In this document: piece after piece, positions 1 through 64,000 of the stretch | Position numbering within the stretch: the stretch's first letter is position 1 | Layout of the letters: each line of letters opens with the position of its first letter | NCBI GenBank assembly: GCA_965215265.1 | Contig: OZ244048.1 | Location: 4,549,989 to 4,613,988 of the forward strand | Origin: Candidatus Poribacteria bacterium | Lineage (GTDB): Bacteria > Poribacteria > WGA-4E > WGA-3G | Reading direction: 5' to 3' | DNA length: 64,000 nt | Made by a program: the position numbers and the translations under genes | The notes under the pieces: generated by a model | The model's input: only the letters and a program-made list of their open reading frames with translations | The model's database searches: none | What the model was told of the DNA's origin: nothing

Positions 1-1769
1 TCAGATTAGGAGAACCGGATAAAGCCGCGAAACGTTTTACGCATCTGATCGAAAACTACGGCCGGCACGCGGGAGCTTACTACTACTTAGGTGTCTATCA
101 TCTGCGGCACGGTAACCTTGAAGCAGCCATAGATAACTTCAAAGAATCCCTCCATCTCAGACCTCGGGACCCTGAAACCCTCTGGAATCTTTGGACAGCT
201 GCTTCCAAATTCGGCGGTTATCCAGACAACTTACCAGAGGCATTTAAAATTCGACCAAAATCAGCCGAACCGCGAATCGGTAGCACAAATCTTGATACAC
301 TGTCCCTCCCTAAATTTACCAACCTCGCTTCCGCTTTAGGCATGGACAAAGTTGATGGAGGTCGAGGTAGCGCCTGGGGTGACTACGATAAAGACGGCGA
401 TTTGGACATCGTCGCGGTCGGCACCTATCAGCCTCATGCACTTTATAGGAATAACGGTGACGGAACATTTACCGACGTTGCGGAAGACGCAGGCATAGCG
501 GATCCGCGCGGCGGCTGGGGCTCCCTATTTGCTGATTACAATAACGACGGATACATAGATCTCTATATCACACGCGGCGGCTGGTCGGGTGCAGCGGAGA
601 ATACCCTCTACCACAACAACGGTGACGGGACATTCACAGATGTCACCGAAATCGCAGGTGTCGCAGATCCGCAGAGCAGCTTCTGTGCCGCATGGGCAGA
701 TTACAATAATGACGGACATATAGATCTCTATATTGCAGACGGAGTCATCGGCGACGGGGCCCCCAACGTCCTCTACCACAATAACGGCGACGGCACTTTT
801 ATAAACACCGCAGAGGCAGCCGGGGTAGCGAACCGAGGAAACTCCCTCGGCACCGCATGGGGCGATTACAATAAAGACGGACACATCGATCTGCATGTTG
901 TCAACTTTGGACAACAGAATGTTCTCTATCGTAATAACGGCGACGGCACCTTCACCGACGTAACACCTACCACAGGCATGGAGTTATCTATCACCGACCC
1001 TTTCGTCACCTTTTTTTTAGATGTGGATAATGATGCAGATTTGGATATTTTCATTTCAAACTCAGGTTCTTTTCAAGCATTTATCGCATGTCAACTCACA
1101 GGCACGGCTACACACGATAGCGACCGGCAAGTGCTTTACCGCAACAACGGAGACGGCACTTTTACTGACGTAACGCGCGAATCGGGACTCTATAAAGCTT
1201 TTGGGGCAATGGGTGCCAACTTCGAAGATATTAATGGTGATGGCTATCTCGATATCTACCTCGCCACCGGCGCGCCACAAATGGGACGTTTGGAGAGAGA
1301 CGCGCTCTTCCTAAACAACGGTGACGGCACCTTTACCGATGAGACCATCACTTCAGGCTTAGGCAATATCGGAAAGGGGCACGGGGTTACCTTTGGCGAT
1401 GCAGATGCGGATGGAGACGTGGATATTTACGTTTCTGTTGGCGGTGCCTTTATTGGAGATCAGTGGCACAATCTTTTTTACCATAACCCGGGTACACAAA
1501 ACAATTGGATCACGCTCAAAACAGTTGGAGTCAAAAGCAACCGGGATGGCATCGGGGCAAAAGTGACACTCACCCTTGGGAATACCAAAATTTATAGAGA
1601 AGTCAGTGGCGGGTGTGGATTTGGCTCAACCAACAGCATTCCACTTGAAATCGGGTTAGGAAAAGCGAAACAGGTAGACAGACTTGAAATCGTTTGGCCC
1701 TCCGGGCAGATCGATATATACACCCATCTCGCTCCCAATCAGCCCTACGTCCTCACTGAAGGTTTTTAG
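1..1769 (+). CDS. TPR + FG-GAP/VCBS repeat + UnbV/ASPIC C-terminal domain protein (CRTAC1-family), 5' partial
   Basis: The reading frame of the 342..1769 ORF stays open back to base 3. It translates there as RLGEPDKAAKRFTHLIENYGRHAGAYYYLGVYHLRHGNLEAAIDNFKESL, which looks TPR-like. Repeated NNGDGTFTDV / DYNNDGxxDLY units are FG-GAP/VCBS-like. The C-terminus NRDGIGAKV...GGCGFGS matches the UnbV_ASPIC signature. Confidence 0.85.
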   Translation, partial: RLGEPDKAAKRFTHLIENYGRHAGAYYYLGVYHLRHGNLEAAIDNFKESLHLRPRDPETLWNLWTAASKFGGYPDNLPEAFKIRPKSAEPRIGSTNLDTLSLPKFTNLASALGMDKVDGGRGSAWGDYDKDGDLDIVAVGTYQPHALYRNNGDGTFTDVAEDAGIADPRGGWGSLFADYNNDGYIDLYITRGGWSGAAENTLYHNNGDGTFTDVTEIAGVADPQSSFCAAWADYNNDGHIDLYIADGVIGDGAPNVLYHNNGDGTFINTAEAAGVANRGNSLGTAWGDYNKDGHIDLHVVNFGQQNVLYRNNGDGTFTDVTPTTGMELSITDPFVTFFLDVDNDADLDIFISNSGSFQAFIACQLTGTATHDSDRQVLYRNNGDGTFTDVTRESGLYKAFGAMGANFEDINGDGYLDIYLATGAPQMGRLERDALFLNNGDGTFTDETITSGLGNIGKGHGVTFGDADADGDVDIYVSVGGAFIGDQWHNLFYHNPGTQNNWITLKTVGVKSNRDGIGAKVTLTLGNTKIYREVSGGCGFGSTNSIPLEIGLGKAKQVDRLEIVWPSGQIDIYTHLAPNQPYVLTEGF

Positions 1770-2134
1770 TATACTGCAGCACAACACAAGCAGTTGTAAT
1801 GTTTAATCCTTTACAAATCTCGTTTTTTCGTCTACAGGAGCCCATTAAAGGCTGCTGCTATATTAAAACCTTTGCAAATCTCGTCGGAGTCTTTCGATGT
1901 TATGAATCTAAACAGAAAGAGGCTCCGACGAGATTTATGCGAGGATATTCATTCTATCAGGTGTTGATGTGCTAAAAGATACGAAAAATCTAAACAGAGA
2001 GAGGCTCCGACGATCTATAGATGACGAGAAAAAGGTAATCTTTTCTCATGGACAGAAAAAGAATACCTATCTCGTCAGATTTGTGCGAGGTTGTATACTA
2101 CATCCATCAGTGACGTGCTAAAAGATACGAAAAA
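1763..2134. mobile_element. Composite array of a palindromic MITE-like element: one disrupted copy, one intact nested copy, and at least one fragment
   Basis: The termini are TTTTTAGTATACTGCAGCAC ... GTGCTAAAAGATACGAAAAA. The internal core is (T/G)CAAATCTCGTCGGAG-TTTCGATGTTATGAATCTAAACA-GGCTCCGACGAGATTT. The same element family occurs at 7690-7852 and 42077-42251. Confidence 0.65.
1824..1988. mobile_element. Intact ~165 bp copy of the palindromic element, nested inside the outer copy
   Basis: It starts TTTTTCGTCTACAGGAGC and ends GTGCTAAAAGATACGAAAAA. It has a perfect central stem CGTCGGAG / CTCCGACG around the loop TTTCGATGTTATGAATCTAAACAGAAAGA. It interrupts the outer copy right after TACAAATCTCGT. 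Confidence 0.6.
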
Positions 2135-2139
2135 CCACC

Positions 2140-3360
2140 TTACGTATCGCTCTCGTTGTCCGCTTCCAACAACCGACGCATCAGTTCCGAACGCACCTCC
2201 GATGGCAACGCCCGAAGCTCCGACTGCGATAACTCTTGAAGCGCCTTGACACGCTCATCGGCGCTCAGCCTTTTCACCAGTTCATCGGCACTGAGTCCTT
2301 TCACACGCTCATCAACACTGAGTCTTTTCACTAACTCCGAAGGCGGAATTCTCTCCAAGATATCCGAACCAAATTTCTCTATTAGCTCCCTCAACTCCGC
2401 TTGCGACAAACTTTGAAGCACCTTGATATGCTCATCAGCACTGAGTCCTTTCACACGCTCATCAACACTGAGCCTTTTCACTAACTCCGAAGGCGGAATT
2501 CTCTCCAAGATATCCGAACCAAATTTCTCTATTAGCTCCCTCAACTCCGCTTGCGACAAACTTTGAAGCACCTTGATATGCTCATCAGCACTGAGTCCTT
2601 TCGCACGCTCATCAACACTGAGCCTTTTCACTAACTCCGAAGGCGGAATTCTCTCCAAGATATCCGAACCAAATTTCTCTATTAGCTCCCTCAACTCCGC
2701 ATCGTAAAATCCTTGATGCCCCATCATACGTAACACCTCCAGTGCACGCAGTGGACGAATCCACAACGCATAGTTAAAATACACACGCTGTTCTTCTGAA
2801 ACAACCTGCTCAACAAACGAATCAAAGCCTGAAAACGACACCGTAAAAGGCAGAAGTAAATAGTTCTCACGCGCAATCTCTAGCTCATTGCACACTAATA
2901 GATGCACAGCAAACCTCTCTGTCCACTGGTAGTGTCCAGGCTTCACCAACTCCCATTCCCCACTGGTACCCGAGAGAAACCCCCGAGGCGAACTCGCCGT
3001 CACTATCGTCAAAGTGAGCTCATCCTTTGGAACCCGCTTATCCGACAGATAAATACTGGCCCGCGCATGGATACGGGAATAGTCCCACTCATCTAACCGA
3101 TCCGCTTGACTCTTGAACTCAATCAGGTTATGCGAACGGAAATACTGGCATATCGGCTCTACCGCCAGCAAGTTCGCACGCTCTGCTGCATCTTTCAACA
3201 GCACGACCACGTCTATCGTGAGCGGCAGATGGCTGACTTCCACCTCTGATTGGACAGTCAGCCCGATTTTCTCGCCGAGATGCTCGTGCATTGTCTGTTT
3301 GAAGCGTGCGTCATAGGTAGCACGGGCATCGCGCTGTTTTTCCGCATCGGCTATCCGCAT
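2140..3360 (-). CDS. PD-(D/E)XK nuclease-fold protein (Rpn/YhgA-like putative transposase class) with a C-terminal tandem-repeat domain
   Basis: 406 aa ORF. A candidate catalytic motif is ...LTIDVVVLL... followed by NLIEFK (D ... E-x-K). It is a paralog of the 42387..43310 product, sharing EVEV, LP, ID, NLxEFK, VTLTIV, GHY and VHLLVCNE blocks and a C-terminal EADNxSDT tail. The C-terminus carries SADERVKGL-type repeats. GGAGG lies upstream of the ATG. Confidence 0.8.
   Translation of the reverse strand: MRIADAEKQRDARATYDARFKQTMHEHLGEKIGLTVQSEVEVSHLPLTIDVVVLLKDAAERANLLAVEPICQYFRSHNLIEFKSQADRLDEWDYSRIHARASIYLSDKRVPKDELTLTIVTASSPRGFLSGTSGEWELVKPGHYQWTERFAVHLLVCNELEIARENYLLLPFTVSFSGFDSFVEQVVSEEQRVYFNYALWIRPLRALEVLRMMGHQGFYDAELRELIEKFGSDILERIPPSELVKRLSVDERAKGLSADEHIKVLQSLSQAELRELIEKFGSDILERIPPSELVKRLSVDERVKGLSADEHIKVLQSLSQAELRELIEKFGSDILERIPPSELVKRLSVDERVKGLSADELVKRLSADERVKALQELSQSELRALPSEVRSELMRRLLEADNESDT
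2281..2700. repeat. 150 bp tandem repeat, about 2.8 copies, in frame inside the nuclease gene
   Basis: CTAACTCCGAAGGCGGAATT recurs at 2331, 2481 and 2631. The full copies 2331-2480 and 2481-2630 differ at a single base (TCACACGCTC versus TCGCACGCTC). The unit encodes the 50 aa block ELRELIEKFGSDILERIPPSELVKRLSVDER(A/V)KGLSADEHIKVLQSLSQA. Confidence 0.95.
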
Positions 3361-3377
3361 AAACCCTCCATATTCTT

Positions 3378-3407
3378 AGTATACCATTAACTGTGTAAAG
3401 TTGTCAA
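3378..3407 (-). promoter_or_regulatory. Sigma-70-type promoter of the PD-(D/E)XK gene (TTGACA-18 nt-TATACT)
   Basis: The minus strand reads gcTTGACAactttacacagttaatggTATACTaagaatatGGAGGgtttATG. The same hexamers and spacing occur upstream of the paralog at 43344-43373. Confidence 0.6.
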
Positions 3408-3483
3408 GCACAAATTCACGCGGCCCATCTCAGGCAACGTGTGTAACCGCCTATAACCGCGCGCTAGAGGCCCAACACCCATC

Positions 3484-3530
3484 AAAAAACCCAGGGGCAG
3501 CCGCTTGTGAGGTAGCTGCCCCTAGTTTTT
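3484..3530 (-). terminator. Rho-independent terminator hairpin downstream of the 3594..4346 gene; near-identical to the hairpin at 43426-43470
   Basis: A 9 bp GC-rich stem AGGGGCAGC / GCTGCCCCT has a 13 nt loop containing GTGAGG. It is flanked by A6 on the left and T5 on the right, which gives a T-tract on either strand. Confidence 0.7.
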
Positions 3531-3593
3531 GTGATGTGTGGGGTTGTTACTACGGGCTCATCAATTCCTATATGCTGAAAAAAAACGCCGCAT

Positions 3594-4346
3594 CTAACGA
3601 ATTGCGGTACCCAATATGAGATCGTAGCCAATGGCATCCATCAAGGAAATGAGCACATTCCCATCAATCCTATCGACGAGATGATCGAGTCTACCGCGAT
3701 CGAAAAGCGTGCCGGCAACTGGTTCTTTTTCCGTAATTAAGATGATAAGTTGCATCGCTGCACCTGAAATCAAGGGAACTGTGAGATTATCATCAACGCG
3801 AAGCGGAAGAAGTTCAACGATAGTTGCAACGGATGCTCCAACCAGTGCAACAACGAGACTTGAGAATTCAGGCTGCAACTGCACACCGCTGTCGAAAAGG
3901 AACGAGAAAAAAAAGATCGCCGTCGCAGTGCAAACGATAAAACAGGCAGCACTCCCTTCTAAACTCTTCTGACCGGTGAGTTTCATCCTGCCCCACATTT
4001 TACCTACCAACGCCGCCGAAGTATCCCCCAAAACCATGAAGAAAATGCAGACAATTGCAGGCTGCTTATAAAAAAAGAAAATGCACAACAGCGTGCTGAT
4101 GAGATAGTAAGTTGCACCGGTAATAGCACCTTGGCGTTCATGTGTCCGAAGGAGCGGCATCAGTGCAGTAAAAAAAAACGCCCTGAAATGCGGCGATAGC
4201 CATTTCGCGAGTTCAACGGCTATCGCCACACCTGTCAAAATACACACAAAAAACAGTATCGTCGGTTTATCCATAAAGAGATAAACAACCGGGACGATTA
4301 AACCTGCCAGATGAATGCTTTTCCGACGTAACTCTTCCTTCATCAA
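3594..4346 (-). CDS. Polytopic membrane protein, CTP-transferase-1 / polyprenol (dolichol or phytol) kinase-like family
   Basis: 250 aa, with multiple hydrophobic segments. The N-terminus EELRRKSIHLAGLIVPVVYLF and the GDTSAALVGKMWGR block resemble the dolichol/phytol kinase and CdsA-like family. Confidence 0.6.
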   Translation of the reverse strand: MMKEELRRKSIHLAGLIVPVVYLFMDKPTILFFVCILTGVAIAVELAKWLSPHFRAFFFTALMPLLRTHERQGAITGATYYLISTLLCIFFFYKQPAIVCIFFMVLGDTSAALVGKMWGRMKLTGQKSLEGSAACFIVCTATAIFFFSFLFDSGVQLQPEFSSLVVALVGASVATIVELLPLRVDDNLTVPLISGAAMQLIILITEKEPVAGTLFDRGRLDHLVDRIDGNVLISLMDAIGYDLILGTAIR

Positions 4347-4365
4347 TGCTACCTCCGTCCAGAAT

Positions 4366-4572
4366 TCAAGGTTGAACCCTCCTCTTCAGGATACCCACTA
4401 CTGTACAGTTGATGCCTCTGTTGCAAACTGAATCCATCGCTTCCTTAATTGTGCCAGATGTCCCGATTAAAGACAAGCCAAAATGAGCGGTAGCCACGCT
4501 TTGCAATCCGATTTCGTAACGGACACACTGCGCAATTTTAATCTGACCTTCCAAAATTCTTGTTTTTGTCAA
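4366..4572 (-). CDS. Small hypothetical protein, possibly a NIL-domain-like fragment (tentative)
   Basis: 68 aa ORF with a TTG start. RILEGQIKI ... GLSLIGTSGTIKEAMDSVCNRGINCTVVG resembles the second half of a NIL (MetN C-terminal) fold. It is short and has no clear RBS. Confidence 0.3.
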   Translation of the reverse strand: MTKTRILEGQIKIAQCVRYEIGLQSVATAHFGLSLIGTSGTIKEAMDSVCNRGINCTVVGILKRRVQP

Positions 4573-4764
4573 AAAAACAACACATTTTTGTTACATTTGA
4601 CCAGTATAATTTTTTTACCATTGGAATAGAGTTGAGAACAAACGGATTCGCCTCAATCAAAATTATCTAACAGTAGGAGTTTGCAGTGCCGCAGGAGACA
4701 ATACATTCATCAAAAATCCAAAGAATATTGAAACCTGCCTAAGCGTAAAAAGAAGAGAGGAAAA

Positions 4765-7611
4765 ATGGAACGGTTTTGCATCATGCTGTTGCTGCTCATA
4801 CTTGGTACAGGGCCTGCTTTCGGCGAAAATGAAGCACAACAGCGAGTAAAAATTACCGGCGTGGTTATAGATAGCAACACCGAGGTACCCCTATCTAATG
4901 CCACTATCCGGGTAGTGGACACGTCTTCGCGTGATAGACAATCCCAAGTCAGTAGTGATGACACAGGGAATTTTTCTCTGGAACTACCGAGCGGTACCTA
5001 TACAATCCAAGTCACTGCTTCGTTTTACAATGCCTATGTCATTTCAGATTTTCAGGTTGATGTAGAGAAAGCGGTTGAACCCATTCGTGTCTTGATGACT
5101 GCTCAGGTTGTAAAACTCGACGCGATTAAACTCCCAGTGCGGTTGAGCCAATCCAGCGAACGTGGGCTCCTTGAAAAACGGATGCGCAGCTCCCGAATTG
5201 AAGATAGCATCAGCACCGAAGAGATTAGCCGCCTCCCAGCCTCTTCTGCAGGGGATGCTATTAAGAGGGTGACAGGCGTTAGCATCGTTGGCGGACGGTA
5301 CGTGTTTGTCCGAGGGCTCGGTGAACGTTACAGTAATACTCTCCTCAATAATGTTGAGATTCCGAGTCCGGAGCCCAATCGACGGGTTGTCCCGATGGAT
5401 ATATTTCCGGCGAGTCTCCTGGCGAGTTTGCAAACAGTCAAAACGTTTTCACCGGATCAACCGGGGGGGTTCGCTGGCGGCTCTGTACAGGTGTTTACGA
5501 AAGACTTTCCTGAAGAATTAACAATGTCACTTTCCATATCGAGCGGTTTCAACACACAGACAACCGGTGAAGAAGGGCTCACCTATGAAGGCGGTACGCT
5601 GGATTTCTTAGGTTTTGATGATACATCGCGTGAACTTCCAACGATTGTGAGAGAACAGGCGGCGGAACTGCCTATCCGCGAACGGGGACGTTTTACACCG
5701 GCCGGTTTCACACCGGAAGAGATCCAAAAATTCGGGCAAGCTTTCTCCAACGTCTGGTCACCAAGACGGCAGGAGATTCCTATCAATCAAAGCTATAAAT
5801 TCAACCTCGGCAACAGTCACCCACTTTTCGGAAAAGACTTCGGCTACCTTGCCGTGCTCTCTTATGGCAACAGCCATAGTTCCAGTACCCAAGTGCGCAA
5901 TGCCTTCCGCATCGGATTAAACGAAATCCTTTCGCCGGTAACCTCCTACGACGTTGAACGCAACGCAAATGAAGTAGACTGGGGGAGTGTTCTAAACGCA
6001 AGCCTCCGGTTCTCACCACAGCATCAACTGAGTCTACGTTCTCTCTTCACGCATACGGCTGAAGATGAGACCCGGATATGGGAAGGCTTTAATGCCGATA
6101 GAAACACAGATATGCGGAGCTCTCGACTCCGATATGTTGAACGCCAGCTCTTCTCTGGACAATTAGCCGGCATGCACGACTTTAATTTCGGTGCCCCAGA
6201 ACTGGAACGTTCCAGCGCGGATAGTGGGACAGAAGCGATAACAACCCAGCCCGAGCTCGCAATGGAATGGCGACTCACTTATTCACGTGCATCACGGGAC
6301 GAACCAGATACACGCGAGACTATCTATGAAGATAGGGCTGGCACTTTCACTTTTCGAGATGTTACACACAGTGGCAGCCGCTTCTTTTTTGACCTGGAAG
6401 ATAATGAGTATAACGTGCGCGTGGATTGGAGGATTCCGGTTCGCAAGGCCGGATTCTTCAAATTCGGCGGACTCTTGCGAGATCGAGCGCGCACCTTTGA
6501 TGCCCGCAGATTTAGATTTTTGCCTGCAGACAAAGTGGATGCCACCGTTAATTTATCAGACCCGCCCGAAACACTTTTCAAACAGGAACATATTGCACCA
6601 CGCGTATTTGAACTACGCGAATCCACTCGGGCAACCGATAACTACCTAGCAGACCACAATATCTACTCCGGCTACCTTATGCTGGATATCCCTGTCACGC
6701 AAAAATGGCAATTCATGTCGGGGGTCCGGCTTGAATCTTCAACGCAAAAGGTAACTACCTATGATCCGTTTTCAGCATCCGTGCGGCCAATTGTGGCAGA
6801 TTTAGAAACCGTAGATTTGCTGCCCGGTGCTAACTTGACGTACCGGCTAGCGGAACGGATGAACCTACGAGTCGCTGCATCACGAACGATTACACGCCCA
6901 GATTTTAGAGAACTTGCTCCATTTGAGTTCACAGATTTCGTTGGCGGACGAACCATCCTTGGAAACCCGGAACTTGAGCGGACACAGATTGACAATTATG
7001 ACTTCCGCTGGGAAGTGTTTCCACAAATTGGTGGGGTCGTCGCCGCCAGTCTCTTTTATAAACGATTTCAGAAACCGATTGAGCAAATCGTTCAGCCGCA
7101 AGCAGAAGTCCGCATTACCTATGAAAACGCCGACGCTGCGAATAACTACGGCCTTGAACTAGAAGCACGCCAGAACCTCGGAATACTCACAGATAAACTC
7201 AACGAATTCTCGATTAACACCAATGTGGCGCTAATCTCTTCGCGGGTGGTACTACCTGATGTTGGGATCCAGACATCGTCTGAACGGCCCCTACAAGGGC
7301 AGTGCCCGTATATAGTCAATCTCTCTATCGGTTACGAAAACCCCAACTGGGGCATCTCGAGCGCAGTCGCTTATAACATTTTTGGCAAAAGGCTCTCTGA
7401 AGTTGGAAACCATGGTGTACCTGATGTTTATGAACAGCCCCGCGGCCAGTTGGATGCCAATTTTAGCCGCACCGTTGCAAATTACTTCCGAATCAATTTT
7501 TCGGCGAAAAATTTACTCGACCCTTATGTGCATTTCAAACAAGGCGAAGAGGTATACGTTCAGTACAAACTCGGACGTGCCTTTTCATGCGGACTCAGCT
7601 ATAACCTCTAA
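4765..7611 (+). CDS. TonB-dependent receptor with an N-terminal carboxypeptidase-regulatory-like domain
   Basis: 948 aa with a signal peptide. The CarbopepD_reg-like block is ITGVVIDSNTEVPLSNATIRVVDT. The plug region is RLPASSAGDAIKRVTGVSIVGGRYVFVRGLGERYSNTLLNNVEIPSPEP. A long beta-barrel-like C-terminal part follows. Confidence 0.88.
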   Translation: MERFCIMLLLLILGTGPAFGENEAQQRVKITGVVIDSNTEVPLSNATIRVVDTSSRDRQSQVSSDDTGNFSLELPSGTYTIQVTASFYNAYVISDFQVDVEKAVEPIRVLMTAQVVKLDAIKLPVRLSQSSERGLLEKRMRSSRIEDSISTEEISRLPASSAGDAIKRVTGVSIVGGRYVFVRGLGERYSNTLLNNVEIPSPEPNRRVVPMDIFPASLLASLQTVKTFSPDQPGGFAGGSVQVFTKDFPEELTMSLSISSGFNTQTTGEEGLTYEGGTLDFLGFDDTSRELPTIVREQAAELPIRERGRFTPAGFTPEEIQKFGQAFSNVWSPRRQEIPINQSYKFNLGNSHPLFGKDFGYLAVLSYGNSHSSSTQVRNAFRIGLNEILSPVTSYDVERNANEVDWGSVLNASLRFSPQHQLSLRSLFTHTAEDETRIWEGFNADRNTDMRSSRLRYVERQLFSGQLAGMHDFNFGAPELERSSADSGTEAITTQPELAMEWRLTYSRASRDEPDTRETIYEDRAGTFTFRDVTHSGSRFFFDLEDNEYNVRVDWRIPVRKAGFFKFGGLLRDRARTFDARRFRFLPADKVDATVNLSDPPETLFKQEHIAPRVFELRESTRATDNYLADHNIYSGYLMLDIPVTQKWQFMSGVRLESSTQKVTTYDPFSASVRPIVADLETVDLLPGANLTYRLAERMNLRVAASRTITRPDFRELAPFEFTDFVGGRTILGNPELERTQIDNYDFRWEVFPQIGGVVAASLFYKRFQKPIEQIVQPQAEVRITYENADAANNYGLELEARQNLGILTDKLNEFSINTNVALISSRVVLPDVGIQTSSERPLQGQCPYIVNLSIGYENPNWGISSAVAYNIFGKRLSEVGNHGVPDVYEQPRGQLDANFSRTVANYFRINFSAKNLLDPYVHFKQGEEVYVQYKLGRAFSCGLSYNL

Positions 7612-7689
7612 ATGAGAGGCATCAGCATCGCGGAACGTCAAAAAGAATTAATAGTATTGCAACTATTCTGTAACAATTTAAGGCTATCA

Positions 7690-7852
7690 TTTTTCGTATA
7701 TTTCAGCCCCATCAAGGGTTATGTATTGTTAAATCCGATGTACATCTCGTCAGAGCCTTTCGATGTTATGAATCTAAACATAAACGGCTCTAGTGAGATT
7801 TGTGCTAAGGTGTTCATTATATCAATCATTGTTGTGCTCTTGTAGACAAAAA
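7690..7852. mobile_element. Solo copy of the palindromic MITE-like element
   Basis: TTTTTCGTATATTTCAGCCCC ... ACATCTCGTCAGAGCC-TTTCGATGTTATGAATCTAAACATAAAC-GGCTCTAGTGAGATTTGTGCTAAGG ... GTGCTCTTGTAGACAAAAAA. It lies in the 355 bp gap between the TBDR gene and the downstream lipoprotein gene. Confidence 0.65.
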
Positions 7853-7966
7853 ATTGAATTGGCAACCCTTTTGCCGATGAGCGGGAAAAGGGTGCCTTAT
7901 ACCCAAAAAAGCGGGGTTTTTGTGCTCCGCTTGTTCTAAAATAAAAAAAGGAGCTTAGTTAAGCTA

Positions 7967-9343
7967 ATGTCAAATATTACGTCGACCCCACAGTCCAAAT
8001 CTATAGAGACCAGGGTTCTGTTTAAAAATTGGTTATTTCAATTCATGCTTGTTTTCACGGTCGGGCTCACCTTAGCTTTTGTCGGTTGTGGTGCAGATGA
8101 AGATGGTGAAGAAGAAGGAGAAGCAACTTCCGAAGTGACGGAGGAAATTATTAATGTTGATGGACGGGAGGTAGTTGTCCTTGAAGGAAGGCTCACTGAA
8201 GATAGAACTCTCACCGCGGCATACGATTATCTGTTACGTGGCGCTGTGTTTGTTGAATCCGGTGCCACGTTAACGATTGAAGCGGGTGTCCAAATTTTTG
8301 GTGAAGGCGCAAGCCAGGGGACCTTGATTGTCGCACAAGGCGGTAAGATTATGGCGCAAGGCACTGCCTCGGCTCCTATCGTCATGTCTAGTGATGCGGC
8401 TATCGGCAGCAGAGCCCGCGGACAGTGGGGGGGCTTGATCATCAACGGAAACGCCCCCACGAACCAGGGTGTTACGTTCGGTGAAGGGGATACAGGGGCC
8501 TTTGGCGGAAACAACCCAGCCGATAGCAGCGGTGTCATACGGTATGTCCGTGTTGAATACGCCGGTATCGAATTTAGCCCTGACAATGAACTGAACGGCA
8601 TCGCCTTCCAGGGTGTCGGGTCAGGTACCGTCGTTGAACATGTGCAAGTACACATGAACCAAGATGATGGTATAGAGTTCTTCGGTGGCACCGTCAACCT
8701 CAAATACGCCTTGGTGACCGGTGCACGTGATGATTCATTTGATTGGACTGATGGCTGGACCGGGAAGGGCCAATTCTGGGTTGCGCAGCAGTACGGTGAC
8801 GATGCGGATAACGGTTTCGAAGTTGATAACAACAGTAAAGATAATGAAGCAACCCCACGTTCTAATGCTACTATCTATAACGTTACGCTCGTCGGCGACC
8901 CGAGTGGCCCCGAAAGCGACAACGGTATGCTAATTCGCGAAGGTGCCGCTGGCACATATGGGAATTTCATTGTCACCGGTTTTAACAAAGTCGGGCTTGA
9001 CATCAACAATGAATCAACCCACGCACAAGCCAATAACGGGGCTTTGACGGTAAAAAACAGCATCTTCTTTGAAAACGGTAAAGGAAATTTCGGTGATGAA
9101 AAAGATGACGACGGCTTTGATGAAGCGGCATGGGCAGCCACAAACGATAATCATGAGACAGACCCGCAATTGGCAGCCCCTTTCAATAAAACCACGCCCA
9201 ACTTTACGCCGGGTGCTGGTGCCACTTCAATACCAGCCGCTACACCCCCCGCTGACGGTTTCTTTGATGCTGTTAACTTCATTGGGGGCGTGAGCCCTTC
9301 CGACAATTGGACAAGCGGATGGACAACGAGTGCGCAAAACTAA
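7967..9343 (+). CDS. Exported lipoprotein of unknown function, probable parallel beta-helix-like fold, TBDR-associated
   Basis: 458 aa. The lipobox-like sequence is LAFVGCGADEDGEEEGE. Gly/Asn-rich repetitive blocks include GGLIINGNA, YVRVEYAGIEF and DDGIEFFGGTV. It sits directly downstream of the TBDR gene. Confidence 0.6.
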   Translation: MSNITSTPQSKSIETRVLFKNWLFQFMLVFTVGLTLAFVGCGADEDGEEEGEATSEVTEEIINVDGREVVVLEGRLTEDRTLTAAYDYLLRGAVFVESGATLTIEAGVQIFGEGASQGTLIVAQGGKIMAQGTASAPIVMSSDAAIGSRARGQWGGLIINGNAPTNQGVTFGEGDTGAFGGNNPADSSGVIRYVRVEYAGIEFSPDNELNGIAFQGVGSGTVVEHVQVHMNQDDGIEFFGGTVNLKYALVTGARDDSFDWTDGWTGKGQFWVAQQYGDDADNGFEVDNNSKDNEATPRSNATIYNVTLVGDPSGPESDNGMLIREGAAGTYGNFIVTGFNKVGLDINNESTHAQANNGALTVKNSIFFENGKGNFGDEKDDDGFDEAAWAATNDNHETDPQLAAPFNKTTPNFTPGAGATSIPAATPPADGFFDAVNFIGGVSPSDNWTSGWTTSAQN

Positions 9344-9890
9344 TAGCACTGGCCCCATAAGCGTAGTTTGGTTTTCCGATAAGACCGGGCTCGCACGGCA
9401 AACCCCTTGGACGTTCATAGCCAGTCTCCTTATTTGCAGTAGTTTGGCAGGATGTGAACAATCCAAGTGGCAGAATAGTCTCGACTCGCCAGGCCGACTC
9501 GGTCTGGCAGTCGTTGACGCTCTGAATCGGAAAGACCTTCAAAAAATGAACCGGCTCCGCGTGCAGCGCACAGAATATCTCACTTGGATATGGCCAGCTT
9601 TTCCAGCCAGCCGTCCGCCAAGCAACTTCCCCGGTGATTTTGCCTGGGCCAATCTCAATAAAAAATGTAGCATCGGGATGAAAAGAGCCATAGAACGTTA
9701 CGGAGGACAGAACTTTACCTTTGTAGGGATTCGCTTTACAAAACCTTCAGAAGACTATGACGGGTTTCAACTTTTGCGTGGAACCGTTTTGACATTAAGA
9801 AATCAGACAGGCAAAACGTTGGAAGCCAAGATTCTCGGTTCTGTAATTGTTAAGGATAATCGTTACAAGTTCCTAAGTTACGACGACTAA
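9330..9890 (+). CDS. Hypothetical lipoprotein
   Basis: 186 aa ORF overlapping the preceding gene by 14 nt. It has a candidate lipobox, SSLAGCEQ. I recognise no family. Confidence 0.5.
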   Translation: MRKTNSTGPISVVWFSDKTGLARQTPWTFIASLLICSSLAGCEQSKWQNSLDSPGRLGLAVVDALNRKDLQKMNRLRVQRTEYLTWIWPAFPASRPPSNFPGDFAWANLNKKCSIGMKRAIERYGGQNFTFVGIRFTKPSEDYDGFQLLRGTVLTLRNQTGKTLEAKILGSVIVKDNRYKFLSYDD

Positions 9891-9934
9891 TTCTCTTTTA
9901 TGTCTCGTGCACAGAATGTGGAGGATCGAAATTT

Positions 9935-10945
9935 ATGAGTTATGCAATCTCTAATTACGCACTTGGCAAACAGAAAAGGAAGCATCGGCGGCAAAAAATG
10001 AAGGGCAGCGCAAAACTACAATCCACACCTATTAAAAAAAAGGTGACGATGTCGGCGAAAACCGCTCAGGTCTCAATGACAGTTGTCGATGCGCAGCGAC
10101 AAAATAGAGAAGCCGCCAAAAAATGGAAAACTTCTGTTAGAAAATTCGCAATCGGACTCTCTATCGGTTTGCATGCCGTCGCCATTGTGATTGCCGCTGT
10201 CTATATCGTTCGGAAAACAGTTTTACATATGAATGAAGACAAGGTCCAAAGTGTTGTTGTGAACCAGGCCAAACCACAACCGAAACGGCGAACGCCGCCG
10301 CGTGCGACCAGACGAACCGAGAAACCTAAAACTTTTAAGATTCGCGCACCGAAAGGGAAGCCAGTAACAACGCACGCTAAGATTCCGATGGGTAACGCAC
10401 GTTTCACATTGCCCACCGGCGATATTTCTACGCGCCCCACAACGGTACCCAGTACGACTGGGATTGGCAAAAACCTCCTGACTATCGCAAGACAGACTCA
10501 CATCGTTAATACCATGCCCAAGTTTGAAGTCCCGAAATTTCAAACGGCCAGTTTTGTAGAAAGAATGGATGTCGGAACGAGTCTTGCGCAATCGGAATTC
10601 AACGACCCAGGCAATATTGAACTCGCTTCTATCAATTTAGGCGATGCCAAACAGTCATTTAACGAATTCTTGAAATTAGTCCGGGAACGTATTAAGCGCG
10701 CACAACGGTTCCCTCCCAGCGTACGGAATTTAGAAGAAGGGAGCACCACAACGGTCCGCTTCACGCTTTTTAAGGACGGCACTGTAGGCAATCCGAAGGT
10801 TGCCAATTCTTCCGGATCACGTGCACTGGACAGTGCTGCAATCGCTGCGGTTCAAAATGCAGTGCCGTATCCGCCGTTCCCCGATGGGCAGTATGGGAGC
10901 AGCTTGCGGCTTGAACTCCCCATTGTTTTTGAGTTAGTGAATTAA
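9935..10945 (+). CDS. Energy transducer TonB-family protein
   Basis: GGAGGA RBS. An N-terminal TM segment is followed by a basic/proline-rich linker, KPQPKRRTPPRATRRTEKPK. The C-terminal TonB domain is RFPPSVRNLEEGSTTTVRFTLFKDGTVGNPKVANSSGSRALDSAAIAAVQNAVPYPPFP. Confidence 0.8.
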   Translation: MSYAISNYALGKQKRKHRRQKMKGSAKLQSTPIKKKVTMSAKTAQVSMTVVDAQRQNREAAKKWKTSVRKFAIGLSIGLHAVAIVIAAVYIVRKTVLHMNEDKVQSVVVNQAKPQPKRRTPPRATRRTEKPKTFKIRAPKGKPVTTHAKIPMGNARFTLPTGDISTRPTTVPSTTGIGKNLLTIARQTHIVNTMPKFEVPKFQTASFVERMDVGTSLAQSEFNDPGNIELASINLGDAKQSFNEFLKLVRERIKRAQRFPPSVRNLEEGSTTTVRFTLFKDGTVGNPKVANSSGSRALDSAAIAAVQNAVPYPPFPDGQYGSSLRLELPIVFELVN

Positions 10946-11035
10946 CGATCGAACGTCGGGACGGCTGCTGCTGTCCTCGACACTCCAAAGCAAGATTTTG
11001 TCTATCCGCAAATACGACTTGCTATGATGCGTCTC

Positions 11036-12361
11036 CTACTGATTTTCCCACTCAAACCGCTGTTTATCTATCTTCGCTTTCTCTTCATCTACAAAACGCA
11101 ACAACACCAACCCGACAATAAAGAAAACGATAAGCGAGATGATAGCTTGGCGTGCGTCGCCTGTGATGTGACGAATAAAGCCAAACACAAACGGTCCCCA
11201 AATCGCCGAGAACTTATTAAAAACTGAATAGAAACCATAAAACTCAGCACTCGCCTGTTCTGGAACTATTCGCCCGTAGAAGGAACGGCTCAGCGCTTGT
11301 GTTCCGCCAAGCACAATGCCAACAACCACGCCTAACAAAAAGTATTGCATTGCACCATCAATGAAATACCCGTAGGTGACAACAGCACTCCAGAGAAGCA
11401 AGGCAAAGATAATAGCACGTTTTGTGCCGATGCGTTCCGCTAACCGACTGAATAGCAGCGCACCGCCTATTGCAATGATTTGGATAACGAGCAACGTCAC
11501 TAGGAGTACCGTTGTTGAAAGCTCTAACGTTTCCTTACCGTAAATTGTCGCCATGCTGGTAACCGTATGGATACCGTCATTATAAATCATATAGGCGATC
11601 AGAAAGAGCGTGAGATGTTTAAAGCGGCCTACCTTTTTCGCAGTCGCCAGGGTGCGGCGAATGCCGAGCGCCAGATAACCTTTTACTTTTAAGGAATCAG
11701 GCCCATTTTCAGGTAACGCGTGAGGTGTTTTCTCTTCCTTAAGGTACTTAGCCGTCAAAAGTGTCCAGCCTGCCCACCAGAGTCCCGCCATTGCCATCCC
11801 GATACGTGCTGCCATGGCTTGACTCATTCCCAACGTTTCATGCATCGCAACGAGTGCCAGAGAAATAGCAAACTGAGTCCCACCGCCGATGTACCCAAAT
11901 GCATAACCGTTAGCGGAGACAGCATCCAGTTTATCTTCAGAGGCAATGTGTGGTAAAAAAGCGTCATAGAAGACATTCGCCCCCACAAAACAGACCTGGG
12001 AGCCGATAAAGAGGCACACCGTCAACACGACATCTCCTGTCTTACAAAAATAGAGCAAGGTTGCGAAAAAGCTGCCCATGTAAGCGAAACCGAGCAGAAA
12101 CCGCTTTTTCGCCGAAGAGAAATCGGCGATAGCCCCCAGGACAGGCGCGAAGAGGAAGACTAAAAATGCGGACGCTGCCAACATCCATGCCCATAACGTC
12201 TCACTACTTACGTTATGCCCGGCAATGTTAACACCATCTTCGCCTACGATCGCTCCTGCAAAATAGACAGGCAACAAGGCAACCACCGTCGTCGTAATAT
12301 AGGCCGAATTCGCCCAATCATATAGACACCAGCCCAAAATTGTTTTCTTATCGTTTTTCAT
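11036..12361 (-). CDS. MFS transporter, UMF1/Atg22-like family
   Basis: 441 aa, roughly 12 TM segments. The N-terminus ILGWCLYDWANSAYITTTVVALLPVYF is characteristic of the UMF1 (Atg22-like) MFS family. Confidence 0.8.
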   Translation of the reverse strand: MKNDKKTILGWCLYDWANSAYITTTVVALLPVYFAGAIVGEDGVNIAGHNVSSETLWAWMLAASAFLVFLFAPVLGAIADFSSAKKRFLLGFAYMGSFFATLLYFCKTGDVVLTVCLFIGSQVCFVGANVFYDAFLPHIASEDKLDAVSANGYAFGYIGGGTQFAISLALVAMHETLGMSQAMAARIGMAMAGLWWAGWTLLTAKYLKEEKTPHALPENGPDSLKVKGYLALGIRRTLATAKKVGRFKHLTLFLIAYMIYNDGIHTVTSMATIYGKETLELSTTVLLVTLLVIQIIAIGGALLFSRLAERIGTKRAIIFALLLWSAVVTYGYFIDGAMQYFLLGVVVGIVLGGTQALSRSFYGRIVPEQASAEFYGFYSVFNKFSAIWGPFVFGFIRHITGDARQAIISLIVFFIVGLVLLRFVDEEKAKIDKQRFEWENQ

Positions 12362-12439
12362 GATAATTTCGTCCTATTTTCTCATATTTCGCATCGCAAA
12401 TCAAGCCGGTTTTCCTAAAACGCCAAAAACTAATAGACG

Positions 12440-12468
12440 TTGATATTTTTCCTATTTGAGAGTATACT
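12440..12468 (+). promoter_or_regulatory. Sigma-70-type promoter (TTGATA-17 nt-TATACT) for the cupin-M20 operon
   Basis: TTGATA at 12440-12445, a 17 nt spacer, then TATACT at 12463-12468. It lies about 50 nt upstream of the ATG at 12518. Confidence 0.5.
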
Positions 12469-12517
12469 CGAGTAAAATAATTCCTGCCGCTCAACGGCAG
12501 TCTTTTTATGGTATCAC

Positions 12518-12931
12518 ATGAATATGAAAGCACACGTTATCAATTTTCAAGAACGGAAACCTATTGACCGGGGAACAGGCGTGAAGACGGTCCCTTTAAC
12601 TGGAAAATGGCTTGATTCAACCTCACTAACCAATGGCGTAACGATGTTCGAACCCGGTGCAGCGATTGCTCGCCACTATCACAATTGTGATGAATCTGTT
12701 ACAATTCTAGAAGGCGAGGCCGCCTGCGAAGTTGATGGTGACATCTTCTCAATGACGGCTTTTGACACCACTTTTGTGCCTGCCGGTATTCCACACCGGT
12801 TTTGGAACGAAAGCAACGCACCGATGAAAATCCTATGGACTTACGCCTCGGTGAACGTCACGCGAACGTTTACAGATACCGGTGAAACGGTAGAACACTT
12901 ATCCACGGATGATAAAGCCGTAGCAAACTAA
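12518..12931 (+). CDS. Cupin domain protein
   Basis: 137 aa. The cupin motifs are ARHYHNCDESVTILEGEA and FVPAGIPHRFWN. Confidence 0.8.
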   Translation: MNMKAHVINFQERKPIDRGTGVKTVPLTGKWLDSTSLTNGVTMFEPGAAIARHYHNCDESVTILEGEAACEVDGDIFSMTAFDTTFVPAGIPHRFWNESNAPMKILWTYASVNVTRTFTDTGETVEHLSTDDKAVAN

Positions 12932-14184
12932 TGACTCAAGGATGCCAGATGTCCGTACAAACTTATATTAAGAACAACCAAACCGCACTTTGTGCCTTAC
13001 TACAAGAACTCGTCAGAATTCCGACTGTCAACCCACCCGGTAATGATTATGACAAGTTTGTTGCCGTGCTTGAGGAAAAATGCCGCGAACTCCGCATGCA
13101 AACGCAAATCGTTCCGGTGCCTCTTGACTATGCAAACCAATTCACCCCCAATGCCAAAAGTCACCCGCGTCTCAACCTAATCGCGCATTGGGATGTCGGG
13201 GCAGAAAAAACGGTGCATTTCAACGCACACTACGACATCGTCCCGGTCTCCGGAGACTGGCAGTTTGACCCTTTCGGCGGCGATATTGCTGACGAGTGGC
13301 TTTACGGCCGCGGGGCTGATGATATGAAGGATGCCATCGCTGCATTACTCTTCGCGATTAAAGCCATTCAAGAGACTGGCGGGAAACCGCGCTTCAACAT
13401 TGAATGTTCTTTTACATGCGACGAAGAAACCGGCGGAGACCTTGGTGCGGGCTATATCACAAAACAAGGTTTGGTGAAAGCCGATTACATTGTTAATTGC
13501 GAAGGCGGCGGCGGTATGACCATCGGGAACGGACATAACGGTGTGCTCTGGATGGACATCACTGTCAATGGGAAGGCAGCACACGGCTCGCAACCGCACA
13601 AAGGTATAAACGCCTTTGAGAAAACAGCAGAACTCATAACAGCACTCCAACGGCTCAAACGTGGATTGAAATCACCGACGCGCGCTTTCACCCTCACTGA
13701 CGGCACTGAACGGTACCCGACGCTGAATATTGGCGGCACGTTTCGCGGTACTGACGGAGACAAAATCAATACAGTTCCAGCACAAGTTATATTCTCAATT
13801 GACCGGCGGGTTACTCCTAATGAAACACTCCAGAACGCGGAATTGGAATTGCGAGAAGCTATCTCAGGTGCGTGTGAATACTATTCAGAACTACAAGCGG
13901 ATGTGGAAGCTATCTTGCAGATTGAACCCTGCTTAACAGACGCAACATCCGCGCTCGCACAAACGTTCGCGCGAGCCGTACGCATTGTCCGATTCAATCA
14001 ACCACAATTTAAACCCACAACCGGTTTCACCGATCTGCATTTTTTTGTCAATACAGGTCTTCCCGGAATTGGCTACGGACCACGCGGCGAAGGAGGACAC
14101 GCCATAGACGAACGCGTGCACATTCCCGACTTAGTCAAGACCGCTGCTATTTACGCAACCTTTATGATACGCGACGGTCTTTAG
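12931..14184 (+). CDS. M20 family metallopeptidase (ArgE/DapE-type deacylase)
   Basis: 417 aa. The start overlaps the cupin stop (TAATG). Family-like blocks include HFNAHYDIVP, GRGADDMKD, DEETGG and a C-terminal GEGGHAIDERV. Confidence 0.82.
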   Translation: MTQGCQMSVQTYIKNNQTALCALLQELVRIPTVNPPGNDYDKFVAVLEEKCRELRMQTQIVPVPLDYANQFTPNAKSHPRLNLIAHWDVGAEKTVHFNAHYDIVPVSGDWQFDPFGGDIADEWLYGRGADDMKDAIAALLFAIKAIQETGGKPRFNIECSFTCDEETGGDLGAGYITKQGLVKADYIVNCEGGGGMTIGNGHNGVLWMDITVNGKAAHGSQPHKGINAFEKTAELITALQRLKRGLKSPTRAFTLTDGTERYPTLNIGGTFRGTDGDKINTVPAQVIFSIDRRVTPNETLQNAELELREAISGACEYYSELQADVEAILQIEPCLTDATSALAQTFARAVRIVRFNQPQFKPTTGFTDLHFFVNTGLPGIGYGPRGEGGHAIDERVHIPDLVKTAAIYATFMIRDGL

Positions 14185-14218
14185 AAAACGCATGACAACA
14201 CTGGGACTGAAATAGAAC

Positions 14219-14530
14219 ATGGAAAAGAAATTCCAGAGACAGATCGAAAATTTCAGTTGCGGAAATTGCGGCACGTTCGTCACCGGCGACGGATACACAA
14301 ACCATTGCCCAGAATGCCTCTGGAGCCGACACGTCGATGTCAATCCCGGAGATAGGGCTGAAAATTGTGGAGGTTTAATGGAGCCCGTGGCGGTTATCCA
14401 AAAACAGCAGAATTACATACTCATCCACCGCTGCACGAAGTGTGGCATAAAAAAAAGAAACAGAACGTCAAAAACGGACAACTTTGACGCAGTTATTTCC
14501 ATTCTAAAAGGAGAATATTGGCGGTTGTAA
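14219..14530 (+). CDS. RNHCP domain-containing zinc-ribbon protein
   Basis: 103 aa. FSCGNCGTFVTGDGYTNHCPECLWSRHVD plus a second pair, CTKCG. This matches the RNHCP signature as I recall it. Confidence 0.7.
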   Translation: MEKKFQRQIENFSCGNCGTFVTGDGYTNHCPECLWSRHVDVNPGDRAENCGGLMEPVAVIQKQQNYILIHRCTKCGIKKRNRTSKTDNFDAVISILKGEYWRL

Positions 14531-14598
14531 AGCACCCTGGCGCGTCGATTTAACCCAAAAACCGAGTGCCTCGCTAACTTCATCCAATATGACCAACT

Positions 14599-15498
14599 AT
14601 GAATAAATTTTATATAACTGCTTTCGTTGTTAGCGCGCTCGCGATAATTACACTCTCCCTTTTTCTTTACGCAACTTCCAACACCTTGAAAGCGGTCCGC
14701 GGGGAATTGGCAGCATCGCAAACAGCACGACAGAAAACAGAAACAGAAAAGAAGAACTTAGAGAATGAATTAGAAGATATCCAAAGTACCCTAGGAGCAA
14801 CACGCTTAGAACTCAGCCAAACGCAAGAGATATTGCAAAACGCAAGCGAAGCCGCCCGAAATATCGCTACCGAACGGAACGCACTCCGCGAAGAGAAAAG
14901 CACCCTTGAACAAGAAAAACAGCAGCTCCGCACAAAATTGAACGAAATTGAAGCCGAATTGAAGCGGATCCGGATTCAATCCCAACGCTCAATTGTAGCC
15001 ATTCAAGAAAAATTTAAAGACACGGTCGGGGCAGTATTAGATGATGCCGGACGGTTAAAACTTGACGTGAAAGGGAAAATCCTGTTTGAAACCGGTAAAG
15101 CCACTTTAAGTGCAGAAGGCAAGCAGCTCCTGGATGCAATTGCACAAGAAGTTTTGCTAAACCCCAACTATGCAGATTATATTATCCGGATTGAAGGGCA
15201 TACGGACAATACGCCTATCGGCGGTGACGCATTGCGAAACTGGGAACTTTCAACCGATCGAGCCGTCGCCGCAGTAAAATACCTCCAAGTGCACGCGAAC
15301 GTGGATGCCCATCGCCTTACAGCAACAGGACACGCTTTCTACCAGCCGATCTATACAGCCAACACCTCAGAAGCGAAGGCAAAAAACCGGAGAATCGAAA
15401 TTATCCTCGTACCACCACAAGATTTCTTATTAGAGCTGCTTACATCTGTCCAAAATGTCATGAAATCCCTTCAGAAAACAGAAAGTCAACAAGAATAA
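14599..15498 (+). CDS. OmpA/MotB-family peptidoglycan-binding protein with an N-terminal TM anchor and coiled coil
   Basis: 299 aa. The OmpA-like C-terminus is IRIEGHTDNTPIG...NWELSTDRAVAAVKYL...NRRIEIIL. A long heptad-like segment rich in E, K, L and Q precedes it. Confidence 0.85.
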   Translation: MNKFYITAFVVSALAIITLSLFLYATSNTLKAVRGELAASQTARQKTETEKKNLENELEDIQSTLGATRLELSQTQEILQNASEAARNIATERNALREEKSTLEQEKQQLRTKLNEIEAELKRIRIQSQRSIVAIQEKFKDTVGAVLDDAGRLKLDVKGKILFETGKATLSAEGKQLLDAIAQEVLLNPNYADYIIRIEGHTDNTPIGGDALRNWELSTDRAVAAVKYLQVHANVDAHRLTATGHAFYQPIYTANTSEAKAKNRRIEIILVPPQDFLLELLTSVQNVMKSLQKTESQQE

Positions 15499-15510
15499 TC
15501 ACAGCCATGC

Positions 15511-16383
15511 CTATTTTTCGGTGTGCTGCCCCTTAGCCCCTTGCATCACCAGCCGCTTTGTCTCCGCAATCTGTTCTATGATACGCTCGTTCGTCCATGA
15601 AACCGATACAAAATAGCGGAGTTCTTCAGGATTACTCAAACTTTCAACACCAAATGTTGTTTGAAGCCCGCTTGCGGCAATATGCCGCATCGCAGCGTTA
15701 ACGCTAATGCCATCAAATTCTACGCTTAGCGTGATATCTCCCTTCGCAAATACAGGGTGGAATTCAGTACTCATCCCTGCAAACAACCCGACTGGGAAAT
15801 CACCGGGGGCAAAACGTGCTGTGCCAAGCCCTATATGCCCCGAAATAAGGTGGATCCGAGGAAGATTAAACGTTTTACTCACAACAAGAAAGGCAGCACG
15901 CTCGCGCGAAACTGGATTTTCTAATAGAGCAGACGGACCTGCCTTTGCTAACTTCAAGTTCTCAACCCCGATTGCTACACCCGGAATCATCCCAGGTTCC
16001 TTTTCCTTTACTAGTTGTACCTTCAGGGCTGCTAATTGTAAGGTAGCATCTCCGTTATCCAATTGCACGTCAGGCACAAAAGACTGATACCAGAGGTAGG
16101 ATAACCCAATCTCACCTCTATCAAACATGCCGAAGTTAAGACGAAGAGCTGTCTCATCCCGTAGAAGTCGTGATGAATTTTGGAAGGCGATGTGCGTTCC
16201 GACTCCGAATGTCCCGTGTCTTAGCACATCACCCGTCGGGATATTCATCAAACCGCTCTCCGTAAACTTGTCTGCCATAACCACCCCGTTCGGGGCGATG
16301 ACACATACCAAGCACAGAAGACAGGCGTTTATAAGGTAGTAAAGAGGAAAACTGCCCTGCGAGCGCCGCTGGTAAACAGCCAT
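15511..16383 (-). CDS. Hypothetical exported protein (possibly a YjbH-like beta-barrel; tentative)
   Basis: 290 aa. The start ATG overlaps the rpiA stop (TAATG on the minus strand). It has a signal-like N-terminus. SGLMNIPTGDVLRHGTF resembles the YjbH family N-terminal motif. Confidence 0.55.
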   Translation of the reverse strand: MAVYQRRSQGSFPLYYLINACLLCLVCVIAPNGVVMADKFTESGLMNIPTGDVLRHGTFGVGTHIAFQNSSRLLRDETALRLNFGMFDRGEIGLSYLWYQSFVPDVQLDNGDATLQLAALKVQLVKEKEPGMIPGVAIGVENLKLAKAGPSALLENPVSRERAAFLVVSKTFNLPRIHLISGHIGLGTARFAPGDFPVGLFAGMSTEFHPVFAKGDITLSVEFDGISVNAAMRHIAASGLQTTFGVESLSNPEELRYFVSVSWTNERIIEQIAETKRLVMQGAKGQHTEK

Positions 16384-17102
16384 TAATGTTTCTCCATATA
16401 CCGAATCCCCGTAGATGTCCCGATAATAATTTTGTCTGCGCGATTTACGAAAATCCCATTTTCTACCACACCCGGTATATTGTTCAGTTGCGATTCGATC
16501 CGCGCAGGCTCTGCAATTCCATCAAAATGGCAATCAAGGATATAATTTCCATTATCGGTAATAAGTGGACGTTCGTTTTTCTTGCGCAATGTTGACTTTT
16601 CACAGAGCTGATTGACAACCTCCTGTGTAACTTGCCAGCCGAATCTTACAATCTCTACGGGAAGTGCGAAGGTTGTACCCAGCACCTTAGAGCACTTGCT
16701 CTGATCGACCACAATTAATATTCGTTTAGAGACGTTGGCGATAATCTTTTCTCGGACTAACGCCGCCCCACCGCCTTTAATCAGATTGAGGTGAGCGTCA
16801 ACTTCATCGGCACCGTCGATGGTCAGATCTATTGCAGGATGCCTTGCGAACGTTGAAAGCGGGATCCCTTGCACTGTAGCAATTTCTTCGGTACCGCCGG
16901 AGGTAGGAACCCCAACAATGTCTAAGCCTGCCTCAACCATCATGCCAAGCTTTAAGAGCGCGTAATAGACAGTTGACCCGGTGCCTAATCCGACAACCAT
17001 TCCGGATCGGATTTCCTCAGCAGCTCTTTCTGCAGCAATTTTTTTCTGGTGTTCGATGTTCATAACGGGTATAAGTCTATCAGAAACGTGTTTTGGAATC
17101 AA
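16383..17102 (-). CDS. rpiA: Ribose-5-phosphate isomerase A
   Basis: Blocks GLGTGSTVYYAL, DLTIDGADEVD and LNLIKGGGAALVREKI. The true start may be the internal MNIEHQKK (ATG at 17063). Confidence 0.9.
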   Translation of the reverse strand: MIPKHVSDRLIPVMNIEHQKKIAAERAAEEIRSGMVVGLGTGSTVYYALLKLGMMVEAGLDIVGVPTSGGTEEIATVQGIPLSTFARHPAIDLTIDGADEVDAHLNLIKGGGAALVREKIIANVSKRILIVVDQSKCSKVLGTTFALPVEIVRFGWQVTQEVVNQLCEKSTLRKKNERPLITDNGNYILDCHFDGIAEPARIESQLNNIPGVVENGIFVNRADKIIIGTSTGIRYMEKH

Positions 17103-17377
17103 GGCACAAATTCCTGCTTTCTCGGGTTATTTCGTTTCCAACATGTTCTCAAATTTGCGAAGATGTCAGACACAGGATAGCCTTTCTATAGTGCGATTTT
17201 TCGATTTAGCCTTCGTTCTTAGCGGCGAACTAAATCGCCCTACCTGCCCTCAATTTTAATTTGACTTTTTTTCTGTTTTATAATACGATAAAATTACATT
17301 CCATAATTTTCTCAATTTCTAAATATGAAAACGCTACGTGGAGAGAGAACACGTACTAATTCAACAGGAGAAAAGCA

Positions 17378-18679
17378 TTGCACAAGCATAATCGCCAAAC
17401 GTTTATTGAGAAGATGGGGCCCCGCGGCGTTGCTATCTTCGCGAGTACAGCCCCAGCTATGCAAAATCACGATACCGAATATGTGTATCGTCCGGACCCG
17501 AATTTTTATTACCTCACAGGTTTTGAAGAACCTGAGGCGATTTGCGTCATCGCTCCTGAACATCCGAATCATCAATATATCCTGTTTGTTCGTCCTAAAG
17601 ACAAGCAGGCCGAAATCTGGACCGGAAAACGGGTCGGTGTCGTAAACGCTCGTACGCAATATGGTGCAGATAAAGTATATCCGATAGAGGACTTTGGTGA
17701 GGCAATTGAGAGATACTTACGAAATGCGGAAAGGCTTTACTATACACTCGGTTCCAATGAAGAGGTTGACACGAAAATCTTCGAGTTATTCAGGCAATCC
17801 GTTAGGCGAAAAATCCGCACTGGAAAAGGTATCTCTACGTTAGTCGACCCGTACCCAATTCTCAGTGAACTGCGCTTAGTAAAAAATAATGAGGAAATCC
17901 AGCGCATCCGCAAGGCAACAGAGGTTACAGCAGCAGGACACTTGGCAGCAATGCAGGCAGTACACCCGGGCATATATGAATACGAGTTAGAGGCAATAGT
18001 TGATGCTACATTCCGAAAGAAAGGAGCTAACGGCACAGCCTTTCCAACCATTGTCGCCAGCGGCGCGAACGCAACAACGCTCCACTACACAACCAATGCC
18101 TGCCAGATCGAGGACGGCAGCCTTGTTCTCATAGACGCAGGTGCAGAATACAACCGGTACTGTGGAGATGTTACTCGCACTTTTCCTGCCAGCGGCACCT
18201 TCACTGATGCCCAACGGCACATCTACCAACTTGTGCTTGATGCCCAATACGCAATTATTGACACTATAAGCCCCGGGGTCTCAATTGACGAACCGCACCA
18301 AAAATCTATTGACTTTTTGACAGAGGGGATGCTCAGCCTCGGGCTCTTAACCGGGGAAAAACAAAAATTAGTGAAGACAGGGGCATACGAAGAGTTTTAT
18401 ATGTACCGGGTTGGGCATATGCTCGGTCTGGATGTGCATGATGTTAACTGTGTACACGAACCCAACGGTGAGTTTAAAACCTTCCAACCGGGAATGATTA
18501 TGACAATAGAACCAGGCCTTTACGTCGCCGCCGATACAAAAGGAGTGCCTCCTGAATATCTCGGAATCGGCGTGCGAATTGAAGACGATATCCTCGTTAC
18601 CGAATCCGGTTGTGAAGTGCTAACTGACACTGTCCCAAAAGAAATCGAGGCTGTTGAGCAGTTTGTACAAGATCGCTAG
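17378..18679 (+). CDS. pepP: Xaa-Pro aminopeptidase (M24B)
   Basis: 433 aa. The AMP_N-like N-terminus is YRPDPNFYYLTGFEEPEA. M24 metal ligand blocks are LIDAGAEYNRYCGDVTRTF, GHMLGLDVHD, MTIEPGLY and VRIEDDILV. Confidence 0.9.
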   Translation: MHKHNRQTFIEKMGPRGVAIFASTAPAMQNHDTEYVYRPDPNFYYLTGFEEPEAICVIAPEHPNHQYILFVRPKDKQAEIWTGKRVGVVNARTQYGADKVYPIEDFGEAIERYLRNAERLYYTLGSNEEVDTKIFELFRQSVRRKIRTGKGISTLVDPYPILSELRLVKNNEEIQRIRKATEVTAAGHLAAMQAVHPGIYEYELEAIVDATFRKKGANGTAFPTIVASGANATTLHYTTNACQIEDGSLVLIDAGAEYNRYCGDVTRTFPASGTFTDAQRHIYQLVLDAQYAIIDTISPGVSIDEPHQKSIDFLTEGMLSLGLLTGEKQKLVKTGAYEEFYMYRVGHMLGLDVHDVNCVHEPNGEFKTFQPGMIMTIEPGLYVAADTKGVPPEYLGIGVRIEDDILVTESGCEVLTDTVPKEIEAVEQFVQDR

Positions 18680-18770
18680 TAAAACTTAGAAAGCGGTCTT
18701 CCGATCTCTTATTTTACAACATAGCCCAAGAAGTCAGCCGTAAGCTCATACTTCTTATAGGAGGGAACTG

Positions 18771-19310
18771 ATGAAAAAGAAATTGTCCGGTATGAACAAA
18801 TATCAGAAGAGATCGCATCGCCGACGGGAAGACCGGTTGCGCGGCAATGAAGTGGAATACTATCTCGCCCTTGCCTATTCCGAGAATCCTGACGAACGCG
18901 TCCGCGCCATGGAAAACCTCTGTCCCTGTCACGTGCGAAAACGGATTAACAAAGTCTGGGTAGCATTATACAAGGGTATGGTAGATCCGGACCTACGGGT
19001 CCGCCGAGCCGCGTGGCACACACTCGAGGATGGAGGGAATCCAAACGACCCACGGCTCCAGCCACTCCTTGAAAAAATCGTAAAGGAAGAAACCGACAAA
19101 AAACTCCGTAAACTCGCGCTCGACCTAATCGCATCCACTCGAAAATTGGAAGACCAAAAAGCTTCGCTCCTCGAGCAGAGAGCGCACTATTTTTTCGCGA
19201 AATGCGACTGGTGTGGTGAGAAAAACATACCAGTCACTCATGATTACGAAACTGAACTTGACGTGAATGGAACGAAACGGTTCGCGCTAACTTGTGAAAA
19301 TTGTCTATAG
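18771..19310 (+). CDS. HEAT-repeat protein with a C-terminal zinc-ribbon-like motif (hypothetical)
   Basis: 179 aa with an AGGAGG RBS. HEAT-like blocks are DERVRAMENL and DPDLRVRRAAWHTLE. The C-terminus has CDWCGEKN...CENC. Confidence 0.6.
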   Translation: MKKKLSGMNKYQKRSHRRREDRLRGNEVEYYLALAYSENPDERVRAMENLCPCHVRKRINKVWVALYKGMVDPDLRVRRAAWHTLEDGGNPNDPRLQPLLEKIVKEETDKKLRKLALDLIASTRKLEDQKASLLEQRAHYFFAKCDWCGEKNIPVTHDYETELDVNGTKRFALTCENCL

Positions 19311-19557
19311 ACAACCTCAAATGCTGTCTGACTCTAGTGACACCGATGACAGATGACAGAGATAAAGAGGGTTGAAAGGCATATCGACTTGTGGGTAAGA
19401 GTAAGCCGCCTACGGTGGGCTAGGGGTGCTCATCCTAAGAACACCTTATCGCTTGAATCTCTAAAAAAATAGGATTTTTTCGTGACATTTTTTTTCAACT
19501 TATGTTATACTTTCGGCAAAAGGGCTCGAATGCAATATGCCAAGGGTTAGGAGGGAC

Positions 19558-19652
19558 GCCATCGCTCCAATATTTAACCAAAAACGTAATATTAATATAA
19601 GTGTTGAGCCTGTCTTAACATGATGCCATCGCTCCAATATTTAACCAAAAAC
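19558..19652. repeat. Two perfect 28 bp direct repeats, 67 bp apart, in the leader of the metalloprotease gene
   Basis: GCCATCGCTCCAATATTTAACCAAAAAC occurs at 19558-19585 and again at 19625-19652. Confidence 0.9.
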
Positions 19653-19766
19653 CCTCAGGAATATCAAATTAAGGTAAAACAGAGAGAAGTTGATGATTGA
19701 CTTGATAAGGTAATAAAAGAGGATAAAACTGTTCGATAATCAATCTACAGAGGAAGGATAATAAGC

Positions 19767-20873
19767 ATGAAAAAGTTTTTTGTTCTATTAATCTCGCTGA
19801 TGTTAACGATGTTTTGCATGGATTCCTATGCGTTCGTCGTAGAAACAATTTTCTTCAAGCCTACCGATGCAGACGTTGTTTCAGACGCTAAAATATCAGG
19901 CTTGGTGAAAGATGCGCAAGAGTTATATGCCAGCGAGATGGATTTGCAAGGTTTCGGGAGAAAGACTTTCAATGTTGAAAAAGACTTAAACGGGGATGTG
20001 AAAGTACATAGGGTCAACGGTAGGCATGAATCGCGACATTACTCTAATAATGCCTGGCAAAAAATTTTACCAGAGCTACCTAATAGGTTTAATCCTACTA
20101 CTGCTCCCTGGGACAAGCAGGACAATATACGTCTAATCATAGTAGGCGGTGTAGTCGTTTTTGACGGCAGGGCTTGGGGCTATGGGTGGCCGCGCCATAG
20201 CACCAGATATGGCGGCAGCCTGCTAGTAGCGGCAAATAGTGGTCATCTGAATGTGAGCGTTATAGCCCACGAGATAGGACACTGTTTCGGTTTATATCAT
20301 AAGCCTGAAGGGAGCGATCCAGACCCCCCTTCTCTTGAACATTACGAGGCACGATGGCTGGATAAGCATTACCATTTCAATAATAGAGCCAATAACTTTA
20401 CTTTTCCAAAAATTGACACAGGCCGCCCAAAAATGACCGCGCTACAGGAAAATAAAGTGAAGTTTGAGTTAGGTGTCTCTAGCAATCATGGTCTGCATCA
20501 AGCGATGATATTCAGAAAGTCTGATATTAGGGTTATAGATTGGGATTATCTGAACGGTGAGAATAGGGACACAATCACACTTCATGCAGATCGGCACGAA
20601 TGGGCAAATGAAATGGTATTAGAGGTAATGGACGAACTTGGGAACTATACAATGAAAGACGTTTTCGTGTCTCTACCAGAATCCGAGAAGGTAGAGCGTG
20701 AAAATAAGAATCCTGATTTGAATTTCGACAAAGAAGTCGAAGAGAACCCCGATAAAGAAGTCGAAGAGAATCCCGACAAAGAAGTCGAAGAAAAAATCGT
20801 TGACAGTGAGCCCCGGACTACCAGTCCAAGAGGCAAAATAGCAACAACTTGGGCAAGTCTGAAAATGAGGTAA
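19767..20873 (+). CDS. Secreted zinc metalloprotease (metzincin-like, HEIGHCFGLYH)
   Basis: 368 aa. The signal peptide is MKKFFVLLISLMLTMFCMDSYA. The HExxHxxGxxH motif is present. The C-terminus has acidic NPDKEVEE repeats. The gene is visibly more A+T-rich than its neighbours. Confidence 0.75.
   Translation: MKKFFVLLISLMLTMFCMDSYAFVVETIFFKPTDADVVSDAKISGLVKDAQELYASEMDLQGFGRKTFNVEKDLNGDVKVHRVNGRHESRHYSNNAWQKILPELPNRFNPTTAPWDKQDNIRLIIVGGVVVFDGRAWGYGWPRHSTRYGGSLLVAANSGHLNVSVIAHEIGHCFGLYHKPEGSDPDPPSLEHYEARWLDKHYHFNNRANNFTFPKIDTGRPKMTALQENKVKFELGVSSNHGLHQAMIFRKSDIRVIDWDYLNGENRDTITLHADRHEWANEMVLEVMDELGNYTMKDVFVSLPESEKVERENKNPDLNFDKEVEENPDKEVEENPDKEVEEKIVDSEPRTTSPRGKIATTWASLKMR
20727..20798. repeat. 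24 bp coding tandem repeat, 3 copies
   Basis: GA(C/T)AAAGAAGTCGAAGAGAA(C/T)CCC occurs three times. The third copy is diverged at its end. The unit encodes DKEVEENP. Confidence 0.9.
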
Positions 20874-21515
20874 TTTTTCAAAACCGGACACTTATAAGAG
20901 GATTTACACAAGCATCTGATAGGCTTCTTATATAGTCACGCCGAGGCCCGCCGATTCATAGAAAATTGAATCGCCTATTTTGAGAACGTTGCCACCGCCC
21001 AAACGCTTGAGGAGATTCAATGGGACGACTACCCTCACGCGGGATAACATTGAGAAAAGGGAAGAGTTAGCTTAGACAATGGCAAAATATCTCTTCCAAC
21101 AAGGGGAGGTCCACGGGGAAGCACGTCAGGAAAACACCCTCAAAAAGGCTGTCACAGTGTCTCTGGCAAGATGGCACTTTTACCTTCGCTTGTCGCTGAT
21201 TCTTACCTAAATAACTCGTCCCCGAACACAGGCAACTGCCTGCACTGCACGCAACATGCACCACTAGCTGCCCATTGGTAGGGATTTAGGGCAAACCCGG
21301 AATCTCTACTCCTATGTCCTCAACAGAAGGTCCTGCTCGTAAGGGCGCTTTTCTTCCGCCTCACAAGGTGATATGTTCATAGGCAGATTACACCGACGAA
21401 GCAGATAGATGAAAACATGCAAGTTCAACACGAGATGCCCTATTAAATCTGAAAAAAACGTGTTTCTAAAAAAAATGAAGAACATGTCCAATTCACACAA
21501 CTAATATATTATCAG

Positions 21516-22103
21516 TTGAATAAACGTAAGGATGCAGACTTAACAATGATACCCGATGATGTTTACGTGCATAAAACAGTAGAGGGTGATGCTGAAGCCT
21601 TTAACGAACTGGTCAATCGTCATCATACAAAGATTTATGGACTCGCGTATCGGATACTCGGCAACACCGAAGATGCCGCCGATGCAACCCAGGAAACCTT
21701 TTTAGAGGCGTACAAATCGATTAAATCGTTTCAATTTCAATCGCAGTTCGGAACATGGCTCTATAGAATTGGGATTAACACTTGTCAACAGTATATCCGG
21801 AAGGCGCAATCCCGTGAACGGACGCTTACTGCTTACACAGATGAAGTTGAGATCCGCGGCATAGCCTCTGAAGAATACTCACCTGAGCGAATGATGCTTA
21901 AAAAAGAGCAAAATCAGATCGTTCAGGATGCCATTAATCGGTTACCACCCAAGCAAAGAGAGGTAGTTACGTTATTCTATATGCAACACCTCAAGTACCG
22001 AGAAATCGCGGAGGTTTTAAACTGTTCAGAAGGAACCGTTGCCTCGCGTTTGAATCAGGCTTTGAAAAATCTCAAGGTGAAATTGAGTAAATACTACCTC
22101 TGA
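21516..22103 (+). CDS. ECF-type RNA polymerase sigma factor (sigma-70 family, group 4)
   Basis: Region 2 is DAADATQETFLEAYKSIKSFQFQSQFGTWLYRIGIN. Region 4 is REVVTLFYMQHLKYREIAEVLNCSEGTVASRLNQA. The start codon is uncertain (TTG at 21516 or ATG at 21546). Confidence 0.9.
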   Translation: MNKRKDADLTMIPDDVYVHKTVEGDAEAFNELVNRHHTKIYGLAYRILGNTEDAADATQETFLEAYKSIKSFQFQSQFGTWLYRIGINTCQQYIRKAQSRERTLTAYTDEVEIRGIASEEYSPERMMLKKEQNQIVQDAINRLPPKQREVVTLFYMQHLKYREIAEVLNCSEGTVASRLNQALKNLKVKLSKYYL

Positions 22104-22172
22104 GGGATTTCAATATGAACGTGTAGGAGTGAATTCCAGAGCTCCAAACCTTAAGTATTTCAAATTAGAAAC

Positions 22173-22865
22173 ATGAAAATGAATTGTGAACAGACTCGTA
22201 CCAACTTAGTCTTACACCATCAAGATTCTACGTTGACAAATCGCTCTTTGCAACATTTGCGTATGTGTCCGGCGTGTCAGATGGATTATGAGGCGTTGTG
22301 GCATACAGCAACAGTACTGGAAAATGTGGAGGAACCGGTGCCGCCGCCAGAGCTCGTCGCTAAGATTCAAGCCAGCGTTCGAAGTCTTCATAAACGGCGG
22401 CATATTGCGTTCTTTGCTAATCCGTTAGCGTGGTGCCTAGACCGTTTGAAGCTGGAGTTGTCCCCTAAATTTGTCAACTCTATGGCGTTGCTTTTCTATC
22501 TGATTGCTTCCGGTTTTATAGTAAAATTGGCATTCTTTACGAGCCCACCAGCACGAGAGCTCGGCTTAACTGCAATGGAAGAAGCACGTCTGCGGAACGT
22601 GCGGGTCTCTCCGGCTTCTTGGGCACTGATTAAAGGCAAAACAGCAGATCCGGCAGATACAATCCCAGCGAAACCCTACCGCGACGACAATATTTCTCAT
22701 GCCGATAATATGTGGAATCTGCGTAGTACGAATACTGAAAAACTAACGTGGCACCAAGGCCACAGCCTGCAGTTCCTTCATATTGAAAATGTGCCCTCTC
22801 TTAGCACAATCGATGTCAGCCAAAAGTTGACGGTATTTTGGAACCACATTAAAACAGAGCTGTAA
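22173..22865 (+). CDS. Putative anti-sigma factor (zf-HC2) with a TM segment
   Basis: It lies directly downstream of the ECF sigma gene. It has an N-terminal HLRMCPACQMDYEAL zinc-finger-like motif and a central hydrophobic segment. Confidence 0.65.
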   Translation: MKMNCEQTRTNLVLHHQDSTLTNRSLQHLRMCPACQMDYEALWHTATVLENVEEPVPPPELVAKIQASVRSLHKRRHIAFFANPLAWCLDRLKLELSPKFVNSMALLFYLIASGFIVKLAFFTSPPARELGLTAMEEARLRNVRVSPASWALIKGKTADPADTIPAKPYRDDNISHADNMWNLRSTNTEKLTWHQGHSLQFLHIENVPSLSTIDVSQKLTVFWNHIKTEL

Positions 22866-23154
22866 TTTCGAATGTATCGTCAACTCCGAAAACATATTGA
22901 CATTTAATGAACAACAGCTCTACTTCGTTCACAAGGATTGTCCAGCGCGCCATGATGTCAGTGTATAAATAATTATAGATTTTACTATAAAATTTGTTAC
23001 AGTTCGCCGTTCAAAAGCCTGCCCTCTGCGTGCATCTCCTCTTATCCTGCAAATCGTAAAATCCTGTCCATCCTGATTCAACGAGAATTTCTGATTACAA
23101 GCTACCTAAAGCAGTTGGGTGCTTCGGAACGTTTGGCAACACAACATCTGATAC

Positions 23155-23680
23155 CTCATTTACCCCCGTTTTTTTTGAAGGTTTGTGGTGAAAGGTTTTT
23201 GTTTAGAAACATGTGAGAAAAGCAGTGGGTTAGAGATACCCGAACCGGGTAAATCCCACATCTCTGATAACCCGTTTTCAAAACATCTTCAAGTCTATTG
23301 CTCTAAAAAAGCCTGCGTTGCGTCACTTGCTCTTTGTGCTGATAGCGGTGAGTGTGTCGCAAACGTTTGGGGTCAATGCGCTCGCGTTGCGTTTGCCGCT
23401 TTCGGTAAAATGAGAGAAGTTGAAACAGAAAAGGTTGCTCCGCCCAGTGGGTGGCAGGTAAAAGGTAGCAAAGCGTGTCCTTCAGGACACGACTTTCTAC
23501 CTATCTCGCAACTTATCTCTCCTTGCAGGAGAGACAAAGAATACCTATCTCGCAACTTTCTACCTATCTCGCCACTGTCCTTCAGGACAGCCAAAGAATA
23601 CCTATCCTGCCACTTTTCTCACACACAAACCTAACAATATCACACACAGACGACTCTCAAAAAAAATGGGGGTAAATGAG
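23155..23680. repeat. 526 bp non-coding segment bounded by 24 bp inverted repeats (MITE-like)
   Basis: CTCATTTACCCCCGTTTTTTTTGA at 23155-23178 and TCAAAAAAAATGGGGGTAAATGAG at 23657-23680 are complementary at 23 of 24 positions. The segment lies between convergent genes. Confidence 0.7.
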
Positions 23681-23849
23681 AATTTGCGTGCTATAAAAAT
23701 AGCGTCTCAATCGGTTTATCGAGATTCGGAGTGCGTGTGCAAAAGCGTCCTAAAGTTGGTTGTATTTCAGAGCAATAGAGAGAGATTGTTGTGCGATTAA
23801 GAGATGGGCGATAAAACTAAAAAACCGCGTCTTTATTCCACTTTGTGCG

Positions 23850-25766
23850 TTAGTCTGGTAAGATGCGGTATCCTGTGCTAATCCCGGTAATCATTCCGAT
23901 AATGGCCCAGATGCCGGCGCAGGTCATCTCCCCGAGGACCAATCCGAGGAAAATTGGACGCGCTTGGCGGTATGCTTTTAGTCCGCCGTACTTTACAATG
24001 GTGAACTTTAAGCCCCATCCTAAAAAGATTGAGAACCACAACTTAAATGTTGCCCATGAGCTTAGCATCGTGTAGCCGAGGGGGTGGAGTGGCCACCAGA
24101 CAAAAGTCTGTCGCATCCACATTAGCCATACCGTGAAGCTGCCGCCGAACAAGATAAATCCTGTGTTTGTCCAATTTGTGGTGGTTTTTGGGCTTGTGAG
24201 AATGCCTTCTAATTGCCGCATGAACCAGCTGCCGCCGGTATACGGTGCGCCGTGTGCGTAACTAATTTTTATGGCTGAGTAATATGAGACGGCAAGTCCG
24301 ATAACCATTGCGACTGCCATGGCGATAAGAAGTTGTCGGCGTTTGATTCGTGCTTCATCTGCGGCTTTCAAGCCGTTCATGATGTTGGGCATCATGAATT
24401 CGCGCAGGTCTAGCGTGAGACAGACGGGATGCATTAATAAGGAGGTCGTCGTTGAAGGATGGATTCTGGCGGAACCGAGGGTTGTGAGGAAGAAACTTTG
24501 CGGTGAAAATGATGGATTGATGAACGGGATCCCGCCGTTAATCACTTGCCAGGTCAGTACGATGTACATGGCCAGGAGGAAGAGGACAAAACCGAGGGCG
24601 AACGGGATGGACATGCCCATCAGATGATTGAAGAAGACGAGGACACCAATACCGATGAGGAGTCCAAAGAGCGTTAAGCTGTGCGGCAATGCCTCATCGG
24701 ATGCCCGAACCTCCAGCATTTTTCTAATATGATGTCGTGCTTTCCACAATGCAATTGCGACAAATGCCAGGCATGCGCCAGCTTCCTGCGCCGCACTAAA
24801 GGATTTGCCTGTCCATTGGACACCGGGCCCCGAAGTGAGTTGGAAACCGAGTATTGCGCCGGTAAGGCATTGGAGTTTGTAAAAAACGAAGAAAAACCAG
24901 ATACTAAAAGAGACTTCCAAAGTTAGCAGGTAGCTAAACCCGACCATCGACCAGAAGATGACAATCTGAAATGGACGGAGTGCGTTCCAGGGTCTTTCGG
25001 TAAGGTAGGAGTTCAGCCAAAAGTCACGTGGTACGTGCGGCATAGAAGGGAAAAATGTGTGTAGTCCGTTCATCGTATGAAGGAAAACCGGAAAGGCGAA
25101 TCCGAACCAGAGTGCGCTGTTCTTAAAAAGCGGGCCGAGACGGCCTGTGCCTTGTGCTGCCATTTCGACTGGAAGTTTTACAAGCGGAAAAGCACAACGT
25201 TCGTATTCCACCCACTGCTTTCGGAGGAGTACCGAAAGACAGATCATCACGAAGTAGATAACGATGACATAGGCGCTCCAGGTAAGGATGGGCGTGATCC
25301 AAGCATTCCAAGGGAGGGATTCCCCAGCGAATAAGCCTTCATAGAAAGAGCGGATGGCACTTTCATCCCGCACGACACGCCAATGTGGGATGTAGTGATG
25401 AAATAGAGACATCCAATCATTTTCAGGGGTTGCGAAGTACTGGTAGGCTACCATGGGGCTGAGTGCGTAGCGCATCATGCCTGAAGACGGAATTCCTGCA
25501 GGTGCCAACATGATACACCAGACCGTGACGAGTTCACCGGGCGAAAATGCAGCGTTGGGACGTATCTGTTTTAAGATAACGTTGAGCCCTAGCACGAGTG
25601 CAATTAGCACAAAGAATGGAGCGACTGGAAAATGCCCTCCTGCGAGGAAGATGTTGCGGATGACGTAATCGTTATAAGGGGCGAGTAAACATTCCGTGGT
25701 GGCACACACCAGACCGGTAATCACGGCGCGCGCGGATAAGCTATTACGTGCTCGCTGTTCAATCAA
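23850..25766 (-). CDS. Large polytopic membrane protein of unknown function
   Basis: 638 aa, uninterrupted, with many hydrophobic helices throughout. I do not recognise any catalytic or transporter signature. Confidence 0.7.
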   Translation of the reverse strand: MIEQRARNSLSARAVITGLVCATTECLLAPYNDYVIRNIFLAGGHFPVAPFFVLIALVLGLNVILKQIRPNAAFSPGELVTVWCIMLAPAGIPSSGMMRYALSPMVAYQYFATPENDWMSLFHHYIPHWRVVRDESAIRSFYEGLFAGESLPWNAWITPILTWSAYVIVIYFVMICLSVLLRKQWVEYERCAFPLVKLPVEMAAQGTGRLGPLFKNSALWFGFAFPVFLHTMNGLHTFFPSMPHVPRDFWLNSYLTERPWNALRPFQIVIFWSMVGFSYLLTLEVSFSIWFFFVFYKLQCLTGAILGFQLTSGPGVQWTGKSFSAAQEAGACLAFVAIALWKARHHIRKMLEVRASDEALPHSLTLFGLLIGIGVLVFFNHLMGMSIPFALGFVLFLLAMYIVLTWQVINGGIPFINPSFSPQSFFLTTLGSARIHPSTTTSLLMHPVCLTLDLREFMMPNIMNGLKAADEARIKRRQLLIAMAVAMVIGLAVSYYSAIKISYAHGAPYTGGSWFMRQLEGILTSPKTTTNWTNTGFILFGGSFTVWLMWMRQTFVWWPLHPLGYTMLSSWATFKLWFSIFLGWGLKFTIVKYGGLKAYRQARPIFLGLVLGEMTCAGIWAIIGMITGISTGYRILPD

Positions 25767-26249
25767 TGTAGGTTTTCCTTCTTATATTGCTACGCTCGCT
25801 ACGTGATGCATTTGGTAATTCTCTATATTCGTCAATTTGTTTTGTTAACTCAGGTCTTAACGCGAATTCCTACAAATTTTATCACGAGGGTCGTTATTTC
25901 TCAATGATTTTTTTCGATGCAGTCTGCAGACATTATAAATGGGGGCATCGCGATGAGAAAATTGCTCCGCCAACATCACAGTCAAGATAGTGGATCTGAC
26001 ACGTGCTAGCAACCTAGACATCCGGTGCAGCAAAATCTTCAAGGTTTATGAATCGCCATATTATGAACGTAGATGCTATAAAGAGGGCACGCCGTGGGGC
26101 AGTAAGAACAGCGCGGTTGCAAACCGCGTCTACAGCTTCTAGGGGATCCTCGCCTCTACCGTGCCATGATAGGACGTGCCGATAGCACAGAAACCGTGAG
26201 GGGCGATGATCATCCGGACGATAAACCTAAAGTAGGGTAACAATGCTTT

Positions 26250-27122
26250 TTATTTTTCAGTCTGTGGGGCGTTTCCCAGAATCAATTCGGCCTGGTCTGC
26301 TGGGGAATAGAAATAAGAGCCCGGTTTCCATTCTCCGATGTCGCCAATTAACCTGCGTTGGCGTGGCGTGCAGCGTTCCAAGAGTTCAGGGGATGCTTTC
26401 TCGTAATCAAAAGGACGGAAACAGTGATGGCTGTAGCAATAAATTAACGTTTTGCGAGGCTGTTCGGATTGGTTTCCGACGACACCGTGCCATAAAGCGT
26501 GTGGGAAAAAGGCGGCATCACCGGCTTTGACGTTCAGTTGCACTGCGTCAGGGATGTAAGGGCCATCCGGTATACCGCTCTCGGGAAAAGGGCGATTGTG
26601 GGTACCTGGGACAACGGTAAAATTTCCACTCTGCGGATTATCCAAATCAGTTAGAAAATAGTGAATCTTAAGTTGGAGTGGCGAGCTGGTCTGACTGACG
26701 CGGATGCCGCGCATCGCCTGGCCGCCATCGGTGTGCAAATAACCTTTGTCCTTGGGATTTGGTGGGCGTACTATAACCTCGGACATGCTTAGCTGGATGT
26801 AAGGCCCCAACAATTCAAGGACTATCGGAAATGTAACCGGATGATCGATGAGGTCCACGAAGATATCGTTATCCTCCATGACATTTCGTCTGTCAAAGAC
26901 AGTATCGGTATTGACACCCTCGGTTTGGCGAAATTCACTGTCCATTTCATCTACCACCGCGCTCAGTTTTTCAATTTCTTGGGCGGTGAGTACCTCTTTC
27001 ATGAGGAGATAGCCGTGTTCTTGCCACTGTTGTTTCTGAGTATGCGTTAGGATTTCCATGTTGATAGATTCTCCGCTATTAGCCGATATTGTGTTCATTT
27101 TTATATTGTTAAAAAAATACAT
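26250..27122 (-). CDS. Phytanoyl-CoA dioxygenase (PhyH) family Fe(II)/2-oxoglutarate oxygenase
   Basis: WQEHGYLLMKEVL, a facial-triad-like GYLHTDGG, then PGTHN and AGDAAFFPHALWHG. The start is probably the internal MEILTH (ATG at 27059, with GGAG upstream). Confidence 0.8.
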   Translation of the reverse strand: MYFFNNIKMNTISANSGESINMEILTHTQKQQWQEHGYLLMKEVLTAQEIEKLSAVVDEMDSEFRQTEGVNTDTVFDRRNVMEDNDIFVDLIDHPVTFPIVLELLGPYIQLSMSEVIVRPPNPKDKGYLHTDGGQAMRGIRVSQTSSPLQLKIHYFLTDLDNPQSGNFTVVPGTHNRPFPESGIPDGPYIPDAVQLNVKAGDAAFFPHALWHGVVGNQSEQPRKTLIYCYSHHCFRPFDYEKASPELLERCTPRQRRLIGDIGEWKPGSYFYSPADQAELILGNAPQTEK

Positions 27123-27340
27123 GACAAATACGTTAAAGTCAAGTAAAATATGAGGAGGGGTTAGGAAAAGACGGCGAAAGGGTCGGAGATGCTTCCATTT
27201 AGGGGAAGTGTCCTAAAGTTGTTGGGTGGCTGAATGCTGATTTATCGTATTATAGGAGTCGTAGGATAGCCGCCCTTACAGCAATCTATCGTGCCGATAG
27301 GTCAAAAATGACGAAAAGAGGCAGAAACGGAGGATGTCTC

Positions 27341-28846
27341 ATGCAAGCCAATTCACATCTTTTTACCGATGAACAGATGCGAGGTTTCATTATGCAGGGG
27401 TATGTCACAGTAAAGACAGACTTACCGCGTAGTTATCATGAAACTATCTATCGTAAGACGCAGGAACTGACTGCAAAAGAGGGTAATTTAGGGAATAATA
27501 TCTTGCCGCGTGTGCCGGAATTACAAGCGGTTTTTGAGGAGCCGGTCGTGCGCGGTGCATTGACGAGTATTTTAGGGCAGAATTACGTCATGCATTCGCA
27601 TCGGCATCCGCACCAGAATCGTCCGCACAGTGATGGACAGGGGTTTCACAAGGATAGTTATTGGGGATATCAGAAGGTTCGGCACCACTGTCCGCGTTGG
27701 GCGATGGCTTTCTACTACCCACAAGATGTGCCAGAAGAGATTGGGCCCTCTGCGATTCTGCCGGGGACGCAGTACTACAGTACCCGGCTCCGTGAAGGCA
27801 ACGCCGGGGAATTGCCTCTAAGCGGTGAGGCTGGAACGGTAACGATTATCCACTTTGATTTGTGGCATAGAGCGATGGCGAATCGCACGTACAAAACGCG
27901 GTATATGATGAAGTTTCAGTTTATCCGCCTGGAGGAACCGGAGGAACCGGAATGGAACATGGAGAATCCGCAGTGGGACGATGAACAGTGCAAGGGGAAC
28001 GGCAGCACAGCACTGCCTCGCCATGAAGGGACCTGGCGGCATATTTGGAATTGGGTAGCGGGGCAGCAAAATTTGGAGTCTTCTGGCGCGACTAACGGTA
28101 ACCTATCTGCTTGCGTAACGGCGCTACAGAACGGAGATCCGGAAACCCGTTCGCGTGCGGCAGACGAATTGGGGCTGTTAGGCCATTCTGCTGCAGAAGC
28201 GCTTCCGATGCTAATTGCTGCGTTACGTGATGATTATGAACCGGTGCGCTTGAATGCCGCTTATGCGCTCGGAACTATTGGTGGTGCAGCGGTACCGGCG
28301 TTGATAGAGACACTGCGAGATGAAAACGGACCGGCGCGCCGGATGGCGGCATACGCATTGGCAGCCGTTGGTGAACCTGCCGTACCCGCGTTGAGTGAAG
28401 CATTAAATCATACAGAAGAGGCTGTGCGGCTTGAAGCATCTTACGCTTTAGCACAACTAGGTAGTGCAGCGCGCGAAGCTATGCCGGCATTGATGGCGCG
28501 AATTACAGACGACTGTGTTGAAGTCAGACGCTATATCGCCGAAGCGTTCGGCAGCATGGGCACCACTGCTGAAGCTGCGGTACCTGCCTTGGGTACTATG
28601 CTGGACGGAGATGCCGACGATCAGGTCCGGTTTGAATCAGCTTTAGCGTTAGCACAGATTGGCCCGCCTGCAAACGATGCACTCGGTGTGCTTACCGGTG
28701 TGCTCTCTGATAAGAACCGGTACGTGCGTGACAACGCTGTTCTCGCTTTGAAACGGATTGGTACGCCGGATGCAGAAGAGGCATTGTTTGATTATCTGCT
28801 GATGTCCCGGTGGTGTGCGATTACAAACCGTGAAAGTACATTCTAA
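27341..28846 (+). CDS. PhyH-like dioxygenase domain fused to C-terminal HEAT (PBS-lyase-type) repeats
   Basis: A GGAGGA RBS lies 6 nt before the ATG at 27341; the ORF track starts at 27308. The N-terminal half has FTDEQMRGFIMQGYV, HSHRHPHQ and HFDLWHRA. The C-terminal half has repeated PVRLNAAYALGTIG / AVPALIETL-type HEAT units. Confidence 0.75.
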   Translation: MQANSHLFTDEQMRGFIMQGYVTVKTDLPRSYHETIYRKTQELTAKEGNLGNNILPRVPELQAVFEEPVVRGALTSILGQNYVMHSHRHPHQNRPHSDGQGFHKDSYWGYQKVRHHCPRWAMAFYYPQDVPEEIGPSAILPGTQYYSTRLREGNAGELPLSGEAGTVTIIHFDLWHRAMANRTYKTRYMMKFQFIRLEEPEEPEWNMENPQWDDEQCKGNGSTALPRHEGTWRHIWNWVAGQQNLESSGATNGNLSACVTALQNGDPETRSRAADELGLLGHSAAEALPMLIAALRDDYEPVRLNAAYALGTIGGAAVPALIETLRDENGPARRMAAYALAAVGEPAVPALSEALNHTEEAVRLEASYALAQLGSAAREAMPALMARITDDCVEVRRYIAEAFGSMGTTAEAAVPALGTMLDGDADDQVRFESALALAQIGPPANDALGVLTGVLSDKNRYVRDNAVLALKRIGTPDAEEALFDYLLMSRWCAITNRESTF

Positions 28847-28873
28847 CATTCTAACAGACTAACAGATGGAACC

Positions 28874-30034
28874 GTGAAGATGCTCAACTACGATCTTTTG
28901 ATTAAAAATGGCACACTTATTGACCCAAGGGCGGGTATCCATGCCTGCAAGGATGTCGGATTTGTCAACGGCAGCGTATCAGCGGTTAGTGATGAGATTC
29001 CTGCATCTGAAGCAAGGGAAGTGCTTGATGCAAGTGGCTGTCTCGTTACCCCCGGCTTGATCGATTTGCACGTTCATGTGTTCTACGGTGTGAGTCACTT
29101 CGGGATTGAACCGGATGCGACCTGTTTGGCACGAGGGGCGACAACAGTCGTTGATGCGGGTTCGGCTGGGGCGGATCCCTTCCCCGGTTTCCGGAAATAC
29201 GTTATTGATGTGAGCGAGACACGCATCCTCGCGCAGTTAAACATTTCTTCACAAGGCATGCTAACCCGAGAGATTGGCGAATTAGAAAATCCTGACTATG
29301 CAGATGTTGGGAAGGCATGCCGCATGATAGAATTACATCGGGACGTTATCTTAGGGGTCAAGGTGCGCTTGACGCGAGAATCTATCGTTGGTGCCCGGGC
29401 GGGTATGTTGCCGTTACAGAAAGCACGCGAGACTGCAGATGCTGCAGGTCTTCCGCTGATGGTGCATCCGCAAGATGCGTGGTGTGAGTCTATTGATGAC
29501 ATCTTAGCAGTTATGGGCGAGCGCGATATTCTGACGCACTGCTTTCACGATATGGCGTGTGGTATCTTAGATGAGAACGGCAGGATCCGAGATGCTGTTC
29601 ATGCCGCGATCGAGCGCGGGGTGATATTCGATGTCGGACATGGTGCGGGTTCTTTCAGTTGGGATGTCGTAGAAAACGCAATGGCGCAAGGTGTAGAGCC
29701 GGCAACGATTTCATCGGATTTGCATACCTACAACGTGGGCGGTCCTGTTTATGACCTGGTGAACGTCGTTAACAAATTCCTGCATCTCGGGCTGTCACTT
29801 GATGCAGCATTGGCGAAGGTAACGAGCGTACCGGCGGAGACTATATTGATGCCGGGGCAGGTCGGCACCTTAGCCGTTGATGCCTGGGGTGATGCCGTTG
29901 TGTTCGAACTTCGCGAAGGCGAATTCCAATTAGTGGATGCACGCGGTAAGATCAGGATAGGCAAACAGAAGCTGGAACCGGTGATTGTTGTCAAAGGTGG
30001 CCGCGTCCATAGACAGCGACGTTCAGGCGGCTAA
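28874..30034 (+). CDS. Amidohydrolase/deacetylase-family metallohydrolase
   Basis: LLIKNGTLIDP...VTPGLIDLHVHVF is the metal-binding HxH strand. Later blocks are MVHPQ and DVGHG. Confidence 0.8.
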   Translation: MKMLNYDLLIKNGTLIDPRAGIHACKDVGFVNGSVSAVSDEIPASEAREVLDASGCLVTPGLIDLHVHVFYGVSHFGIEPDATCLARGATTVVDAGSAGADPFPGFRKYVIDVSETRILAQLNISSQGMLTREIGELENPDYADVGKACRMIELHRDVILGVKVRLTRESIVGARAGMLPLQKARETADAAGLPLMVHPQDAWCESIDDILAVMGERDILTHCFHDMACGILDENGRIRDAVHAAIERGVIFDVGHGAGSFSWDVVENAMAQGVEPATISSDLHTYNVGGPVYDLVNVVNKFLHLGLSLDAALAKVTSVPAETILMPGQVGTLAVDAWGDAVVFELREGEFQLVDARGKIRIGKQKLEPVIVVKGGRVHRQRRSGG

Positions 30035-31635
30035 GGGTGCGGTTGCCCTGCTGTGGGTTTCTCCTTCGGTGCGTTAGAATCTGCTCCGAATCGAATGTGT
30101 AGTGCTGCTCCGGGGGCGTGTTGCTTTCCATATAAGGCATGCTTGATACCCCAGAAAGCGACTGTTGTCCCCACCATCATCACAACACCCCACAATGCTG
30201 TTTTCCAGAGTAAGTCAGTGAAGGAGAGAGCGCCGGGGAGTTGTTTCGGCACGGTTTGTGCCCCGACAGCCATCAGCACAGTGCAGATAATGGCGTTGAG
30301 AGTAATTACACCCTCTGTTACCAAGCGGTGCGGACTGAAACCGACTAGGGCACGCTCAAAGTTGAAGATGACAACGCACCACAAAAAGACGAAGTAGAGA
30401 AGCTGCCCTTTCCCGAGCCAGTCAGCAGAAATAAACGGAATCGGCCGGTTGAGATTGACTAGGAGAATCGTACCCAATGCCACGCTGAGTGCGATATAGA
30501 AGAGCTCAAACCAGCCTATCCAGCCTTTGGAATGTCTAAACCAGCCGGCTAATGGCAGGCCAAAGAATCTCTCCGGTAACGGTGCTACTTGCTCAACCCA
30601 CGTTGTCGTCGCCTTCCGGTAATTTAGGTAGGTTAGAGCGATGAGTATAAAGGAGACTGCGAACACCTCCATCCAACGTGGGAGCTCTGGATCTGCCTCT
30701 AACACGGGTGCCTGCTTAAACAGAAAGCCGAACGTTACAGCAAGCCCGAGCCCGAAAAAGAGCCCTTGTGTCTGTTCCATTACGCTATGCCAGTTAGTCT
30801 GGAGCCCTGTTCGGATGTAGAACAATTTCAGTAATTGCCCTAAAGAGAAGGCGAGGCCACCCGCAAAGCCGGTCATTAACGTTGCGAAAGCGACTCCACC
30901 GAGCTGGTAACGCCAACAGTATACTAAGACACCTATCACCAGGCCGACGCAGCCTGCCCAATTGTCACCCCGTGGCGGTGTCATTCGAAAACCGAACACG
31001 TTCACTAAAAGCAGGAACGCGGCAAACCAGCCGACCCCCATATACAGAATGAGAGCCGTACCCATGTCCAAACCTCCACGGAAAAGCACCACAATAAGCG
31101 CAGCAATAATAGCAACCAGCGCGGCCAACCAATCGGTATCGTACCAGTAGAGCGGGCTCTCGTGGCGTTGCATCCGTTTTGTTGAAAAAAAGTAATCGAT
31201 TGCAACGGCCTGAAGTGCCCAGCCGATGAAGACAGCGCTCATCGGAATAAAGAAGAGGGGCAATTGTTCGTGGCTGAGAAACGCAGGGAGTGCCGTCCCG
31301 GCGCCGCCAAGGGCTGCCCATAAAAAACCGATAACAAACAGATTCGCGAAGCCGTATAGCACCGTGGACGTATGCGGTGAATGCGTATAGCCAATCACCT
31401 GCATATAGGACATACTGCCCCCGAATGACCAGCCGAGTGCACCAAACATCGCGAAGTAGTGCACGTATCGCCACCAATCCTCACGCCCGGATAACAGGAC
31501 GATTGCCATTGCAGCAAGTGCACCAGGCAAGGCTGCACCATATTCATGCCCGAAATTCCCTCGGATCCCCCAGCCAACACAGAGCGATAAACCGCATAGA
31601 ATTAACATTTGCCACGGGAGAGTTATCATGTCCAT
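30031..31635 (-). CDS. Polytopic membrane protein of unknown function
   Basis: 534 aa, with at least 12 hydrophobic segments. Its stop overlaps the amidohydrolase stop (CTAA at 30031-30034). I recognise no family. Confidence 0.7.
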   Translation of the reverse strand: MDMITLPWQMLILCGLSLCVGWGIRGNFGHEYGAALPGALAAMAIVLLSGREDWWRYVHYFAMFGALGWSFGGSMSYMQVIGYTHSPHTSTVLYGFANLFVIGFLWAALGGAGTALPAFLSHEQLPLFFIPMSAVFIGWALQAVAIDYFFSTKRMQRHESPLYWYDTDWLAALVAIIAALIVVLFRGGLDMGTALILYMGVGWFAAFLLLVNVFGFRMTPPRGDNWAGCVGLVIGVLVYCWRYQLGGVAFATLMTGFAGGLAFSLGQLLKLFYIRTGLQTNWHSVMEQTQGLFFGLGLAVTFGFLFKQAPVLEADPELPRWMEVFAVSFILIALTYLNYRKATTTWVEQVAPLPERFFGLPLAGWFRHSKGWIGWFELFYIALSVALGTILLVNLNRPIPFISADWLGKGQLLYFVFLWCVVIFNFERALVGFSPHRLVTEGVITLNAIICTVLMAVGAQTVPKQLPGALSFTDLLWKTALWGVVMMVGTTVAFWGIKHALYGKQHAPGAALHIRFGADSNAPKEKPTAGQPHP

Positions 31636-31898
31636 ATCTTTCGCCTCCTATTTCGCCTATGAGGTATAAGGACGAGTCATGCCAATAGAACTAACCGAAG
31701 AGCTCATGAAAAAAAAGAATTACTCCTAATTATGTCATATTAGGGTTTTATTGTCAATAGCAGAGCAAAACTGACCCAAAAATATAAGAAGCACTCAGGC
31801 GAAAAAGGTTTTATCAGTCAATTTGCATTGCATCTATTTTGGTTCTATGATATGGTAAAAAATATAGAGAAAGTTAAAAGTTCTGCTGGAGAAAAAAT

Positions 31899-33026
31899 AT
31901 GAATAGTGTACGGATAGGTGTTATCGGGTGTGGCGCGATTGCACAAGTTCAGCATCTGCCAAACCTTGCCGAACTTTACAGAGAATTTGAGGTCTCCATT
32001 GTCTGCGATTTGTCGCTCAGGACTGCCAAAGCCGTTGCACAGCGGTTTCACATTCCCGCCTACGTGACAGATTACAACGAATTACTAAAAACAGATGTAG
32101 ATGCGGTGCTGCTTTGTCACGGTGATCCGAAGACAGCTGTAGCCCTGGCTGCACTTGAAGCCGGTAAACATGTTTTTATTGAGAAACCGGTCTGCTTCTC
32201 AATTGAAGAGATGGACGCGATGCTATCTGCGCAACAAAAGGTTGGCACAGTTGCACAAGCCGGCTACATGAAAGTGCATGACCCGGCTTTTCAGCTTGCT
32301 AAACGCGAAGTCGATACCATGGAGAGTTATCGATTCGTTCAGATTAACCATCTGCATCCGAACAATAACTTGCACTTAAGCCAGTTTGACGTGGAACGTT
32401 TTAGCGATATCCCATCCGATGCGTTTAAACCGGCTACCGTCGCGCGTGAGAAGGCGCTTTCGGAAGCAATAGGCGACCTGTTAGCGCAAAATGGACTCAG
32501 AAATCGTGTCCGAAACCGAGCAGAACGTGTTTTCTTTTTACTAGCGGGGAGTATGATACACGATATTTATAGTTTACGCGTTATGTTAGGGGCACCTAGT
32601 GAAGTCGTTAGTGCAGAAGTCTGGTCTGAAGGCCGGGGGGTGAGTATCGTGTTTGCTTATCCGAACGGTGCACGTTGTGTCGCAACATGGGTGGATCTGC
32701 CGGATGTGTGGGATTTCAAGGAAACGTTAGAGATTTACGGAGATAACAGCCGTGTGCTGGTCTCTTATCCGACCGGGTTCTCGCGTGGAATTCTTTCAGA
32801 AGTAACGATACACGGCATAGATGCAGCAGGCACATCCTATAGCAAGCACCCTGCAGTAGAGTGGGAAAGTGCATTCGTGCGAGAACTCCGACACTTTCAT
32901 GCCTGCATCACGCAAAATGAAGGATGTTATACGTCCCTTTCAGCGGCTCGGCATGATATTTCGCTGATTATTGACATTGTGGAATGTTATGTTAAGCGGG
33001 AAGCAGTTACGTGTGGCAGGCGGTAG
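31899..33026 (+). CDS. Gfo/Idh/MocA family oxidoreductase
   Basis: The Rossmann N-terminus is VRIGVIGCGAIAQVQHLPNL. GKHVFIEKP is the family EKP motif. Confidence 0.85.
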   Translation: MNSVRIGVIGCGAIAQVQHLPNLAELYREFEVSIVCDLSLRTAKAVAQRFHIPAYVTDYNELLKTDVDAVLLCHGDPKTAVALAALEAGKHVFIEKPVCFSIEEMDAMLSAQQKVGTVAQAGYMKVHDPAFQLAKREVDTMESYRFVQINHLHPNNNLHLSQFDVERFSDIPSDAFKPATVAREKALSEAIGDLLAQNGLRNRVRNRAERVFFLLAGSMIHDIYSLRVMLGAPSEVVSAEVWSEGRGVSIVFAYPNGARCVATWVDLPDVWDFKETLEIYGDNSRVLVSYPTGFSRGILSEVTIHGIDAAGTSYSKHPAVEWESAFVRELRHFHACITQNEGCYTSLSAARHDISLIIDIVECYVKREAVTCGRR

Positions 33027-33059
33027 GCGCGGGTCGGTAAAGTTTCAATTCCGAAATAA

Positions 33060-33088
33060 GCATGGCGAGGTACAAAGCCTCGCCATGC
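33060..33088 (-). terminator. Strong hairpin between convergent genes; probable terminator of the S55 peptidase gene
   Basis: Perfect 11 bp stem GCATGGCGAGG / CCTCGCCATGC with a 7 nt loop. On the minus strand it is followed by TTATTTCGG. Confidence 0.5.
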
Positions 33089-33165
33089 AGGAGCCGACTT
33101 GAAAACCAAACAAACATGCGGAAGATACGAGGTAGGAAAACAACCCCAATTAGATTAATTGGGTG

Positions 33166-35172
33166 TTATTCGTTTACCTTGTTTTCCTCGCCCTCTGCTT
33201 GAATCGGGCCATTTTCCGCTGCTTCAGTTTTAATCATAATTTGCGCGTCTTTCGAGCCAGTCACGACAAAGCCGTCAATAAGGATTTCAACCTCGACACT
33301 CGGCGGAGGTCCATCGTCCTCTGGAACCGGGAAATCGTCAGGGAGCGGGGGCAGGAATTCTTCCGGAAATTCCTGCGGTAGTTCTCCGTCAGGTGGCTGT
33401 TCTCCGGGCGGTAGCAATGCCTCAGGCGGTGGGGACTCTTCAAGGAATGGAAATGCACCGCCTGTTGGAGTCAAGGTTACCGTGATAAGCCCTGCATCCA
33501 CCTGATTCTCTTCCAGTTGTTGAATCAGTTCATCCAGATTTTTAGGTGCACGTTTTTCCGCGTCTTCATCAAAATCTTCAAATTCAAAATGTACGATTGT
33601 GTCAAGTGGCGTACCAAATTCACCGGGAGAGCCAACGAAACTTGCAGCCGCTCTCACACTTGCGTCGCCAGTTGGAAAATCCTCTGGAATCTCAAGTGTA
33701 ACTTCTCTCTGAATTGTACGTTCGGCACCGGCAGCACTCCAATGCGGAAGGAGTACGATGCCTACCGAAAGCGTTTCACCGGGCATCACTGCAGCGGGTA
33801 GGATAATTTCGTCTATTTCTGCTTTTGCAATCTGAGGGCTGTCCGTAACAGAGATTGACACCTGTTTCAATGTCGCTTTGCCAGCCGTGTTTATCAATGT
33901 ATCGGTAAAGTTCTTAATAATTGAATCGGTGTTTCTTAACACATCCATAGACTTGGATGGAGATGCGCTCCGAAAGGATTCGGTATAAACTTTCTCTGTT
34001 TCTTGAAAGTGTAGTGTGACAGCACCTTCGACGGTGCCGGGACTGGTTTCCAGCCGAATGGCTTCCATAGTCGCTAAAGCAACAAGGGGAATGTACTCCT
34101 CTTCCCCATAAGCGACGACGTGATTTTTCTCTATCACAGGATTGTTTCCGGATTGGTAAGAGAACTTCACCGGAATCATTTCCGGGATTTCACCTAGCTC
34201 GCCGACAATCGCCGGGGATAAATCTTTCGTTATCGTGCCGATTGGAGATCCGTAGGCAGAAGCAGATTTATGGGATATGGACAAACGTGATACAATGCCG
34301 TGGGTTACGGCTCTGTAGACTGGTAGTGCAGACTTCCCTTTTCTTGACATAGCATGGCCGAATGCGACAAACTGGTTGTCATAGACCTGGGTTACTGTCC
34401 CGAAGCCGAGCACGTTGACAATATCTCCGGTTGCTATTGCAGCACCAATCATATCACCAGCAGAGAGCTGGGTGGTAGCTCCGGGTAGCGGTGCAGCCGG
34501 AGCCCCGCCGGTACCGGCAAGGAATTCAACGAAATCGAGCTTTGAATTGGAAAGCTGTGAAGAGAGTCCTTGGAGCCGATGGGGCTGTATCCCTGTAACG
34601 ATTACTGGTATTTTGACCGGCGTGAAAGTCGCACGAAGCGGCGGTGCAGCGGCGGCTAGTTCTTGATCTAGCATTTCACCAAACGTTTGTTGGTGCAGTG
34701 CTGTCTCCATCCAATCGATCGGTGTCACCGAGAACCGATATGGCGGTTGCAGGTAATCCCGGCCGAAAGCGAGTGCACCCATAACCCGTCCAGGCGGACC
34801 GACTGGGCTTCCAGACATGCCTTGTGCAATGCCACCAAAAGCCTTGGCTGACTCATCAATCAACTCACACTCGTACACTGGAAATCCGTAGGGGCCCTGT
34901 TGGATGCTCCGAAACCGAGCTTGTAGAACGACTTTATTTGTCCCCTCAATTACTGTAATGAGTTCCAGAGGCGTTTTGCTCGCCAGCCTTTGTGCTTCAT
35001 CTTCATACATATTCTCAAGCACGACATTACCGACAATTGGCGGTGCACTTAATCCACTGACGGCCTCAACAGTTGTAGCATTGCTGAGTCGTACTGAGTC
35101 TTCATCAGATGAGCAACCCACTTGAGTTAAAATTGCAATAATAATACCCACGAAAACCCCAAAATTTTTCAC
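33166..35172 (-). CDS. Lipoprotein with an S55 (SpoIVB-like) serine peptidase domain and a Pro/Glu-rich C-terminal region
   Basis: GTG start with a GGAGG RBS. The lipobox is LTQVGCSSDE. GIAQGMSGSPVGPPGRVMGALAFG resembles the SpoIVB catalytic-serine block. The C-terminus is EESPPPEALLPPGEQPPDGELPQEFPEEFLPPLPDDFPVPEDDGPPP. Confidence 0.65.
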   Translation of the reverse strand: MKNFGVFVGIIIAILTQVGCSSDEDSVRLSNATTVEAVSGLSAPPIVGNVVLENMYEDEAQRLASKTPLELITVIEGTNKVVLQARFRSIQQGPYGFPVYECELIDESAKAFGGIAQGMSGSPVGPPGRVMGALAFGRDYLQPPYRFSVTPIDWMETALHQQTFGEMLDQELAAAAPPLRATFTPVKIPVIVTGIQPHRLQGLSSQLSNSKLDFVEFLAGTGGAPAAPLPGATTQLSAGDMIGAAIATGDIVNVLGFGTVTQVYDNQFVAFGHAMSRKGKSALPVYRAVTHGIVSRLSISHKSASAYGSPIGTITKDLSPAIVGELGEIPEMIPVKFSYQSGNNPVIEKNHVVAYGEEEYIPLVALATMEAIRLETSPGTVEGAVTLHFQETEKVYTESFRSASPSKSMDVLRNTDSIIKNFTDTLINTAGKATLKQVSISVTDSPQIAKAEIDEIILPAAVMPGETLSVGIVLLPHWSAAGAERTIQREVTLEIPEDFPTGDASVRAAASFVGSPGEFGTPLDTIVHFEFEDFDEDAEKRAPKNLDELIQQLEENQVDAGLITVTLTPTGGAFPFLEESPPPEALLPPGEQPPDGELPQEFPEEFLPPLPDDFPVPEDDGPPPSVEVEILIDGFVVTGSKDAQIMIKTEAAENGPIQAEGEENKVNE

Positions 35173-35427
35173 TTTGTATTCCTCCCAAATAGAGCTCGGG
35201 CTAACTATTTTTATCAGTTAGCGATTGTATTTTTCAATTAGATTGTGCAACAACATGTGATACACAGTGTCTTTCATGTTGATTTACCTGCGGGATAACT
35301 TCACTATTTTTGGTTGTTACAATGAATTGCCAGACGATAAGCTAAGCGTGTCCGGTCTATTCATTGCAAGTTGACAAGCCGGCTTAACCGGCAAATATCT
35401 TGTAACTATAAGAGAGTGTGTATAGAT

Positions 35428-36192
35428 TTACCACGCCACCCAGCCGCCATCAACTGCGATGGTCTGTCCGGTAACCCAATTCGCGGCATTCGATGCCAAG
35501 AACAAGACGGCACCAACCACTTCGTCTACCTCGCCGACTCTTCCCATCGGAATGCGCCGGACCACATCCTCATAAAATTCCTTCCGCTGCAACAGCACAT
35601 CCGCAAGGGGGGTGCGGGTAAAAGCAGGCGCGACGGCGTTTACAGTGACGTTGTGCGGTGCCCATTCAACGGCGAGCCCTTTCGTTAGCAGAACTACCCC
35701 GCCTTTGCTGCCTGAATACGCAGTGCGTAGCGGGCCGCCTACGAGCCCCATCGTCGAGGCGATGTTAATGATTTTTCCGTTCTTTCGGGAGATCATCGGT
35801 TTAACGAGCGTCTGTGTTAAAAAGAACAAGCCTTTGAGATTGAGATCATAGATGGCATCCCAATCTTCTTCACTGAGCTCAAGTGCAGGCTTAGGCCGGT
35901 TGGTGCCGGCATTATTGACAAGGATATCAACGCGTCCCCATACGTCAATAGCTGCTTGCGCGCCGCGTGCAATATCGTTCAGGTCACTAACGTCAAACAC
36001 CACGGGTTCCGCCTCTCCGCCCTGTGCCCGAATTTCATCGGCAACTTCTTCCAAGTCAGCGGCGGTTCGGCTGTTCAAAATGAGTTTTGCCCCCATCTGC
36101 GCGCCGGCGAGCGCGATGCCGCGCCCGATGCCCTTTCCGGAACCCGTCACTAACATGACCTTATCCTTCAACTCAAACCCTGGAAATGCCAT
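35428..36192 (-). CDS. Short-chain dehydrogenase/reductase (SDR) family oxidoreductase
   Basis: TGSGKGIGRGIA cofactor motif, NNAG, and the catalytic YSGSKGG (YxxxK). Confidence 0.9.
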   Translation of the reverse strand: MAFPGFELKDKVMLVTGSGKGIGRGIALAGAQMGAKLILNSRTAADLEEVADEIRAQGGEAEPVVFDVSDLNDIARGAQAAIDVWGRVDILVNNAGTNRPKPALELSEEDWDAIYDLNLKGLFFLTQTLVKPMISRKNGKIINIASTMGLVGGPLRTAYSGSKGGVVLLTKGLAVEWAPHNVTVNAVAPAFTRTPLADVLLQRKEFYEDVVRRIPMGRVGEVDEVVGAVLFLASNAANWVTGQTIAVDGGWVAW

Positions 36193-36227
36193 TTTTCTTC
36201 TCCTATTACGTTCTGAAGAGCTTTAAA

Positions 36228-37085
36228 CTATCCGTCTCTGGAATGAAAGTCTTCTGTCGCTAATTTTAATGTATTTTCTAACAACATTGCACGTGTCATT
36301 GGGCCCACTCCACCAGGCACGGGCGTGATAAACCGGGCGATATGTTTGACTTCGTCAAATTTTATGTCGCCGACAGCACGATTCTCAAAATGGTTAATTC
36401 CGACATCAATCACCGTCGCCCCGGTTTTCACCATATCTGCAGTGATGAACATCGGTTTACCAACCGCGACGATAAGAATATCCGCTTTTTTCGTCTCTGC
36501 TGCGAGGTTGTTTGTCTTCGAATGGCAGTATGTGACGGTTGCATCCCGGTTGAGGAGCATCATGCCTACCGATTTACCGACGAGAGGACTGCGCCCGACA
36601 CAGACCGCGTGCTTTCCAGCAATCGGCTGTTCTGTCGATTCAATAAGTCGGATAATTCCAGAGGGCGTGCACGGCGTGATGCATTCTCTATTGATGAGTA
36701 AATTCCCTAAATTGACAGGGTTGAGCCCGTCTGCATCTTTATGAGGCGCGATGGCATCAATAACTGCATGGGCATCAATTTGACGTGGAAGCGGCATTTG
36801 CACCAGCAGGCCGTGTATATCTTGCCGGATATTGAGCGTTTCAATATGGTGAATGAGTCGCTGTTGGGTGATATCCGCCGGGAGACGATGAACTTCTGAA
36901 TGGAAATGGACTTTTTCGCAATCCCGTTGCTTATGTTTTATATACAGGGTTGATGCTGCATCATCGCCGACTTGAACAACAGCAAGCCCTGGCGTGAACG
37001 TTAGTTTTTTGACATCCCGCCGGATTTGACTCCGGATGCGCTGCGCAAGGCGACTCCCATTAAGGATTTCTACCGACAAATGCAT
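36228..37085 (-). CDS. folD: Bifunctional methylenetetrahydrofolate dehydrogenase / methenyl-THF cyclohydrolase
   Basis: GLAVVQVGDDAASTLYIKHK, HGLLVQMPLP, TPCTPSGI, VGRSPLVGKSVGMMLL and ITPVPGGVGPMT. Confidence 0.92.
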   Translation of the reverse strand: MHLSVEILNGSRLAQRIRSQIRRDVKKLTFTPGLAVVQVGDDAASTLYIKHKQRDCEKVHFHSEVHRLPADITQQRLIHHIETLNIRQDIHGLLVQMPLPRQIDAHAVIDAIAPHKDADGLNPVNLGNLLINRECITPCTPSGIIRLIESTEQPIAGKHAVCVGRSPLVGKSVGMMLLNRDATVTYCHSKTNNLAAETKKADILIVAVGKPMFITADMVKTGATVIDVGINHFENRAVGDIKFDEVKHIARFITPVPGGVGPMTRAMLLENTLKLATEDFHSRDG

Positions 37086-37441
37086 TTTCCTCCGATTCTA
37101 AGATAACTCAAAGGTCGCTCAGTATTCTGTGAATTGTTTTTATAAATACCGAAGAGCAATCCGAGCAGAATTAGCCTCCGCAATTATTATACAATATTTT
37201 TATCTTTCTGTCTACAATTTTTCTTGATACCGTCTGCTAATTCTGTTATCATGTCTATTATGCGAATGCGAAAACTGGGCTCATATCTCTAACAGAACAG
37301 TCCCGGGATTCTATGCCACGCTGCAGCAATAGGATAGGCACGGCAGCCCCAGAACGGTATTAGCATTAATTCAGTCAATCTGGAGAAGTGAGACTTGTAG
37401 AGTGTTTAACAGACGATGTTGAAGAAGAGAGGAGAATAAAA

Positions 37442-38614
37442 ATGATTCGAGCCGGTGTAGGGCATTCCCAAAGCCTTTCTACCACGGAAGCAGCCGAACG
37501 CGCAACTCTCATGGCGATGGGGAATGCAGGTATTGCAAAGGCAGACCTGGCAATTGTGTTTGCAACCATCAATTACCAGACAGAATATCAAGAGTTGTTC
37601 AGCTCGGTTCAGGCGTGCTCTGGTTGTGAACGGCTGGTTGGGGGCAGTGGAATGAGTGTCCTGACTTCAGCCGGGGAATTTGAAGGACAACCGGCACTGG
37701 CTGTGATGGTTATTCGCAGTGAACAAATGTCGGCCATTTCGTTTAGCATGCAAGGTACTGAATCCGAAATCGCTACCCAAATACGGCGTCGCGTTCACCC
37801 TGAGATGCAGGAGAATTCGCTGTTGATAGTTTTGCCGGATATCCGTTCTATGAATCCTACGGAATTAGTCAAACAGGTCGGGACGGATGGCGAGAAACTT
37901 CCTATCGTTGGTGCGGCGATATCCGGGGATGCGACCGGTGCTCAGATGTACCATTGGGCGGGTCATGAAGCAAGAGAAGGGGGTGTGGCAGGGGTTATGC
38001 TGACCGGAGAGTTTCATACTGAGGTAGGGGTTGCACAAGGCTGTCAACCTGTTGGCAAACCTTATGAAATTACGAAATCCCAAGGGCGCATTATCTTTGA
38101 ATTAGACGGCAGTCCTGCTCTGGAACGTTTCAAACAGACATTGCAACTGCTTACGCGCGAGGATATTCGCCAATCGGGGGGCATGGTTTTTGCTGGCATT
38201 GCGATGGATGCCGCGAATCGTGAACCTGCACGCGGAGACTTCCTGATTCGCAATCTGGTTGGAGTGAATGAAGAACATGCTGCTATTGCACTATCAGAGA
38301 AAGTTGAGGATGGGCAATTAGTTCAATTTCATCTGCGTAACGCGCCGGCGGCAAAAGCTGAAATCCGCTCGATTATAGAGCAATTATCAGAAAAAACGTG
38401 GGAACACCCCCCTGCTTTTGGGCTCTATTTTAACTGCTTAGGCCGTGGCAAAGGGCTCTATGGCGAATTAAATCACGACATTACAGTTATCGAAGAGAAG
38501 TTTCCTGGGGTGCCGGTTATCGGATTTTTCGGGAATTCAGAGTTCGCACCGATTGGTAACGAGAACTTCGTGCATACGTATACCGGCGTGCTTGTCCTGT
38601 GTTCAGCTGCCTAA
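37442..38614 (+). CDS. FIST domain (FIST_N/FIST_C) sensory protein
   Basis: A GAGGAG RBS lies before the ATG at 37442; the ORF track begins at a GTG at 37388. Overall layout: MIRAGVGHSQS...TEAAERA, DLAIVFAT..., and a C-terminal GFFGNSEFAP. This is typical of FIST proteins as I recall them. Confidence 0.65.
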   Translation: MIRAGVGHSQSLSTTEAAERATLMAMGNAGIAKADLAIVFATINYQTEYQELFSSVQACSGCERLVGGSGMSVLTSAGEFEGQPALAVMVIRSEQMSAISFSMQGTESEIATQIRRRVHPEMQENSLLIVLPDIRSMNPTELVKQVGTDGEKLPIVGAAISGDATGAQMYHWAGHEAREGGVAGVMLTGEFHTEVGVAQGCQPVGKPYEITKSQGRIIFELDGSPALERFKQTLQLLTREDIRQSGGMVFAGIAMDAANREPARGDFLIRNLVGVNEEHAAIALSEKVEDGQLVQFHLRNAPAAKAEIRSIIEQLSEKTWEHPPAFGLYFNCLGRGKGLYGELNHDITVIEEKFPGVPVIGFFGNSEFAPIGNENFVHTYTGVLVLCSAA

Positions 38615-40719
38615 TTTCCTGAGGAGGTCAGACGTTTCTGCTGTTGTTGTAGATAGTGTTTGACTGCATTTGCATCAGTTGCTTGGATGCCTAGAGTCCC
38701 GGCTTCGTCAATCAGGATTTCAATTTGCACTACCCGTTTCTCATCATCTGCCAAAAGCAGCTTTTCTGCGTTTTTATACGCCTCTGCGGCGCGGGCAGTT
38801 TCACCCAATTCTTGGTGTATCACTGCGATGTACACGTAGGCAGCAGCGAGCCTTGGGGAGTTTGGACGGAGCTGGATAAACTCCTCAAACGCAAATCGGG
38901 CTTCTGTGTAACGCCTATCCTTGTAATGGACGCGCCCGATGCGAAATTGTGCCCTATCCGCAAAACTATCCTTATACCCGACGGCGAGGTACCGGTCGCG
39001 TTCCGGATAGCCAATCGTCGTCTGGTACGCTTCCAGTGCATCGTTGTAGCGGTTCAGTTTGCTGTAGAGCTCGCCCAGCTGGAAGTTTGCCATCATCGCC
39101 TGCAAAGCATCTGGGTGCTGTTCAATCACATTTTGGTATACACTGAGCGCCTTATGCAGATTAGAGAACTGTTCAGCGTAAATAATCCCTGTGCGATAGA
39201 GTGCCTCGGCAGCATAAACGGATTGTGATTTTCCTGCGAGGGTTTCAACAAATTCCACCACTTCTTGGTACGCTTGGATGGCTTGGGAATAGTCAGTTAA
39301 TTGCCGTTCATAGATGGTGCCTATTTGCAACAGGGCTCTCGTCTTTTCAGTATCGTTTAACGTTTCCAACTGAATATGAGTGCGCAGGTTTTGTATGGTG
39401 GCATGGTGTGCCATTGAAGGGAGCTGTGCCGCTGTCTGCTTCGCATAGACTGTGCCAGGTGCGGTCGAGATGAGGGCTTGGGCGATAATTAATGCCTCTG
39501 CAAAGTTGTTATTTCCTATTGCTTCTTGCAGTCTCTCATATTCTACCTTCGACATCTCCTTCTGCAATTTTACAATCTTTGCCTGAATCAGCGACTTCAC
39601 CTCGGAAACATCCTTGTCATACATTGAAATCTGCCCTAAGTAACCCGGTTGAAGATGAGGTAGGTAAACGTAAAGGAACGTTTCAAACGCCTCTACAGCC
39701 TTAGGATAGTTTCGGTTCTGTTCATGACAGATGCCTATCCAATAGTGAACTGCGTGCATATTCCAGAAGTTCGGATATTTCTGTTTGAGTTCTTCAAAAA
39801 CGAGAAGCGCCTTTTGGATGCTTTGATTAGGAGGTGTCGTGTGAGTTTGCCCTGGCAATGCAGCTGCTGTTCGATAGAGATTTGCCAATTGGAAGAGCGC
39901 CTCTGCAGCGAAATTGCTAGTCGGGTACGTATCGACGACCGTCTGGTATGCGTCAATTGCGTCAGACAATTGGTTGAGTACGGTATGCCTGAGATGTGCA
40001 ATTCGCCATTGTGCCTCTGGTGCAACGGGTGCCTCCGGGTAGGCTTTCAGCAAGAGCTTGTAAGCTGCAATTGCCTCTTCTGGCCGATTGAGCTGGGCAT
40101 GGTTACGGTAGAGCTCAGCTATCTGAAATTGGGCGATGGCCCCAAGTGGGGTACCTTGATATTGGCGAACATGTGCTTGCTGGACTTGTAGTGCCGCGAG
40201 CGCAGTCCGAATATCGCGAATTTTCTGTAAACCGGTCTTATGCACAAAGTGCGTGGCGGGTGCCAATTCAACGAGGAGATGGTAGGTTTGCATCGCCTCT
40301 TCGTATTTCCCCATTCGGCAGTAGACATCGCCTTTCTTAATAGAGGCAAGGAAGAGCTCCTCACTCGGCAGTCCTTTTTTCTCTAGCTGCAGGATTTTGT
40401 CGTAAACCTGCACCGCCTCTGCATACTGCTGTGTATAGTTAGAATGGATTTCTCCAATCTGGTAGTAGCACCAACTTTGCACTTCAACGTCTTTGGCAGA
40501 TCCGGCAAGAACCGCAAGTTTATCTACTGCTTCTGAGTAGCGGCCGCCTCGAATTAAGACGTTCACTTCCTCAAATTGTGCATGAGCGACAGAGAGTATC
40601 GTCATACTGAGGAGAAATATCAGCCCTGCCTGTATCAAACGTCTAATTGTCTGCTGCATTCCGACTCCTATACGGTTTGTACTCTTCTGGATGGTTAGAT
40701 TTTGATAGTATTGTGCCAT
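38611..40719 (-). CDS. Tetratricopeptide (TPR) repeat protein, exported or anchored
   Basis: 702 aa. An N-terminal hydrophobic segment is followed by many YxxAxxxYxxxxxxxP-type TPR units. It is the last gene of the sigma/anti-sigma operon. Confidence 0.8.
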   Translation of the reverse strand: MAQYYQNLTIQKSTNRIGVGMQQTIRRLIQAGLIFLLSMTILSVAHAQFEEVNVLIRGGRYSEAVDKLAVLAGSAKDVEVQSWCYYQIGEIHSNYTQQYAEAVQVYDKILQLEKKGLPSEELFLASIKKGDVYCRMGKYEEAMQTYHLLVELAPATHFVHKTGLQKIRDIRTALAALQVQQAHVRQYQGTPLGAIAQFQIAELYRNHAQLNRPEEAIAAYKLLLKAYPEAPVAPEAQWRIAHLRHTVLNQLSDAIDAYQTVVDTYPTSNFAAEALFQLANLYRTAAALPGQTHTTPPNQSIQKALLVFEELKQKYPNFWNMHAVHYWIGICHEQNRNYPKAVEAFETFLYVYLPHLQPGYLGQISMYDKDVSEVKSLIQAKIVKLQKEMSKVEYERLQEAIGNNNFAEALIIAQALISTAPGTVYAKQTAAQLPSMAHHATIQNLRTHIQLETLNDTEKTRALLQIGTIYERQLTDYSQAIQAYQEVVEFVETLAGKSQSVYAAEALYRTGIIYAEQFSNLHKALSVYQNVIEQHPDALQAMMANFQLGELYSKLNRYNDALEAYQTTIGYPERDRYLAVGYKDSFADRAQFRIGRVHYKDRRYTEARFAFEEFIQLRPNSPRLAAAYVYIAVIHQELGETARAAEAYKNAEKLLLADDEKRVVQIEILIDEAGTLGIQATDANAVKHYLQQQQKRLTSSGN

Positions 40720-40726
40720 GCTTTGT

Positions 40727-41356
40727 CTACCTGAGGCGCTGCAGATGCGTATTCGCTACCTTTGCGAAATGCGTGCCTTGTGCCTGCTCCTTTACTCGCT
40801 GGAATCGACCGGCTGCCTCCCAGGCATCGTTTCGGAGATGCCCGGTAATCAGAGCGTCCTCTAGGCTTCGTTGAATGTACTCTTGTTCGTATTGTTTAAT
40901 TCGGGCATCGGCGGATTCGACGCTGCTGACACGCAAGGCCGGCTGTTGTTCAAAAGGTTTGGTAAAGAAGACCGTTATTGCAATTAGCACAATAGCTACA
41001 GCACTGGCGGTGACTGTTCGCTGCCAACGCGCTAAAGGACGCTGGGGCCATTCAAGTAATATCTGTGCCAGGTGCCGGAGGTGCGCCTGGAAAGTCCGCT
41101 TATCTGTCGAAGAACTAGCAGCGAGACGCTTGTAGACGTTCTTCTCAATATCTCGGAGGGCAAGCACCGGCACGTCTAATTCAAATTCCGTCTCCTCTGT
41201 CAGGTCAAGAACCGCTTTAACAACTCGAACTGCTTCGGTGCAAGTCGCACAATGCTTGAGATGTTTTTCAAAGGTATCGACTTCCGGCTCAGATAAAAGA
41301 TTATAAACGTAATCAATAGCATGGTCTTCAAACTTTTCACAACTTTGCATAAACAT
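40727..41356 (-). CDS. Putative anti-sigma factor (zf-HC2) with one TM segment
   Basis: HLKHCATCTEAV motif near the N-terminus and a central TM segment, TASAVAIVLIAITVFF. It sits immediately downstream of the ECF sigma gene. Confidence 0.7.
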   Translation of the reverse strand: MFMQSCEKFEDHAIDYVYNLLSEPEVDTFEKHLKHCATCTEAVRVVKAVLDLTEETEFELDVPVLALRDIEKNVYKRLAASSSTDKRTFQAHLRHLAQILLEWPQRPLARWQRTVTASAVAIVLIAITVFFTKPFEQQPALRVSSVESADARIKQYEQEYIQRSLEDALITGHLRNDAWEAAGRFQRVKEQAQGTHFAKVANTHLQRLR

Positions 41357-41368
41357 CCTCCTTTTTCG

Positions 41369-41950
41369 TCAAATTTCATGATTTTCCCAGAGCGGCCGCA
41401 GGAGAGTTTGTAAGCGTTTGACGGCCCGGTGCAGATGAATCTTTACCGTGCCCTCTGCCATACCGAGGGTTTCCGCTGCCTCTTTAATGGAAAACCCTTC
41501 GTAGCGGCATAGCATGAAAACGGATTTCTGCTTAGCGGACAGTTGCGCGACAGCTTCGCGGATAATCCGGCCCCGTTCTTTCTCCTCTAGCAGTTTAACG
41601 GGATCGCTCGCAAGATCGGTGGCTATCAGCCTGGATTCCGGGATTTCTTCATCCTCTAATAAATAGACAGGGTTACGTGCTTTCGCACGATGATGATCGA
41701 CAGCAAGGTTAGAGGCAATTTTATAAAGCCATGTCGAAAATTTGGCCTTGGGCTGCCAATTATCGAGGGCACGATATACCTTGACAAACACTTCAATAGT
41801 GATATCCTCCGCATCCTCATAATTCTTGACAGAACGGAACAGATAGGAGAAAATTCTGGATTTGTAGCGTTTCATCAATTCGTCAAAGGCACTCTGATGA
41901 CCGGCTTGAAACTGAGCAACTAACTTCTCATCGTCAATCCAATTATCCAT
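41369..41950 (-). CDS. ECF-type RNA polymerase sigma factor
   Basis: Region 2 is DAEDITIEVFVKVYRALDNWQPKAKFSTWLYKIASN. Region 4 is QKSVFMLCRYEGFSIKEAAETLGMAEGTVKIHLHRA. I prefer the MDNWIDDEK start (ATG at 41950, AGGA upstream). The maximal ORF runs to 42058. Confidence 0.9.
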   Translation of the reverse strand: MDNWIDDEKLVAQFQAGHQSAFDELMKRYKSRIFSYLFRSVKNYEDAEDITIEVFVKVYRALDNWQPKAKFSTWLYKIASNLAVDHHRAKARNPVYLLEDEEIPESRLIATDLASDPVKLLEEKERGRIIREAVAQLSAKQKSVFMLCRYEGFSIKEAAETLGMAEGTVKIHLHRAVKRLQTLLRPLWENHEI

Positions 41951-42076
41951 AATTCCTGCTACATAAAACGAAGCGAACAGAGAACACACTAGTGGGCGAT
42001 GCGAGGGCTCGCTTGTTGCGGGATTTGCATAAACTCTTATTATTTCAAACGATGGCACTCAAAAAAAGTTTACACG

Positions 42077-42251
42077 TTTTTTGTATATTTCAGCACATCA
42101 ACGCCTGATGTTTTTCTAAAATCTTTACAAATCTCGTATGAGCCTTTCGAGGTTATGAATTCTAAACATAAAATATCTCTGGCGAGATTTGTGCGAGGTT
42201 GTTCATTAAATCCATCGGTGACGGGCTGAAAGATTGGAATCAATGAAAAAA
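42077..42251. mobile_element. Copy of the palindromic MITE-like element, 3' of the second PD-(D/E)XK gene
   Basis: TTTTTTGTATATTTCAGCACATCAACGCCTGAT ... TACAAATCTCGTATGAGCC-TTTCGAGGTTATGAATTCTAAACA-...GGCGAGATTTGTGCGAGG ... GGGCTGAAAGATTGGAATCAATGAAAAAA. Confidence 0.6.
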
Positions 42252-42386
42252 GGCGGCATGCCGGAGCCACGTGCCCTAGTTAGGTGAATTTACATCTCAC
42301 TGAGTTTACTCTTGTGCCTTAAGCGTCGCCCAGCATTCTGTGAGTTTACCGTCCGCACTCAGATGCCCTTTCAAGCGGGTTGTCTG

Positions 42387-43310
42387 CTACGTGTCGGTGT
42401 GGTTGTCAGCTGCCTCCAGCTGCCGCACGAGTTCTGCACGCAGCGCCGGAGATAAATGAAGTCCGGCTAACCGCTCATCGGGAGTGAGTCCTTTGACGCG
42501 CTCATCGGCACTTAGGCGTGCTAACATATCGGTGCGTTCTTGAGGGCTCAAGCGGGACAGCATGTCCGCACGCTCCTCCGATGTCAGTGCAGACAGCAGC
42601 TTCGGACCTAAAGTCGTCGCAACTTCGCGAAGACGACTCTGAAAGAAATCTTGACGGCCTTCCATTTCACAAACCTCCTCCGTGACTTCCGGCTGCAAAT
42701 ACAACGCGGAGTCAAAATATAACGTATTCTCTTCCGTTATCACCCGCCGCAGGAACGCACGAAACTGTTTCTGCGACGACGCAAACAGCAGCAACCAATA
42801 ATTCGGCTCAACCACCTCCACTTCATTGCAAACCAACAGATGCACCGGCACGCCATCCATCAACCGATAATGCCCTGCCGCCAATGGCTCCCACGGCTCC
42901 CCAAAAGGCGGACGGGAGAGCAGTGCCCGCGGCTTCCGAGACGACACTATCGTCAAGGTAACCTCCGTGTCTGGCACCTTATGCGCTGCGAGATAACCAC
43001 GCGCACGCATACAAATCCGGTGATACGCCGAGGCATTCAACGGATCGTTCTGCCCTTTGAATTCGAACAGATTATACGTCCGTAAGTAAGAGAGCAGCGG
43101 GTGCGCACGCACTCTCGTGCGTGCCGCCGCGCTTTCGAGGAGAGCGAGTGCATCTATACGCTGCGGCAACCGGTTGACTTCTATCTCTGTCTGGATAGAG
43201 GCACCCAGCCCAGAGAACAGCAGGGCGAGGAACTCTTTGAAGAAAGGGTCCCAAAACTGCCGTTTGCTTTGTGTTTGTTTGGATGTCTCTGGTGCCGTAG
43301 TTTGCCTCAT
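42387..43310 (-). CDS. PD-(D/E)XK nuclease-fold protein, paralog of the 2140..3360 product
   Basis: 307 aa. The catalytic-type motif is RIDALALL followed by NLFEFK. It shares VTLTIVSS, GHY, VHLLVCNEVEV, NYWLLLF and LYFDSAL blocks with the paralog. The C-terminus has SxEER/SADERVKGL repeats and an EAADNHTDT tail. Confidence 0.8.
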   Translation of the reverse strand: MRQTTAPETSKQTQSKRQFWDPFFKEFLALLFSGLGASIQTEIEVNRLPQRIDALALLESAAARTRVRAHPLLSYLRTYNLFEFKGQNDPLNASAYHRICMRARGYLAAHKVPDTEVTLTIVSSRKPRALLSRPPFGEPWEPLAAGHYRLMDGVPVHLLVCNEVEVVEPNYWLLLFASSQKQFRAFLRRVITEENTLYFDSALYLQPEVTEEVCEMEGRQDFFQSRLREVATTLGPKLLSALTSEERADMLSRLSPQERTDMLARLSADERVKGLTPDERLAGLHLSPALRAELVRQLEAADNHTDT

Positions 43311-43343
43311 CTATCTGCTTAGGTGCTCCACTTCTCATAATAA

Positions 43344-43373
43344 AGTATAGCAGCTTCTCTGTTATTTTGTCAA
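43344..43373 (-). promoter_or_regulatory. Sigma-70-type promoter of the second PD-(D/E)XK gene (TTGACA-18 nt-TATACT)
   Basis: The minus strand reads ctgccTTGACAaaataacagagaagctgcTATACTttatt. The hexamers and 18 nt spacing are identical to those at 3378-3407. Confidence 0.6.
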
Positions 43374-43425
43374 GGCAGTCTCCAGATTTCGCTTCTCAAG
43401 GCGGCCTCGGTGCTTCTCTGAAAAC

Positions 43426-43470
43426 AAAAAAAACCAGGGGCAGCCATGTGAGGGTGGCTGCCCCTGGTTT
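43426..43470 (-). terminator. Rho-independent terminator of the LRR protein gene; same hairpin family as 3484-3530
   Basis: Perfect 12 bp stem CCAGGGGCAGCC / GGCTGCCCCTGG with a 10 nt loop containing GTGAGG. On the minus strand it is followed by T8. Confidence 0.8.
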
Positions 43471-43520
43471 AGGTTAGGTTAACTTAGATTTCACTGAGTT
43501 TATTCTTCCGAGTTAAGTTG

Positions 43521-45113
43521 TTAATTTGCCAGAGGCGAGATATCCGACACTTGCGTATCACTGAGATCCAGCACTCTCAAGTTCGTGAGGTTTGCCAGCG
43601 GCGTGACATCCGACACTGGCGTACCCCCAAGATCCAACTCTTCCAAGTTGGTGGCGTATTCAAGTCCAGTCAGATTTCTAACGTCTGAGCCACTTAAATC
43701 TAGGCTTGTCAAGCCGAGCATATGTACCGAGGTCACAGCCGTCCCCGCGGAGATGTCGAGTGTCTCCTTGATTGCCGCAAGGAGCGTCTCATCCGGAATA
43801 TTCACCTCGACGCTTGTATTTACAGGCACCGTCAGCGTATTCGAGGCACGGCTCAGGTTGCCCACTATGTCCATTGTGGCATCCGCTGGCACCGTTATTT
43901 CCACATCTCCGTCAAAAGCAGACGGCGGCGTGATAGTCGCTCTGTAGACTTTGAAGGCGGAACTATGTTTCACCAACCCCAGATCATCATTCGCCGGCGC
44001 AGAACCGGGATCCCGATGGTCTAAGCCGATTAACATCGGGGCTGAAACCTGCCAATCAGCCGTGGTGGTGCCTAGTGTCACCGCGGTGTCATCTACCTTG
44101 AGCGTGATGTCCGTCGCCTCGAAGCCTCGCGTGGTATCTGCAATCACACCATCAGCGTCATTTCCAATCCCATAATTGTAGAATAGGAATTCCACATCAA
44201 AGGACTCTGTCTGAGTGTCAGGTTCGGTAACAGGCGGATTGGGCTCTGCCGCTTCAAACGGTGCAAAATTCACATAGGCGGTGCGGTAACCCGTCTCAAC
44301 ATCATGAGTATCATCCTTGATCAGGCCGTGGATCCTCACGCTCGCCCGGATAGTATCTATGAGATAGTTAAGACCGTCATGATCAGAAGGGGTCGGCAGC
44401 GGATGACTCCGGTCGTAAAAAATCTGCATCTTGTCATAGTAGATCCTCACATTACTCTGGTCAGTTTTCCACTTATCAGTATTGCCGGTGTTCTCGACGG
44501 GGTTCTCGACGGTAGCAGCTTTATCTATGATGAAATTATTTGCATCGTCAGAATAGGGATCCGGAGTGCGATCTATAACAACGCCATCGCCGAAAACGTC
44601 ATCACCGTCTTGCACCTCGTATCTGAAATATACGACTTTATTATCGGTTCGCGCACCGGTCCTTACTGAATCATAGACGGCAGCTAGCTCAGTAGTGCCA
44701 TCGGGGCGGGTGGTCTCACCGTCCATATCTAGCGCCAGGGCCGGCAGAGCGGACGTTCCATCGTGCTGGACTTTGACATCTATATCAAATGTCAACTTAA
44801 AAACGATTTCATCTGTACTACCGAAAAATTTAACCGCTAGGCCCGTGGTGGGGTTGGAGTACCCCGGAGCAGTAAGAATGCCCGATGTATGGTTTGCTAG
44901 TAGATTCTTCCTAAAATTTCCACCCCGCTCCCAATCTGCAATTAACCGTGACCTGCTGTCCGCATAGAGCGAATCGCCTGTATGTGGACCTTCACTCTCT
45001 ATCTCAACCGACTCTAACATCGGTTTATCTGCCTGCACGGTAGCCATCGGTGCGGCTAACATCGCAATCCCGGCTATCGAAATTACAGATGAGATAAATC
45101 CGCCACTCAACAC
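43521..45113 (-). CDS. Secreted protein with C-terminal leucine-rich repeats (internalin-like LRR)
   Basis: 530 aa, GTG start. The signal-like N-terminus is GGFISSVISIAGIAMLAAPMATVQA. The C-terminal 22-residue LRR units are LTSLDLSGSDVRNLTGLEYATNLEELDLGGTPVSDVTPLANLTNLRVLDLSDTQVSDISPLAN. Confidence 0.75.
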   Translation of the reverse strand: MLSGGFISSVISIAGIAMLAAPMATVQADKPMLESVEIESEGPHTGDSLYADSRSRLIADWERGGNFRKNLLANHTSGILTAPGYSNPTTGLAVKFFGSTDEIVFKLTFDIDVKVQHDGTSALPALALDMDGETTRPDGTTELAAVYDSVRTGARTDNKVVYFRYEVQDGDDVFGDGVVIDRTPDPYSDDANNFIIDKAATVENPVENTGNTDKWKTDQSNVRIYYDKMQIFYDRSHPLPTPSDHDGLNYLIDTIRASVRIHGLIKDDTHDVETGYRTAYVNFAPFEAAEPNPPVTEPDTQTESFDVEFLFYNYGIGNDADGVIADTTRGFEATDITLKVDDTAVTLGTTTADWQVSAPMLIGLDHRDPGSAPANDDLGLVKHSSAFKVYRATITPPSAFDGDVEITVPADATMDIVGNLSRASNTLTVPVNTSVEVNIPDETLLAAIKETLDISAGTAVTSVHMLGLTSLDLSGSDVRNLTGLEYATNLEELDLGGTPVSDVTPLANLTNLRVLDLSDTQVSDISPLAN

Positions 45114-45138
45114 GCAAATAAAACACTTAACATATAGA

Positions 45139-45147
45139 AGGGGGGGG
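45139..45147. repeat. G9/C9 homopolymer tract just upstream of the LRR gene
   Basis: Nine consecutive G on the plus strand (C9 on the coding strand). The tract lies inside a 12-codon upstream ORF. Confidence 0.95.
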
Positions 45148-45656
45148 GTGCATTCTTCTCTTCATCTTATCTAACTCCTTGTTATTCTTTATCCCGTGAT
45201 GGAATAAACTTTATAGTCTTCTGACTAAGTTATAGAACCCAAAAAAAAACACTTTAGCTATATTATACCATAAAACAAAACGCGAAAAAAAAGCCGACTT
45301 TTTTCTCTTATATCTATCATGATACCCGCAATCTGAGAAAATTCAATTCTTTTTTTTCGAATTCCTGAAATTGAGCCTTGTATCTATTTGCAGACGAATT
45401 TAGACACAGGGCTCCAAACGACTTCGTCACACTTATAGAAACGTTATGGGTTGTAAAAGGGTTACAATACAAAAAATGTCAATCCATTTTACGGATGTTG
45501 CCTCAAACGGTTTCGGCAACTCACTTTGTAAAGTTAATTATACCTGCAATCTAAAAGAAATGTCCACTCTTTTGCTCTTATATACTTAAGTATACCACTA
45601 CCTACACTTGTTGGGGGATGGAAATATCAACCCGCTTTCCGATCTTTGTTGTGCAC

Positions 45657-46766
45657 TCAGTATGCCGCTTCGTAAAGGCTTACAAAGTCTTGCGTCTCTA
45701 GCGGATGTGGGTTAAATTGTGCGGTCCACTGCGCCGCGGCTTCTGCCGCCAATGGCGGTATTTGGCACGCTGGGATGTTAAAATCTCGCAGTCTCGACGG
45801 CAATTCGGCACGCTGTTTGAATTTGACAATGCACGCTGCTAAATCTCCGTCTGGATATAATTGGCTATACAATTCTCCTACACTCTTGCTATTGTATAGA
45901 ATAACATGTGGTAACATCAATCCGACAGCGAGTCCGTGTGTGATACCGTAGTTTGCTGTCAATGGGTTTGCGCAGGCGTGTGCGGCCCCCAGCATCGAAT
46001 GTTCAATGGCAGCCCCTGCGAGATAGGCACCGAATAACATGTTGCCGCGTGCCAGGTGCGGTGTTGCTCTAAGGCTCTGCTCAAAATTTGCTGCTAATAC
46101 CTGCCATGCACGTTCGCCGAACATCTGTGACATCGGATTGCGTTTTGTAGAAACGAAGCTTTCTATCGCATGCGCAATTGCATCAATCCCGGTAGCAGCT
46201 GCAACTGATTTTGGTAAACTTGCAGTGAGAGTCGGATCGAGAATTACGACGTTGAATATCGCCTTTTTGTCACCACACGCCATCTTGATGTGCGTTTCTG
46301 CTTGGGCTATCAGTGCGAAGGATTGCGCCTCGCTTCCTGTACCCGTCGTCGTCGGAATCCCAATAGACGGGAGCATCGGCTGAGTTGCTCTGTTTACACC
46401 CCAGTAGTCCTCCATCTTTCCCCCATTTGTGAGCAAAAAGTTGACTCCTTTCGCGCAATCCATCGCGCTGCCACCGCCGAGCCCAATAATGAGCTCTATC
46501 GGTGCGTTCGTTCTCGCAAATGCTACTGCAGCTTCAACATGCTGCGTTGTCGGATTCGGTGCAACCTGAGAAAAAACGGAGACACGAACGCTCGCTGTCT
46601 CCAACACATCTATTGCCCGTGCCGCGATGCCTGCCTGAACGATGCCAGCGTCCGTTACGAGCAGCACCCGCTTGATCCCGAAGTCCTCTGTCAATTCTGG
46701 GAGTTTCTCTAACGTATTTTCGCCAAAAATCACGCGCTGTGTGAACTCAGAATCAAACGCTTCCAT
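45657..46766 (-). CDS. Iron-containing (group III) alcohol dehydrogenase
   Basis: 369 aa. GLGGGSAMDCAKG, the GTGSE block and metal-binding histidine blocks DAIAHAIES and HACANPL. Confidence 0.9.
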   Translation of the reverse strand: MEAFDSEFTQRVIFGENTLEKLPELTEDFGIKRVLLVTDAGIVQAGIAARAIDVLETASVRVSVFSQVAPNPTTQHVEAAVAFARTNAPIELIIGLGGGSAMDCAKGVNFLLTNGGKMEDYWGVNRATQPMLPSIGIPTTTGTGSEAQSFALIAQAETHIKMACGDKKAIFNVVILDPTLTASLPKSVAAATGIDAIAHAIESFVSTKRNPMSQMFGERAWQVLAANFEQSLRATPHLARGNMLFGAYLAGAAIEHSMLGAAHACANPLTANYGITHGLAVGLMLPHVILYNSKSVGELYSQLYPDGDLAACIVKFKQRAELPSRLRDFNIPACQIPPLAAEAAAQWTAQFNPHPLETQDFVSLYEAAY

Positions 46767-46897
46767 CTTACGACCACCGTTTTACAAAACATTCTCCGAT
46801 TGAGAGAGAGTTTTTGATTCTTTCATGCTTTTGAAAAAAATCACCGCGACCCCTTCAGAAATAGCCATCAGTTATACAAAAGTTGAGTGCGGTTAAA

Positions 46898-49840
46898 CTA
46901 ATTACGTGCTTCAGGTATAACCGTGAACGTCACCCGGTTTCCATCCCGTAACACGATGACCTGAATCGGTTCTCCAATTTTCACTGCATCTAGGGCGTAG
47001 GTATAATCGTAGATGTTGGCAATCTGTTGCCCACCAAATTCAACGATGATATCTCCGCCTTTTAAGCCTGCTTTATCAGCCGGCCCTCCTGCGCGGACAC
47101 CTGAGAGTTTGACACCTGCAATTTCAGTGGTATAGTCCGGAATCGTACCTAAATAGGCACGCAGCGTATCCCGAGAACCCCCACCACCTTGGCTCCGCTC
47201 GACTTCCTGATAGTCGAGACGTTCCGGTGCAGCCGCCACGTCTAAAATGAGGCCATGTCCCAACTGAACCAGGCGCGCCATGCCCTCATAATTGAGAGTT
47301 GCCGGGTCATCGGTTGGACGGTTGTAATCCTCATGGGCACCCGTGAAGAAATTCAGTACCGGTATCTTCTTTGGATAGAAGGCTGTCACATCCGTCGGTA
47401 GGTAAGGATCAGCTTGTAGCGTCAAGTTAAAACCGACTGGCACATTCCGTTTCTCAATCAGGGCAGGCCAACCCGACGAAGAACCGACACCTTGAAGTAT
47501 CAACTTATTCTCGCGTAGTCTGCCTACCATATCAAAATTGATGTAGGCTCCAACTTTCTCTAATGGGATGCCCCCATGTTCAACGAAATAGGAGGAGCCG
47601 ATCAGCCCCAATTCTTCACCTGACCAGAGTGTGAACAGAACGCCTCTTTTAAGCTGATCACGTGATTCATTGAGCAGGGCAGCCAGCTCCAAAACAACAG
47701 CAGTACCGGAGGCGTTATCATCTGCACCGTTGTGAATCTGTCCCTCCTCGCCTTTCCGGGCTAGCGAACCGGTTTCACCGTAGCCGATGTGGTCGTAGTG
47801 TGCACCCACAATGACGTACTCTGTTTCATCGTTAGCTTCCACTGCCGGAAGCAAGGCGACCACGTTCCTATCCTTTTTCTTTACCTTCTCAATAGAAACC
47901 GTGATTTTGACCTTCACATCTGGAAGCGCAAATTGTCCGACAAAGTGTGGATTTTCCTGATCGAGCTCGGATTGGATCGCTTTTAATTCTTTCCCCGAAG
48001 GTGCGAAGAGCTCTTTTGCTACAGTATTAGTAATCGATGCAGCGACAATCCCTGAATCGGCCAGGCTGCTATCAAACTTCAGGGGAATGAGTTCACCGGC
48101 GTTAGGAGAATTCGGACCAGCAACCACCAGAAACGCCTTTGCGCCATGTTCGCGTGCCTGCATCGCCTTATAACGTAAACCTGCATAACGATTCAGTTGC
48201 TGCCGGCGCTCAGATGAGACATCTTCTGGGACATAACGCAGGGCAACAACTATTTTGTCTTTCACGTCTATGCCAGCATACGCGTCGTATCCTTCGCCTA
48301 TTTTTCCAGGAACCGAGAACCCGTATCCGACAAACACAACCTCACCCTCAACCACACCGTTGCGTGAGAAGGAGAGCGGCACAAAATGTGTTTCTACATC
48401 GAATTCTGTCACGGTTTCGGCATCTCCGCCACGTTTTGTTATCAAAAACCGGTTTTCATTCGGAATAATCTTCCTGCCGGCAGTGTATTCAAATGTCTGA
48501 AAGTAGCTTCCTGCATCACCGTAAGGTTTCAGGTTAAGCTGCTTGAACTGTGCAGCGATATAATCTGCTGCTTGTTTGGCCCCCTCGGAGCCGGTCATCC
48601 TGCCTTCAAGTGCATCGGAAGCGAGAAATTCGACGTGCTTTTGAATGTTAAGCTTCGCATCTCGTGCGGGCCCTGGTTTACTTAGATCTGCTTTTGGCTT
48701 TTGAGTTTCGGGTGCTGCTGCAAGTGCTGCTAAGGCTGCTTCGTGATTCCACTCAGCGAGATAGAGTTGTGAGATGCCTTGGCTGTTCCGATTGGATGTC
48801 CAGCACAACTTGTTCCCATCAGGCGAGAAAACCGGGAGCCCATCAAAGCCATCTTTATATGTCACGCGAATCGGTTCGTGTCGGCCTGCAGCATCAACGA
48901 GGTACAACTCAAAGTTGGAAAAACCTAATTTATTTGAGGCAAAAATTACGTAATTTCCAGAGGGGTGGAAATAGGGTGCCCAAGACATGCTGTCAAAGTC
49001 AGTGAGCCGTCGCACGCCGGTACCGTCCAGCCGCATCGTGTAGATATCCGCCTCGCTGCCATCCGCTGTGAAATGCCGCCACACGATGTGCTGACCGTCC
49101 GGGGTAAAGAACGGACCGCCGTCGTAACCCGGCCAATCCGTCAGACGTTGCTGATCCGAACCGTCTGCGTTCATTAGGTAAATCTCCCCGAAATACGCTG
49201 GATCTATTTCTAACTGTTTCAATTCCTTCGGTGTCAGCTGGCTTTTCGGATAGGCATGACGCAGTGAGCAGAAAACGATACGTTTGCCATCCGGAGAATA
49301 GGATGCCTCTGCATCGTAGCCTGGTGCAGTTGTCAGCTGCTTGAGGTCGCTGCCATTACGATTTGCAGAGAAGATATCCATCGCTTCATCGTAATCCCAA
49401 CTGTAACGCCGCGTTTTCCCAGAGCTCCGGAACGCCAATTCCTCTTCCTGCTTCGCCGTTGCAAATCTATCGTGATGCGTTGAGGCGTAAAGCACCTCCT
49501 CACTGCCGGGGCGAAAGAATGCGCACGTTGTTTTTCCGTATCCAGGTGAGACGCGATGCGTAGCACCGCTCAACAAATCTAACAGATAAATTTGATAGAA
49601 CGGATTATCCGGTTCGCGTTCGCTCTGGAAAATCAGCGAATTGCCGTCTTGTGAAAAATAACCCTCGCCGGCACGTTTGCCTGCATAAGTCAACTGCCGG
49701 ATGTTGCTGAGCAAGTTTGACTCTTCGGCATGCACGTTCGCATCTTTACTTAGAAATGCTGCAGCACACATCGCACACAAAAAAAATATCCACGTATTTG
49801 GGCCGGTCGTCCGGCCCGTCATTCCGCTCACGAATCGCAT
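46898..49840 (-). CDS. Multidomain exported peptidase: TolB-like beta-propeller + PA domain + M28 aminopeptidase + C-terminal PDZ
   Basis: 980 aa. The N-terminal half has repeated PxFSPDG / YSPDGKRIVF propeller blades. The middle has a PA-like insert, M28 blocks VGAHYDHIG, GADDNASG and SGEELGLIGS. The C-terminus has a PDZ block, GPADKAGLKGGDIIVEFGG. Confidence 0.8.
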   Translation of the reverse strand: MRFVSGMTGRTTGPNTWIFFLCAMCAAAFLSKDANVHAEESNLLSNIRQLTYAGKRAGEGYFSQDGNSLIFQSEREPDNPFYQIYLLDLLSGATHRVSPGYGKTTCAFFRPGSEEVLYASTHHDRFATAKQEEELAFRSSGKTRRYSWDYDEAMDIFSANRNGSDLKQLTTAPGYDAEASYSPDGKRIVFCSLRHAYPKSQLTPKELKQLEIDPAYFGEIYLMNADGSDQQRLTDWPGYDGGPFFTPDGQHIVWRHFTADGSEADIYTMRLDGTGVRRLTDFDSMSWAPYFHPSGNYVIFASNKLGFSNFELYLVDAAGRHEPIRVTYKDGFDGLPVFSPDGNKLCWTSNRNSQGISQLYLAEWNHEAALAALAAAPETQKPKADLSKPGPARDAKLNIQKHVEFLASDALEGRMTGSEGAKQAADYIAAQFKQLNLKPYGDAGSYFQTFEYTAGRKIIPNENRFLITKRGGDAETVTEFDVETHFVPLSFSRNGVVEGEVVFVGYGFSVPGKIGEGYDAYAGIDVKDKIVVALRYVPEDVSSERRQQLNRYAGLRYKAMQAREHGAKAFLVVAGPNSPNAGELIPLKFDSSLADSGIVAASITNTVAKELFAPSGKELKAIQSELDQENPHFVGQFALPDVKVKITVSIEKVKKKDRNVVALLPAVEANDETEYVIVGAHYDHIGYGETGSLARKGEEGQIHNGADDNASGTAVVLELAALLNESRDQLKRGVLFTLWSGEELGLIGSSYFVEHGGIPLEKVGAYINFDMVGRLRENKLILQGVGSSSGWPALIEKRNVPVGFNLTLQADPYLPTDVTAFYPKKIPVLNFFTGAHEDYNRPTDDPATLNYEGMARLVQLGHGLILDVAAAPERLDYQEVERSQGGGGSRDTLRAYLGTIPDYTTEIAGVKLSGVRAGGPADKAGLKGGDIIVEFGGQQIANIYDYTYALDAVKIGEPIQVIVLRDGNRVTFTVIPEARN

Positions 49841-49868
49841 GTTCTAGCTCCTCTTGTAGTTCTTCATG

Positions 49869-50720
49869 CTACAGGTACTCCGCTGCCATCTCTTTGAGGA
49901 ACGCCAGCCCGTCTGTTGCGAGGCTCTCCGCACTGGGGGCGATGTCGCGCCAAATGCATGTGGCGGCGGCAATCTCTTTGACAGCCGGGGTAAACGACTC
50001 AATGACTAACCACCTATCATAATTAAGGCTGCCAAGTGCACCAAAAACCTCTGGCCAATTCACCAGCCCTGTGCCGGGGGTGCCCCGGTCGTTTTCACAG
50101 CAATGGACGTGATGCAGAAAATCGCCTGTTTCTTGTATCGCCTTCCCTTGATTCTTTTCCTCAATGTTCATGTGGAACGTATCGAGATGTACTTTAAAGT
50201 ACGGGCTTTTAACCGCCTCTGCGAGTTTGACTGCATCTTCGGCAATATTGACAAAGTAAGTTTCAAACCGGTTGAGCGGTTCACTGGCAAGCGTTACGCC
50301 ATGTTTGCCTGCAAATTCAGAGACTTCTTGCAGACCTGCAACGCACCAATCCCACTCCTGCTGGTTTCTTGCGCGTCCGACCAGTTTTCCGACTGCACTA
50401 TACATAGGTCCAACGTATGTATCGCCGCCTAACTCTGCAATAATTTCAATTGCACGTTTTAGGTAAACTTTCGCATTTTCGCGAATCGCCGGGTCTTCGT
50501 CTATTGGGTTTCTATCGGGGCTCATGATATTGCAGCCGATCGCTTGCAGTCCTGTCTGTTTGAGAACTGCTTGCGTATACGGAATATCGACGGTTTCCGG
50601 GTCAAAAATTGGAATTTCAACGCCATCAAACCCCATTTCGGCGACTTTCGGAATCAGTTCCACCGTTTCCCGGTCAAACTTATCCGCCCAGAGTAGTAAA
50701 TTAACACCAAATTTTGGCAT
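49869..50720 (-). CDS. Sugar phosphate isomerase/epimerase (xylose isomerase-like TIM barrel)
   Basis: 283 aa. MGFDGVEIPIF, HLDTFHMNIEE and HVHCCENDRGTPG are typical of ketose 3-epimerase-like AP_endonuc_2 proteins. Confidence 0.82.
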   Translation of the reverse strand: MPKFGVNLLLWADKFDRETVELIPKVAEMGFDGVEIPIFDPETVDIPYTQAVLKQTGLQAIGCNIMSPDRNPIDEDPAIRENAKVYLKRAIEIIAELGGDTYVGPMYSAVGKLVGRARNQQEWDWCVAGLQEVSEFAGKHGVTLASEPLNRFETYFVNIAEDAVKLAEAVKSPYFKVHLDTFHMNIEEKNQGKAIQETGDFLHHVHCCENDRGTPGTGLVNWPEVFGALGSLNYDRWLVIESFTPAVKEIAAATCIWRDIAPSAESLATDGLAFLKEMAAEYL

Positions 50721-50890
50721 TCTTTTTCGTGCTCCTTATTGAGTCTTTTACTTCACTTAATGTAATATAGCATAAATCGCGAAGGATTTCAAGGGTATTT
50801 GGCCCTCTTTTTCTGTTCCGAGATTTTAAAGGGCATACTCTCAAAAGATAAGGAAGGTACTGTTCGTGTGCTTGTGTTGTATCTGTATCG

Positions 50891-52276
50891 CTATTTGTTA
50901 GTCGAGGCAAATAGGTATTTCCGTGACAATACTGTCAGGGATACGCCGCGTGCGATGAGGAGCACGGTCAGCGCTCCCCACAGCCCATGATTCCCGAACG
51001 GGCTCAACAGATAAACAGCACCTAAGAAGAGCAGCGTTGAGAGGATAACTGAATTTCGTAAAGCTTTAGACGCAGTGGCCCCGAGGAAAATGCCATCCCA
51101 AATGTAGGCGGCGACGTTGATGACCGGTGCAACAACAATCCAAAACAGATAAGGTTTCGCTCGCGTCACCAACTCGGTTTGCGTCGTGAAAGACCTGAGT
51201 AAAGGTTCCGCAAACAGACCAAAAAGCAACATTAAGCACAACCCGAATAGAAATGCCCAGGAGAAGACCGTGCGTGTTGTCCGTTTCAAGTTCTGCATAT
51301 CGCGCGCCCCTTTGTACTTGCCGACGAGGCTCTCCGCAGCGAAAGCGAAACCGTCAATTGCATAGGACATAAGATTAATAAATTGAAGCAGGATCGTGTT
51401 AATTGCTAACACAGTATCACTCAAGCCAGCAGATTTGGCGGTGAAAAAAGCGTGACTAAAAACGAGACAACTCGTGCGGATGAAGATGTCGCTGCTAATG
51501 TATACGAATCTCTTAAGTTTAGACGGTGCGAGAACAGCGCGCAGGTCTGCCCCGCTAACGAGGCTCCAATAACGCGTAAAAAATAGAATAACTGCCAAGA
51601 GTAGGCCGATATACTGTGCGATGACGGTTGCCAAAGCGATGCCATCTATGTCCATACCGAAGAATTTAATAAACAGTAGATTCAGTCCTATGTTCACGCA
51701 GTTAACGAGAATCGTTAATAGCATCGGATAGTGTGCATTCTGTAAACCCAAAAAAACGCCGTGGAACGCGTGTAGGCAAAGTGTCGCAGGGGCGGCAGCG
51801 ATGCGGATGTGAAAATAGACACGAGCCAGCCGTTCAACTTCCGTGCTGGCATCAATCAAGGCGAAACTGATATCCGCAAATAAGCGTTGAAGAACGAGCA
51901 GCAGAATGCTGCCTGTTAGTGCGATGAGAAGCCCTCGCATCAGTAAATGTCCGCACTCCGGTTTATCTTTTTTCCCGAATGCTTGGGCAACGAGTCCTGT
52001 CATCGCCATTCTCAGGAACCCAAAGCCCCAATAGATAAAACTGAAGATAACGCCCCCGATGCCGACAGCACCGAGGTAGTATTCGGAACCCAACCGCCCC
52101 ATCAGTGCTGTGTCAACAGCACCCAAGAGAGGTATAGAGAAATTGCTAAGGATATTTGGAATCGCGAGACGGACAATCTGCTTATTGAGACTTTCAGGTT
52201 TGTGCATCGGTTTTTCCGTTCGGTTGTGTTCTATTTCTGTTACGCACAATTTACCTGAAATGCCGATGAAACGCAA
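50891..52276 (-). CDS. MATE family efflux transporter (DinF-like)
   Basis: About 12 TM segments. IVRLAIPNILSNFSIPLLGAVDTALMGRLG is a MATE N-terminal signature. The likely true start is MHKPES (ATG at 52207). Confidence 0.85.
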   Translation of the reverse strand: MRFIGISGKLCVTEIEHNRTEKPMHKPESLNKQIVRLAIPNILSNFSIPLLGAVDTALMGRLGSEYYLGAVGIGGVIFSFIYWGFGFLRMAMTGLVAQAFGKKDKPECGHLLMRGLLIALTGSILLLVLQRLFADISFALIDASTEVERLARVYFHIRIAAAPATLCLHAFHGVFLGLQNAHYPMLLTILVNCVNIGLNLLFIKFFGMDIDGIALATVIAQYIGLLLAVILFFTRYWSLVSGADLRAVLAPSKLKRFVYISSDIFIRTSCLVFSHAFFTAKSAGLSDTVLAINTILLQFINLMSYAIDGFAFAAESLVGKYKGARDMQNLKRTTRTVFSWAFLFGLCLMLLFGLFAEPLLRSFTTQTELVTRAKPYLFWIVVAPVINVAAYIWDGIFLGATASKALRNSVILSTLLFLGAVYLLSPFGNHGLWGALTVLLIARGVSLTVLSRKYLFASTNK

Positions 52277-52435
52277 GCAGGGCTATTTAGTTTTCGGTTT
52301 CTCGAAACAGCCCGGGAAAATACCAATGCTAAAAAACTACAAACGAAGCTGTGCTGAAGAAAATTCTTAGATTCTGAAACCAACTATAAAAATTCTTTTG
52401 CAATTTCGGGTAAAATTCGCTATACTATTATAACA

Positions 52436-53332
52436 ATGAAAGATTGGTGTTATGAATTTGCCACCAAAATGATCGGAGCATTCGTCCGTTGTTTGCCGCA
52501 TTCGGTTGCATTAGTTGTCGGCGGTTTCTTAGGACGGCTAGGCTTCTGGTTGGCAGCTCGGGAACGCACGGTTGCATGTACACAACTGGAACGGAGCCTG
52601 AACTTATCGGATGGCCAGCACGTCCGTTTTCTGGTGAAGAGATGCTTTGAAAACCTTGGGAAGACAGCGATTGAATTCCTACGGTTTCCGCGGATGAGTG
52701 CTAGAGATTTTCAGGAATATGTCAGGTTTGAAGGTGTGTCGCATGTGAAAGATGCGCTCGCGCGTGGGAAGGGTGCTATTATCCTGAGCGCGCACTTCGG
52801 GAATTGGGAGCTGCTTGCAGCAAGCTTCTCGGCACATGTCGCCCCACTGACACCGATTGTCCGCGAATTGCGTTCAGTGCGTTTAAACGCGTTGGTGCAA
52901 GCCTATCGTGCAGAGGCGGGGTATGTAACGATTGACAGAACCCGCGGCTTGCGACACGCACTTCGATGCCTTAAACGCAATGAATTGATTGGAATTGTCG
53001 CAGATGTCGATACTCGCGTTAACGGTGTGTTCGTTGACTTTTTCGGGCGGCTCGCCTATACCCCATACAGTCCCGTGGCAATCGCACTCAAAACCGGCGC
53101 GGCGATACTACCGGCTTTTATTGTCCGTCAATCCGACGGAAGTCACCGGGCAATTATTGAACCACCCCTGGCGCTGCAACGCACCGACGGGAGAGAACTA
53201 GAACTTGTTATTAATACGCAAAAATTTACCAAAATTATTGAAGCATACATCCTTCAATATCCAGAACAGTGGATTTGGATGCATGAACGGTGGAAAACCC
53301 GTCCTAACGCCGAACGGAAGCAGGCATGCTAA
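52436..53332 (+). CDS. Lipid A biosynthesis (Kdo2-lipid IVA) acyltransferase family protein
   Basis: 298 aa. The acyltransferase H-box is ILSAHFGNWE. PEQWIWMHERWK is the conserved LpxL/LpxM-family C-terminus. Confidence 0.8.
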   Translation: MKDWCYEFATKMIGAFVRCLPHSVALVVGGFLGRLGFWLAARERTVACTQLERSLNLSDGQHVRFLVKRCFENLGKTAIEFLRFPRMSARDFQEYVRFEGVSHVKDALARGKGAIILSAHFGNWELLAASFSAHVAPLTPIVRELRSVRLNALVQAYRAEAGYVTIDRTRGLRHALRCLKRNELIGIVADVDTRVNGVFVDFFGRLAYTPYSPVAIALKTGAAILPAFIVRQSDGSHRAIIEPPLALQRTDGRELELVINTQKFTKIIEAYILQYPEQWIWMHERWKTRPNAERKQAC

Positions 53333-53333
53333 G

Positions 53334-53885
53334 ATGCACTTATCTGTACTCTGGTTAAGCATCTGCCTTGTTTCCTTGCTATCCATAAGCTGCAGGGATA
53401 CGGAAAAACCGGTCGCTGAACCGGTTGCGGGTACACCCGGGCAAAAACTCGACAGGTTTTCTACGCAACACACCGAAGCCGGTACACTCAAATGGACGTT
53501 AGTGGGTGAGGCTGCGGCTTCTTTTCAGCAGGATTTTGTTGAAGTGGACAATCCGACGGTCGAAATTTTTGAGGACGGTAACGTTTCTATAAAACTAACG
53601 AGTAAAAAGGGGATCCATTTTCTGAGAGGTACTGAGAAAGACAACTTGCATCTATCCGGGAATGTCGTCGGAATGAGTAATGATGGCGAATTATATACGG
53701 AAGAACTACATTGGCTCAACCGCACAGGCTTATTATACGCACCCAATCAGGCAACAGTTGTGCGGGGCGATTCCACTTGGACCGGGGTTAAAATGCAAGC
53801 AAATCCGACACTTGAAACAGTCAAAATGGAAAAAAATCAATTCAAAATTTATACAAAAGATGAGAAAATAGATGAATTACAGTAG
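53334..53885 (+). CDS. lptC: LptC-like LPS export periplasmic protein
   Basis: I prefer the ATG at 53334, 2 nt after the upstream stop; the ORF track begins at 53205 inside the previous gene. The N-terminus is lipoprotein or anchor-like (LSVLWLSICLVSLLSISC). It has an OstA/LptC-like beta-jellyroll sequence. It sits before lptA-lptB. Confidence 0.65.
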   Translation: MHLSVLWLSICLVSLLSISCRDTEKPVAEPVAGTPGQKLDRFSTQHTEAGTLKWTLVGEAAASFQQDFVEVDNPTVEIFEDGNVSIKLTSKKGIHFLRGTEKDNLHLSGNVVGMSNDGELYTEELHWLNRTGLLYAPNQATVVRGDSTWTGVKMQANPTLETVKMEKNQFKIYTKDEKIDELQ

Positions 53886-54912
53886 CATTCAGAAGGCTTG
53901 CGAATTACGGTACATTAAAAAAGGCAATACCCGGCATTTCTCTTATTACCTATGTCTCTTATGTCTCTTTGTGGGTTCTGTGGTCCTCACAGCGCTGGCA
54001 GAAGATACAGCAGCGCCCGAAAATAGCGACGAAGTTATTCAAATTGAAACCGAAACCCCGTCTGAAGAGACAGAAGAGAAAGCTGATGTTCCAGAGAATG
54101 ATGGTAAAGCTGATGAAAAAAATAGTGATGGCAGTCCGCCACCACAAAAAACAGACAGGCAAACGGGGACACCTGAAACTGGAACGGACGAGGCAGATGA
54201 AGAAGGTGAAGAAATTAACGGCAGTGCAGACAATCTGGAAAGATATGAAAAAGACGGCATAACAATTCTTACGGGAAACGTCAAAATCTTACGCACCAAC
54301 GGCTACTTGCACGCGGATAAGGTGACTTTTTATACTGAACCAGAAACAGACACAACGGTCCGGACAGTTGCAGAAAGCAACGTCGAAATTCGAGATGCAG
54401 AGCTCTTTGCAACATGTGAACATGCTACCATGGACCATCTCACAAACACAATTATCCTCAAAGAGGACGTGGTGGTGATTCAAAATAAAGATAGACTGGA
54501 AACGACGCTTTTCACCTATAATAGAACGACCGGAAAACAGTTTGCCGAAGGGAATGTTAAGTTTAAGGTTCGAGTTACAGAAGCGGAACCGGTGCCTGCA
54601 GAAGAGACACAGACAGAGACAGGCGAAGAGAGCGACGGTGCTAGTGGAGACACACCGCTATCAGTAACAGATGAAGAAGACAAAGAACGCACAGAAGATG
54701 AGAAAGGGCAAAGTGACGAAACAGCGACAGAAAAAAAAGTGGAAACTCCTGAAAATGCTAATGAGCAGGACGGACAAGAAAACGGAGATGGCAACGCCGG
54801 GAAAGAAGACGGTGAAAACCCGCCAGAAGCAGACGAAGATTCGGAAACTTCTGGAGAAGAGAGCGAAGCTCAAGATGAAAAGCCTGAAGAGGAGGCAACG
54901 GAGCAAGATTAG
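53872..54912 (+). CDS. lptA: LptA/OstA-like protein with long acidic N- and C-terminal extensions
   Basis: The central OstA_N-like core is DNLERYEKDGITILTGNVKILRTNGYLHADKVTFY...NVEIRD...LKEDVVVIQNKDRLET...GNVKFKV. It is flanked by low-complexity tails rich in E, D, T and G. Confidence 0.65.
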   Translation: MNYSSIQKACELRYIKKGNTRHFSYYLCLLCLFVGSVVLTALAEDTAAPENSDEVIQIETETPSEETEEKADVPENDGKADEKNSDGSPPPQKTDRQTGTPETGTDEADEEGEEINGSADNLERYEKDGITILTGNVKILRTNGYLHADKVTFYTEPETDTTVRTVAESNVEIRDAELFATCEHATMDHLTNTIILKEDVVVIQNKDRLETTLFTYNRTTGKQFAEGNVKFKVRVTEAEPVPAEETQTETGEESDGASGDTPLSVTDEEDKERTEDEKGQSDETATEKKVETPENANEQDGQENGDGNAGKEDGENPPEADEDSETSGEESEAQDEKPEEEATEQD

Positions 54913-55736
54913 TGACTATAGAACTTCAAACACACAGTCTTGTAAAACGGTATACGCGCCGGGGCGTACTTGTTGTTAACGAAGTGAGTTTATCCGTTAG
55001 ACAAGGTGAAATTGTAGGGTTGCTCGGGCCGAATGGGGCTGGCAAATCAACTACGTTCTATATGGTAGTCGGGTTAATACAACCGAATTCGGGACGGATT
55101 ACCTACGGTGGTAGGGATATCACCTTTATGCCGATGTACCAACGTGCCCGGCTCGGCATCGGTTACCTCGCGCAAGAGACCTCCATTTTCCGGAAACTGA
55201 CAGTTAGAAAAAACCTTGAGGCAATTCTGGAAGTGCAGCGTACCCCGAAGGAGGAGCGAGAATCGCGTATTCAGGAATTGACAACAGAATTGGGTATCTC
55301 AGAGCTCTTAGAGCGGAAAGCGTATACGCTCTCCGGTGGTGAAAGGCGGCGGGCTGAAATAGCACGAGCACTGGCTGCCGATCCTGCGTTCATTTTACTT
55401 GATGAACCGCTCTCTGGTATAGATCCTATCGCGATCGCGGATATTAAGCTGCTCATCGCACATTTACGCGAACGAGACCTCGGGATTCTCATCACAGACC
55501 ACAATGCCTCTGAGACGCTCGACATTGTTGACCGGGCATACCTTATCGCCGACGGAAAGATTACGGTATCAGGAACCCCAGAGGAACTCGTCAACAACCA
55601 GCTGGCGAGGGAACTCTATTTTGGGCACCACTTCCACTACCGACTCGTAAACTCTGGAAGAAGCGAGGCACCGAACCCCCTAAATACTGCCACTGCTTTA
55701 GATACTGAACGCAGAACACCTCAAGGCGGTACTTAA
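54912..55736 (+). CDS. lptB: LPS export ABC transporter ATP-binding protein
   Basis: Walker A is GPNGAGKST. The ABC signature is LSGGERRRAEIARAL. Walker B is ILLDEP. The GTG start overlaps the lptA stop by 1 nt. Confidence 0.92.
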   Translation: MTIELQTHSLVKRYTRRGVLVVNEVSLSVRQGEIVGLLGPNGAGKSTTFYMVVGLIQPNSGRITYGGRDITFMPMYQRARLGIGYLAQETSIFRKLTVRKNLEAILEVQRTPKEERESRIQELTTELGISELLERKAYTLSGGERRRAEIARALAADPAFILLDEPLSGIDPIAIADIKLLIAHLRERDLGILITDHNASETLDIVDRAYLIADGKITVSGTPEELVNNQLARELYFGHHFHYRLVNSGRSEAPNPLNTATALDTERRTPQGGT

Positions 55737-55781
55737 TTCGAGACATGCACGACATATCTGCTTGATGAAGGGGTATATAAA

Positions 55782-57557
55782 ATGATCAAGCCTAAGATGA
55801 ACCCTACACCTCAACTGAAACATAAAGTTGTCATAACGCCTCAGTTGCAGCAAGCAATTAACGTACTTGGTATGCCTCAGGGGGAACTCAAGCAATTTAT
55901 CGCACTAGAATTGGAGGAGAACCCACTTCTGGAAATTAAAGAGGAATACGAAACGGTGCTGCTTGAAGAAGCAGAGGCAAATGAATATGTCGTGGATGTA
56001 CATACGAAGGAGGAGGCTGTTGATGTCGACTGGGAATTAGTGCTGAATGACCGAATTTCAACGAGTGAGTGGACAAATACACGTTATGCAGAAACAGATG
56101 AACCGTCTATAGACATCGCGGCACCTTTGTCACTGCACGATTACCTGATGGAGCAACTGCAGCATGGCGAATTCGACGAAATCGAATCTCTTATTGCAGA
56201 GCACATCCTCGGGAATTTAAATGACGATGGACAACTCCAACTGAAACTGTTTGAAATTCCACGCAAATTTGAAAGAGAATTGGATAAGAGAAATATATCC
56301 AGGAAATTGCACACTGTTATTGAGAAGAACCTGCAAAACGTAACCGGCGACAGTACGAAGTGGTTATCATCATCAGCAACTGTTCAGTTAAAAACCCCGG
56401 ATGCTGTTGGCGATGGAGGCCGTTGGAAAATCATTGACTGTGAGAACCGTAATACCTATACTATCGTAACGAATGGAACGGCTCCGCTCGATTTTTATCA
56501 ACTCACTTTGGAGGATATCGCCGAGGAAGTTGGCTGTGACGTAGCCATGGTCGAACAGGTCCTTCGTAAAATTCAGAACACTTTTGAACCCGTCGGCATT
56601 GCTTATAGAGATGTAAGGGAGGCACTGCTGATTCAGATTCGCAATTATGATGCTACTAACAGTGATGAGCCACATCCGCTCGCGGAAGCGATCTTGGAAA
56701 ATCATTTTACCGGTTTGTTGCATCAGCAGTTAGATGAGATAGCAGAGGCATTAGGGGTAGATATCTCGGAGGTTCAAGACGCAAAACGGTGGATTGGGAC
56801 GTTGTCTCCGTATCCGGGCCGCGGTTTTTCACATCCGAATACAAGCATGGCGAGAAATGTCGGGGCAACTGGCGCTATTGATTACGCGGTGCCTATCCTC
56901 CCTGATGTTGAAATTCGGCGCGTGGATTTCGGTGCTGCTACTGCAGATGAGCCATTTCATGTTATCATTGCCGACGACGACATACCGCGATTGAAGTTAA
57001 ATTCTTACTACGTCAACCTCCTGCAAACCTCCAGCCCGAAACTTGATTCGGAAGCAAAAGCCTGGATAGAAGAACGGTATCGCGATGCCTCTTATTTAAT
57101 GAACAGTATAGCACACCGCGAACGGACAATTGTCCGAGTTACAAAAGCAATTTTCGAGGAACAATCAAAGTTCTTAACCGAAGGTATAAGTGGGATCGGA
57201 CCCTTAACGCTCAGTACAATTGCTGAACGGATCGGTGTCCACGAGTCAACAGTGAGTCGCGTCACAAGCAATAAATATGTTGAAACGCCTTACGGTTTAT
57301 ATCCGTTAAGGTTTTTCTTTAGCAATGAAGTAACCACTGCGCACGGGGAGGGCGTTTCCGCCCGCCAGGTTAAAGTGCACATTAAGAAACTAATCCAGGG
57401 AGAAGTTCCAGAGACACCACTCAGTGACCAGGCTGTCAGTGATGCCTTGAAATCAAAAGGGATTCACATTGCCCGGCGGACTGTACAGAAATATCGTGAA
57501 GAATTAGGTATTCCATCATCTCGGCAAAGACGGCAAAGACGCAGTGCTAAAGTTTAG
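55782..57557 (+). CDS. rpoN: RNA polymerase sigma-54 factor
   Basis: Region I is LKHKVVITPQLQQAINVLGMPQGELKQFIALELEENPLLE. The C-terminal HTH and RpoN box is ARRTVQKYREELGIPSS. At 591 aa it is longer than typical. Confidence 0.92.
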   Translation: MIKPKMNPTPQLKHKVVITPQLQQAINVLGMPQGELKQFIALELEENPLLEIKEEYETVLLEEAEANEYVVDVHTKEEAVDVDWELVLNDRISTSEWTNTRYAETDEPSIDIAAPLSLHDYLMEQLQHGEFDEIESLIAEHILGNLNDDGQLQLKLFEIPRKFERELDKRNISRKLHTVIEKNLQNVTGDSTKWLSSSATVQLKTPDAVGDGGRWKIIDCENRNTYTIVTNGTAPLDFYQLTLEDIAEEVGCDVAMVEQVLRKIQNTFEPVGIAYRDVREALLIQIRNYDATNSDEPHPLAEAILENHFTGLLHQQLDEIAEALGVDISEVQDAKRWIGTLSPYPGRGFSHPNTSMARNVGATGAIDYAVPILPDVEIRRVDFGAATADEPFHVIIADDDIPRLKLNSYYVNLLQTSSPKLDSEAKAWIEERYRDASYLMNSIAHRERTIVRVTKAIFEEQSKFLTEGISGIGPLTLSTIAERIGVHESTVSRVTSNKYVETPYGLYPLRFFFSNEVTTAHGEGVSARQVKVHIKKLIQGEVPETPLSDQAVSDALKSKGIHIARRTVQKYREELGIPSSRQRRQRRSAKV

Positions 57558-57678
57558 TTCACGTAATATGAGTTCAGCTGGCCCGTCTAAAAAAACATGC
57601 TGGCTAAACTCGCAACACGCGGAGCAGAAGGTTGATATCAACTTAGCCTTATGGGTTCCGGAAAAAAGAAGGATGGTT

Positions 57679-58251
57679 ATGAAAATTAACATTAGCGGAC
57701 GCCAATTAAAAATCACGGATGACATCCGGGATTACATCCTCAAACGTAGCGATAAAATTGAAACCCGTTTCGGAGAAATACAAGAATTAAACGTCGTGCT
57801 CAAATCAGAAAAACATAGGTTTGAGGCAGAGATGATCGTAACAGCGCCACGAGCGTCTTTTCATGCAGAGAGCCACACGCATGAAATTTTCTCCGCGCTA
57901 GACATTGTGACGGACAAAATTATGAACCAGATCCGCCGTTATAAGGAGCGTGTTGTTAAAGATCGGCGGCATCGCCTACCGCATCGTGAAGTCGTCGCAC
58001 AGTTGAATCCTGAAGCAGTGGATAGCGAAACAGAGGATAAGACGCTTGATGAACCTGTTATCGTTGCTCTACCTGAGAAGTACGCATCAAAACCGATGAG
58101 CGTAACTGAGGCGTTAGCAGAATTACAAACCTCCGGAGAGCCGCTGATCCTCTTTTTAAATTCTGATACACAGCAGGTAAATCTACTCTATCAAGCGGAC
58201 GAGTTGATAGATGCAAATGCGTACGGTTGGGTAGAACCGCAGTTTACCTAA
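57679..58251 (+). CDS. hpf: Ribosome hibernation promoting factor (long HPF)
   Basis: I prefer the ATG at 57679, with AAGAAGGA upstream. MKINISGRQLKITDDIRDYILKRSDKI is the classic HPF/RaiA N-terminus. The C-terminal dimerisation-type domain is KPMSVTEALAELQTSGEPLILFLN. Confidence 0.88.
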   Translation: MKINISGRQLKITDDIRDYILKRSDKIETRFGEIQELNVVLKSEKHRFEAEMIVTAPRASFHAESHTHEIFSALDIVTDKIMNQIRRYKERVVKDRRHRLPHREVVAQLNPEAVDSETEDKTLDEPVIVALPEKYASKPMSVTEALAELQTSGEPLILFLNSDTQQVNLLYQADELIDANAYGWVEPQFT

Positions 58252-58384
58252 GCACACCGTGATGTGCATGGAGCGGCTTGTTGCCCCCGCACGCTTAGGG
58301 ATACCCTTTAAATAAACCGGGGGCTCCCTTCCGGATCTGCATGATTGACGTTTGCATTGAGGAAGCAGATTGCTATAAAACATT

Positions 58385-61045
58385 ATGACAAATCTTCCGA
58401 AAATTTACGAACCTCAAGCGATTGAGGACAAATGGTACCAATTCTGGCTGAAAAATAGGTACTTCCACGCAGCCGATAGCTCGGAGCTGCCCCAATTTTC
58501 TATTGTAATTCCACCACCAAACATTACGGGGAGCCTTCATATCGGACACGCGCTTGACAATACATTACAGGATTGTCTTATCCGATGGCGCAGAATGCAG
58601 GGATACAATACGCTCTGGATGCCCGGGACAGACCACGCCGGGATTATGACCGAATTGGTTATGGAGCAGAAACTAATTGAAGAAGGGACGAATCGGAACG
58701 CTCTCGGTAGAGAAAAGTTTGAGCAGCGGATGTGGAAATGGAAGGAAGAATCCAGTGGATACATCGTCTCACAACTTCAACAATTGGGATGTTCTTGTGA
58801 CTGGGAACGGGAACGTTTCACATTAGATAGCGATTTTGCTGTAGCTGTCCGGACCGCTTTTGTTCAACTCTACAACCAAAATCTCATCTATCGCGATACC
58901 TATATGGTGAATTGGTGCCCACACTGCAACACAGCTGTAAGCAATCTTGAAGTGGAGACGCGAGACATTGATGGCCATTTCTATCATATTCGCTATGCCG
59001 TTAAGGAGAGTGATGTTCAACTTGAAATTGCCACAACTCGTCCCGAAACGATGTTGGGCGATACAGCCGTTGCTGTACACCCCGCAGATGAGCGATACCA
59101 ACACTTAATTGGGAAAACAGCAATTCTTCCGATCCAAAACCGGGAGATTCCTATCATCGCAGACGAATACGTAGATAGAGAATTCGGGACTGGGGCTTTG
59201 AAGGTTACACCTGGGCACGATCCGAACGATTATCTTATTGGGCAGCGGCAAAATTTAGAACAACGCACGATTTTCACTTTGGATGGCCACATGAACCAAA
59301 ACGCAGGAGAAAAGTATTTTGGTTTATCCCGATGCGAGTGCCGCAAACAAATTGTCGCAGACTTGCAAAGCGAAGGTTATCTGGTTAAAACCGTTCCGCA
59401 CCGCCATGCTGTCGGCCATCACGACCGGTGCGGTACCATTGTTGAACCTATCATCTCCTTGCAATGGTTTATGAATGTCCGGCCCCTCGCGCAACGCACT
59501 ATTGAAGCGGTAAAAAAAGGGGACGTGAAGTTTATTCCGGAACGCGAAACCACACGCTTCTATCATTGGATGGAAAACATTGAACCGTGGCCGATTTCAC
59601 GCCAACGGTGGTGGGGACATCGGCTACCGATCTGGTATTGCAACGCTTGTGACACGGTGCTTGCTGCAATCGAAACCCCACAACAGTGTCAATGCGGCGC
59701 AACCGAAATGACTCAAGATGAGGATGTACTCGATACATGGTTCAGCTCAGGACTCTGGCCCTTCGCTACAATGGGCTGGCCCCAAAATACAAAAACCTTG
59801 GAAACGTTTTATCCCAACTCCGTGCTCGTCACCGGCTGGGATATTCTCTTCTTCTGGGTGTCCCGTATGATGATGCTCGGACTTGGTTGTATGAATGAGG
59901 TTCCGTTCCGCACTGTTTATCTTCACGGGCTTGTTGCCGACGAAAAAGGGGATAAAATGAGCAAATCAAAAGGCAATAGCATCGACCCGCTTGAAACTAT
60001 CGCAACGTACGGGACTGATGCCTTCCGGTTCGCCCTTGCAAACGTCGCGACACCAATCCCTTATGTACCGCTCCCTGAATCCCAAATTGAAGCCGGTAAA
60101 CGGTTTGCAAACAAGATATGGAATGCGGCACGATTTACACTGATGAACCTTCAAAAGCACCCACGTCCGGAAAACACCCAGCCAGATACTGTGCAAGAAC
60201 CGCAAGCGCTCGAACTCGCTTGGATCCAGAGTAGACTTAGCCATGCCATCAAAACGACAACAGATGCACTAGAAAATTTTCGATTCCATGAGGCCGTACA
60301 AACAGTCTATGCCTTTCTCTGGCATGAATTTTGTGATTGGTACCTTGAATTCACTAAACAACGACTTGCTCAGGCGGAGCCTGAAGCTTTGTGGGTAGCA
60401 GCGGAGGTCTTGGAAAAGAGCGTCCGGCTCCTTCACCCCTTTATGCCGTTTATAACTGAGGAGATTTGGCAGCAATTGTTGCATAACCGGGTCGGTGCTG
60501 TTTCTGAAGCGGCAGAGTCTGTTACTGTAGCACATTGGCCAGAATCCGCTGGCGAAAACCCACACGTAGAAGCGACTATGGGAATAGTGATGACTGTTAT
60601 TGATAACATCCGGAGCATACGCGGGGAATTGAATGTCCCAATCCGTGCTGCTGTAAAGGTACTCATCCAGGCACCAGATGCTGAGAAACGGGAACGTCTA
60701 AGTACATACCTTGGACAGTATCTCCCTGCTTTCATGCGTGTTCACAGCATTACAATTGCTGAGAGCCTATCAAAACCGCCTGCTTCTGCTGAAGCAGTCA
60801 TCGACGGGCTCGTCATCTATATCCCTCTTGAAGGTGTCATCGATCTGGAGGCGGAACGCGCAAGACTTAGCAAACGACACCGACAAGTGATAAAGGATGT
60901 TACAGCAGCCCAGAACACATTGGATAATCCCAATTTCATCAATCGGGCACCCGCGAAAGTCGTCTCACAAAAACGCGCACAATTGGAACGGCTCTTGGCC
61001 GAACAAGAAAAGTTATCTCAAAGTTTGTCCGTCTTAACGGAATAA
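58385..61045 (+). CDS. valS: Valine--tRNA ligase
   Basis: 886 aa. PPPNITGSLHIGHAL is the HIGH motif. DKMSKSKGN is the KMSKS motif. A C-terminal coiled coil is present. Confidence 0.95.
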   Translation: MTNLPKIYEPQAIEDKWYQFWLKNRYFHAADSSELPQFSIVIPPPNITGSLHIGHALDNTLQDCLIRWRRMQGYNTLWMPGTDHAGIMTELVMEQKLIEEGTNRNALGREKFEQRMWKWKEESSGYIVSQLQQLGCSCDWERERFTLDSDFAVAVRTAFVQLYNQNLIYRDTYMVNWCPHCNTAVSNLEVETRDIDGHFYHIRYAVKESDVQLEIATTRPETMLGDTAVAVHPADERYQHLIGKTAILPIQNREIPIIADEYVDREFGTGALKVTPGHDPNDYLIGQRQNLEQRTIFTLDGHMNQNAGEKYFGLSRCECRKQIVADLQSEGYLVKTVPHRHAVGHHDRCGTIVEPIISLQWFMNVRPLAQRTIEAVKKGDVKFIPERETTRFYHWMENIEPWPISRQRWWGHRLPIWYCNACDTVLAAIETPQQCQCGATEMTQDEDVLDTWFSSGLWPFATMGWPQNTKTLETFYPNSVLVTGWDILFFWVSRMMMLGLGCMNEVPFRTVYLHGLVADEKGDKMSKSKGNSIDPLETIATYGTDAFRFALANVATPIPYVPLPESQIEAGKRFANKIWNAARFTLMNLQKHPRPENTQPDTVQEPQALELAWIQSRLSHAIKTTTDALENFRFHEAVQTVYAFLWHEFCDWYLEFTKQRLAQAEPEALWVAAEVLEKSVRLLHPFMPFITEEIWQQLLHNRVGAVSEAAESVTVAHWPESAGENPHVEATMGIVMTVIDNIRSIRGELNVPIRAAVKVLIQAPDAEKRERLSTYLGQYLPAFMRVHSITIAESLSKPPASAEAVIDGLVIYIPLEGVIDLEAERARLSKRHRQVIKDVTAAQNTLDNPNFINRAPAKVVSQKRAQLERLLAEQEKLSQSLSVLTE

Positions 61046-61113
61046 TATCTGGATTTCTGTGGGGCTCAGGCTTGTAGTTTATCTCCCCGCCCATGTCCGG
61101 AAGGAGCACCAAA

Positions 61114-61521
61114 ATGGAGATTGAGAATAATGAAAGATGCTTTGTTTGCGGTATGAAAAATCCGTTCGGTTTGCAAGTTAAACCCGAAATTCTTGCAGAT
61201 GGTGCACAAGTGAGAATTGAATGTACGCCACCAGCGCATTTGCAAGGCTGGGCGGATGTGTTGCATGGAGGTATTCTCAGCACCTTGTTGGATGAAGCCA
61301 TTACCTATATCGGTATAGCGACTTTTGGCAAACCGGCTGTCACTGTGCAACTTGATGTTCGATTCCGCAATCCCTCTCCAACAGGTGTGAAATTAACTGT
61401 TTTAGCACAACGGATAAAGGCATCATCCCGCTTGGTTTTAGCTGATGCAAGTGTCACTCTGTTCGATGGAACGGTCGTCGCTACTGCTAGTGGGAAAGTC
61501 ATGTTAGCAAGTCGTAGCTGA
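61114..61521 (+). CDS. PaaI-family hotdog-fold thioesterase
   Basis: A GGAAGGAG RBS lies 8 nt before the ATG at 61114; the ORF track starts at 61093. CFVCGMKNPFGLQV and HGGILSTLLDEA are typical 4HBT/PaaI motifs. Confidence 0.8.
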   Translation: MEIENNERCFVCGMKNPFGLQVKPEILADGAQVRIECTPPAHLQGWADVLHGGILSTLLDEAITYIGIATFGKPAVTVQLDVRFRNPSPTGVKLTVLAQRIKASSRLVLADASVTLFDGTVVATASGKVMLASRS

Positions 61522-61542
61522 ACATCGCGGGCAAACGAAAAA

Positions 61543-63186
61543 ATGCCAAAGCAGCACAATCAGTTTTCTATACAAAAGACATGCGATACGGATGTTCTTA
61601 TCATCGGAAGCGGTGCGGCAGGTTTGCGTGCTGCGCTGTCCGCTGGGCAACGTGCTAAAGTGACGCTCATGACAAAGTCCGTTCTCAAAGAGAGCAATTC
61701 GCAGTACGCCCAAGGCGGCATAGCCGTTGCTATGAACGTAGATGACACAGTCGCGCTGCATGTAGAAGATACTTGTAACGCGGGGGACGGGCTTTGTGAA
61801 TTAGGTGCTGTTGAGACGATGGTATCGGAAGGGGTGCCGCGCGTAACGGAGCTCGTTGAGTGGGGTGCCAATTTTGATTGGGAGGGTACCCTCCCACGGT
61901 TTACGCGAGAAGCAGCCCATAGCCGACGACGCATTGTACACAAAGGCGATGCAACCGGACGAGAAACCACAGATGTGTTAATCCAACGCGTTAATGCCGC
62001 AGAACAGATCGATGTTTTAGCGAACTCCTTCGCTATCGATTTTTTTATAGCAGATGGACGGTGTTATGGCGTTATCGCAGTTGTTGAGAACGAACTAGTA
62101 TGGTTTCGGGCAAAAGCCACTGTCCTCGCCACTGGCGGACTCGGGCAGCTCTATCCGTGCACCTCAAATCCAGCGGTTGCAACAGGTGACGGCTTCGCTG
62201 CAGCTTGGCGTGCTGGATGTGAACTGATTGATATGGAATTTGTTCAGTTCCATCCGACTACGCTCTATCTCCAAGGTGCGCCGAATTTTTTGATTTCAGA
62301 GGCTGTACGCGGCGAAGGAGGAACGCTGATAAATATCCGCGGCGAACGGTTTATGGATAAATACCATCAAATGGGCGAGCTCGCACCACGTGATGTCGTC
62401 AGCCGGGCTATCTGGGCAGAAATGCGCCAAACTGGATTTCCATGTGTCTATTTGGATATCACCCATCAGCCGGCGGACTTTATACTGCAACGTTTTCCAA
62501 CCATCTCGGATATGACACGACACCATGGATTAGACATCTGCATAGACTTAATTCCAGTCCGTCCCGGAGCACACTTTATGATGGGCGGGATTCGGACGAA
62601 CATTGAAACTGAAACAAATATCCAGGGGCTGTATGCTTGTGGCGAAGTCGCATGCACCGGGGTTCACGGGGCAAACCGCCTGGCGAGCAACTCCCTATTA
62701 GAGTGCCTCGTTTTTGGGGCACGCGCCGGGGGGAATGCCGCCGCATTTGCGGATACGGTAGCAGACCTTCATCTTCAAAATATAGAGCAGAGCCTATTAG
62801 CCGGAGAAAGTTGTACACTCGACGGCATCGAAACCGCAAAGACAACAATCCGAGAAACGCTGTGGAAAAACGTCGGCATCGAACGAAATGGCGAGGGTTT
62901 AGGAGAAACGCTCGCCGAATTGGGAAAATTGGTTCAACTAAACGTGCATCGTACTGTCCACAATGGTTCTCTGCCGCCCTATGCAACCAGCACAAACATC
63001 GCGGCATTTGAAATGTTGAATATGCTGGAGACTGCTTATCTCATCACTGAGGCCTCGCTCATCCGGACAGAGAGCCGGGGGGCACACTACCGCACCGACT
63101 TCCCTGAGCGGGATGATTCCGTCTGGCAACAGCGCATTATTCTCACCCGTGGGAAAGCCCCTCAGTTAATAGAGTTAGACGGATAA
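61543..63186 (+). CDS. nadB: L-aspartate oxidase
   Basis: The FAD motif is DVLIIGSGAAGL. Further blocks are AQGGIAVA, HPTTL, GLYACGEVACTGVHGANRLASNSLLE and ESRGAHYRTDFPE. Confidence 0.92.
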   Translation: MPKQHNQFSIQKTCDTDVLIIGSGAAGLRAALSAGQRAKVTLMTKSVLKESNSQYAQGGIAVAMNVDDTVALHVEDTCNAGDGLCELGAVETMVSEGVPRVTELVEWGANFDWEGTLPRFTREAAHSRRRIVHKGDATGRETTDVLIQRVNAAEQIDVLANSFAIDFFIADGRCYGVIAVVENELVWFRAKATVLATGGLGQLYPCTSNPAVATGDGFAAAWRAGCELIDMEFVQFHPTTLYLQGAPNFLISEAVRGEGGTLINIRGERFMDKYHQMGELAPRDVVSRAIWAEMRQTGFPCVYLDITHQPADFILQRFPTISDMTRHHGLDICIDLIPVRPGAHFMMGGIRTNIETETNIQGLYACGEVACTGVHGANRLASNSLLECLVFGARAGGNAAAFADTVADLHLQNIEQSLLAGESCTLDGIETAKTTIRETLWKNVGIERNGEGLGETLAELGKLVQLNVHRTVHNGSLPPYATSTNIAAFEMLNMLETAYLITEASLIRTESRGAHYRTDFPERDDSVWQQRIILTRGKAPQLIELDG

Positions 63187-63216
63187 AGCACCGGGGGCAT
63201 CTCTTGTAGGTTTATC

Positions 63217-64000
63217 TCACTCACTCACTTTCCCGATAACCGAACCCGTCAACCGTTTCTGTTGCCCTATCCGTTTGCCCTCTTTGGTCGAATTCACCGC
63301 TGGTGCTTCGCGCTGCCCGTAAATTTCGACATAATTATCATAACTATTAATAACTTTTTTGATATGCAGACGCGTCTCTCTAATCTTAATTTTTTCTACA
63401 AATTCGTCGAGATCCGCTATATTCTTAGATTTTATCCATCGTCTCATGCGGCCGGGTCCACCGTTATATGCACCGGTTACAAGCATGGCGTTATTGTCAA
63501 AAAGGGAATTAAGATAGGCAATGTACTTAGTCCCCATTTGGATATTGATTTCGGGCTGTTTGAGCATCGTAGTGCGGAATCGTCGGATTTTGAGTTGACG
63601 TGCGAGAAGCTTGCCCGTAGCAGGCATGATTTGCATCAATCCAATAGCGCCTGCCCAACTGATTGCATCAGCACGATAACGGCTCTCTTCCAAAATCATC
63701 GCGTAGATTAAGTATTCGTCTACCTGATAGGACACAGCGTATTTCCCAATTAGTGACGCATAGTAGCGTGGATAGAGTACTTCGCGGAGTTTCCTGGTCT
63801 GCGAGGTATCAGTATGCACAAAAGTCTGGTTTTGGAGTGCTTGTTCAGCCACTTCTCGTGCCCGGTCATACCGTGCTGTCTGTTCATAACAGTTAATCAA
63901 CGCATAGAAAGTGTCAAATGCAGTTTGCAGCTCTCCGTACTCAATCTGGTAGTTTAGCTGGGCAATGGCATCCTCATAAAGATGGAGTTTCATTAAAGCG
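63217..64000 (-). CDS. Lytic transglycosylase (SLT domain), 5' partial at the window edge
   Basis: The catalytic block is ILEESRYRADAISWAGAIGLMQIMPATG, followed by AYNGGPGRM. The reading frame stays open from 63993 to base 64000, and the helical N-terminal region looks incomplete. Confidence 0.85.
   Translation of the reverse strand, partial: ALMKLHLYEDAIAQLNYQIEYGELQTAFDTFYALINCYEQTARYDRAREVAEQALQNQTFVHTDTSQTRKLREVLYPRYYASLIGKYAVSYQVDEYLIYAMILEESRYRADAISWAGAIGLMQIMPATGKLLARQLKIRRFRTTMLKQPEINIQMGTKYIAYLNSLFDNNAMLVTGAYNGGPGRMRRWIKSKNIADLDEFVEKIKIRETRLHIKKVINSYDNYVEIYGQREAPAVNSTKEGKRIGQQKRLTGSVIGKVSE

Follow-up and report, generated by a model that had tools for sequence, protein, structure and literature searches.

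The window analysed here, a stretch of 64,000 nucleotides from a Candidatus Poribacteria bacterium, carries two genes, A and B, which are paralogous copies of one gene unit made of a terminator-type hairpin, a strong sigma-70-like promoter and the gene itself. Downstream of both lie copies of a palindromic element. This four-part layout on the minus strand had been described at both loci in the original prediction and is confirmed, all four features being real and non-random. The features are the following.

1762-1823, no strand: left-half copy of the element, from sequence comparison
1823-1990, no strand: full copy of the element (~168 bp, MITE-like) with terminal inverted repeats TTTTTCGTAT(A/C)TTT(C/T)AGC(A/C)C
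1987-2135, no strand: partial copy of the element (right arm) with an insert of ~60 nt (~2014-2076), ending 5 nt from the gene A stop
2140-3360, minus: gene A, 406 aa, with an N-terminal PD-(D/E)XK domain and a C-terminal helical repeat domain
2140-2740, minus: predicted internal product A-S, 195 aa, ATG at 2727-2725, GGAGGTG at 2740-2734
2282-2731, minus: tandem repeats in the C-terminal part of gene A, 3 x 150 nt (50 aa)
3378-3407, minus: promoter-like TTGACA-18-TATACT of gene A, TG-extended -10
3485-3530, minus: GC-rich hairpin of A, stem GGGGCAGC/GCTGCCCC, then a T-run, inside inserted DNA
3531-3735, minus: rest of the inserted block, from comparison with a relative
7687-7858, no strand: solo copy of the element, flanked by genes for a TonB-dependent receptor and a beta-helix protein, no paralogue near
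42074-42247, no strand: copy of the element beyond the 3' end of gene B, sharing 99.4% identity with that of the orthologous locus L012
42253-42270, minus: terminator-like hairpin and T-run separating gene B from the element
42279-42386, minus: remnant of an LRR-LTD gene 3' end (ending in QTTRLKGHLSADGKLTECWATLKAQE and a stop) plus spacer; the same module, in direct orientation, stands upstream of gene B
42387-43310, minus: gene B, 307 aa, paralogue of A, PD-(D/E)XK motif residues D53, E83 and K85
42387-42681, minus: predicted internal product B-S, 92 aa, ATG at 42665-42663, GGAGGAGG at 42681-42674
43344-43373, minus: promoter-like TTGACA-18-TATACT of gene B, TG-extended -10
43431-43470, minus: hairpin of B, 16 perfect pairs, loop with CCCTCACA, then a T-run
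43473-43520, minus: spacer and last ~20 nt of an LRR-LTD gene 3' end, upstream copy of a 45-nt direct repeat

The protein family

The proteins of genes A and B are 39% identical (BLASTP, E 2e-56), and the AlphaFold2 model (pLDDT 93.5) has an alpha-beta-beta-beta-alpha-beta core, that is, a PD-(D/E)XK fold with the catalytic D...ExK intact; the earlier proposal of diverged paralogues sharing such a core is thereby borne out. In 84 homologues D53 and K85 never vary and E83 hardly ever does, and the top-ranked Foldseek matches are mostly proteins of the restriction-endonuclease fold (R2 RLE domain, NucS, BspD6I, Bse634I, EcoO109I, McrC, TnsA). Models from Pfam, NCBIfam, PADLOC and PHROG all fail to match the family, and no viral relative was found; the genes around the paralogues are housekeeping genes, with no defence island. 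A and B are members of an unannotated family of PD-(D/E)XK proteins whose nuclease activity is predicted from the modelled fold. The 150-nt repeats of gene A are 89-100% identical to the reference copy (TRF: 98% matches, 2.8 copies, 2282-2700).

A predicted internal start

Just past the nuclease domain, one column of an alignment of 71 sequences holds a Met in 58 of them, and it is the sole such column apart from the start codon. An SD-like motif lies upstream of this internal Met at all 22 loci (22/22), as compared with 14% at arbitrary in-frame positions and with 12.9 loci expected when synonymous codons are resampled, the conserved 'E-V' peptide by itself yielding such a motif about 59% of the time. 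A second clade has AGGAGGG ahead of the Met in 17 of 18 cases. Each gene probably makes a second, short protein. One product would be the nuclease at full length; the other, a short protein of helical repeats, would be read from an internal ribosome-binding site and ATG where the two domains meet. On the pattern of RpnL/RpnS, this short protein would attach to the long nuclease and hold it in check as an antitoxin does a toxin, and a variable number of repeats would tune the pairing of short and long forms. The putative internal start Met is M212 in gene A and M216 in gene B.

The insertion at locus A and the palindromic element

A search for empty sites in relatives found one at the syntenic locus L047, where gene, promoter and hairpin are all absent and two convergent genes lie 23 bp apart in place of the ~1.95 kb seen in the window; the three parts move together as a unit, as had been thought. 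Window position 1763 to about 3722-3742 stands for some 30-50 bp between the convergent genes of L047, and the insert comprises the element array (with the half copy at 1762-1823 as its left end), gene A, the promoter and the hairpin. Native DNA resumes somewhere between 3722 and 3742, so the end first given for the cassette, at 3530, has to be moved outwards to that interval. On one side, the last codons of an FG-GAP/ASPIC gene (342-1769) are replaced and its stop codon is supplied by the first bases of the element; on the other, the inserted block gives a dolichol-kinase-like gene a 45-codon C-terminal extension and a stop codon (3594). The part at 3531-3735 also holds a GC stem with a T-run.

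The element of about 170 bp looks like a separate small mobile repeat, MITE/REP-like, and not like a partner of the nuclease. Its full copies are recovered by nhmmer with E-values of 1e-47 to 5e-52. It was thought to abut the 3' end of the gene, which is true at A, where the array stops 5 nt short of the stop codon (2140-2142), but not at B, where ~140 nt, including the remnant of a gene fragment and a terminator-like hairpin, separate it from the stop codon. Besides the two sites then assumed there is the solo copy at 7687-7858, which adjoins no paralogue and is absent from L047. The terminal repeats occur on the element itself only; no autonomous parent with these ends and no clear target-site duplication at the element copies were found. 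In distant homologues (single-copy, in other genomes) the element is never present.

Correia, ERIC and RUP are bacterial MITE/REP-like palindromic repeats, and the element resembles them in its length (~165-175 bp), its full-length imperfect palindrome, its terminal inverted repeats of 17-20 nt, its dispersed intergenic and clustered partial copies, its restriction to a lineage, its overlap of gene ends and its supply of stop codons. It differs from them in that its copies are enriched beside one gene family. The element, a repeat of the source species, inserts into T-rich intergenic DNA and has built up beside some gene copies. As to adjacency, four element loci occur in ~99 kb, three of them at paralogues, which is above chance (rough p ~1e-3, small sample), yet three of the six independent paralogue loci have no element. 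An element independent of the gene family leaves this local enrichment unexplained.

The enrichment would fit the autonomous/non-autonomous pair originally suggested, in which the nuclease mobilises the element or has in it a hot spot of recombination; this "putative transposase" would in that case have the element as its cognate DNA. We regard such a pair as unlikely, although the element sits 5-140 nt downstream of the gene at three of six loci against a background of about one solo locus in ~99 kb, its array makes up one end of the inserted block at A, the partial copies there suggest repeated breakage and recombination, and six stem pairs show compensatory changes among four copies. Against this, the cassette has neither matching terminal repeats nor a target duplication, half of the paralogue loci (3/6) and all single-copy homologues in other genomes do without the element, a solo copy exists, the orientation of the element relative to the gene is variable (inverted in L002 as compared with the window), and no autonomous transposase with a PD-(D/E)XK fold alone is known (PMC10400941). 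Because the element is present at 3/6 loci, occurs solo, is inverted once and lies behind a terminator at B, neither the reading as a transposon/MITE pair nor that of a guide RNA is supported.

Spread of the family by duplication

At least nine copies of the family are present in the source genome (gene B and the eight homologues listed for the 4.83-Mb contig). A search of 5.8 billion proteins recovered only 21 clusters. Four other Poribacteria chromosomes have one copy each, with synteny conserved in three of the four; as judged by these sequences, the family is single-copy in other Poribacteria and expanded in the source lineage. Copies carry fragments of their former neighbours, such as LRR gene 3' ends, and for this reason we favour imprecise segmental duplication. 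LRR gene 3' fragments lie downstream of B, L002a and L002b, an orphan LRR fragment of 270 nt precedes the copy at L014, and pseudogene fragments of paralogues lie downstream of L001 and L014. Direct repeats of 45 nt from the LRR-LTD 3'-end spacer enclose gene B (on the 42279-42386 and 43473-43520 sides), and with the remnant at 42279-42386 a second, decayed duplication unit begins. The ends of the copied segments vary from locus to locus, and no terminal inverted repeats or target duplication bounding the gene cassette were found. These observations indicate that the family spreads by imprecise segmental or tandem duplication and ectopic recombination, and not by bounded transposition. Duplication of this kind takes along pieces of the flanks of the donor copy and makes promoters and 3' ends more uniform among copies. 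At L002 an A-like and a B-like gene have an identical promoter, and gene conversion between copies is evident outside the hairpin.

The association with LRR genes could also be read as the trace of a selfish gene of the homing-endonuclease type, which would cut the LRR-LTD 3' end or the CTCAC hairpin and be copied in by repair. The copies of LRR 3' ends in the flanks would then be explained: B, L001 and L014 sit behind an LRR gene or fragment, B has the 45-nt repeats of LRR 3' spacer on its two sides, the hairpin is far better conserved than its surroundings, and neither terminal repeats nor a target duplication accompany the insertion at A. We give this scenario little credit, as the insertion site at A has no LRR sequence, the ends of the copied segments differ at each locus and the position of gene B is stable between relatives; moreover, one and the same sequence flanks B on both sides, which is a duplication and not a split target.

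Promoter and hairpin

The exact TTGACA-18-TATACT promoter reported at both loci is found there with a TG-extended -10 in each case; no other exact match occurs in the window (0.00 expected), and all matches in the fetched loci lie just upstream of paralogues. Both hairpins read GGGGCAGC(T/C)ACC(C)TCACA..GCTGCCCC followed by a T-run (3494-3522 and 43437-43464), the loop of A being CCTCAC (GTGAGG on the plus strand). The hairpin is ~85% identical between A and B, whereas the DNA around it is unalignable, and simple descent gives no explanation for this conservation. In the sampled DNA, about 100 kb of non-redundant sequence from the lineage, it was seen only beside family genes and is no generic terminator there. 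The duplicated segment includes the hairpin: the two loci do share it behind unrelated genes, as first noticed, but it does not serve as the terminator of these upstream genes, since it lies inside inserted or duplicated DNA.

It may be asked whether the hairpin is a functional site of the unit, either bound by a protein (as an operator for the short protein) or acting as an attC-like recombination site. That a perfect 16-bp inverted repeat and its loop are kept between units whose proteins are only 39% identical and whose other non-coding DNA is unalignable, and that it was sampled only beside family genes, would fit such a role; we nevertheless consider it doubtful, for the hairpin looks in every respect like an intrinsic terminator (a GC stem and 7-8 T), its distance to the promoter varies (63 and 86 nt at the two loci), there is none upstream of L002a, the hairpins after B and after L002b differ in sequence, and gene conversion between copies is evident elsewhere.

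Comparison with known systems

By far the weakest reading makes the element a 3'-encoded structured guide or scaffold RNA, transcribed with the gene and working with its protein like the omega-RNA of IscB/TnpB: the element at A does follow the stop by 5 nt with no terminator between, and a long hairpin is possible in it, but it is inverted relative to the gene in L002, separated from gene B by a terminator-like hairpin, missing at half of the paralogue loci and in all distant homologues, folds barely better than shuffles (z ~-1.9) and has no Rfam match, and the protein is of the PD-(D/E)XK type and no RuvC/HNH RNA-guided nuclease, so that the present data come close to a refutation. The best explanation of the whole, namely a duplicating nuclease family with two products per gene and a separate palindromic repeat, has in our opinion a probability of about 0.55.

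In REP/RAYT and IS200/IS605 systems a gene is flanked by hairpins on which its product acts. The family unit is similar in that a nuclease-type gene lies between a conserved hairpin and palindromic repeats; it differs in that the protein does not belong to the HUH/Y1 enzymes, the hairpin was not found dispersed in the sampled DNA and the element is not always there.

A kinship with Rpn/YhgA, as the original prediction had it, holds for behaviour and fails for sequence membership. RpnA presumably has the motif D...ExQ, whereas the A/B family has D...ExK. Searches with the A and B proteins against PF04754 and TIGR01784 gave no match for either; the profile-profile score of the N-domain against Rpn equals that of the reversed-sequence control, and no DUF4351 or Rpn tail is present in the window proteins. 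The family repeats are of 12 or 50 aa (4 aa in Rpn), its genes lie outside defence islands, unlike those of Rpn, and the predicted short protein, which starts at the domain boundary, has 92-195 aa as compared with ~49 aa for RpnA-S.

The similarities are nevertheless numerous. Rpn systems, with their intragenic antitoxin RpnS (Zhong et al. 2023, PMC10400941), produce this antitoxin from a start codon within the gene; their C-terminal repeats vary, a genome can hold many copies, arrays arise by tandem duplication, and the ends are variable with no terminal repeats or target duplication (PMC10400941). The A/B family shares with Rpn (COG5464) an N-terminal PD-(D/E)XK-type nuclease domain followed by a small helical C-terminal domain, a high copy number (Rpn too has many paralogues in some lineages), tandem arrays and stray fragments beside intact copies, and segments of variable ends without terminal inverted repeats or target duplications. 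As in RpnL/RpnS, its C-terminal region varies by repeat number, and a conserved internal Shine-Dalgarno and ATG predict a short C-terminal protein. Some remote members of the family carry Rpn-type C-terminal tails or DUF4351.

Layout of the two loci

Genes A and B are best read as members of a lineage-specific expansion of an unannotated gene for a putative PD-(D/E)XK nuclease, with a predicted Rpn-like gene-within-gene behaviour and an independent palindromic repeat alongside. What carries this reading is the fold and its motif, the copy number, an empty site, imprecise duplication, an internal SD+ATG signature, and an association with the palindromic repeat that is inconsistent from locus to locus. 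The original prediction saw the two genes as diverged paralogues sharing a four-part layout on the minus strand, and on both points it was right: the two proteins align at 39% identity (E 2e-56), and genes, promoters, hairpins and copies of the palindromic element (about 170 bp, MITE-like) are all present at A and B. Its account of the cassette span and of the element copies stands as to layout and needed correction as to extent: the A cassette reaches to about 3722-3742, and a solo copy of the element was missing from its list.

Features of the two loci
2140-3360, minus strand: gene A, 406 aa
42387-43310, minus strand: gene B, 307 aa
3378-3407 (A) and 43344-43373 (B), minus strand: promoter-like TTGACA-18-TATACT with TG-extended -10, exact matches
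3494-3522 (A) and 43431-43470 (B), further 5' than the promoter: GC hairpin, stem GGGGCAGC/GCTGCCCC, CTCAC loop, T-run
1762-1823, 1823-1990 and 1987-2135: element copies 3' of gene A
42074-42247: element copy 3' of gene B
7687-7858: solo element copy, not beside any paralogue

The promoter-like sites lie approximately 20-35 nt 5' of the two genes and are the only two matches to TTGACA-18-TATACT across the 64 kb (0.00 expected); in the fetched loci, each match sits ahead of a paralogue. At B the hairpin stem counts 16 pairs, ten being GC, and runs into TTTTTGTTTT; at A an equivalent stem precedes TTTTTT. With its GC-rich stem and T-run it has the features of a predicted intrinsic terminator, and the proposal that it is not a generic one holds in the sampled DNA.

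A putative nuclease of the PD-(D/E)XK superfamily

The N-terminal 215 residues match no model in Pfam, NCBIfam, PADLOC or PHROG. A word-indexed search of 5.8 billion proteins returned 21 clusters only, eight of them on one contig of 4,833,177 bp (including the window's own gene A), so that with gene B added this contig carries at least nine paralogues of 252-406 aa; the wider family, searched by profile among 1.84 billion representatives, comes to 1,247 proteins at E <= 1e-3. In an alignment of 84 homologues, whose columns have a mean identity of 14%, D53, K85 and P127 are invariant, and N80, E83 (at least 90%) and D89 nearly so.

Modelled by AlphaFold2 with this 84-sequence alignment (pLDDT 93.5, pTM 0.88), residues 1-215 of B form an alpha-beta-beta-beta-alpha-beta core (helix 12-34, strands 38-44, 51-57 and 79-85, helix 93-110, strand 117-123), in which strand 2 bears D53 and strand 3 bears E83-x-K85. 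This model supersedes an earlier full-length one built with 22 sequences, which had a pLDDT of 67 and gave uninformative Foldseek results. Against the PDB, Foldseek finds no match at E <= 0.001 and nothing below E 0.03; the best matches of the same fold come at E 0.05-0.4 with probabilities up to 0.96, and the majority of the top-ranked ones are of the restriction-endonuclease fold (R2 RLE domain, NucS (2vld), BspD6I, Bse634I, EcoO109I, McrC, TnsA). The original prediction of a PD-(D/E)XK fold with an intact D...ExK agrees with the model core and with the conservation of D53, E83 and K85 among the 84 homologues, and we accept the A/B family as a member of the superfamily and as a putative nuclease on the strength of this modelling.

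The C-terminal part is helical, with weak MgtE_N-like matches (sequence searches of the PDB gave weak matches to the MgtE N-domain and nothing else), and is built of repeats whose number varies among paralogues. Thus B-type copies have nuclease domains more than 85% identical, yet differ in their counts of a 12-aa repeat (ADMLASLPAAER), and gene A carries three near-identical tandem copies of a 150-nt (50-aa) unit at 2282-2731, each matching the reference copy at 89-100% identity (2.8 copies with 98% matches by TRF). This 50-aa unit, which falls inside the region of a predicted short protein, has expanded very recently. In the remote member P0144, a protein in which the nuclease domain is joined to a C-terminal bacterial EndoU domain (E 8e-17), the fusion indicates that the family can exchange its C-terminal module.

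An empty site, and the spread of the unit

The empty site that the original prediction proposed to look for in relatives is found for the A cassette in L047, a syntenic contig of 4.0 Mb (77-80% nucleotide identity) that aligns to 1-1762 and 3743-7679 of the window. There, the convergent FG-GAP/ASPIC and dolichol-kinase-like genes are 23 bp apart; between the same two genes the window carries about 1.95 kb, made up of the element array, gene A with its promoter and hairpin, and a further 200 nt or so. That gene, promoter and hairpin are absent as one block confirms that the unit travels together, and the hairpin, which lies inside the insert at A, is part of the duplicated segment.

Both neighbouring gene ends were changed. 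The last ASPIC codons have been replaced by the insertion, so that the ASPIC stop codon now lies inside the element. The dolichol-kinase-like gene (3594-4346, minus strand) owes its last 45 or so codons and its stop to inserted cassette DNA, and encodes 249 aa, whereas over 100 listed homologues of other genomes have 186-227 aa; the extended form is also present in same-species relatives (P0408, L046). The A locus is a clean, datable case of gene spread, with an empty site, dragged neighbour fragments and two altered host gene ends, and it bears on the persistent annotation of such genes as transposases. As to the exact junction, the FG-GAP/ASPIC gene (342-1769) ends in ...LTEGF* in the window (1760-1769, the stop coming from the element's first bases) versus ...LTEGVSH* in the relative.

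At L001, a further paralogue locus, a 900-aa LRR-LTD gene ending in ...LKGHLSADGKLTERWATLKSEE* precedes, in this order, spacer, hairpin, promoter and a B-like gene, and about 80 nt of this gene end, with spacer and hairpin, reappear 3' of B and of both genes of a tandem pair, L002a and L002b. B itself is bracketed by a 45-nt direct repeat. At another paralogue locus, L014, an orphan LRR fragment of 270 nt precedes the hairpin (L014 9390-9660) with no LRR gene near, and fragments of paralogue pseudogenes lie directly 3' of intact genes both there (11244-11378) and at L001 (4250-4320). The tandem pair of L002 consists of an A-like and a B-like gene with identical promoters, near-identical 3' ends and nuclease domains about 45% identical. 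Such dragged-along fragments and exchange between copies show that the unit spreads by imprecise duplication, tandem or segmental, accompanied by gene conversion.

The LRR gene 5' of B (43500-45113, minus strand, 530 aa) has neither the LTD domain nor the C-terminus found in the 900-aa gene of L001, and only about 20 nt of the LRR-LTD end are left past its stop, which suggests an internal deletion. We considered read-through at B and rejected it: the LRR-like peptide past the TAG is in frame at B but out of frame in L002a. A stretch at 23615-23680 (67 nt, within 23497-23680) is 95.5% identical to L002 2857-2923, directly 5' of a paralogue promoter, with no paralogue at the window site; it follows short 'ctacctatctcgc' repeats that resemble an insert of about 60 nt in a partial element copy (2048-2081). 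This part of the window, at 23.6 kb, was discarded as an empty site of the L002 pair, the 67-nt repeat being the sole shared DNA and synteny being absent, and 23497-23680 has the look of a further family of small dispersed repeats.

The palindromic element

The element has terminal inverted repeats of 17-20 nt and a consensus hairpin that spans its whole length and in which, across four copies, both partners vary at six pairs; its RNA folds no more than marginally better than shuffles. It has no match in Rfam, and none in metagenome or viral contigs. In some 99 kb of non-redundant sequence of the species-level lineage, element copies occur at four loci, and at three of these (A, B together with its orthologous locus L012, and L002a) they lie 3' of a paralogue. 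This enrichment, for which we roughly estimate p ~1e-3 from a small and partly biased sample, is real in the sample and unexplained. Three of the six paralogue loci are without the element (L001, L014 and the 3' side of L002b), as are all distant ones.

The first model of the original prediction, a transposon and MITE pair formed by the nuclease gene and the element, could draw on this enrichment. Against it, no terminal inverted repeats bound the cassette at A or B, those of the element type are confined to the element's own ends, and comparison with the empty site reveals no target duplication at A. In L047 the element is lacking at both syntenic sites, that at 7.7 kb being too diverged for a clean empty site; the solo copy was tried and dropped in this respect, the relative's intergenic DNA being too diverged to reveal one. 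The second model, a structured 3' RNA of the IscB/TnpB type, might appeal to the long hairpin that the element can form and fails on the element's inverted orientation relative to the gene in L002 versus A and B, on the loci that lack it, and on the terminator-like hairpin that stands between gene B and the element. Orientation and position, patchy distribution and absence from L047 all speak against an element that the gene needs as its partner and against a 3' RNA in the gene's orientation, and neither model holds.

The element fits a separate MITE/REP-like repeat, its short copies being dispersed, ending in terminal inverted repeats and absent from the same sites in the relative. As a small repeat family it is new to Poribacteria, and its interest stays modest if the enrichment next to nuclease genes does not extend genome-wide. 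There is an outside chance that the element, the CTCAC-loop hairpin or both are the DNA acted on by the A/B nuclease, and that breaks there drive the spread of the unit and local rearrangement; this would be the first cognate DNA substrate for an Rpn-like 'putative transposase'. Another repeat of the window is a 31-nt direct repeat with two copies at 19555-19652, 97% identical and 67 nt apart.

Relation to Rpn/YhgA proteins, and distribution

The profile searches called for by the original prediction, which had likened the proteins to Rpn/YhgA, did not uphold membership in that family. Neither A, B nor the other close members match the Rpn models (PF04754, TIGR01784) at E <= 1-10; none of the 84 family members matches PF04754, and TIGR01784 matches eight of them, all remote, below the cut-off and just over model positions ~156-273, its C-terminal third. 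Two of the 84 carry DUF4351 and one EndoU. A single RpnA sequence does not match the family profile. A full-length profile-profile comparison with an RpnA alignment gave a probability of 40%, pairing ID(53) with RpnA SD(63)VLW, NLFEFK with IEHQS and WDPFFK with HDALFK. This score stemmed from the C-terminal part, and we dropped it as a sign of nuclease-domain homology after running the N-domain alone in hhalign against 117 RpnA sequences (probability 0.4%, score 14.8, versus 13.9 for a reversed-sequence control). With an N-domain score at the level of the control, homology of the nuclease domain to Rpn is undemonstrated, and the proteins are therefore not filed as Rpn family.

The likeness to Rpn lies elsewhere. 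In rpn arrays, imprecise tandem or segmental duplication is the pattern, and the repeat number in the shared region decides pairing specificity (PMC10400941). The A/B family, likewise, is multi-copy and tandemly duplicated without terminal inverted repeats or target duplication, has a C-terminal domain that varies by repeat number (in units of 12 or 50 aa, whereas those of Rpn have 4 aa), and carries a conserved internal SD+ATG signature at the domain boundary.

Elsewhere in Poribacteria, four single-copy homologues lie on complete chromosomes, three of them in conserved synteny, and none is accompanied by the hairpin, the promoter pattern or the element; one further MAG has three copies, likewise without them. 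A defence function might be inferred for the A/B family, and finds no support in the housekeeping neighbourhood of its genes, the lack of a PADLOC match and the absence of protein relatives from viral contigs.

A predicted internal start

Besides the initiator, the alignment has one Met-rich column only, just past the nuclease domain (58 of 71 sequences; M216 in B, M212 in A). All 22 fetched loci having that Met carry a GGAG/GAGG/AGGA motif 4-18 nt 5' of it, compared with a background of 14% at arbitrary in-frame positions and with 12.9 of 22 expected when the peptide is fixed and synonymous codons are resampled. The 22 loci sort into roughly 11 different peptide contexts (TKEVLTM, MRRIYTM, VREGFAM, FEEAYSM, VKEMNGM and others), and a hand estimate with one value per context puts the joint probability of the motifs at ~1e-3. 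In a second clade, AGGAGGG lies 11 nt 5' of the Met in 17 of 18 cases. The A/B family shows an internal SD+ATG signature.

Predicted internal starts
42681-42674, minus strand: GGAGGAGG of B, then 8 nt and ATG at 42665-42663; product 92 aa
2740-2734, minus strand: GGAGGTG of A, then 6 nt and ATG at 2727-2725; product 195 aa

Such a signature is known from rpn genes, whose internal start yields RpnS, a protein that neutralises RpnL, the toxic nuclease (PMC10400941). We infer that a short protein may similarly be translated from the internal start of the A/B genes, with an antitoxin role. Were this start genuine, the Rpn principle of a toxin/antitoxin gene within a gene would also apply to a separate family, one that is without a model in the four profile libraries searched and numbers at least 1,247 representatives when clustered at 50%, and the SD+ATG signature could serve to find further such systems.

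Loci of the distant clade contain a module 'LEKEGKERMAYE' with AGGAGGG upstream, in two to three copies per locus (L008 6827-7022, 10445 and 10739; L027 1840 and 2188; L030 737 and 1031). Each could be a duplicated module for the short protein or a short gene standing alone, as reported at some rpn loci.

Follow-up and report, generated by a model that had tools for sequence, protein, structure and literature searches.

The promoter and nuclease-like gene bracketed by two direct copies of a short sequence in the window (the whole stretch of 64,000 nucleotides analysed here, from the genome of a sponge-symbiont member of the Poribacteria) do not appear to have arrived by an insertion that duplicated its target; the bracket consists of two gene-tail remnants, probably left by a recombining multicopy module. 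Comparison with paralogous loci identifies both copies as the 3' ends of paralogous genes for secreted LRR/LTD proteins (hereafter X genes), each followed by a terminator, and assigns the region to a multicopy LRR1/LRR-LTD/nuclease module that rearranges by deletion and probably also by gene conversion. As the first-pass annotation proposed, the promoter (43373-43344) and the open reading frame (42387-43310) do lie between two homologous segments. What these segments are, and how they came to flank the gene, differs from what was envisaged there.

The two copies of the direct repeat

In the window alignment 42279-42323 (left copy) and 43473-43517 (right copy) are identical at 36 of 45 bases. 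Their local alignment scores 45, compared with a mean of 16.1 (sd 2.2) and a maximum of 28 for 2,000 dinucleotide shuffles, and the core, described initially as nearly identical in both copies, agrees at 30 of 35 positions. A repeated segment is thus present at both places. It does not, however, have the extent of 60-80 bp claimed for it, which would take it through the hairpin, as the hairpin parts of the two copies align with a score of 13, against 11.0 +/- 2.1 for shuffled sequence, a value equalled by 361 of 2,000 shuffles. Similarity between the weak left hairpin and the strong right hairpin is therefore at chance level, and the suggestion that a single hairpin is intact in one copy and decayed in the other is not confirmed. 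Outside its own locus the left intergenic segment (42240-42386) finds a next-best match in the window that scores 30, and the 35-nt and 17-nt repeat motifs have no third site in the 64 kb, leaving two copies only.

The repeat had been viewed as a terminator region duplicated on site, but it corresponds to the last codons, stop codon and 3'UTR of a family of secreted-protein genes. Common to X genes are a conserved C-terminal domain, with 73 relatives at 44-69% identity, and behind it the stop codon, a ~30-nt 3'UTR 'tail' and a terminator. The right copy (minus strand) contains the last three codons of such a gene, TCG GAA GAA, at 43503-43511, then the stop codon (43500-43502) and the tail. It aligns with positions 5774-5818 of the paralogous locus L084, where TCG GAA GAA TAA closes an open reading frame encoding a 900-aa LRR+LTD protein. 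By this comparison the right copy is the sole remnant of an LRR-LTD gene that is still intact at L084. Immediately upstream lies LRR1 (43521..45113, minus strand), which encodes a secreted leucine-rich-repeat protein with matches to the Pfam models LRR_4 and LRR_EndoS; its reading frame terminates within an LRR repeat, and at the DNA level it shares 76-81% identity with LRR1 of L084 (1140-3068) and with an LRR remnant in L085. Between LRR1 and the right copy there remains a piece of the LRR1/LRR-LTD spacer, AACAACTTAAC (43512..43520, minus strand), which overlaps the LRR1 stop codon and ends at the deletion junction. This junction can be read directly against L084 and against L085, whose partly deleted LRR-LTD gene represents an intermediate state. 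The window sequence is AAATTAACAACTTAAC/TCGGAAGAATAA (the stroke marks the junction), the L085 counterpart is AAAATAACAACTTAAC/ATGGAGGTAAAGTCATG, and the L084 counterpart, AAATTAACTAAACTTGGAGGTAAAGTAATG, comprises the ribosome-binding site and start of LRR-LTD. CTTAA occurs on both sides of the right junction as a microhomology.

The left copy is longer than was first recognized. It begins directly after the TAG of the nuclease gene, in frame with that gene, and includes 63 further bases (42324-42386), overlooked earlier, that are homologous to coding sequence at other loci; this stretch of X coding sequence has no counterpart on the right side. In full the left copy is a fossil X-gene 3' end of ~108 nt (42279..42386, minus strand), made up of 26 fossil codons, QTTRLKGHLSADGKLTECWATLKAQE (42309-42386), a stop codon (42306-42308) and the tail (42279-42305). 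It is 83-85% identical to positions 18-125 of L083 and 5710-5818 of L084, and a tblastn search with the L084 C-terminal domain matches the window at 42392-42309. The homologue in L084 is the 3' coding end of the 900-aa LRR+LTD protein, which finishes with TTRLKGHLSADGKLTERWATLKSEE and a stop codon; behind this end come the tail, the hairpin, the promoter and a nuclease paralog. Downstream of the nuclease stop codon an X-gene 3' end is likewise present in L093, where this occurs twice, and in L083, where it is a remnant. Such downstream ends share with the left copy of the window the synonymous variant GCGGACGG, where intact or upstream X copies carry GCAGATGG. The left copy is a mosaic, its 5' part resembling intact X genes and its middle the downstream fossils. 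The boundary between nuclease and X sequence reads TAG/CAGACAACC in the window versus the usual TAA/CGGAGAGCC, which indicates that at least this junction is locus-specific. The other nuclease paralogs all end in ADN(H/G/D)(T/N/S)(D/N)T, and the protein of L001, the locus of a strain with 98% DNA identity to the window, ends in M. A read-through product extending past the nuclease TAG into the 26 in-frame fossil codons was considered and set aside, an open frame being expected from the origin of the fossil.

The multicopy module and the origin of the bracket

The history of the locus was reconstructed from paralogous loci, of which L083-L085 and L093 were taken from related assemblies, and seven nuclease genes were inspected together with both flanks. 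Tail, hairpin and promoter are 86-92% conserved upstream of three close paralogs, completely so in L083 and L084, while L085 keeps the hairpin, the promoter and the 3' half of the tail. This block is thus part of a multicopy module and not a local target. X sequence flanks the nuclease gene on both sides in 3/7 cases, among them L083 (partly) and the tandem unit L093b, and on one side or not at all in the others; duplicated flanks, for which the first-pass annotation proposed to check other nuclease paralogs, are therefore a feature of some copies but not of all. In another genome (L086) an X gene with no nuclease nearby is followed by a recognizably homologous tail and its own terminator. A further X gene without a nuclease occurs in L088.

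Dispersed copies of the module would have produced the bracket by duplicating, by undergoing ectopic homologous recombination or gene conversion, and by losing sequence through microhomology deletions. Formerly LRR1 and the nuclease gene would have been separated by an LRR-LTD gene, an arrangement that survives in L084. A deletion that began at the ribosome-binding site of this LRR-LTD gene and stopped 9 nt short of its stop codon, with CTTAA as the microhomology, would have removed it. The left fossil, with its 26 codons, stop, tail and weak terminator, would now provide the nuclease gene with its 3' region and terminator. We infer this order of events from the paralogs; the left copy may have moved with the nuclease unit, or may be what is left of an X gene that was resident upstream of the sigma operon. 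In L005, L006 and L022, though not in L003, the gene next upstream of the orthologous sigma gene is an LTD gene whose product has the X C-terminal domain.

The sigma gene itself (41369..41950, minus strand) encodes an ECF sigma factor, identified by Pfam and NCBIfam, is the first gene of a sigma/anti-sigma/TPR operon, and marks the edge of the variable region. A search for an unoccupied site with the sigma factor as query covered 80 genome loci, including ~73 orthologous Poribacteria loci. The orthologues, from ~73 Poribacteria species, share 73-85% amino acid identity and a conserved downstream gene order, while LRR1, nuclease gene, tail and palindromic element were found upstream of sigma in none of the ~73 loci. 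Gene order upstream of sigma is not conserved in these other species, which explains why no unoccupied orthologous site was found. Nor was an allele lacking the nuclease gene detected; the two close strains both carry it. Divergence between the window and the strain with 98% DNA identity is concentrated in 45500-42300: amino acid identity is 87% for LRR1 and 92% for the nuclease, whereas the ADH and sigma genes reach 99-100%. Other paralogs match the variant patches, a pattern indicative of gene conversion.

It could be argued that the bracket reflects a Campbell-type event, in which a circular or otherwise excised nuclease unit (hairpin, promoter, nuclease, X fossil and tail) entered behind an X gene already in place through one homologous crossover within the 3' end common to both, leaving direct repeats from which a reverse crossover could excise the unit again. 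The first-pass annotation had likewise raised a circular intermediate integrating by a single crossover, and the layout fits: homologous direct segments lie on both sides of promoter and gene, other nuclease units carry X 3' fossils that are potential portable homology arms, X genes without nucleases exist (L086, L088), and flanking on both sides is seen again in L083, in part, and in L093b. We nevertheless consider such an integration unlikely. Neither a circle junction nor an empty orthologous site nor an allele with the unit excised came to light, and the nuclease/X junction of the window is unlike that of other units. The loci with X sequence upstream of the nuclease (the window, L083, L084 and L085) also share LRR1 and LRR-LTD sequences and hence resemble repeated copies of a single larger module more than separate integration events, and tandem units of the kind found in L093 would, after later deletions, yield the same layout. 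As in Campbell-type integration or unequal crossing-over, direct repeats of a homologous segment flank a gene, here imperfect and derived from diverged paralogs; unlike such integrations, the window displays no evident circular intermediate, site-specific recombinase or att site, and what is homologous is simply the normal 3' end of genes belonging to one family.

Derivation of both copies from a single sequence at this locus, through tandem duplication or repair synthesis followed by divergence to 80% identity, is very unlikely. In its favour, the copies are only 1.2 kb apart and in direct orientation. Over the 45 tail positions, however, the left and right copies share 36 bases, no more than the right copy shares with L084 (36) or L083 (35) or the left copy with L084 (35), and the left copy matches even its own orthologue in the strain with 98% DNA identity at merely 37 positions; nothing in these values points to local duplication. 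In addition, no partner exists on the right for the 63 nt of X coding sequence in the left copy, the right copy runs without a break into the block of tail, hairpin and promoter found throughout the module, and the hairpin parts cannot be aligned above chance. Speaking for a local event is ACTCAGTGA, which is exact in both window copies and in the right copy of L001, has one mismatch in the left copy of L001, and beyond this locus was encountered as a near-match behind the L086 X gene, being absent from the other paralog loci inspected. Some local exchange or local origin could account for this shared stretch.

Rpn/YhgA-type PD-(D/E)XK proteins have historically been annotated as 'putative transposase', the family is multicopy and direct repeats flank the gene, and so the cassette might be thought to have been inserted into the terminator by its own product, acting as a transposase, with a long target-site duplication. 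Insertion at a terminator with duplication of a long target, the origin first suggested, finds no support: the repeat occurs behind X genes elsewhere, and no terminal inverted repeats bracket 42240-43530. The repeats, at 45-108 nt and imperfect, are far longer than transposon or IS target-site duplications, which they recall in lying on both sides of a multicopy gene, and they match copies behind nuclease-less genes. The flanking structure also varies between paralogs, both sides being flanked in 3/7 as described above, and the boundaries of homology differ among the window, L083, L084, L085 and L093. Rpn genes, moreover, are reported to lack autonomous mobility (PMC10400941). Transposition is thus highly improbable. 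Chance resemblance of two AT-rich intergenic stretches, for which the shortness of the repeat and nothing more can be cited, is refuted by the alignment score of 45 against a shuffle maximum of 28 and by the same sequence at homologous positions in six further loci.

What looked like an insertion footprint is in reality two decayed gene ends, which urges caution in the interpretation of direct repeats in paralog-rich genomes. The expansion of eukaryote-like protein families (LRR, TPR, ankyrin) in sponge symbionts, including Poribacteria, has been reviewed (PMC4850255, PMC5845141). Similar to those families, the genes flanking the nuclease here encode secreted LRR and LRR+LTD proteins, are multicopy and vary between strains. 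The module physically links these candidate host-interaction factors with an uncharacterized PD-(D/E)XK-type family, and its evolution, through deletions and probably gene conversion, is visible even between strains that are 98% identical in DNA. None of the titles and abstracts retrieved in a literature search describes a linkage of LRR/LTD genes to the nuclease-like family, a shared C-terminal domain with a conserved 3'UTR, or decay by microhomology deletion, and none deals with this module.

The nuclease-like family and its likeness to Rpn

Copy 2 (307 aa; 42387..43310, minus strand) consists of two domains, the N-terminal one of PD-(D/E)XK type (residues ~20-215) and the C-terminal one helical, with variable repeats. 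It is one of at least nine paralogs in the source genome; copy 1 (406 aa; 2140-3360 within the unit 2140..3524, minus strand) is 39% identical to it and has a promoter and the same type of hairpin (3492-3524) upstream, with no X tail on either side. A full-length model built from 22 sequences was poor (pLDDT 67), rendering a fold search meaningless, and the N-terminal domain was modelled instead. The AlphaFold2 model of residues 1-215, from a 76-sequence alignment, has a pLDDT of 93.3 and a pTM of 0.88, and its predicted core has the topology alpha-beta-beta-beta-alpha-beta (H20-34, E38-44, E51-57, H61-68, E79-85, H93-110, E117-123). Asp53 and Lys85 are invariant among 76 diverse relatives (18-45% identity), at least 90% of which have Glu83. 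Asp53 is on modelled strand E51-57, and Glu83 and Lys85 are on E79-85, so that the acidic residue and the (D/E)-x-K motif are both present. From the model and the motif we are confident in predicting a PD-(D/E)XK-type fold. Foldseek returned nothing from the PDB below an E value of 0.03, while its top 16 matches were enriched in restriction-endonuclease-like domains (R2 RLE, MspJI, BspD6I, EcoO109I and Bse634I; E 0.2-1); a PDB profile search gave nothing relevant, and no match was obtained in Pfam, NCBIfam or PADLOC. The family, which spans 1536 representative clusters, has no curated model.

In its architecture the family recalls the E. coli Rpn (YhgA-like) recombination-promoting nucleases, whose genes are said to spread by recombination or hitch-hiking. 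DUF4351, a domain name applied to separate RpnS genes, occurs in 3/42 distant members of the window family and is absent from the window proteins themselves. Published summaries of the E. coli system describe a toxin, RpnL, with an intragenic antitoxin, RpnS (PMC5350276, PMC10400941). The window family likewise has a PD-(D/E)XK-type domain at the N terminus, a helical domain at the C terminus in which repeat number varies between paralogs (0 to ~8 copies of a 12-aa ADMLASLPAAER unit, and 50-aa units in copy 1), a conserved internal methionine with a strong Shine-Dalgarno sequence at the domain boundary, stand-alone C-domain open reading frames beside full-length genes (L084 176-616), and a multicopy distribution without transposon ends. 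In copy 2 the Shine-Dalgarno sequence GGAGGAGG precedes the ATG of Met216 by 8 nt (42663..42681, minus strand), and the corresponding stretch of copy 1 reads GGAGGTG, 7 nt, ATGATG. In the alignment of 42 family members this column is occupied in 35, and in 23 the residue is methionine. Met216 is thus a possible internal translation start. Unlike Rpn, however, the window proteins have the catalytic motif E-F-K rather than E-x-Q, and repeats of 12 or 50 aa rather than 4. Neither the window proteins nor 42 relatives match PF04754 (Transposase_31) or the NCBIfam Rpn models. Profile-profile comparison with E. coli RpnA, RpnB, RpnC and RpnE detected no similarity in the N-terminal domain, hhalign giving a probability of 0.45% against RpnA and, against a four-sequence Rpn profile, just a 21-column C-terminal match at 9%. 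Membership of the Rpn family is thus not supported by Pfam, NCBIfam or the two hhalign comparisons; on sequence grounds the likeness is one of architecture, in a protein that matches no curated family.

It is unlikely that the nuclease genes are Rpn-like toxin/intragenic-antitoxin units, defensive or selfish, that have multiplied in sponge symbionts with the X fossil as a portable homology arm. Such units would integrate behind, excise from and recombine with LRR/LTD genes, so that deletion, gene conversion and diversification between strains would be concentrated in these host-interaction genes. Were the nuclease Rpn-like, the 'gene-within-a-gene' toxin/antitoxin idea would extend to a family not linked to Rpn by sequence searches, and a route for the reshuffling of symbiont surface-protein repertoires would be suggested.

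Promoter, terminators and palindromic element

The nuclease gene is preceded by a sigma-70-type promoter (43344..43373, minus strand; TTGACA, 18 nt, TATACT, with a TG extension) that matches the consensus at 11 of 12 positions and is ~90% conserved in L083, L084, L085 and L093. The right copy is followed by a strong intrinsic terminator (43423..43470, minus strand) with a 16-bp stem at 43431-43470 (core CCAGGGGCAGCC...GGCTGCCCCTGG), a T run and a fold energy of -35.8 kcal/mol (z = -6.65). Its motif GGGGCAGC-N-GCTGCCCC was found only beside nuclease paralogs (twice in the window and in L001, L002, L083, L084 and L085), and is absent from 83 other loci. After the left copy a terminator scan identified a weak terminator (42246..42270, minus strand) with a 5-bp stem (42253-42270), an 8-nt loop and T6; the left segment folds no better than its shuffles (z = +1.2). 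Rfam yielded nothing at gathering thresholds over the whole window, and two chance-level matches for the hairpin.

Just outside the left copy, where the first-pass annotation had placed it, and not part of the repeat, is a dispersed palindromic element of ~165 nt (42076..42239, no strand assigned) belonging to families D5-D7, which have window copies at 1762-2131, 7689-7850 and 42076-42239. A role as cassette end was rejected, as the element also occurs away from nuclease genes (7689-7850), in either orientation, and is absent from the units of L083-L085. In L093 a copy of the element lies directly after the terminator of a nuclease unit (~5070-5235).

The direct repeat and its surroundings

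Every gene around the bracketed nuclease lies on the minus strand, in the order Fe-ADH (45657-46766), the LRR protein gene LRR1 (43521-45113), the 307-aa nuclease-like ORF (copy 2, 42387-43310) and the ECF sigma factor gene (41369-41950), which is followed by anti-sigma factor and TPR protein genes. The first-pass annotation had placed the nuclease between two direct copies of a terminator-region sequence, and this duplication is indeed real and non-random. The left (42279-42323) and right (43473-43517) copies are identical at 36 of 45 positions (30 of 35 in the core), with a local alignment score of 45 against a mean of 16.1 (s.d. 2.2) and a maximum of 28 in 2000 dinucleotide shuffles, and the motif occurs at no further place in the 64-kb window. 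The nuclease ORF and its promoter (TTGACA-18-TATACT, 43373-43344, minus strand) lie within the bracket, and a dispersed palindromic element (42076-42239) sits just outside the left copy, both as originally described. The extent of 60-80 bp proposed for the repeat, running through the hairpin, did not hold, as the hairpin parts of the two sides align at chance level (score 13 versus 11.0 +/- 2.1, a value that 361 of 2000 shuffles reached). Of the two terminators on the transcribed strand, that 3' of the right copy is strong (16-bp stem at 43431-43470 with a T run after it; fold energy -35.8 kcal/mol, z = -6.65), while that 3' of the left copy is weak (5-bp stem at 42253-42270, then T6).

The hairpin, CCAGGGGC(A/G)GC...GCTGCCCCTGG, is found in the window at 3492-3524 and 43431-43470 and in the nuclease paralog loci L083 (134-161), L084 (5827-5856), L085 (5840-5869) and L093 (5041-5072), and was absent from the 83 other loci compared. 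Across the two nuclease subfamilies, which share only 39% protein identity, its conservation still reaches about 85%. It may be nothing more than the preceding unit's terminator; the gene upstream of nuclease copy 1 apparently has a different terminator of its own, at about 3575-3600. The palindromic element (about 165 nt; window 1762-2131, 7689-7850 and 42076-42239, L093 about 5070-5235, L084 about 11078-11226) contains an internal inverted repeat, ACAAATCTCG...CGAGATTTGT, and looks MITE- or REP-like, with no match in Rfam. In the window and L093 it lies, in either orientation, directly against the T run of the terminator behind a nuclease unit, and at 42076 it borders the conserved -10 region (TGTAAACTT) of the sigma promoter, which in other species reads TTGACA-17-TAAACT.

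Both copies as 3' ends of paralogous genes

The origin of the repeat was explored at the four loci with close nuclease paralogs (L083, L084, L085 and L093). Window 43517-43311, which holds tail, hairpin and promoter, recurs with 86-92% identity ahead of the nuclease paralogs of L083, L084 and L085; it is complete in the first two and retains only the 3' half of the tail in L085. Its presence upstream of three other paralogs indicates that this block belongs to a multicopy module rather than being a local target. The left copy extends further than first noted, from the nuclease TAG (42387-42279), and is 83-85% identical to L083 18-125 and L084 5710-5818. The latter ends the coding sequence of a secreted 900-aa protein with LRRs and a lamin-tail domain (LTD; end ..YYYRIEDVSNAGVQQTLQTTRLKGHLSADGKLTERWATLKSEE*), here LRR-LTD, one of a set of paralogous secreted LRR/LTD proteins with a common C-terminal domain, encoded by what we call X genes. 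Roughly the first 15 nt of the tail hold the last codons and stop codon of the X gene, and the remainder is 3'UTR. L086, from a different genome, contains an X gene that lacks a neighbouring nuclease; behind this gene come a tail of recognisable homology (TAACTCAGGGATATTCTAACTAACCTAC..) and a terminator of its own. Thus, the coding-end homology in L084 and the tail behind a nuclease-free X gene identify both window copies as X-gene 3' ends.

The X C-terminal domain is a Poribacteria family with 73 matches at 44-69% identity and no Pfam model. Its pattern, ..LS.F....ESELNNAGFNILRS...YYYQIEDVSLDG...RLKG...GKLTT.WG.LK..*, ends many secreted LRR/LTD proteins (L084 5399-5791, L086 6001-6396, L088 6307-6678, L006 8829-9221, L061 7234-7605). 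The database matches are mostly short, with ORFs of 91-225 aa, and so suggest that many gene ends are truncated. Past the stop codon, the 3'UTR is about as conserved across genomes as the coding sequence.

The repeat is explained as two paralogous gene 3' ends in a multicopy, decaying and recombining LRR1/LRR-LTD/nuclease module. Homologous recombination through X 3' ends, possibly by a single crossover, would be compatible with the bracket, and to this extent the single-crossover integration first suggested may hold. Among seven nuclease genes with both flanks visible, X ends occur on both sides of three (window copy 2, L083, in part, and L093b), downstream only of one (L093a) and upstream only of two (L084c, intact; L085, partial), while copy 1 has the hairpin and no X end. 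Flanking on both sides, which the first reading had proposed to check in other paralogs, thus recurs in L093b and, in part, in L083. No inverted repeats bracketing the cassette were found.

The junction at the right copy is ..LRR1 stop-AACAACTTAAC|TCGGAAGAATAA-tail in the window, whereas in L085 and L084 the same LRR1 spacer runs on into the RBS and start codon of LRR-LTD (..AACAACTTAAC|ATGGAGGTAAAGTCATG), TCGGAAGAATAA being the last three codons and stop codon of that gene. Read against these loci, the junction indicates that a single deletion removed all of LRR-LTD from the window and its close strains L001 and L002. CTTAA flanks the deletion junction on either side, and L085, with LRR1 5'-truncated and LRR-LTD internally deleted, represents an intermediate state.

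The left copy (minus strand) comprises 26 fossil codons (42386-42309; QTTRLKGHLSADGKLTECWATLKAQE) and a stop codon (42308-42306), then the tail and weak terminator. Both L093 nuclease genes are likewise followed by a stop, CGGAGAGCCACCG.CCCTTGATAC.., an X 3' end and a terminator, the tail being kept only behind the first, and the L083 paralog has a downstream X 3' remnant with internal deletions. The downstream X copies (L093, L083) and the window left copy have in common the synonymous variant GCGGACGG, in place of GCAGATGG in intact or upstream X copies. The nuclease/X junction is TAG|CAGACAACC in the window versus the usual TAA|CGGAGAGCC, and GACAC lies just 5' of it in both parental sequences. 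The left copy may have travelled with the nuclease unit or may instead be the remnant of a resident X gene, since in L005, L006 and L022, though not in L003, the gene immediately ahead of the orthologous sigma gene is an LTD gene with the X C-terminal domain.

The only hint of local exchange between the window copies is that both contain ACTCAGTGA (one mismatch in the left copy of L001), which elsewhere among the loci compared has only a near-match, behind the L086 X gene. Against this, the 45-nt tails of the two window copies share 36 identities, compared with 36 for right copy and L084, 35 for right copy and L083 and 35 for left copy and L084, and the left copy matches its own L001 orthologue at only 37 of 45 positions. 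The local pair is no more similar than non-local pairs, and thus nothing indicates that one copy arose from the other here. Insertion with duplication of a long target, one of the two origins first proposed, is not supported, the copies being explained as paralogous X-gene 3' ends in a multicopy module.

A recombining region upstream of the sigma operon

The closest assemblies to the window, L001 (GCA_964347105.1) and L002, share about 98% DNA identity with it. Divergence from L001 is concentrated in 45500-42300 (L001 6700-9700), with protein identities of 87% for LRR1 and 92% for the nuclease and 99-100% for ADH and sigma; the LRR1/nuclease segment is a strain-level divergence hot spot between strains whose flanking ADH and sigma genes are otherwise more than 99.9% identical. 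The left tails differ at 8 of 45 positions, whereas a 5-nt insertion in L001 is the sole difference between the 45-nt right tails. In their nuclease C-termini the window and L001 each resemble different paralogs, and the variant patches correspond to other paralogs. These sequence patterns are most simply read as gene conversion between paralogs, the probable nature of the hot spot. Elsewhere, the gene order in L084 is nuclease, nuclease fragment, LRR1, LRR-LTD, nuclease; a 5' fragment of a nuclease gene lies downstream in L085; and L093 has two tandem nuclease units with the palindromic element between them.

The window comes from a sponge-symbiont Candidatus Poribacteria chromosome, and about 73 further species of Poribacteria have the orthologous sigma operon. 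Eukaryote-like protein genes have repeatedly been acquired at the site ahead of this operon. In L003 (7721-9646) CBM9 and DUF3500 genes lie immediately upstream of sigma, and in L006 (2269-9221) an inserted gene for a 1281-aa LTD protein separates DUF3500 from sigma. In most other Poribacteria (L004, L007, L008 and many loci) the FG-GAP/VCBS gene (window 342-1769) follows the TPR gene of the sigma operon at a distance of 1.5-5 kb. The window has about 37 kb between it and the TPR gene (38611-40719), and nuclease copy 1 and palindromic elements occupy the end next to FG-GAP; this separation is a large lineage-specific insertion or rearrangement.

The nuclease family

Of greater interest than the repeat is a by-product of this analysis, a nuclease family that is uncharacterised and linked to genes for eukaryote-like proteins. 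The protein has no match in Pfam, NCBIfam or PADLOC; the family comprises 1536 representative clusters at E <= 1e-3, with at least nine distinct paralogs on the source chromosome. A confident AlphaFold2 model of residues 1-215 (pLDDT 93.3) has an alpha-beta-beta-beta-alpha-beta core, with invariant D53 on predicted strand 2 and E83-x-K85 on strand 3. Foldseek returned no significant match in the PDB, restriction-endonuclease-like domains being enriched among the top matches, at E values of 0.2-1.

Like Rpn proteins (PMC10400941), the nuclease has a helical C-domain with variable repeats and an internal Shine-Dalgarno sequence and ATG at the N-domain/C-domain boundary (42681-42663 in copy 2). 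The diverged copy 1 also has a strong internal Shine-Dalgarno sequence and ATG at this boundary (about 2733-2752), and the internal Met is conserved in 23 of the 42 relatives aligned, of which 35 have any residue at this position. Together with a stand-alone C-domain ORF in L084 (176-616), the putative internal start resembles the intragenic RpnS antitoxin arrangement. DUF4351 occurs in 3 of the 42 distant relatives, and sequence comparison lends no support to placing the protein in the Rpn family. Repeat number in the C-domain is clearly unstable: copy 1 contains three tandem 150-nt (50-aa) repeats (2282-2731), the second and third 99% and 89% identical to the first, and close paralogs of copy 2 vary from 0 to about 8 in their number of 12-aa ADMLASLPAAER units.
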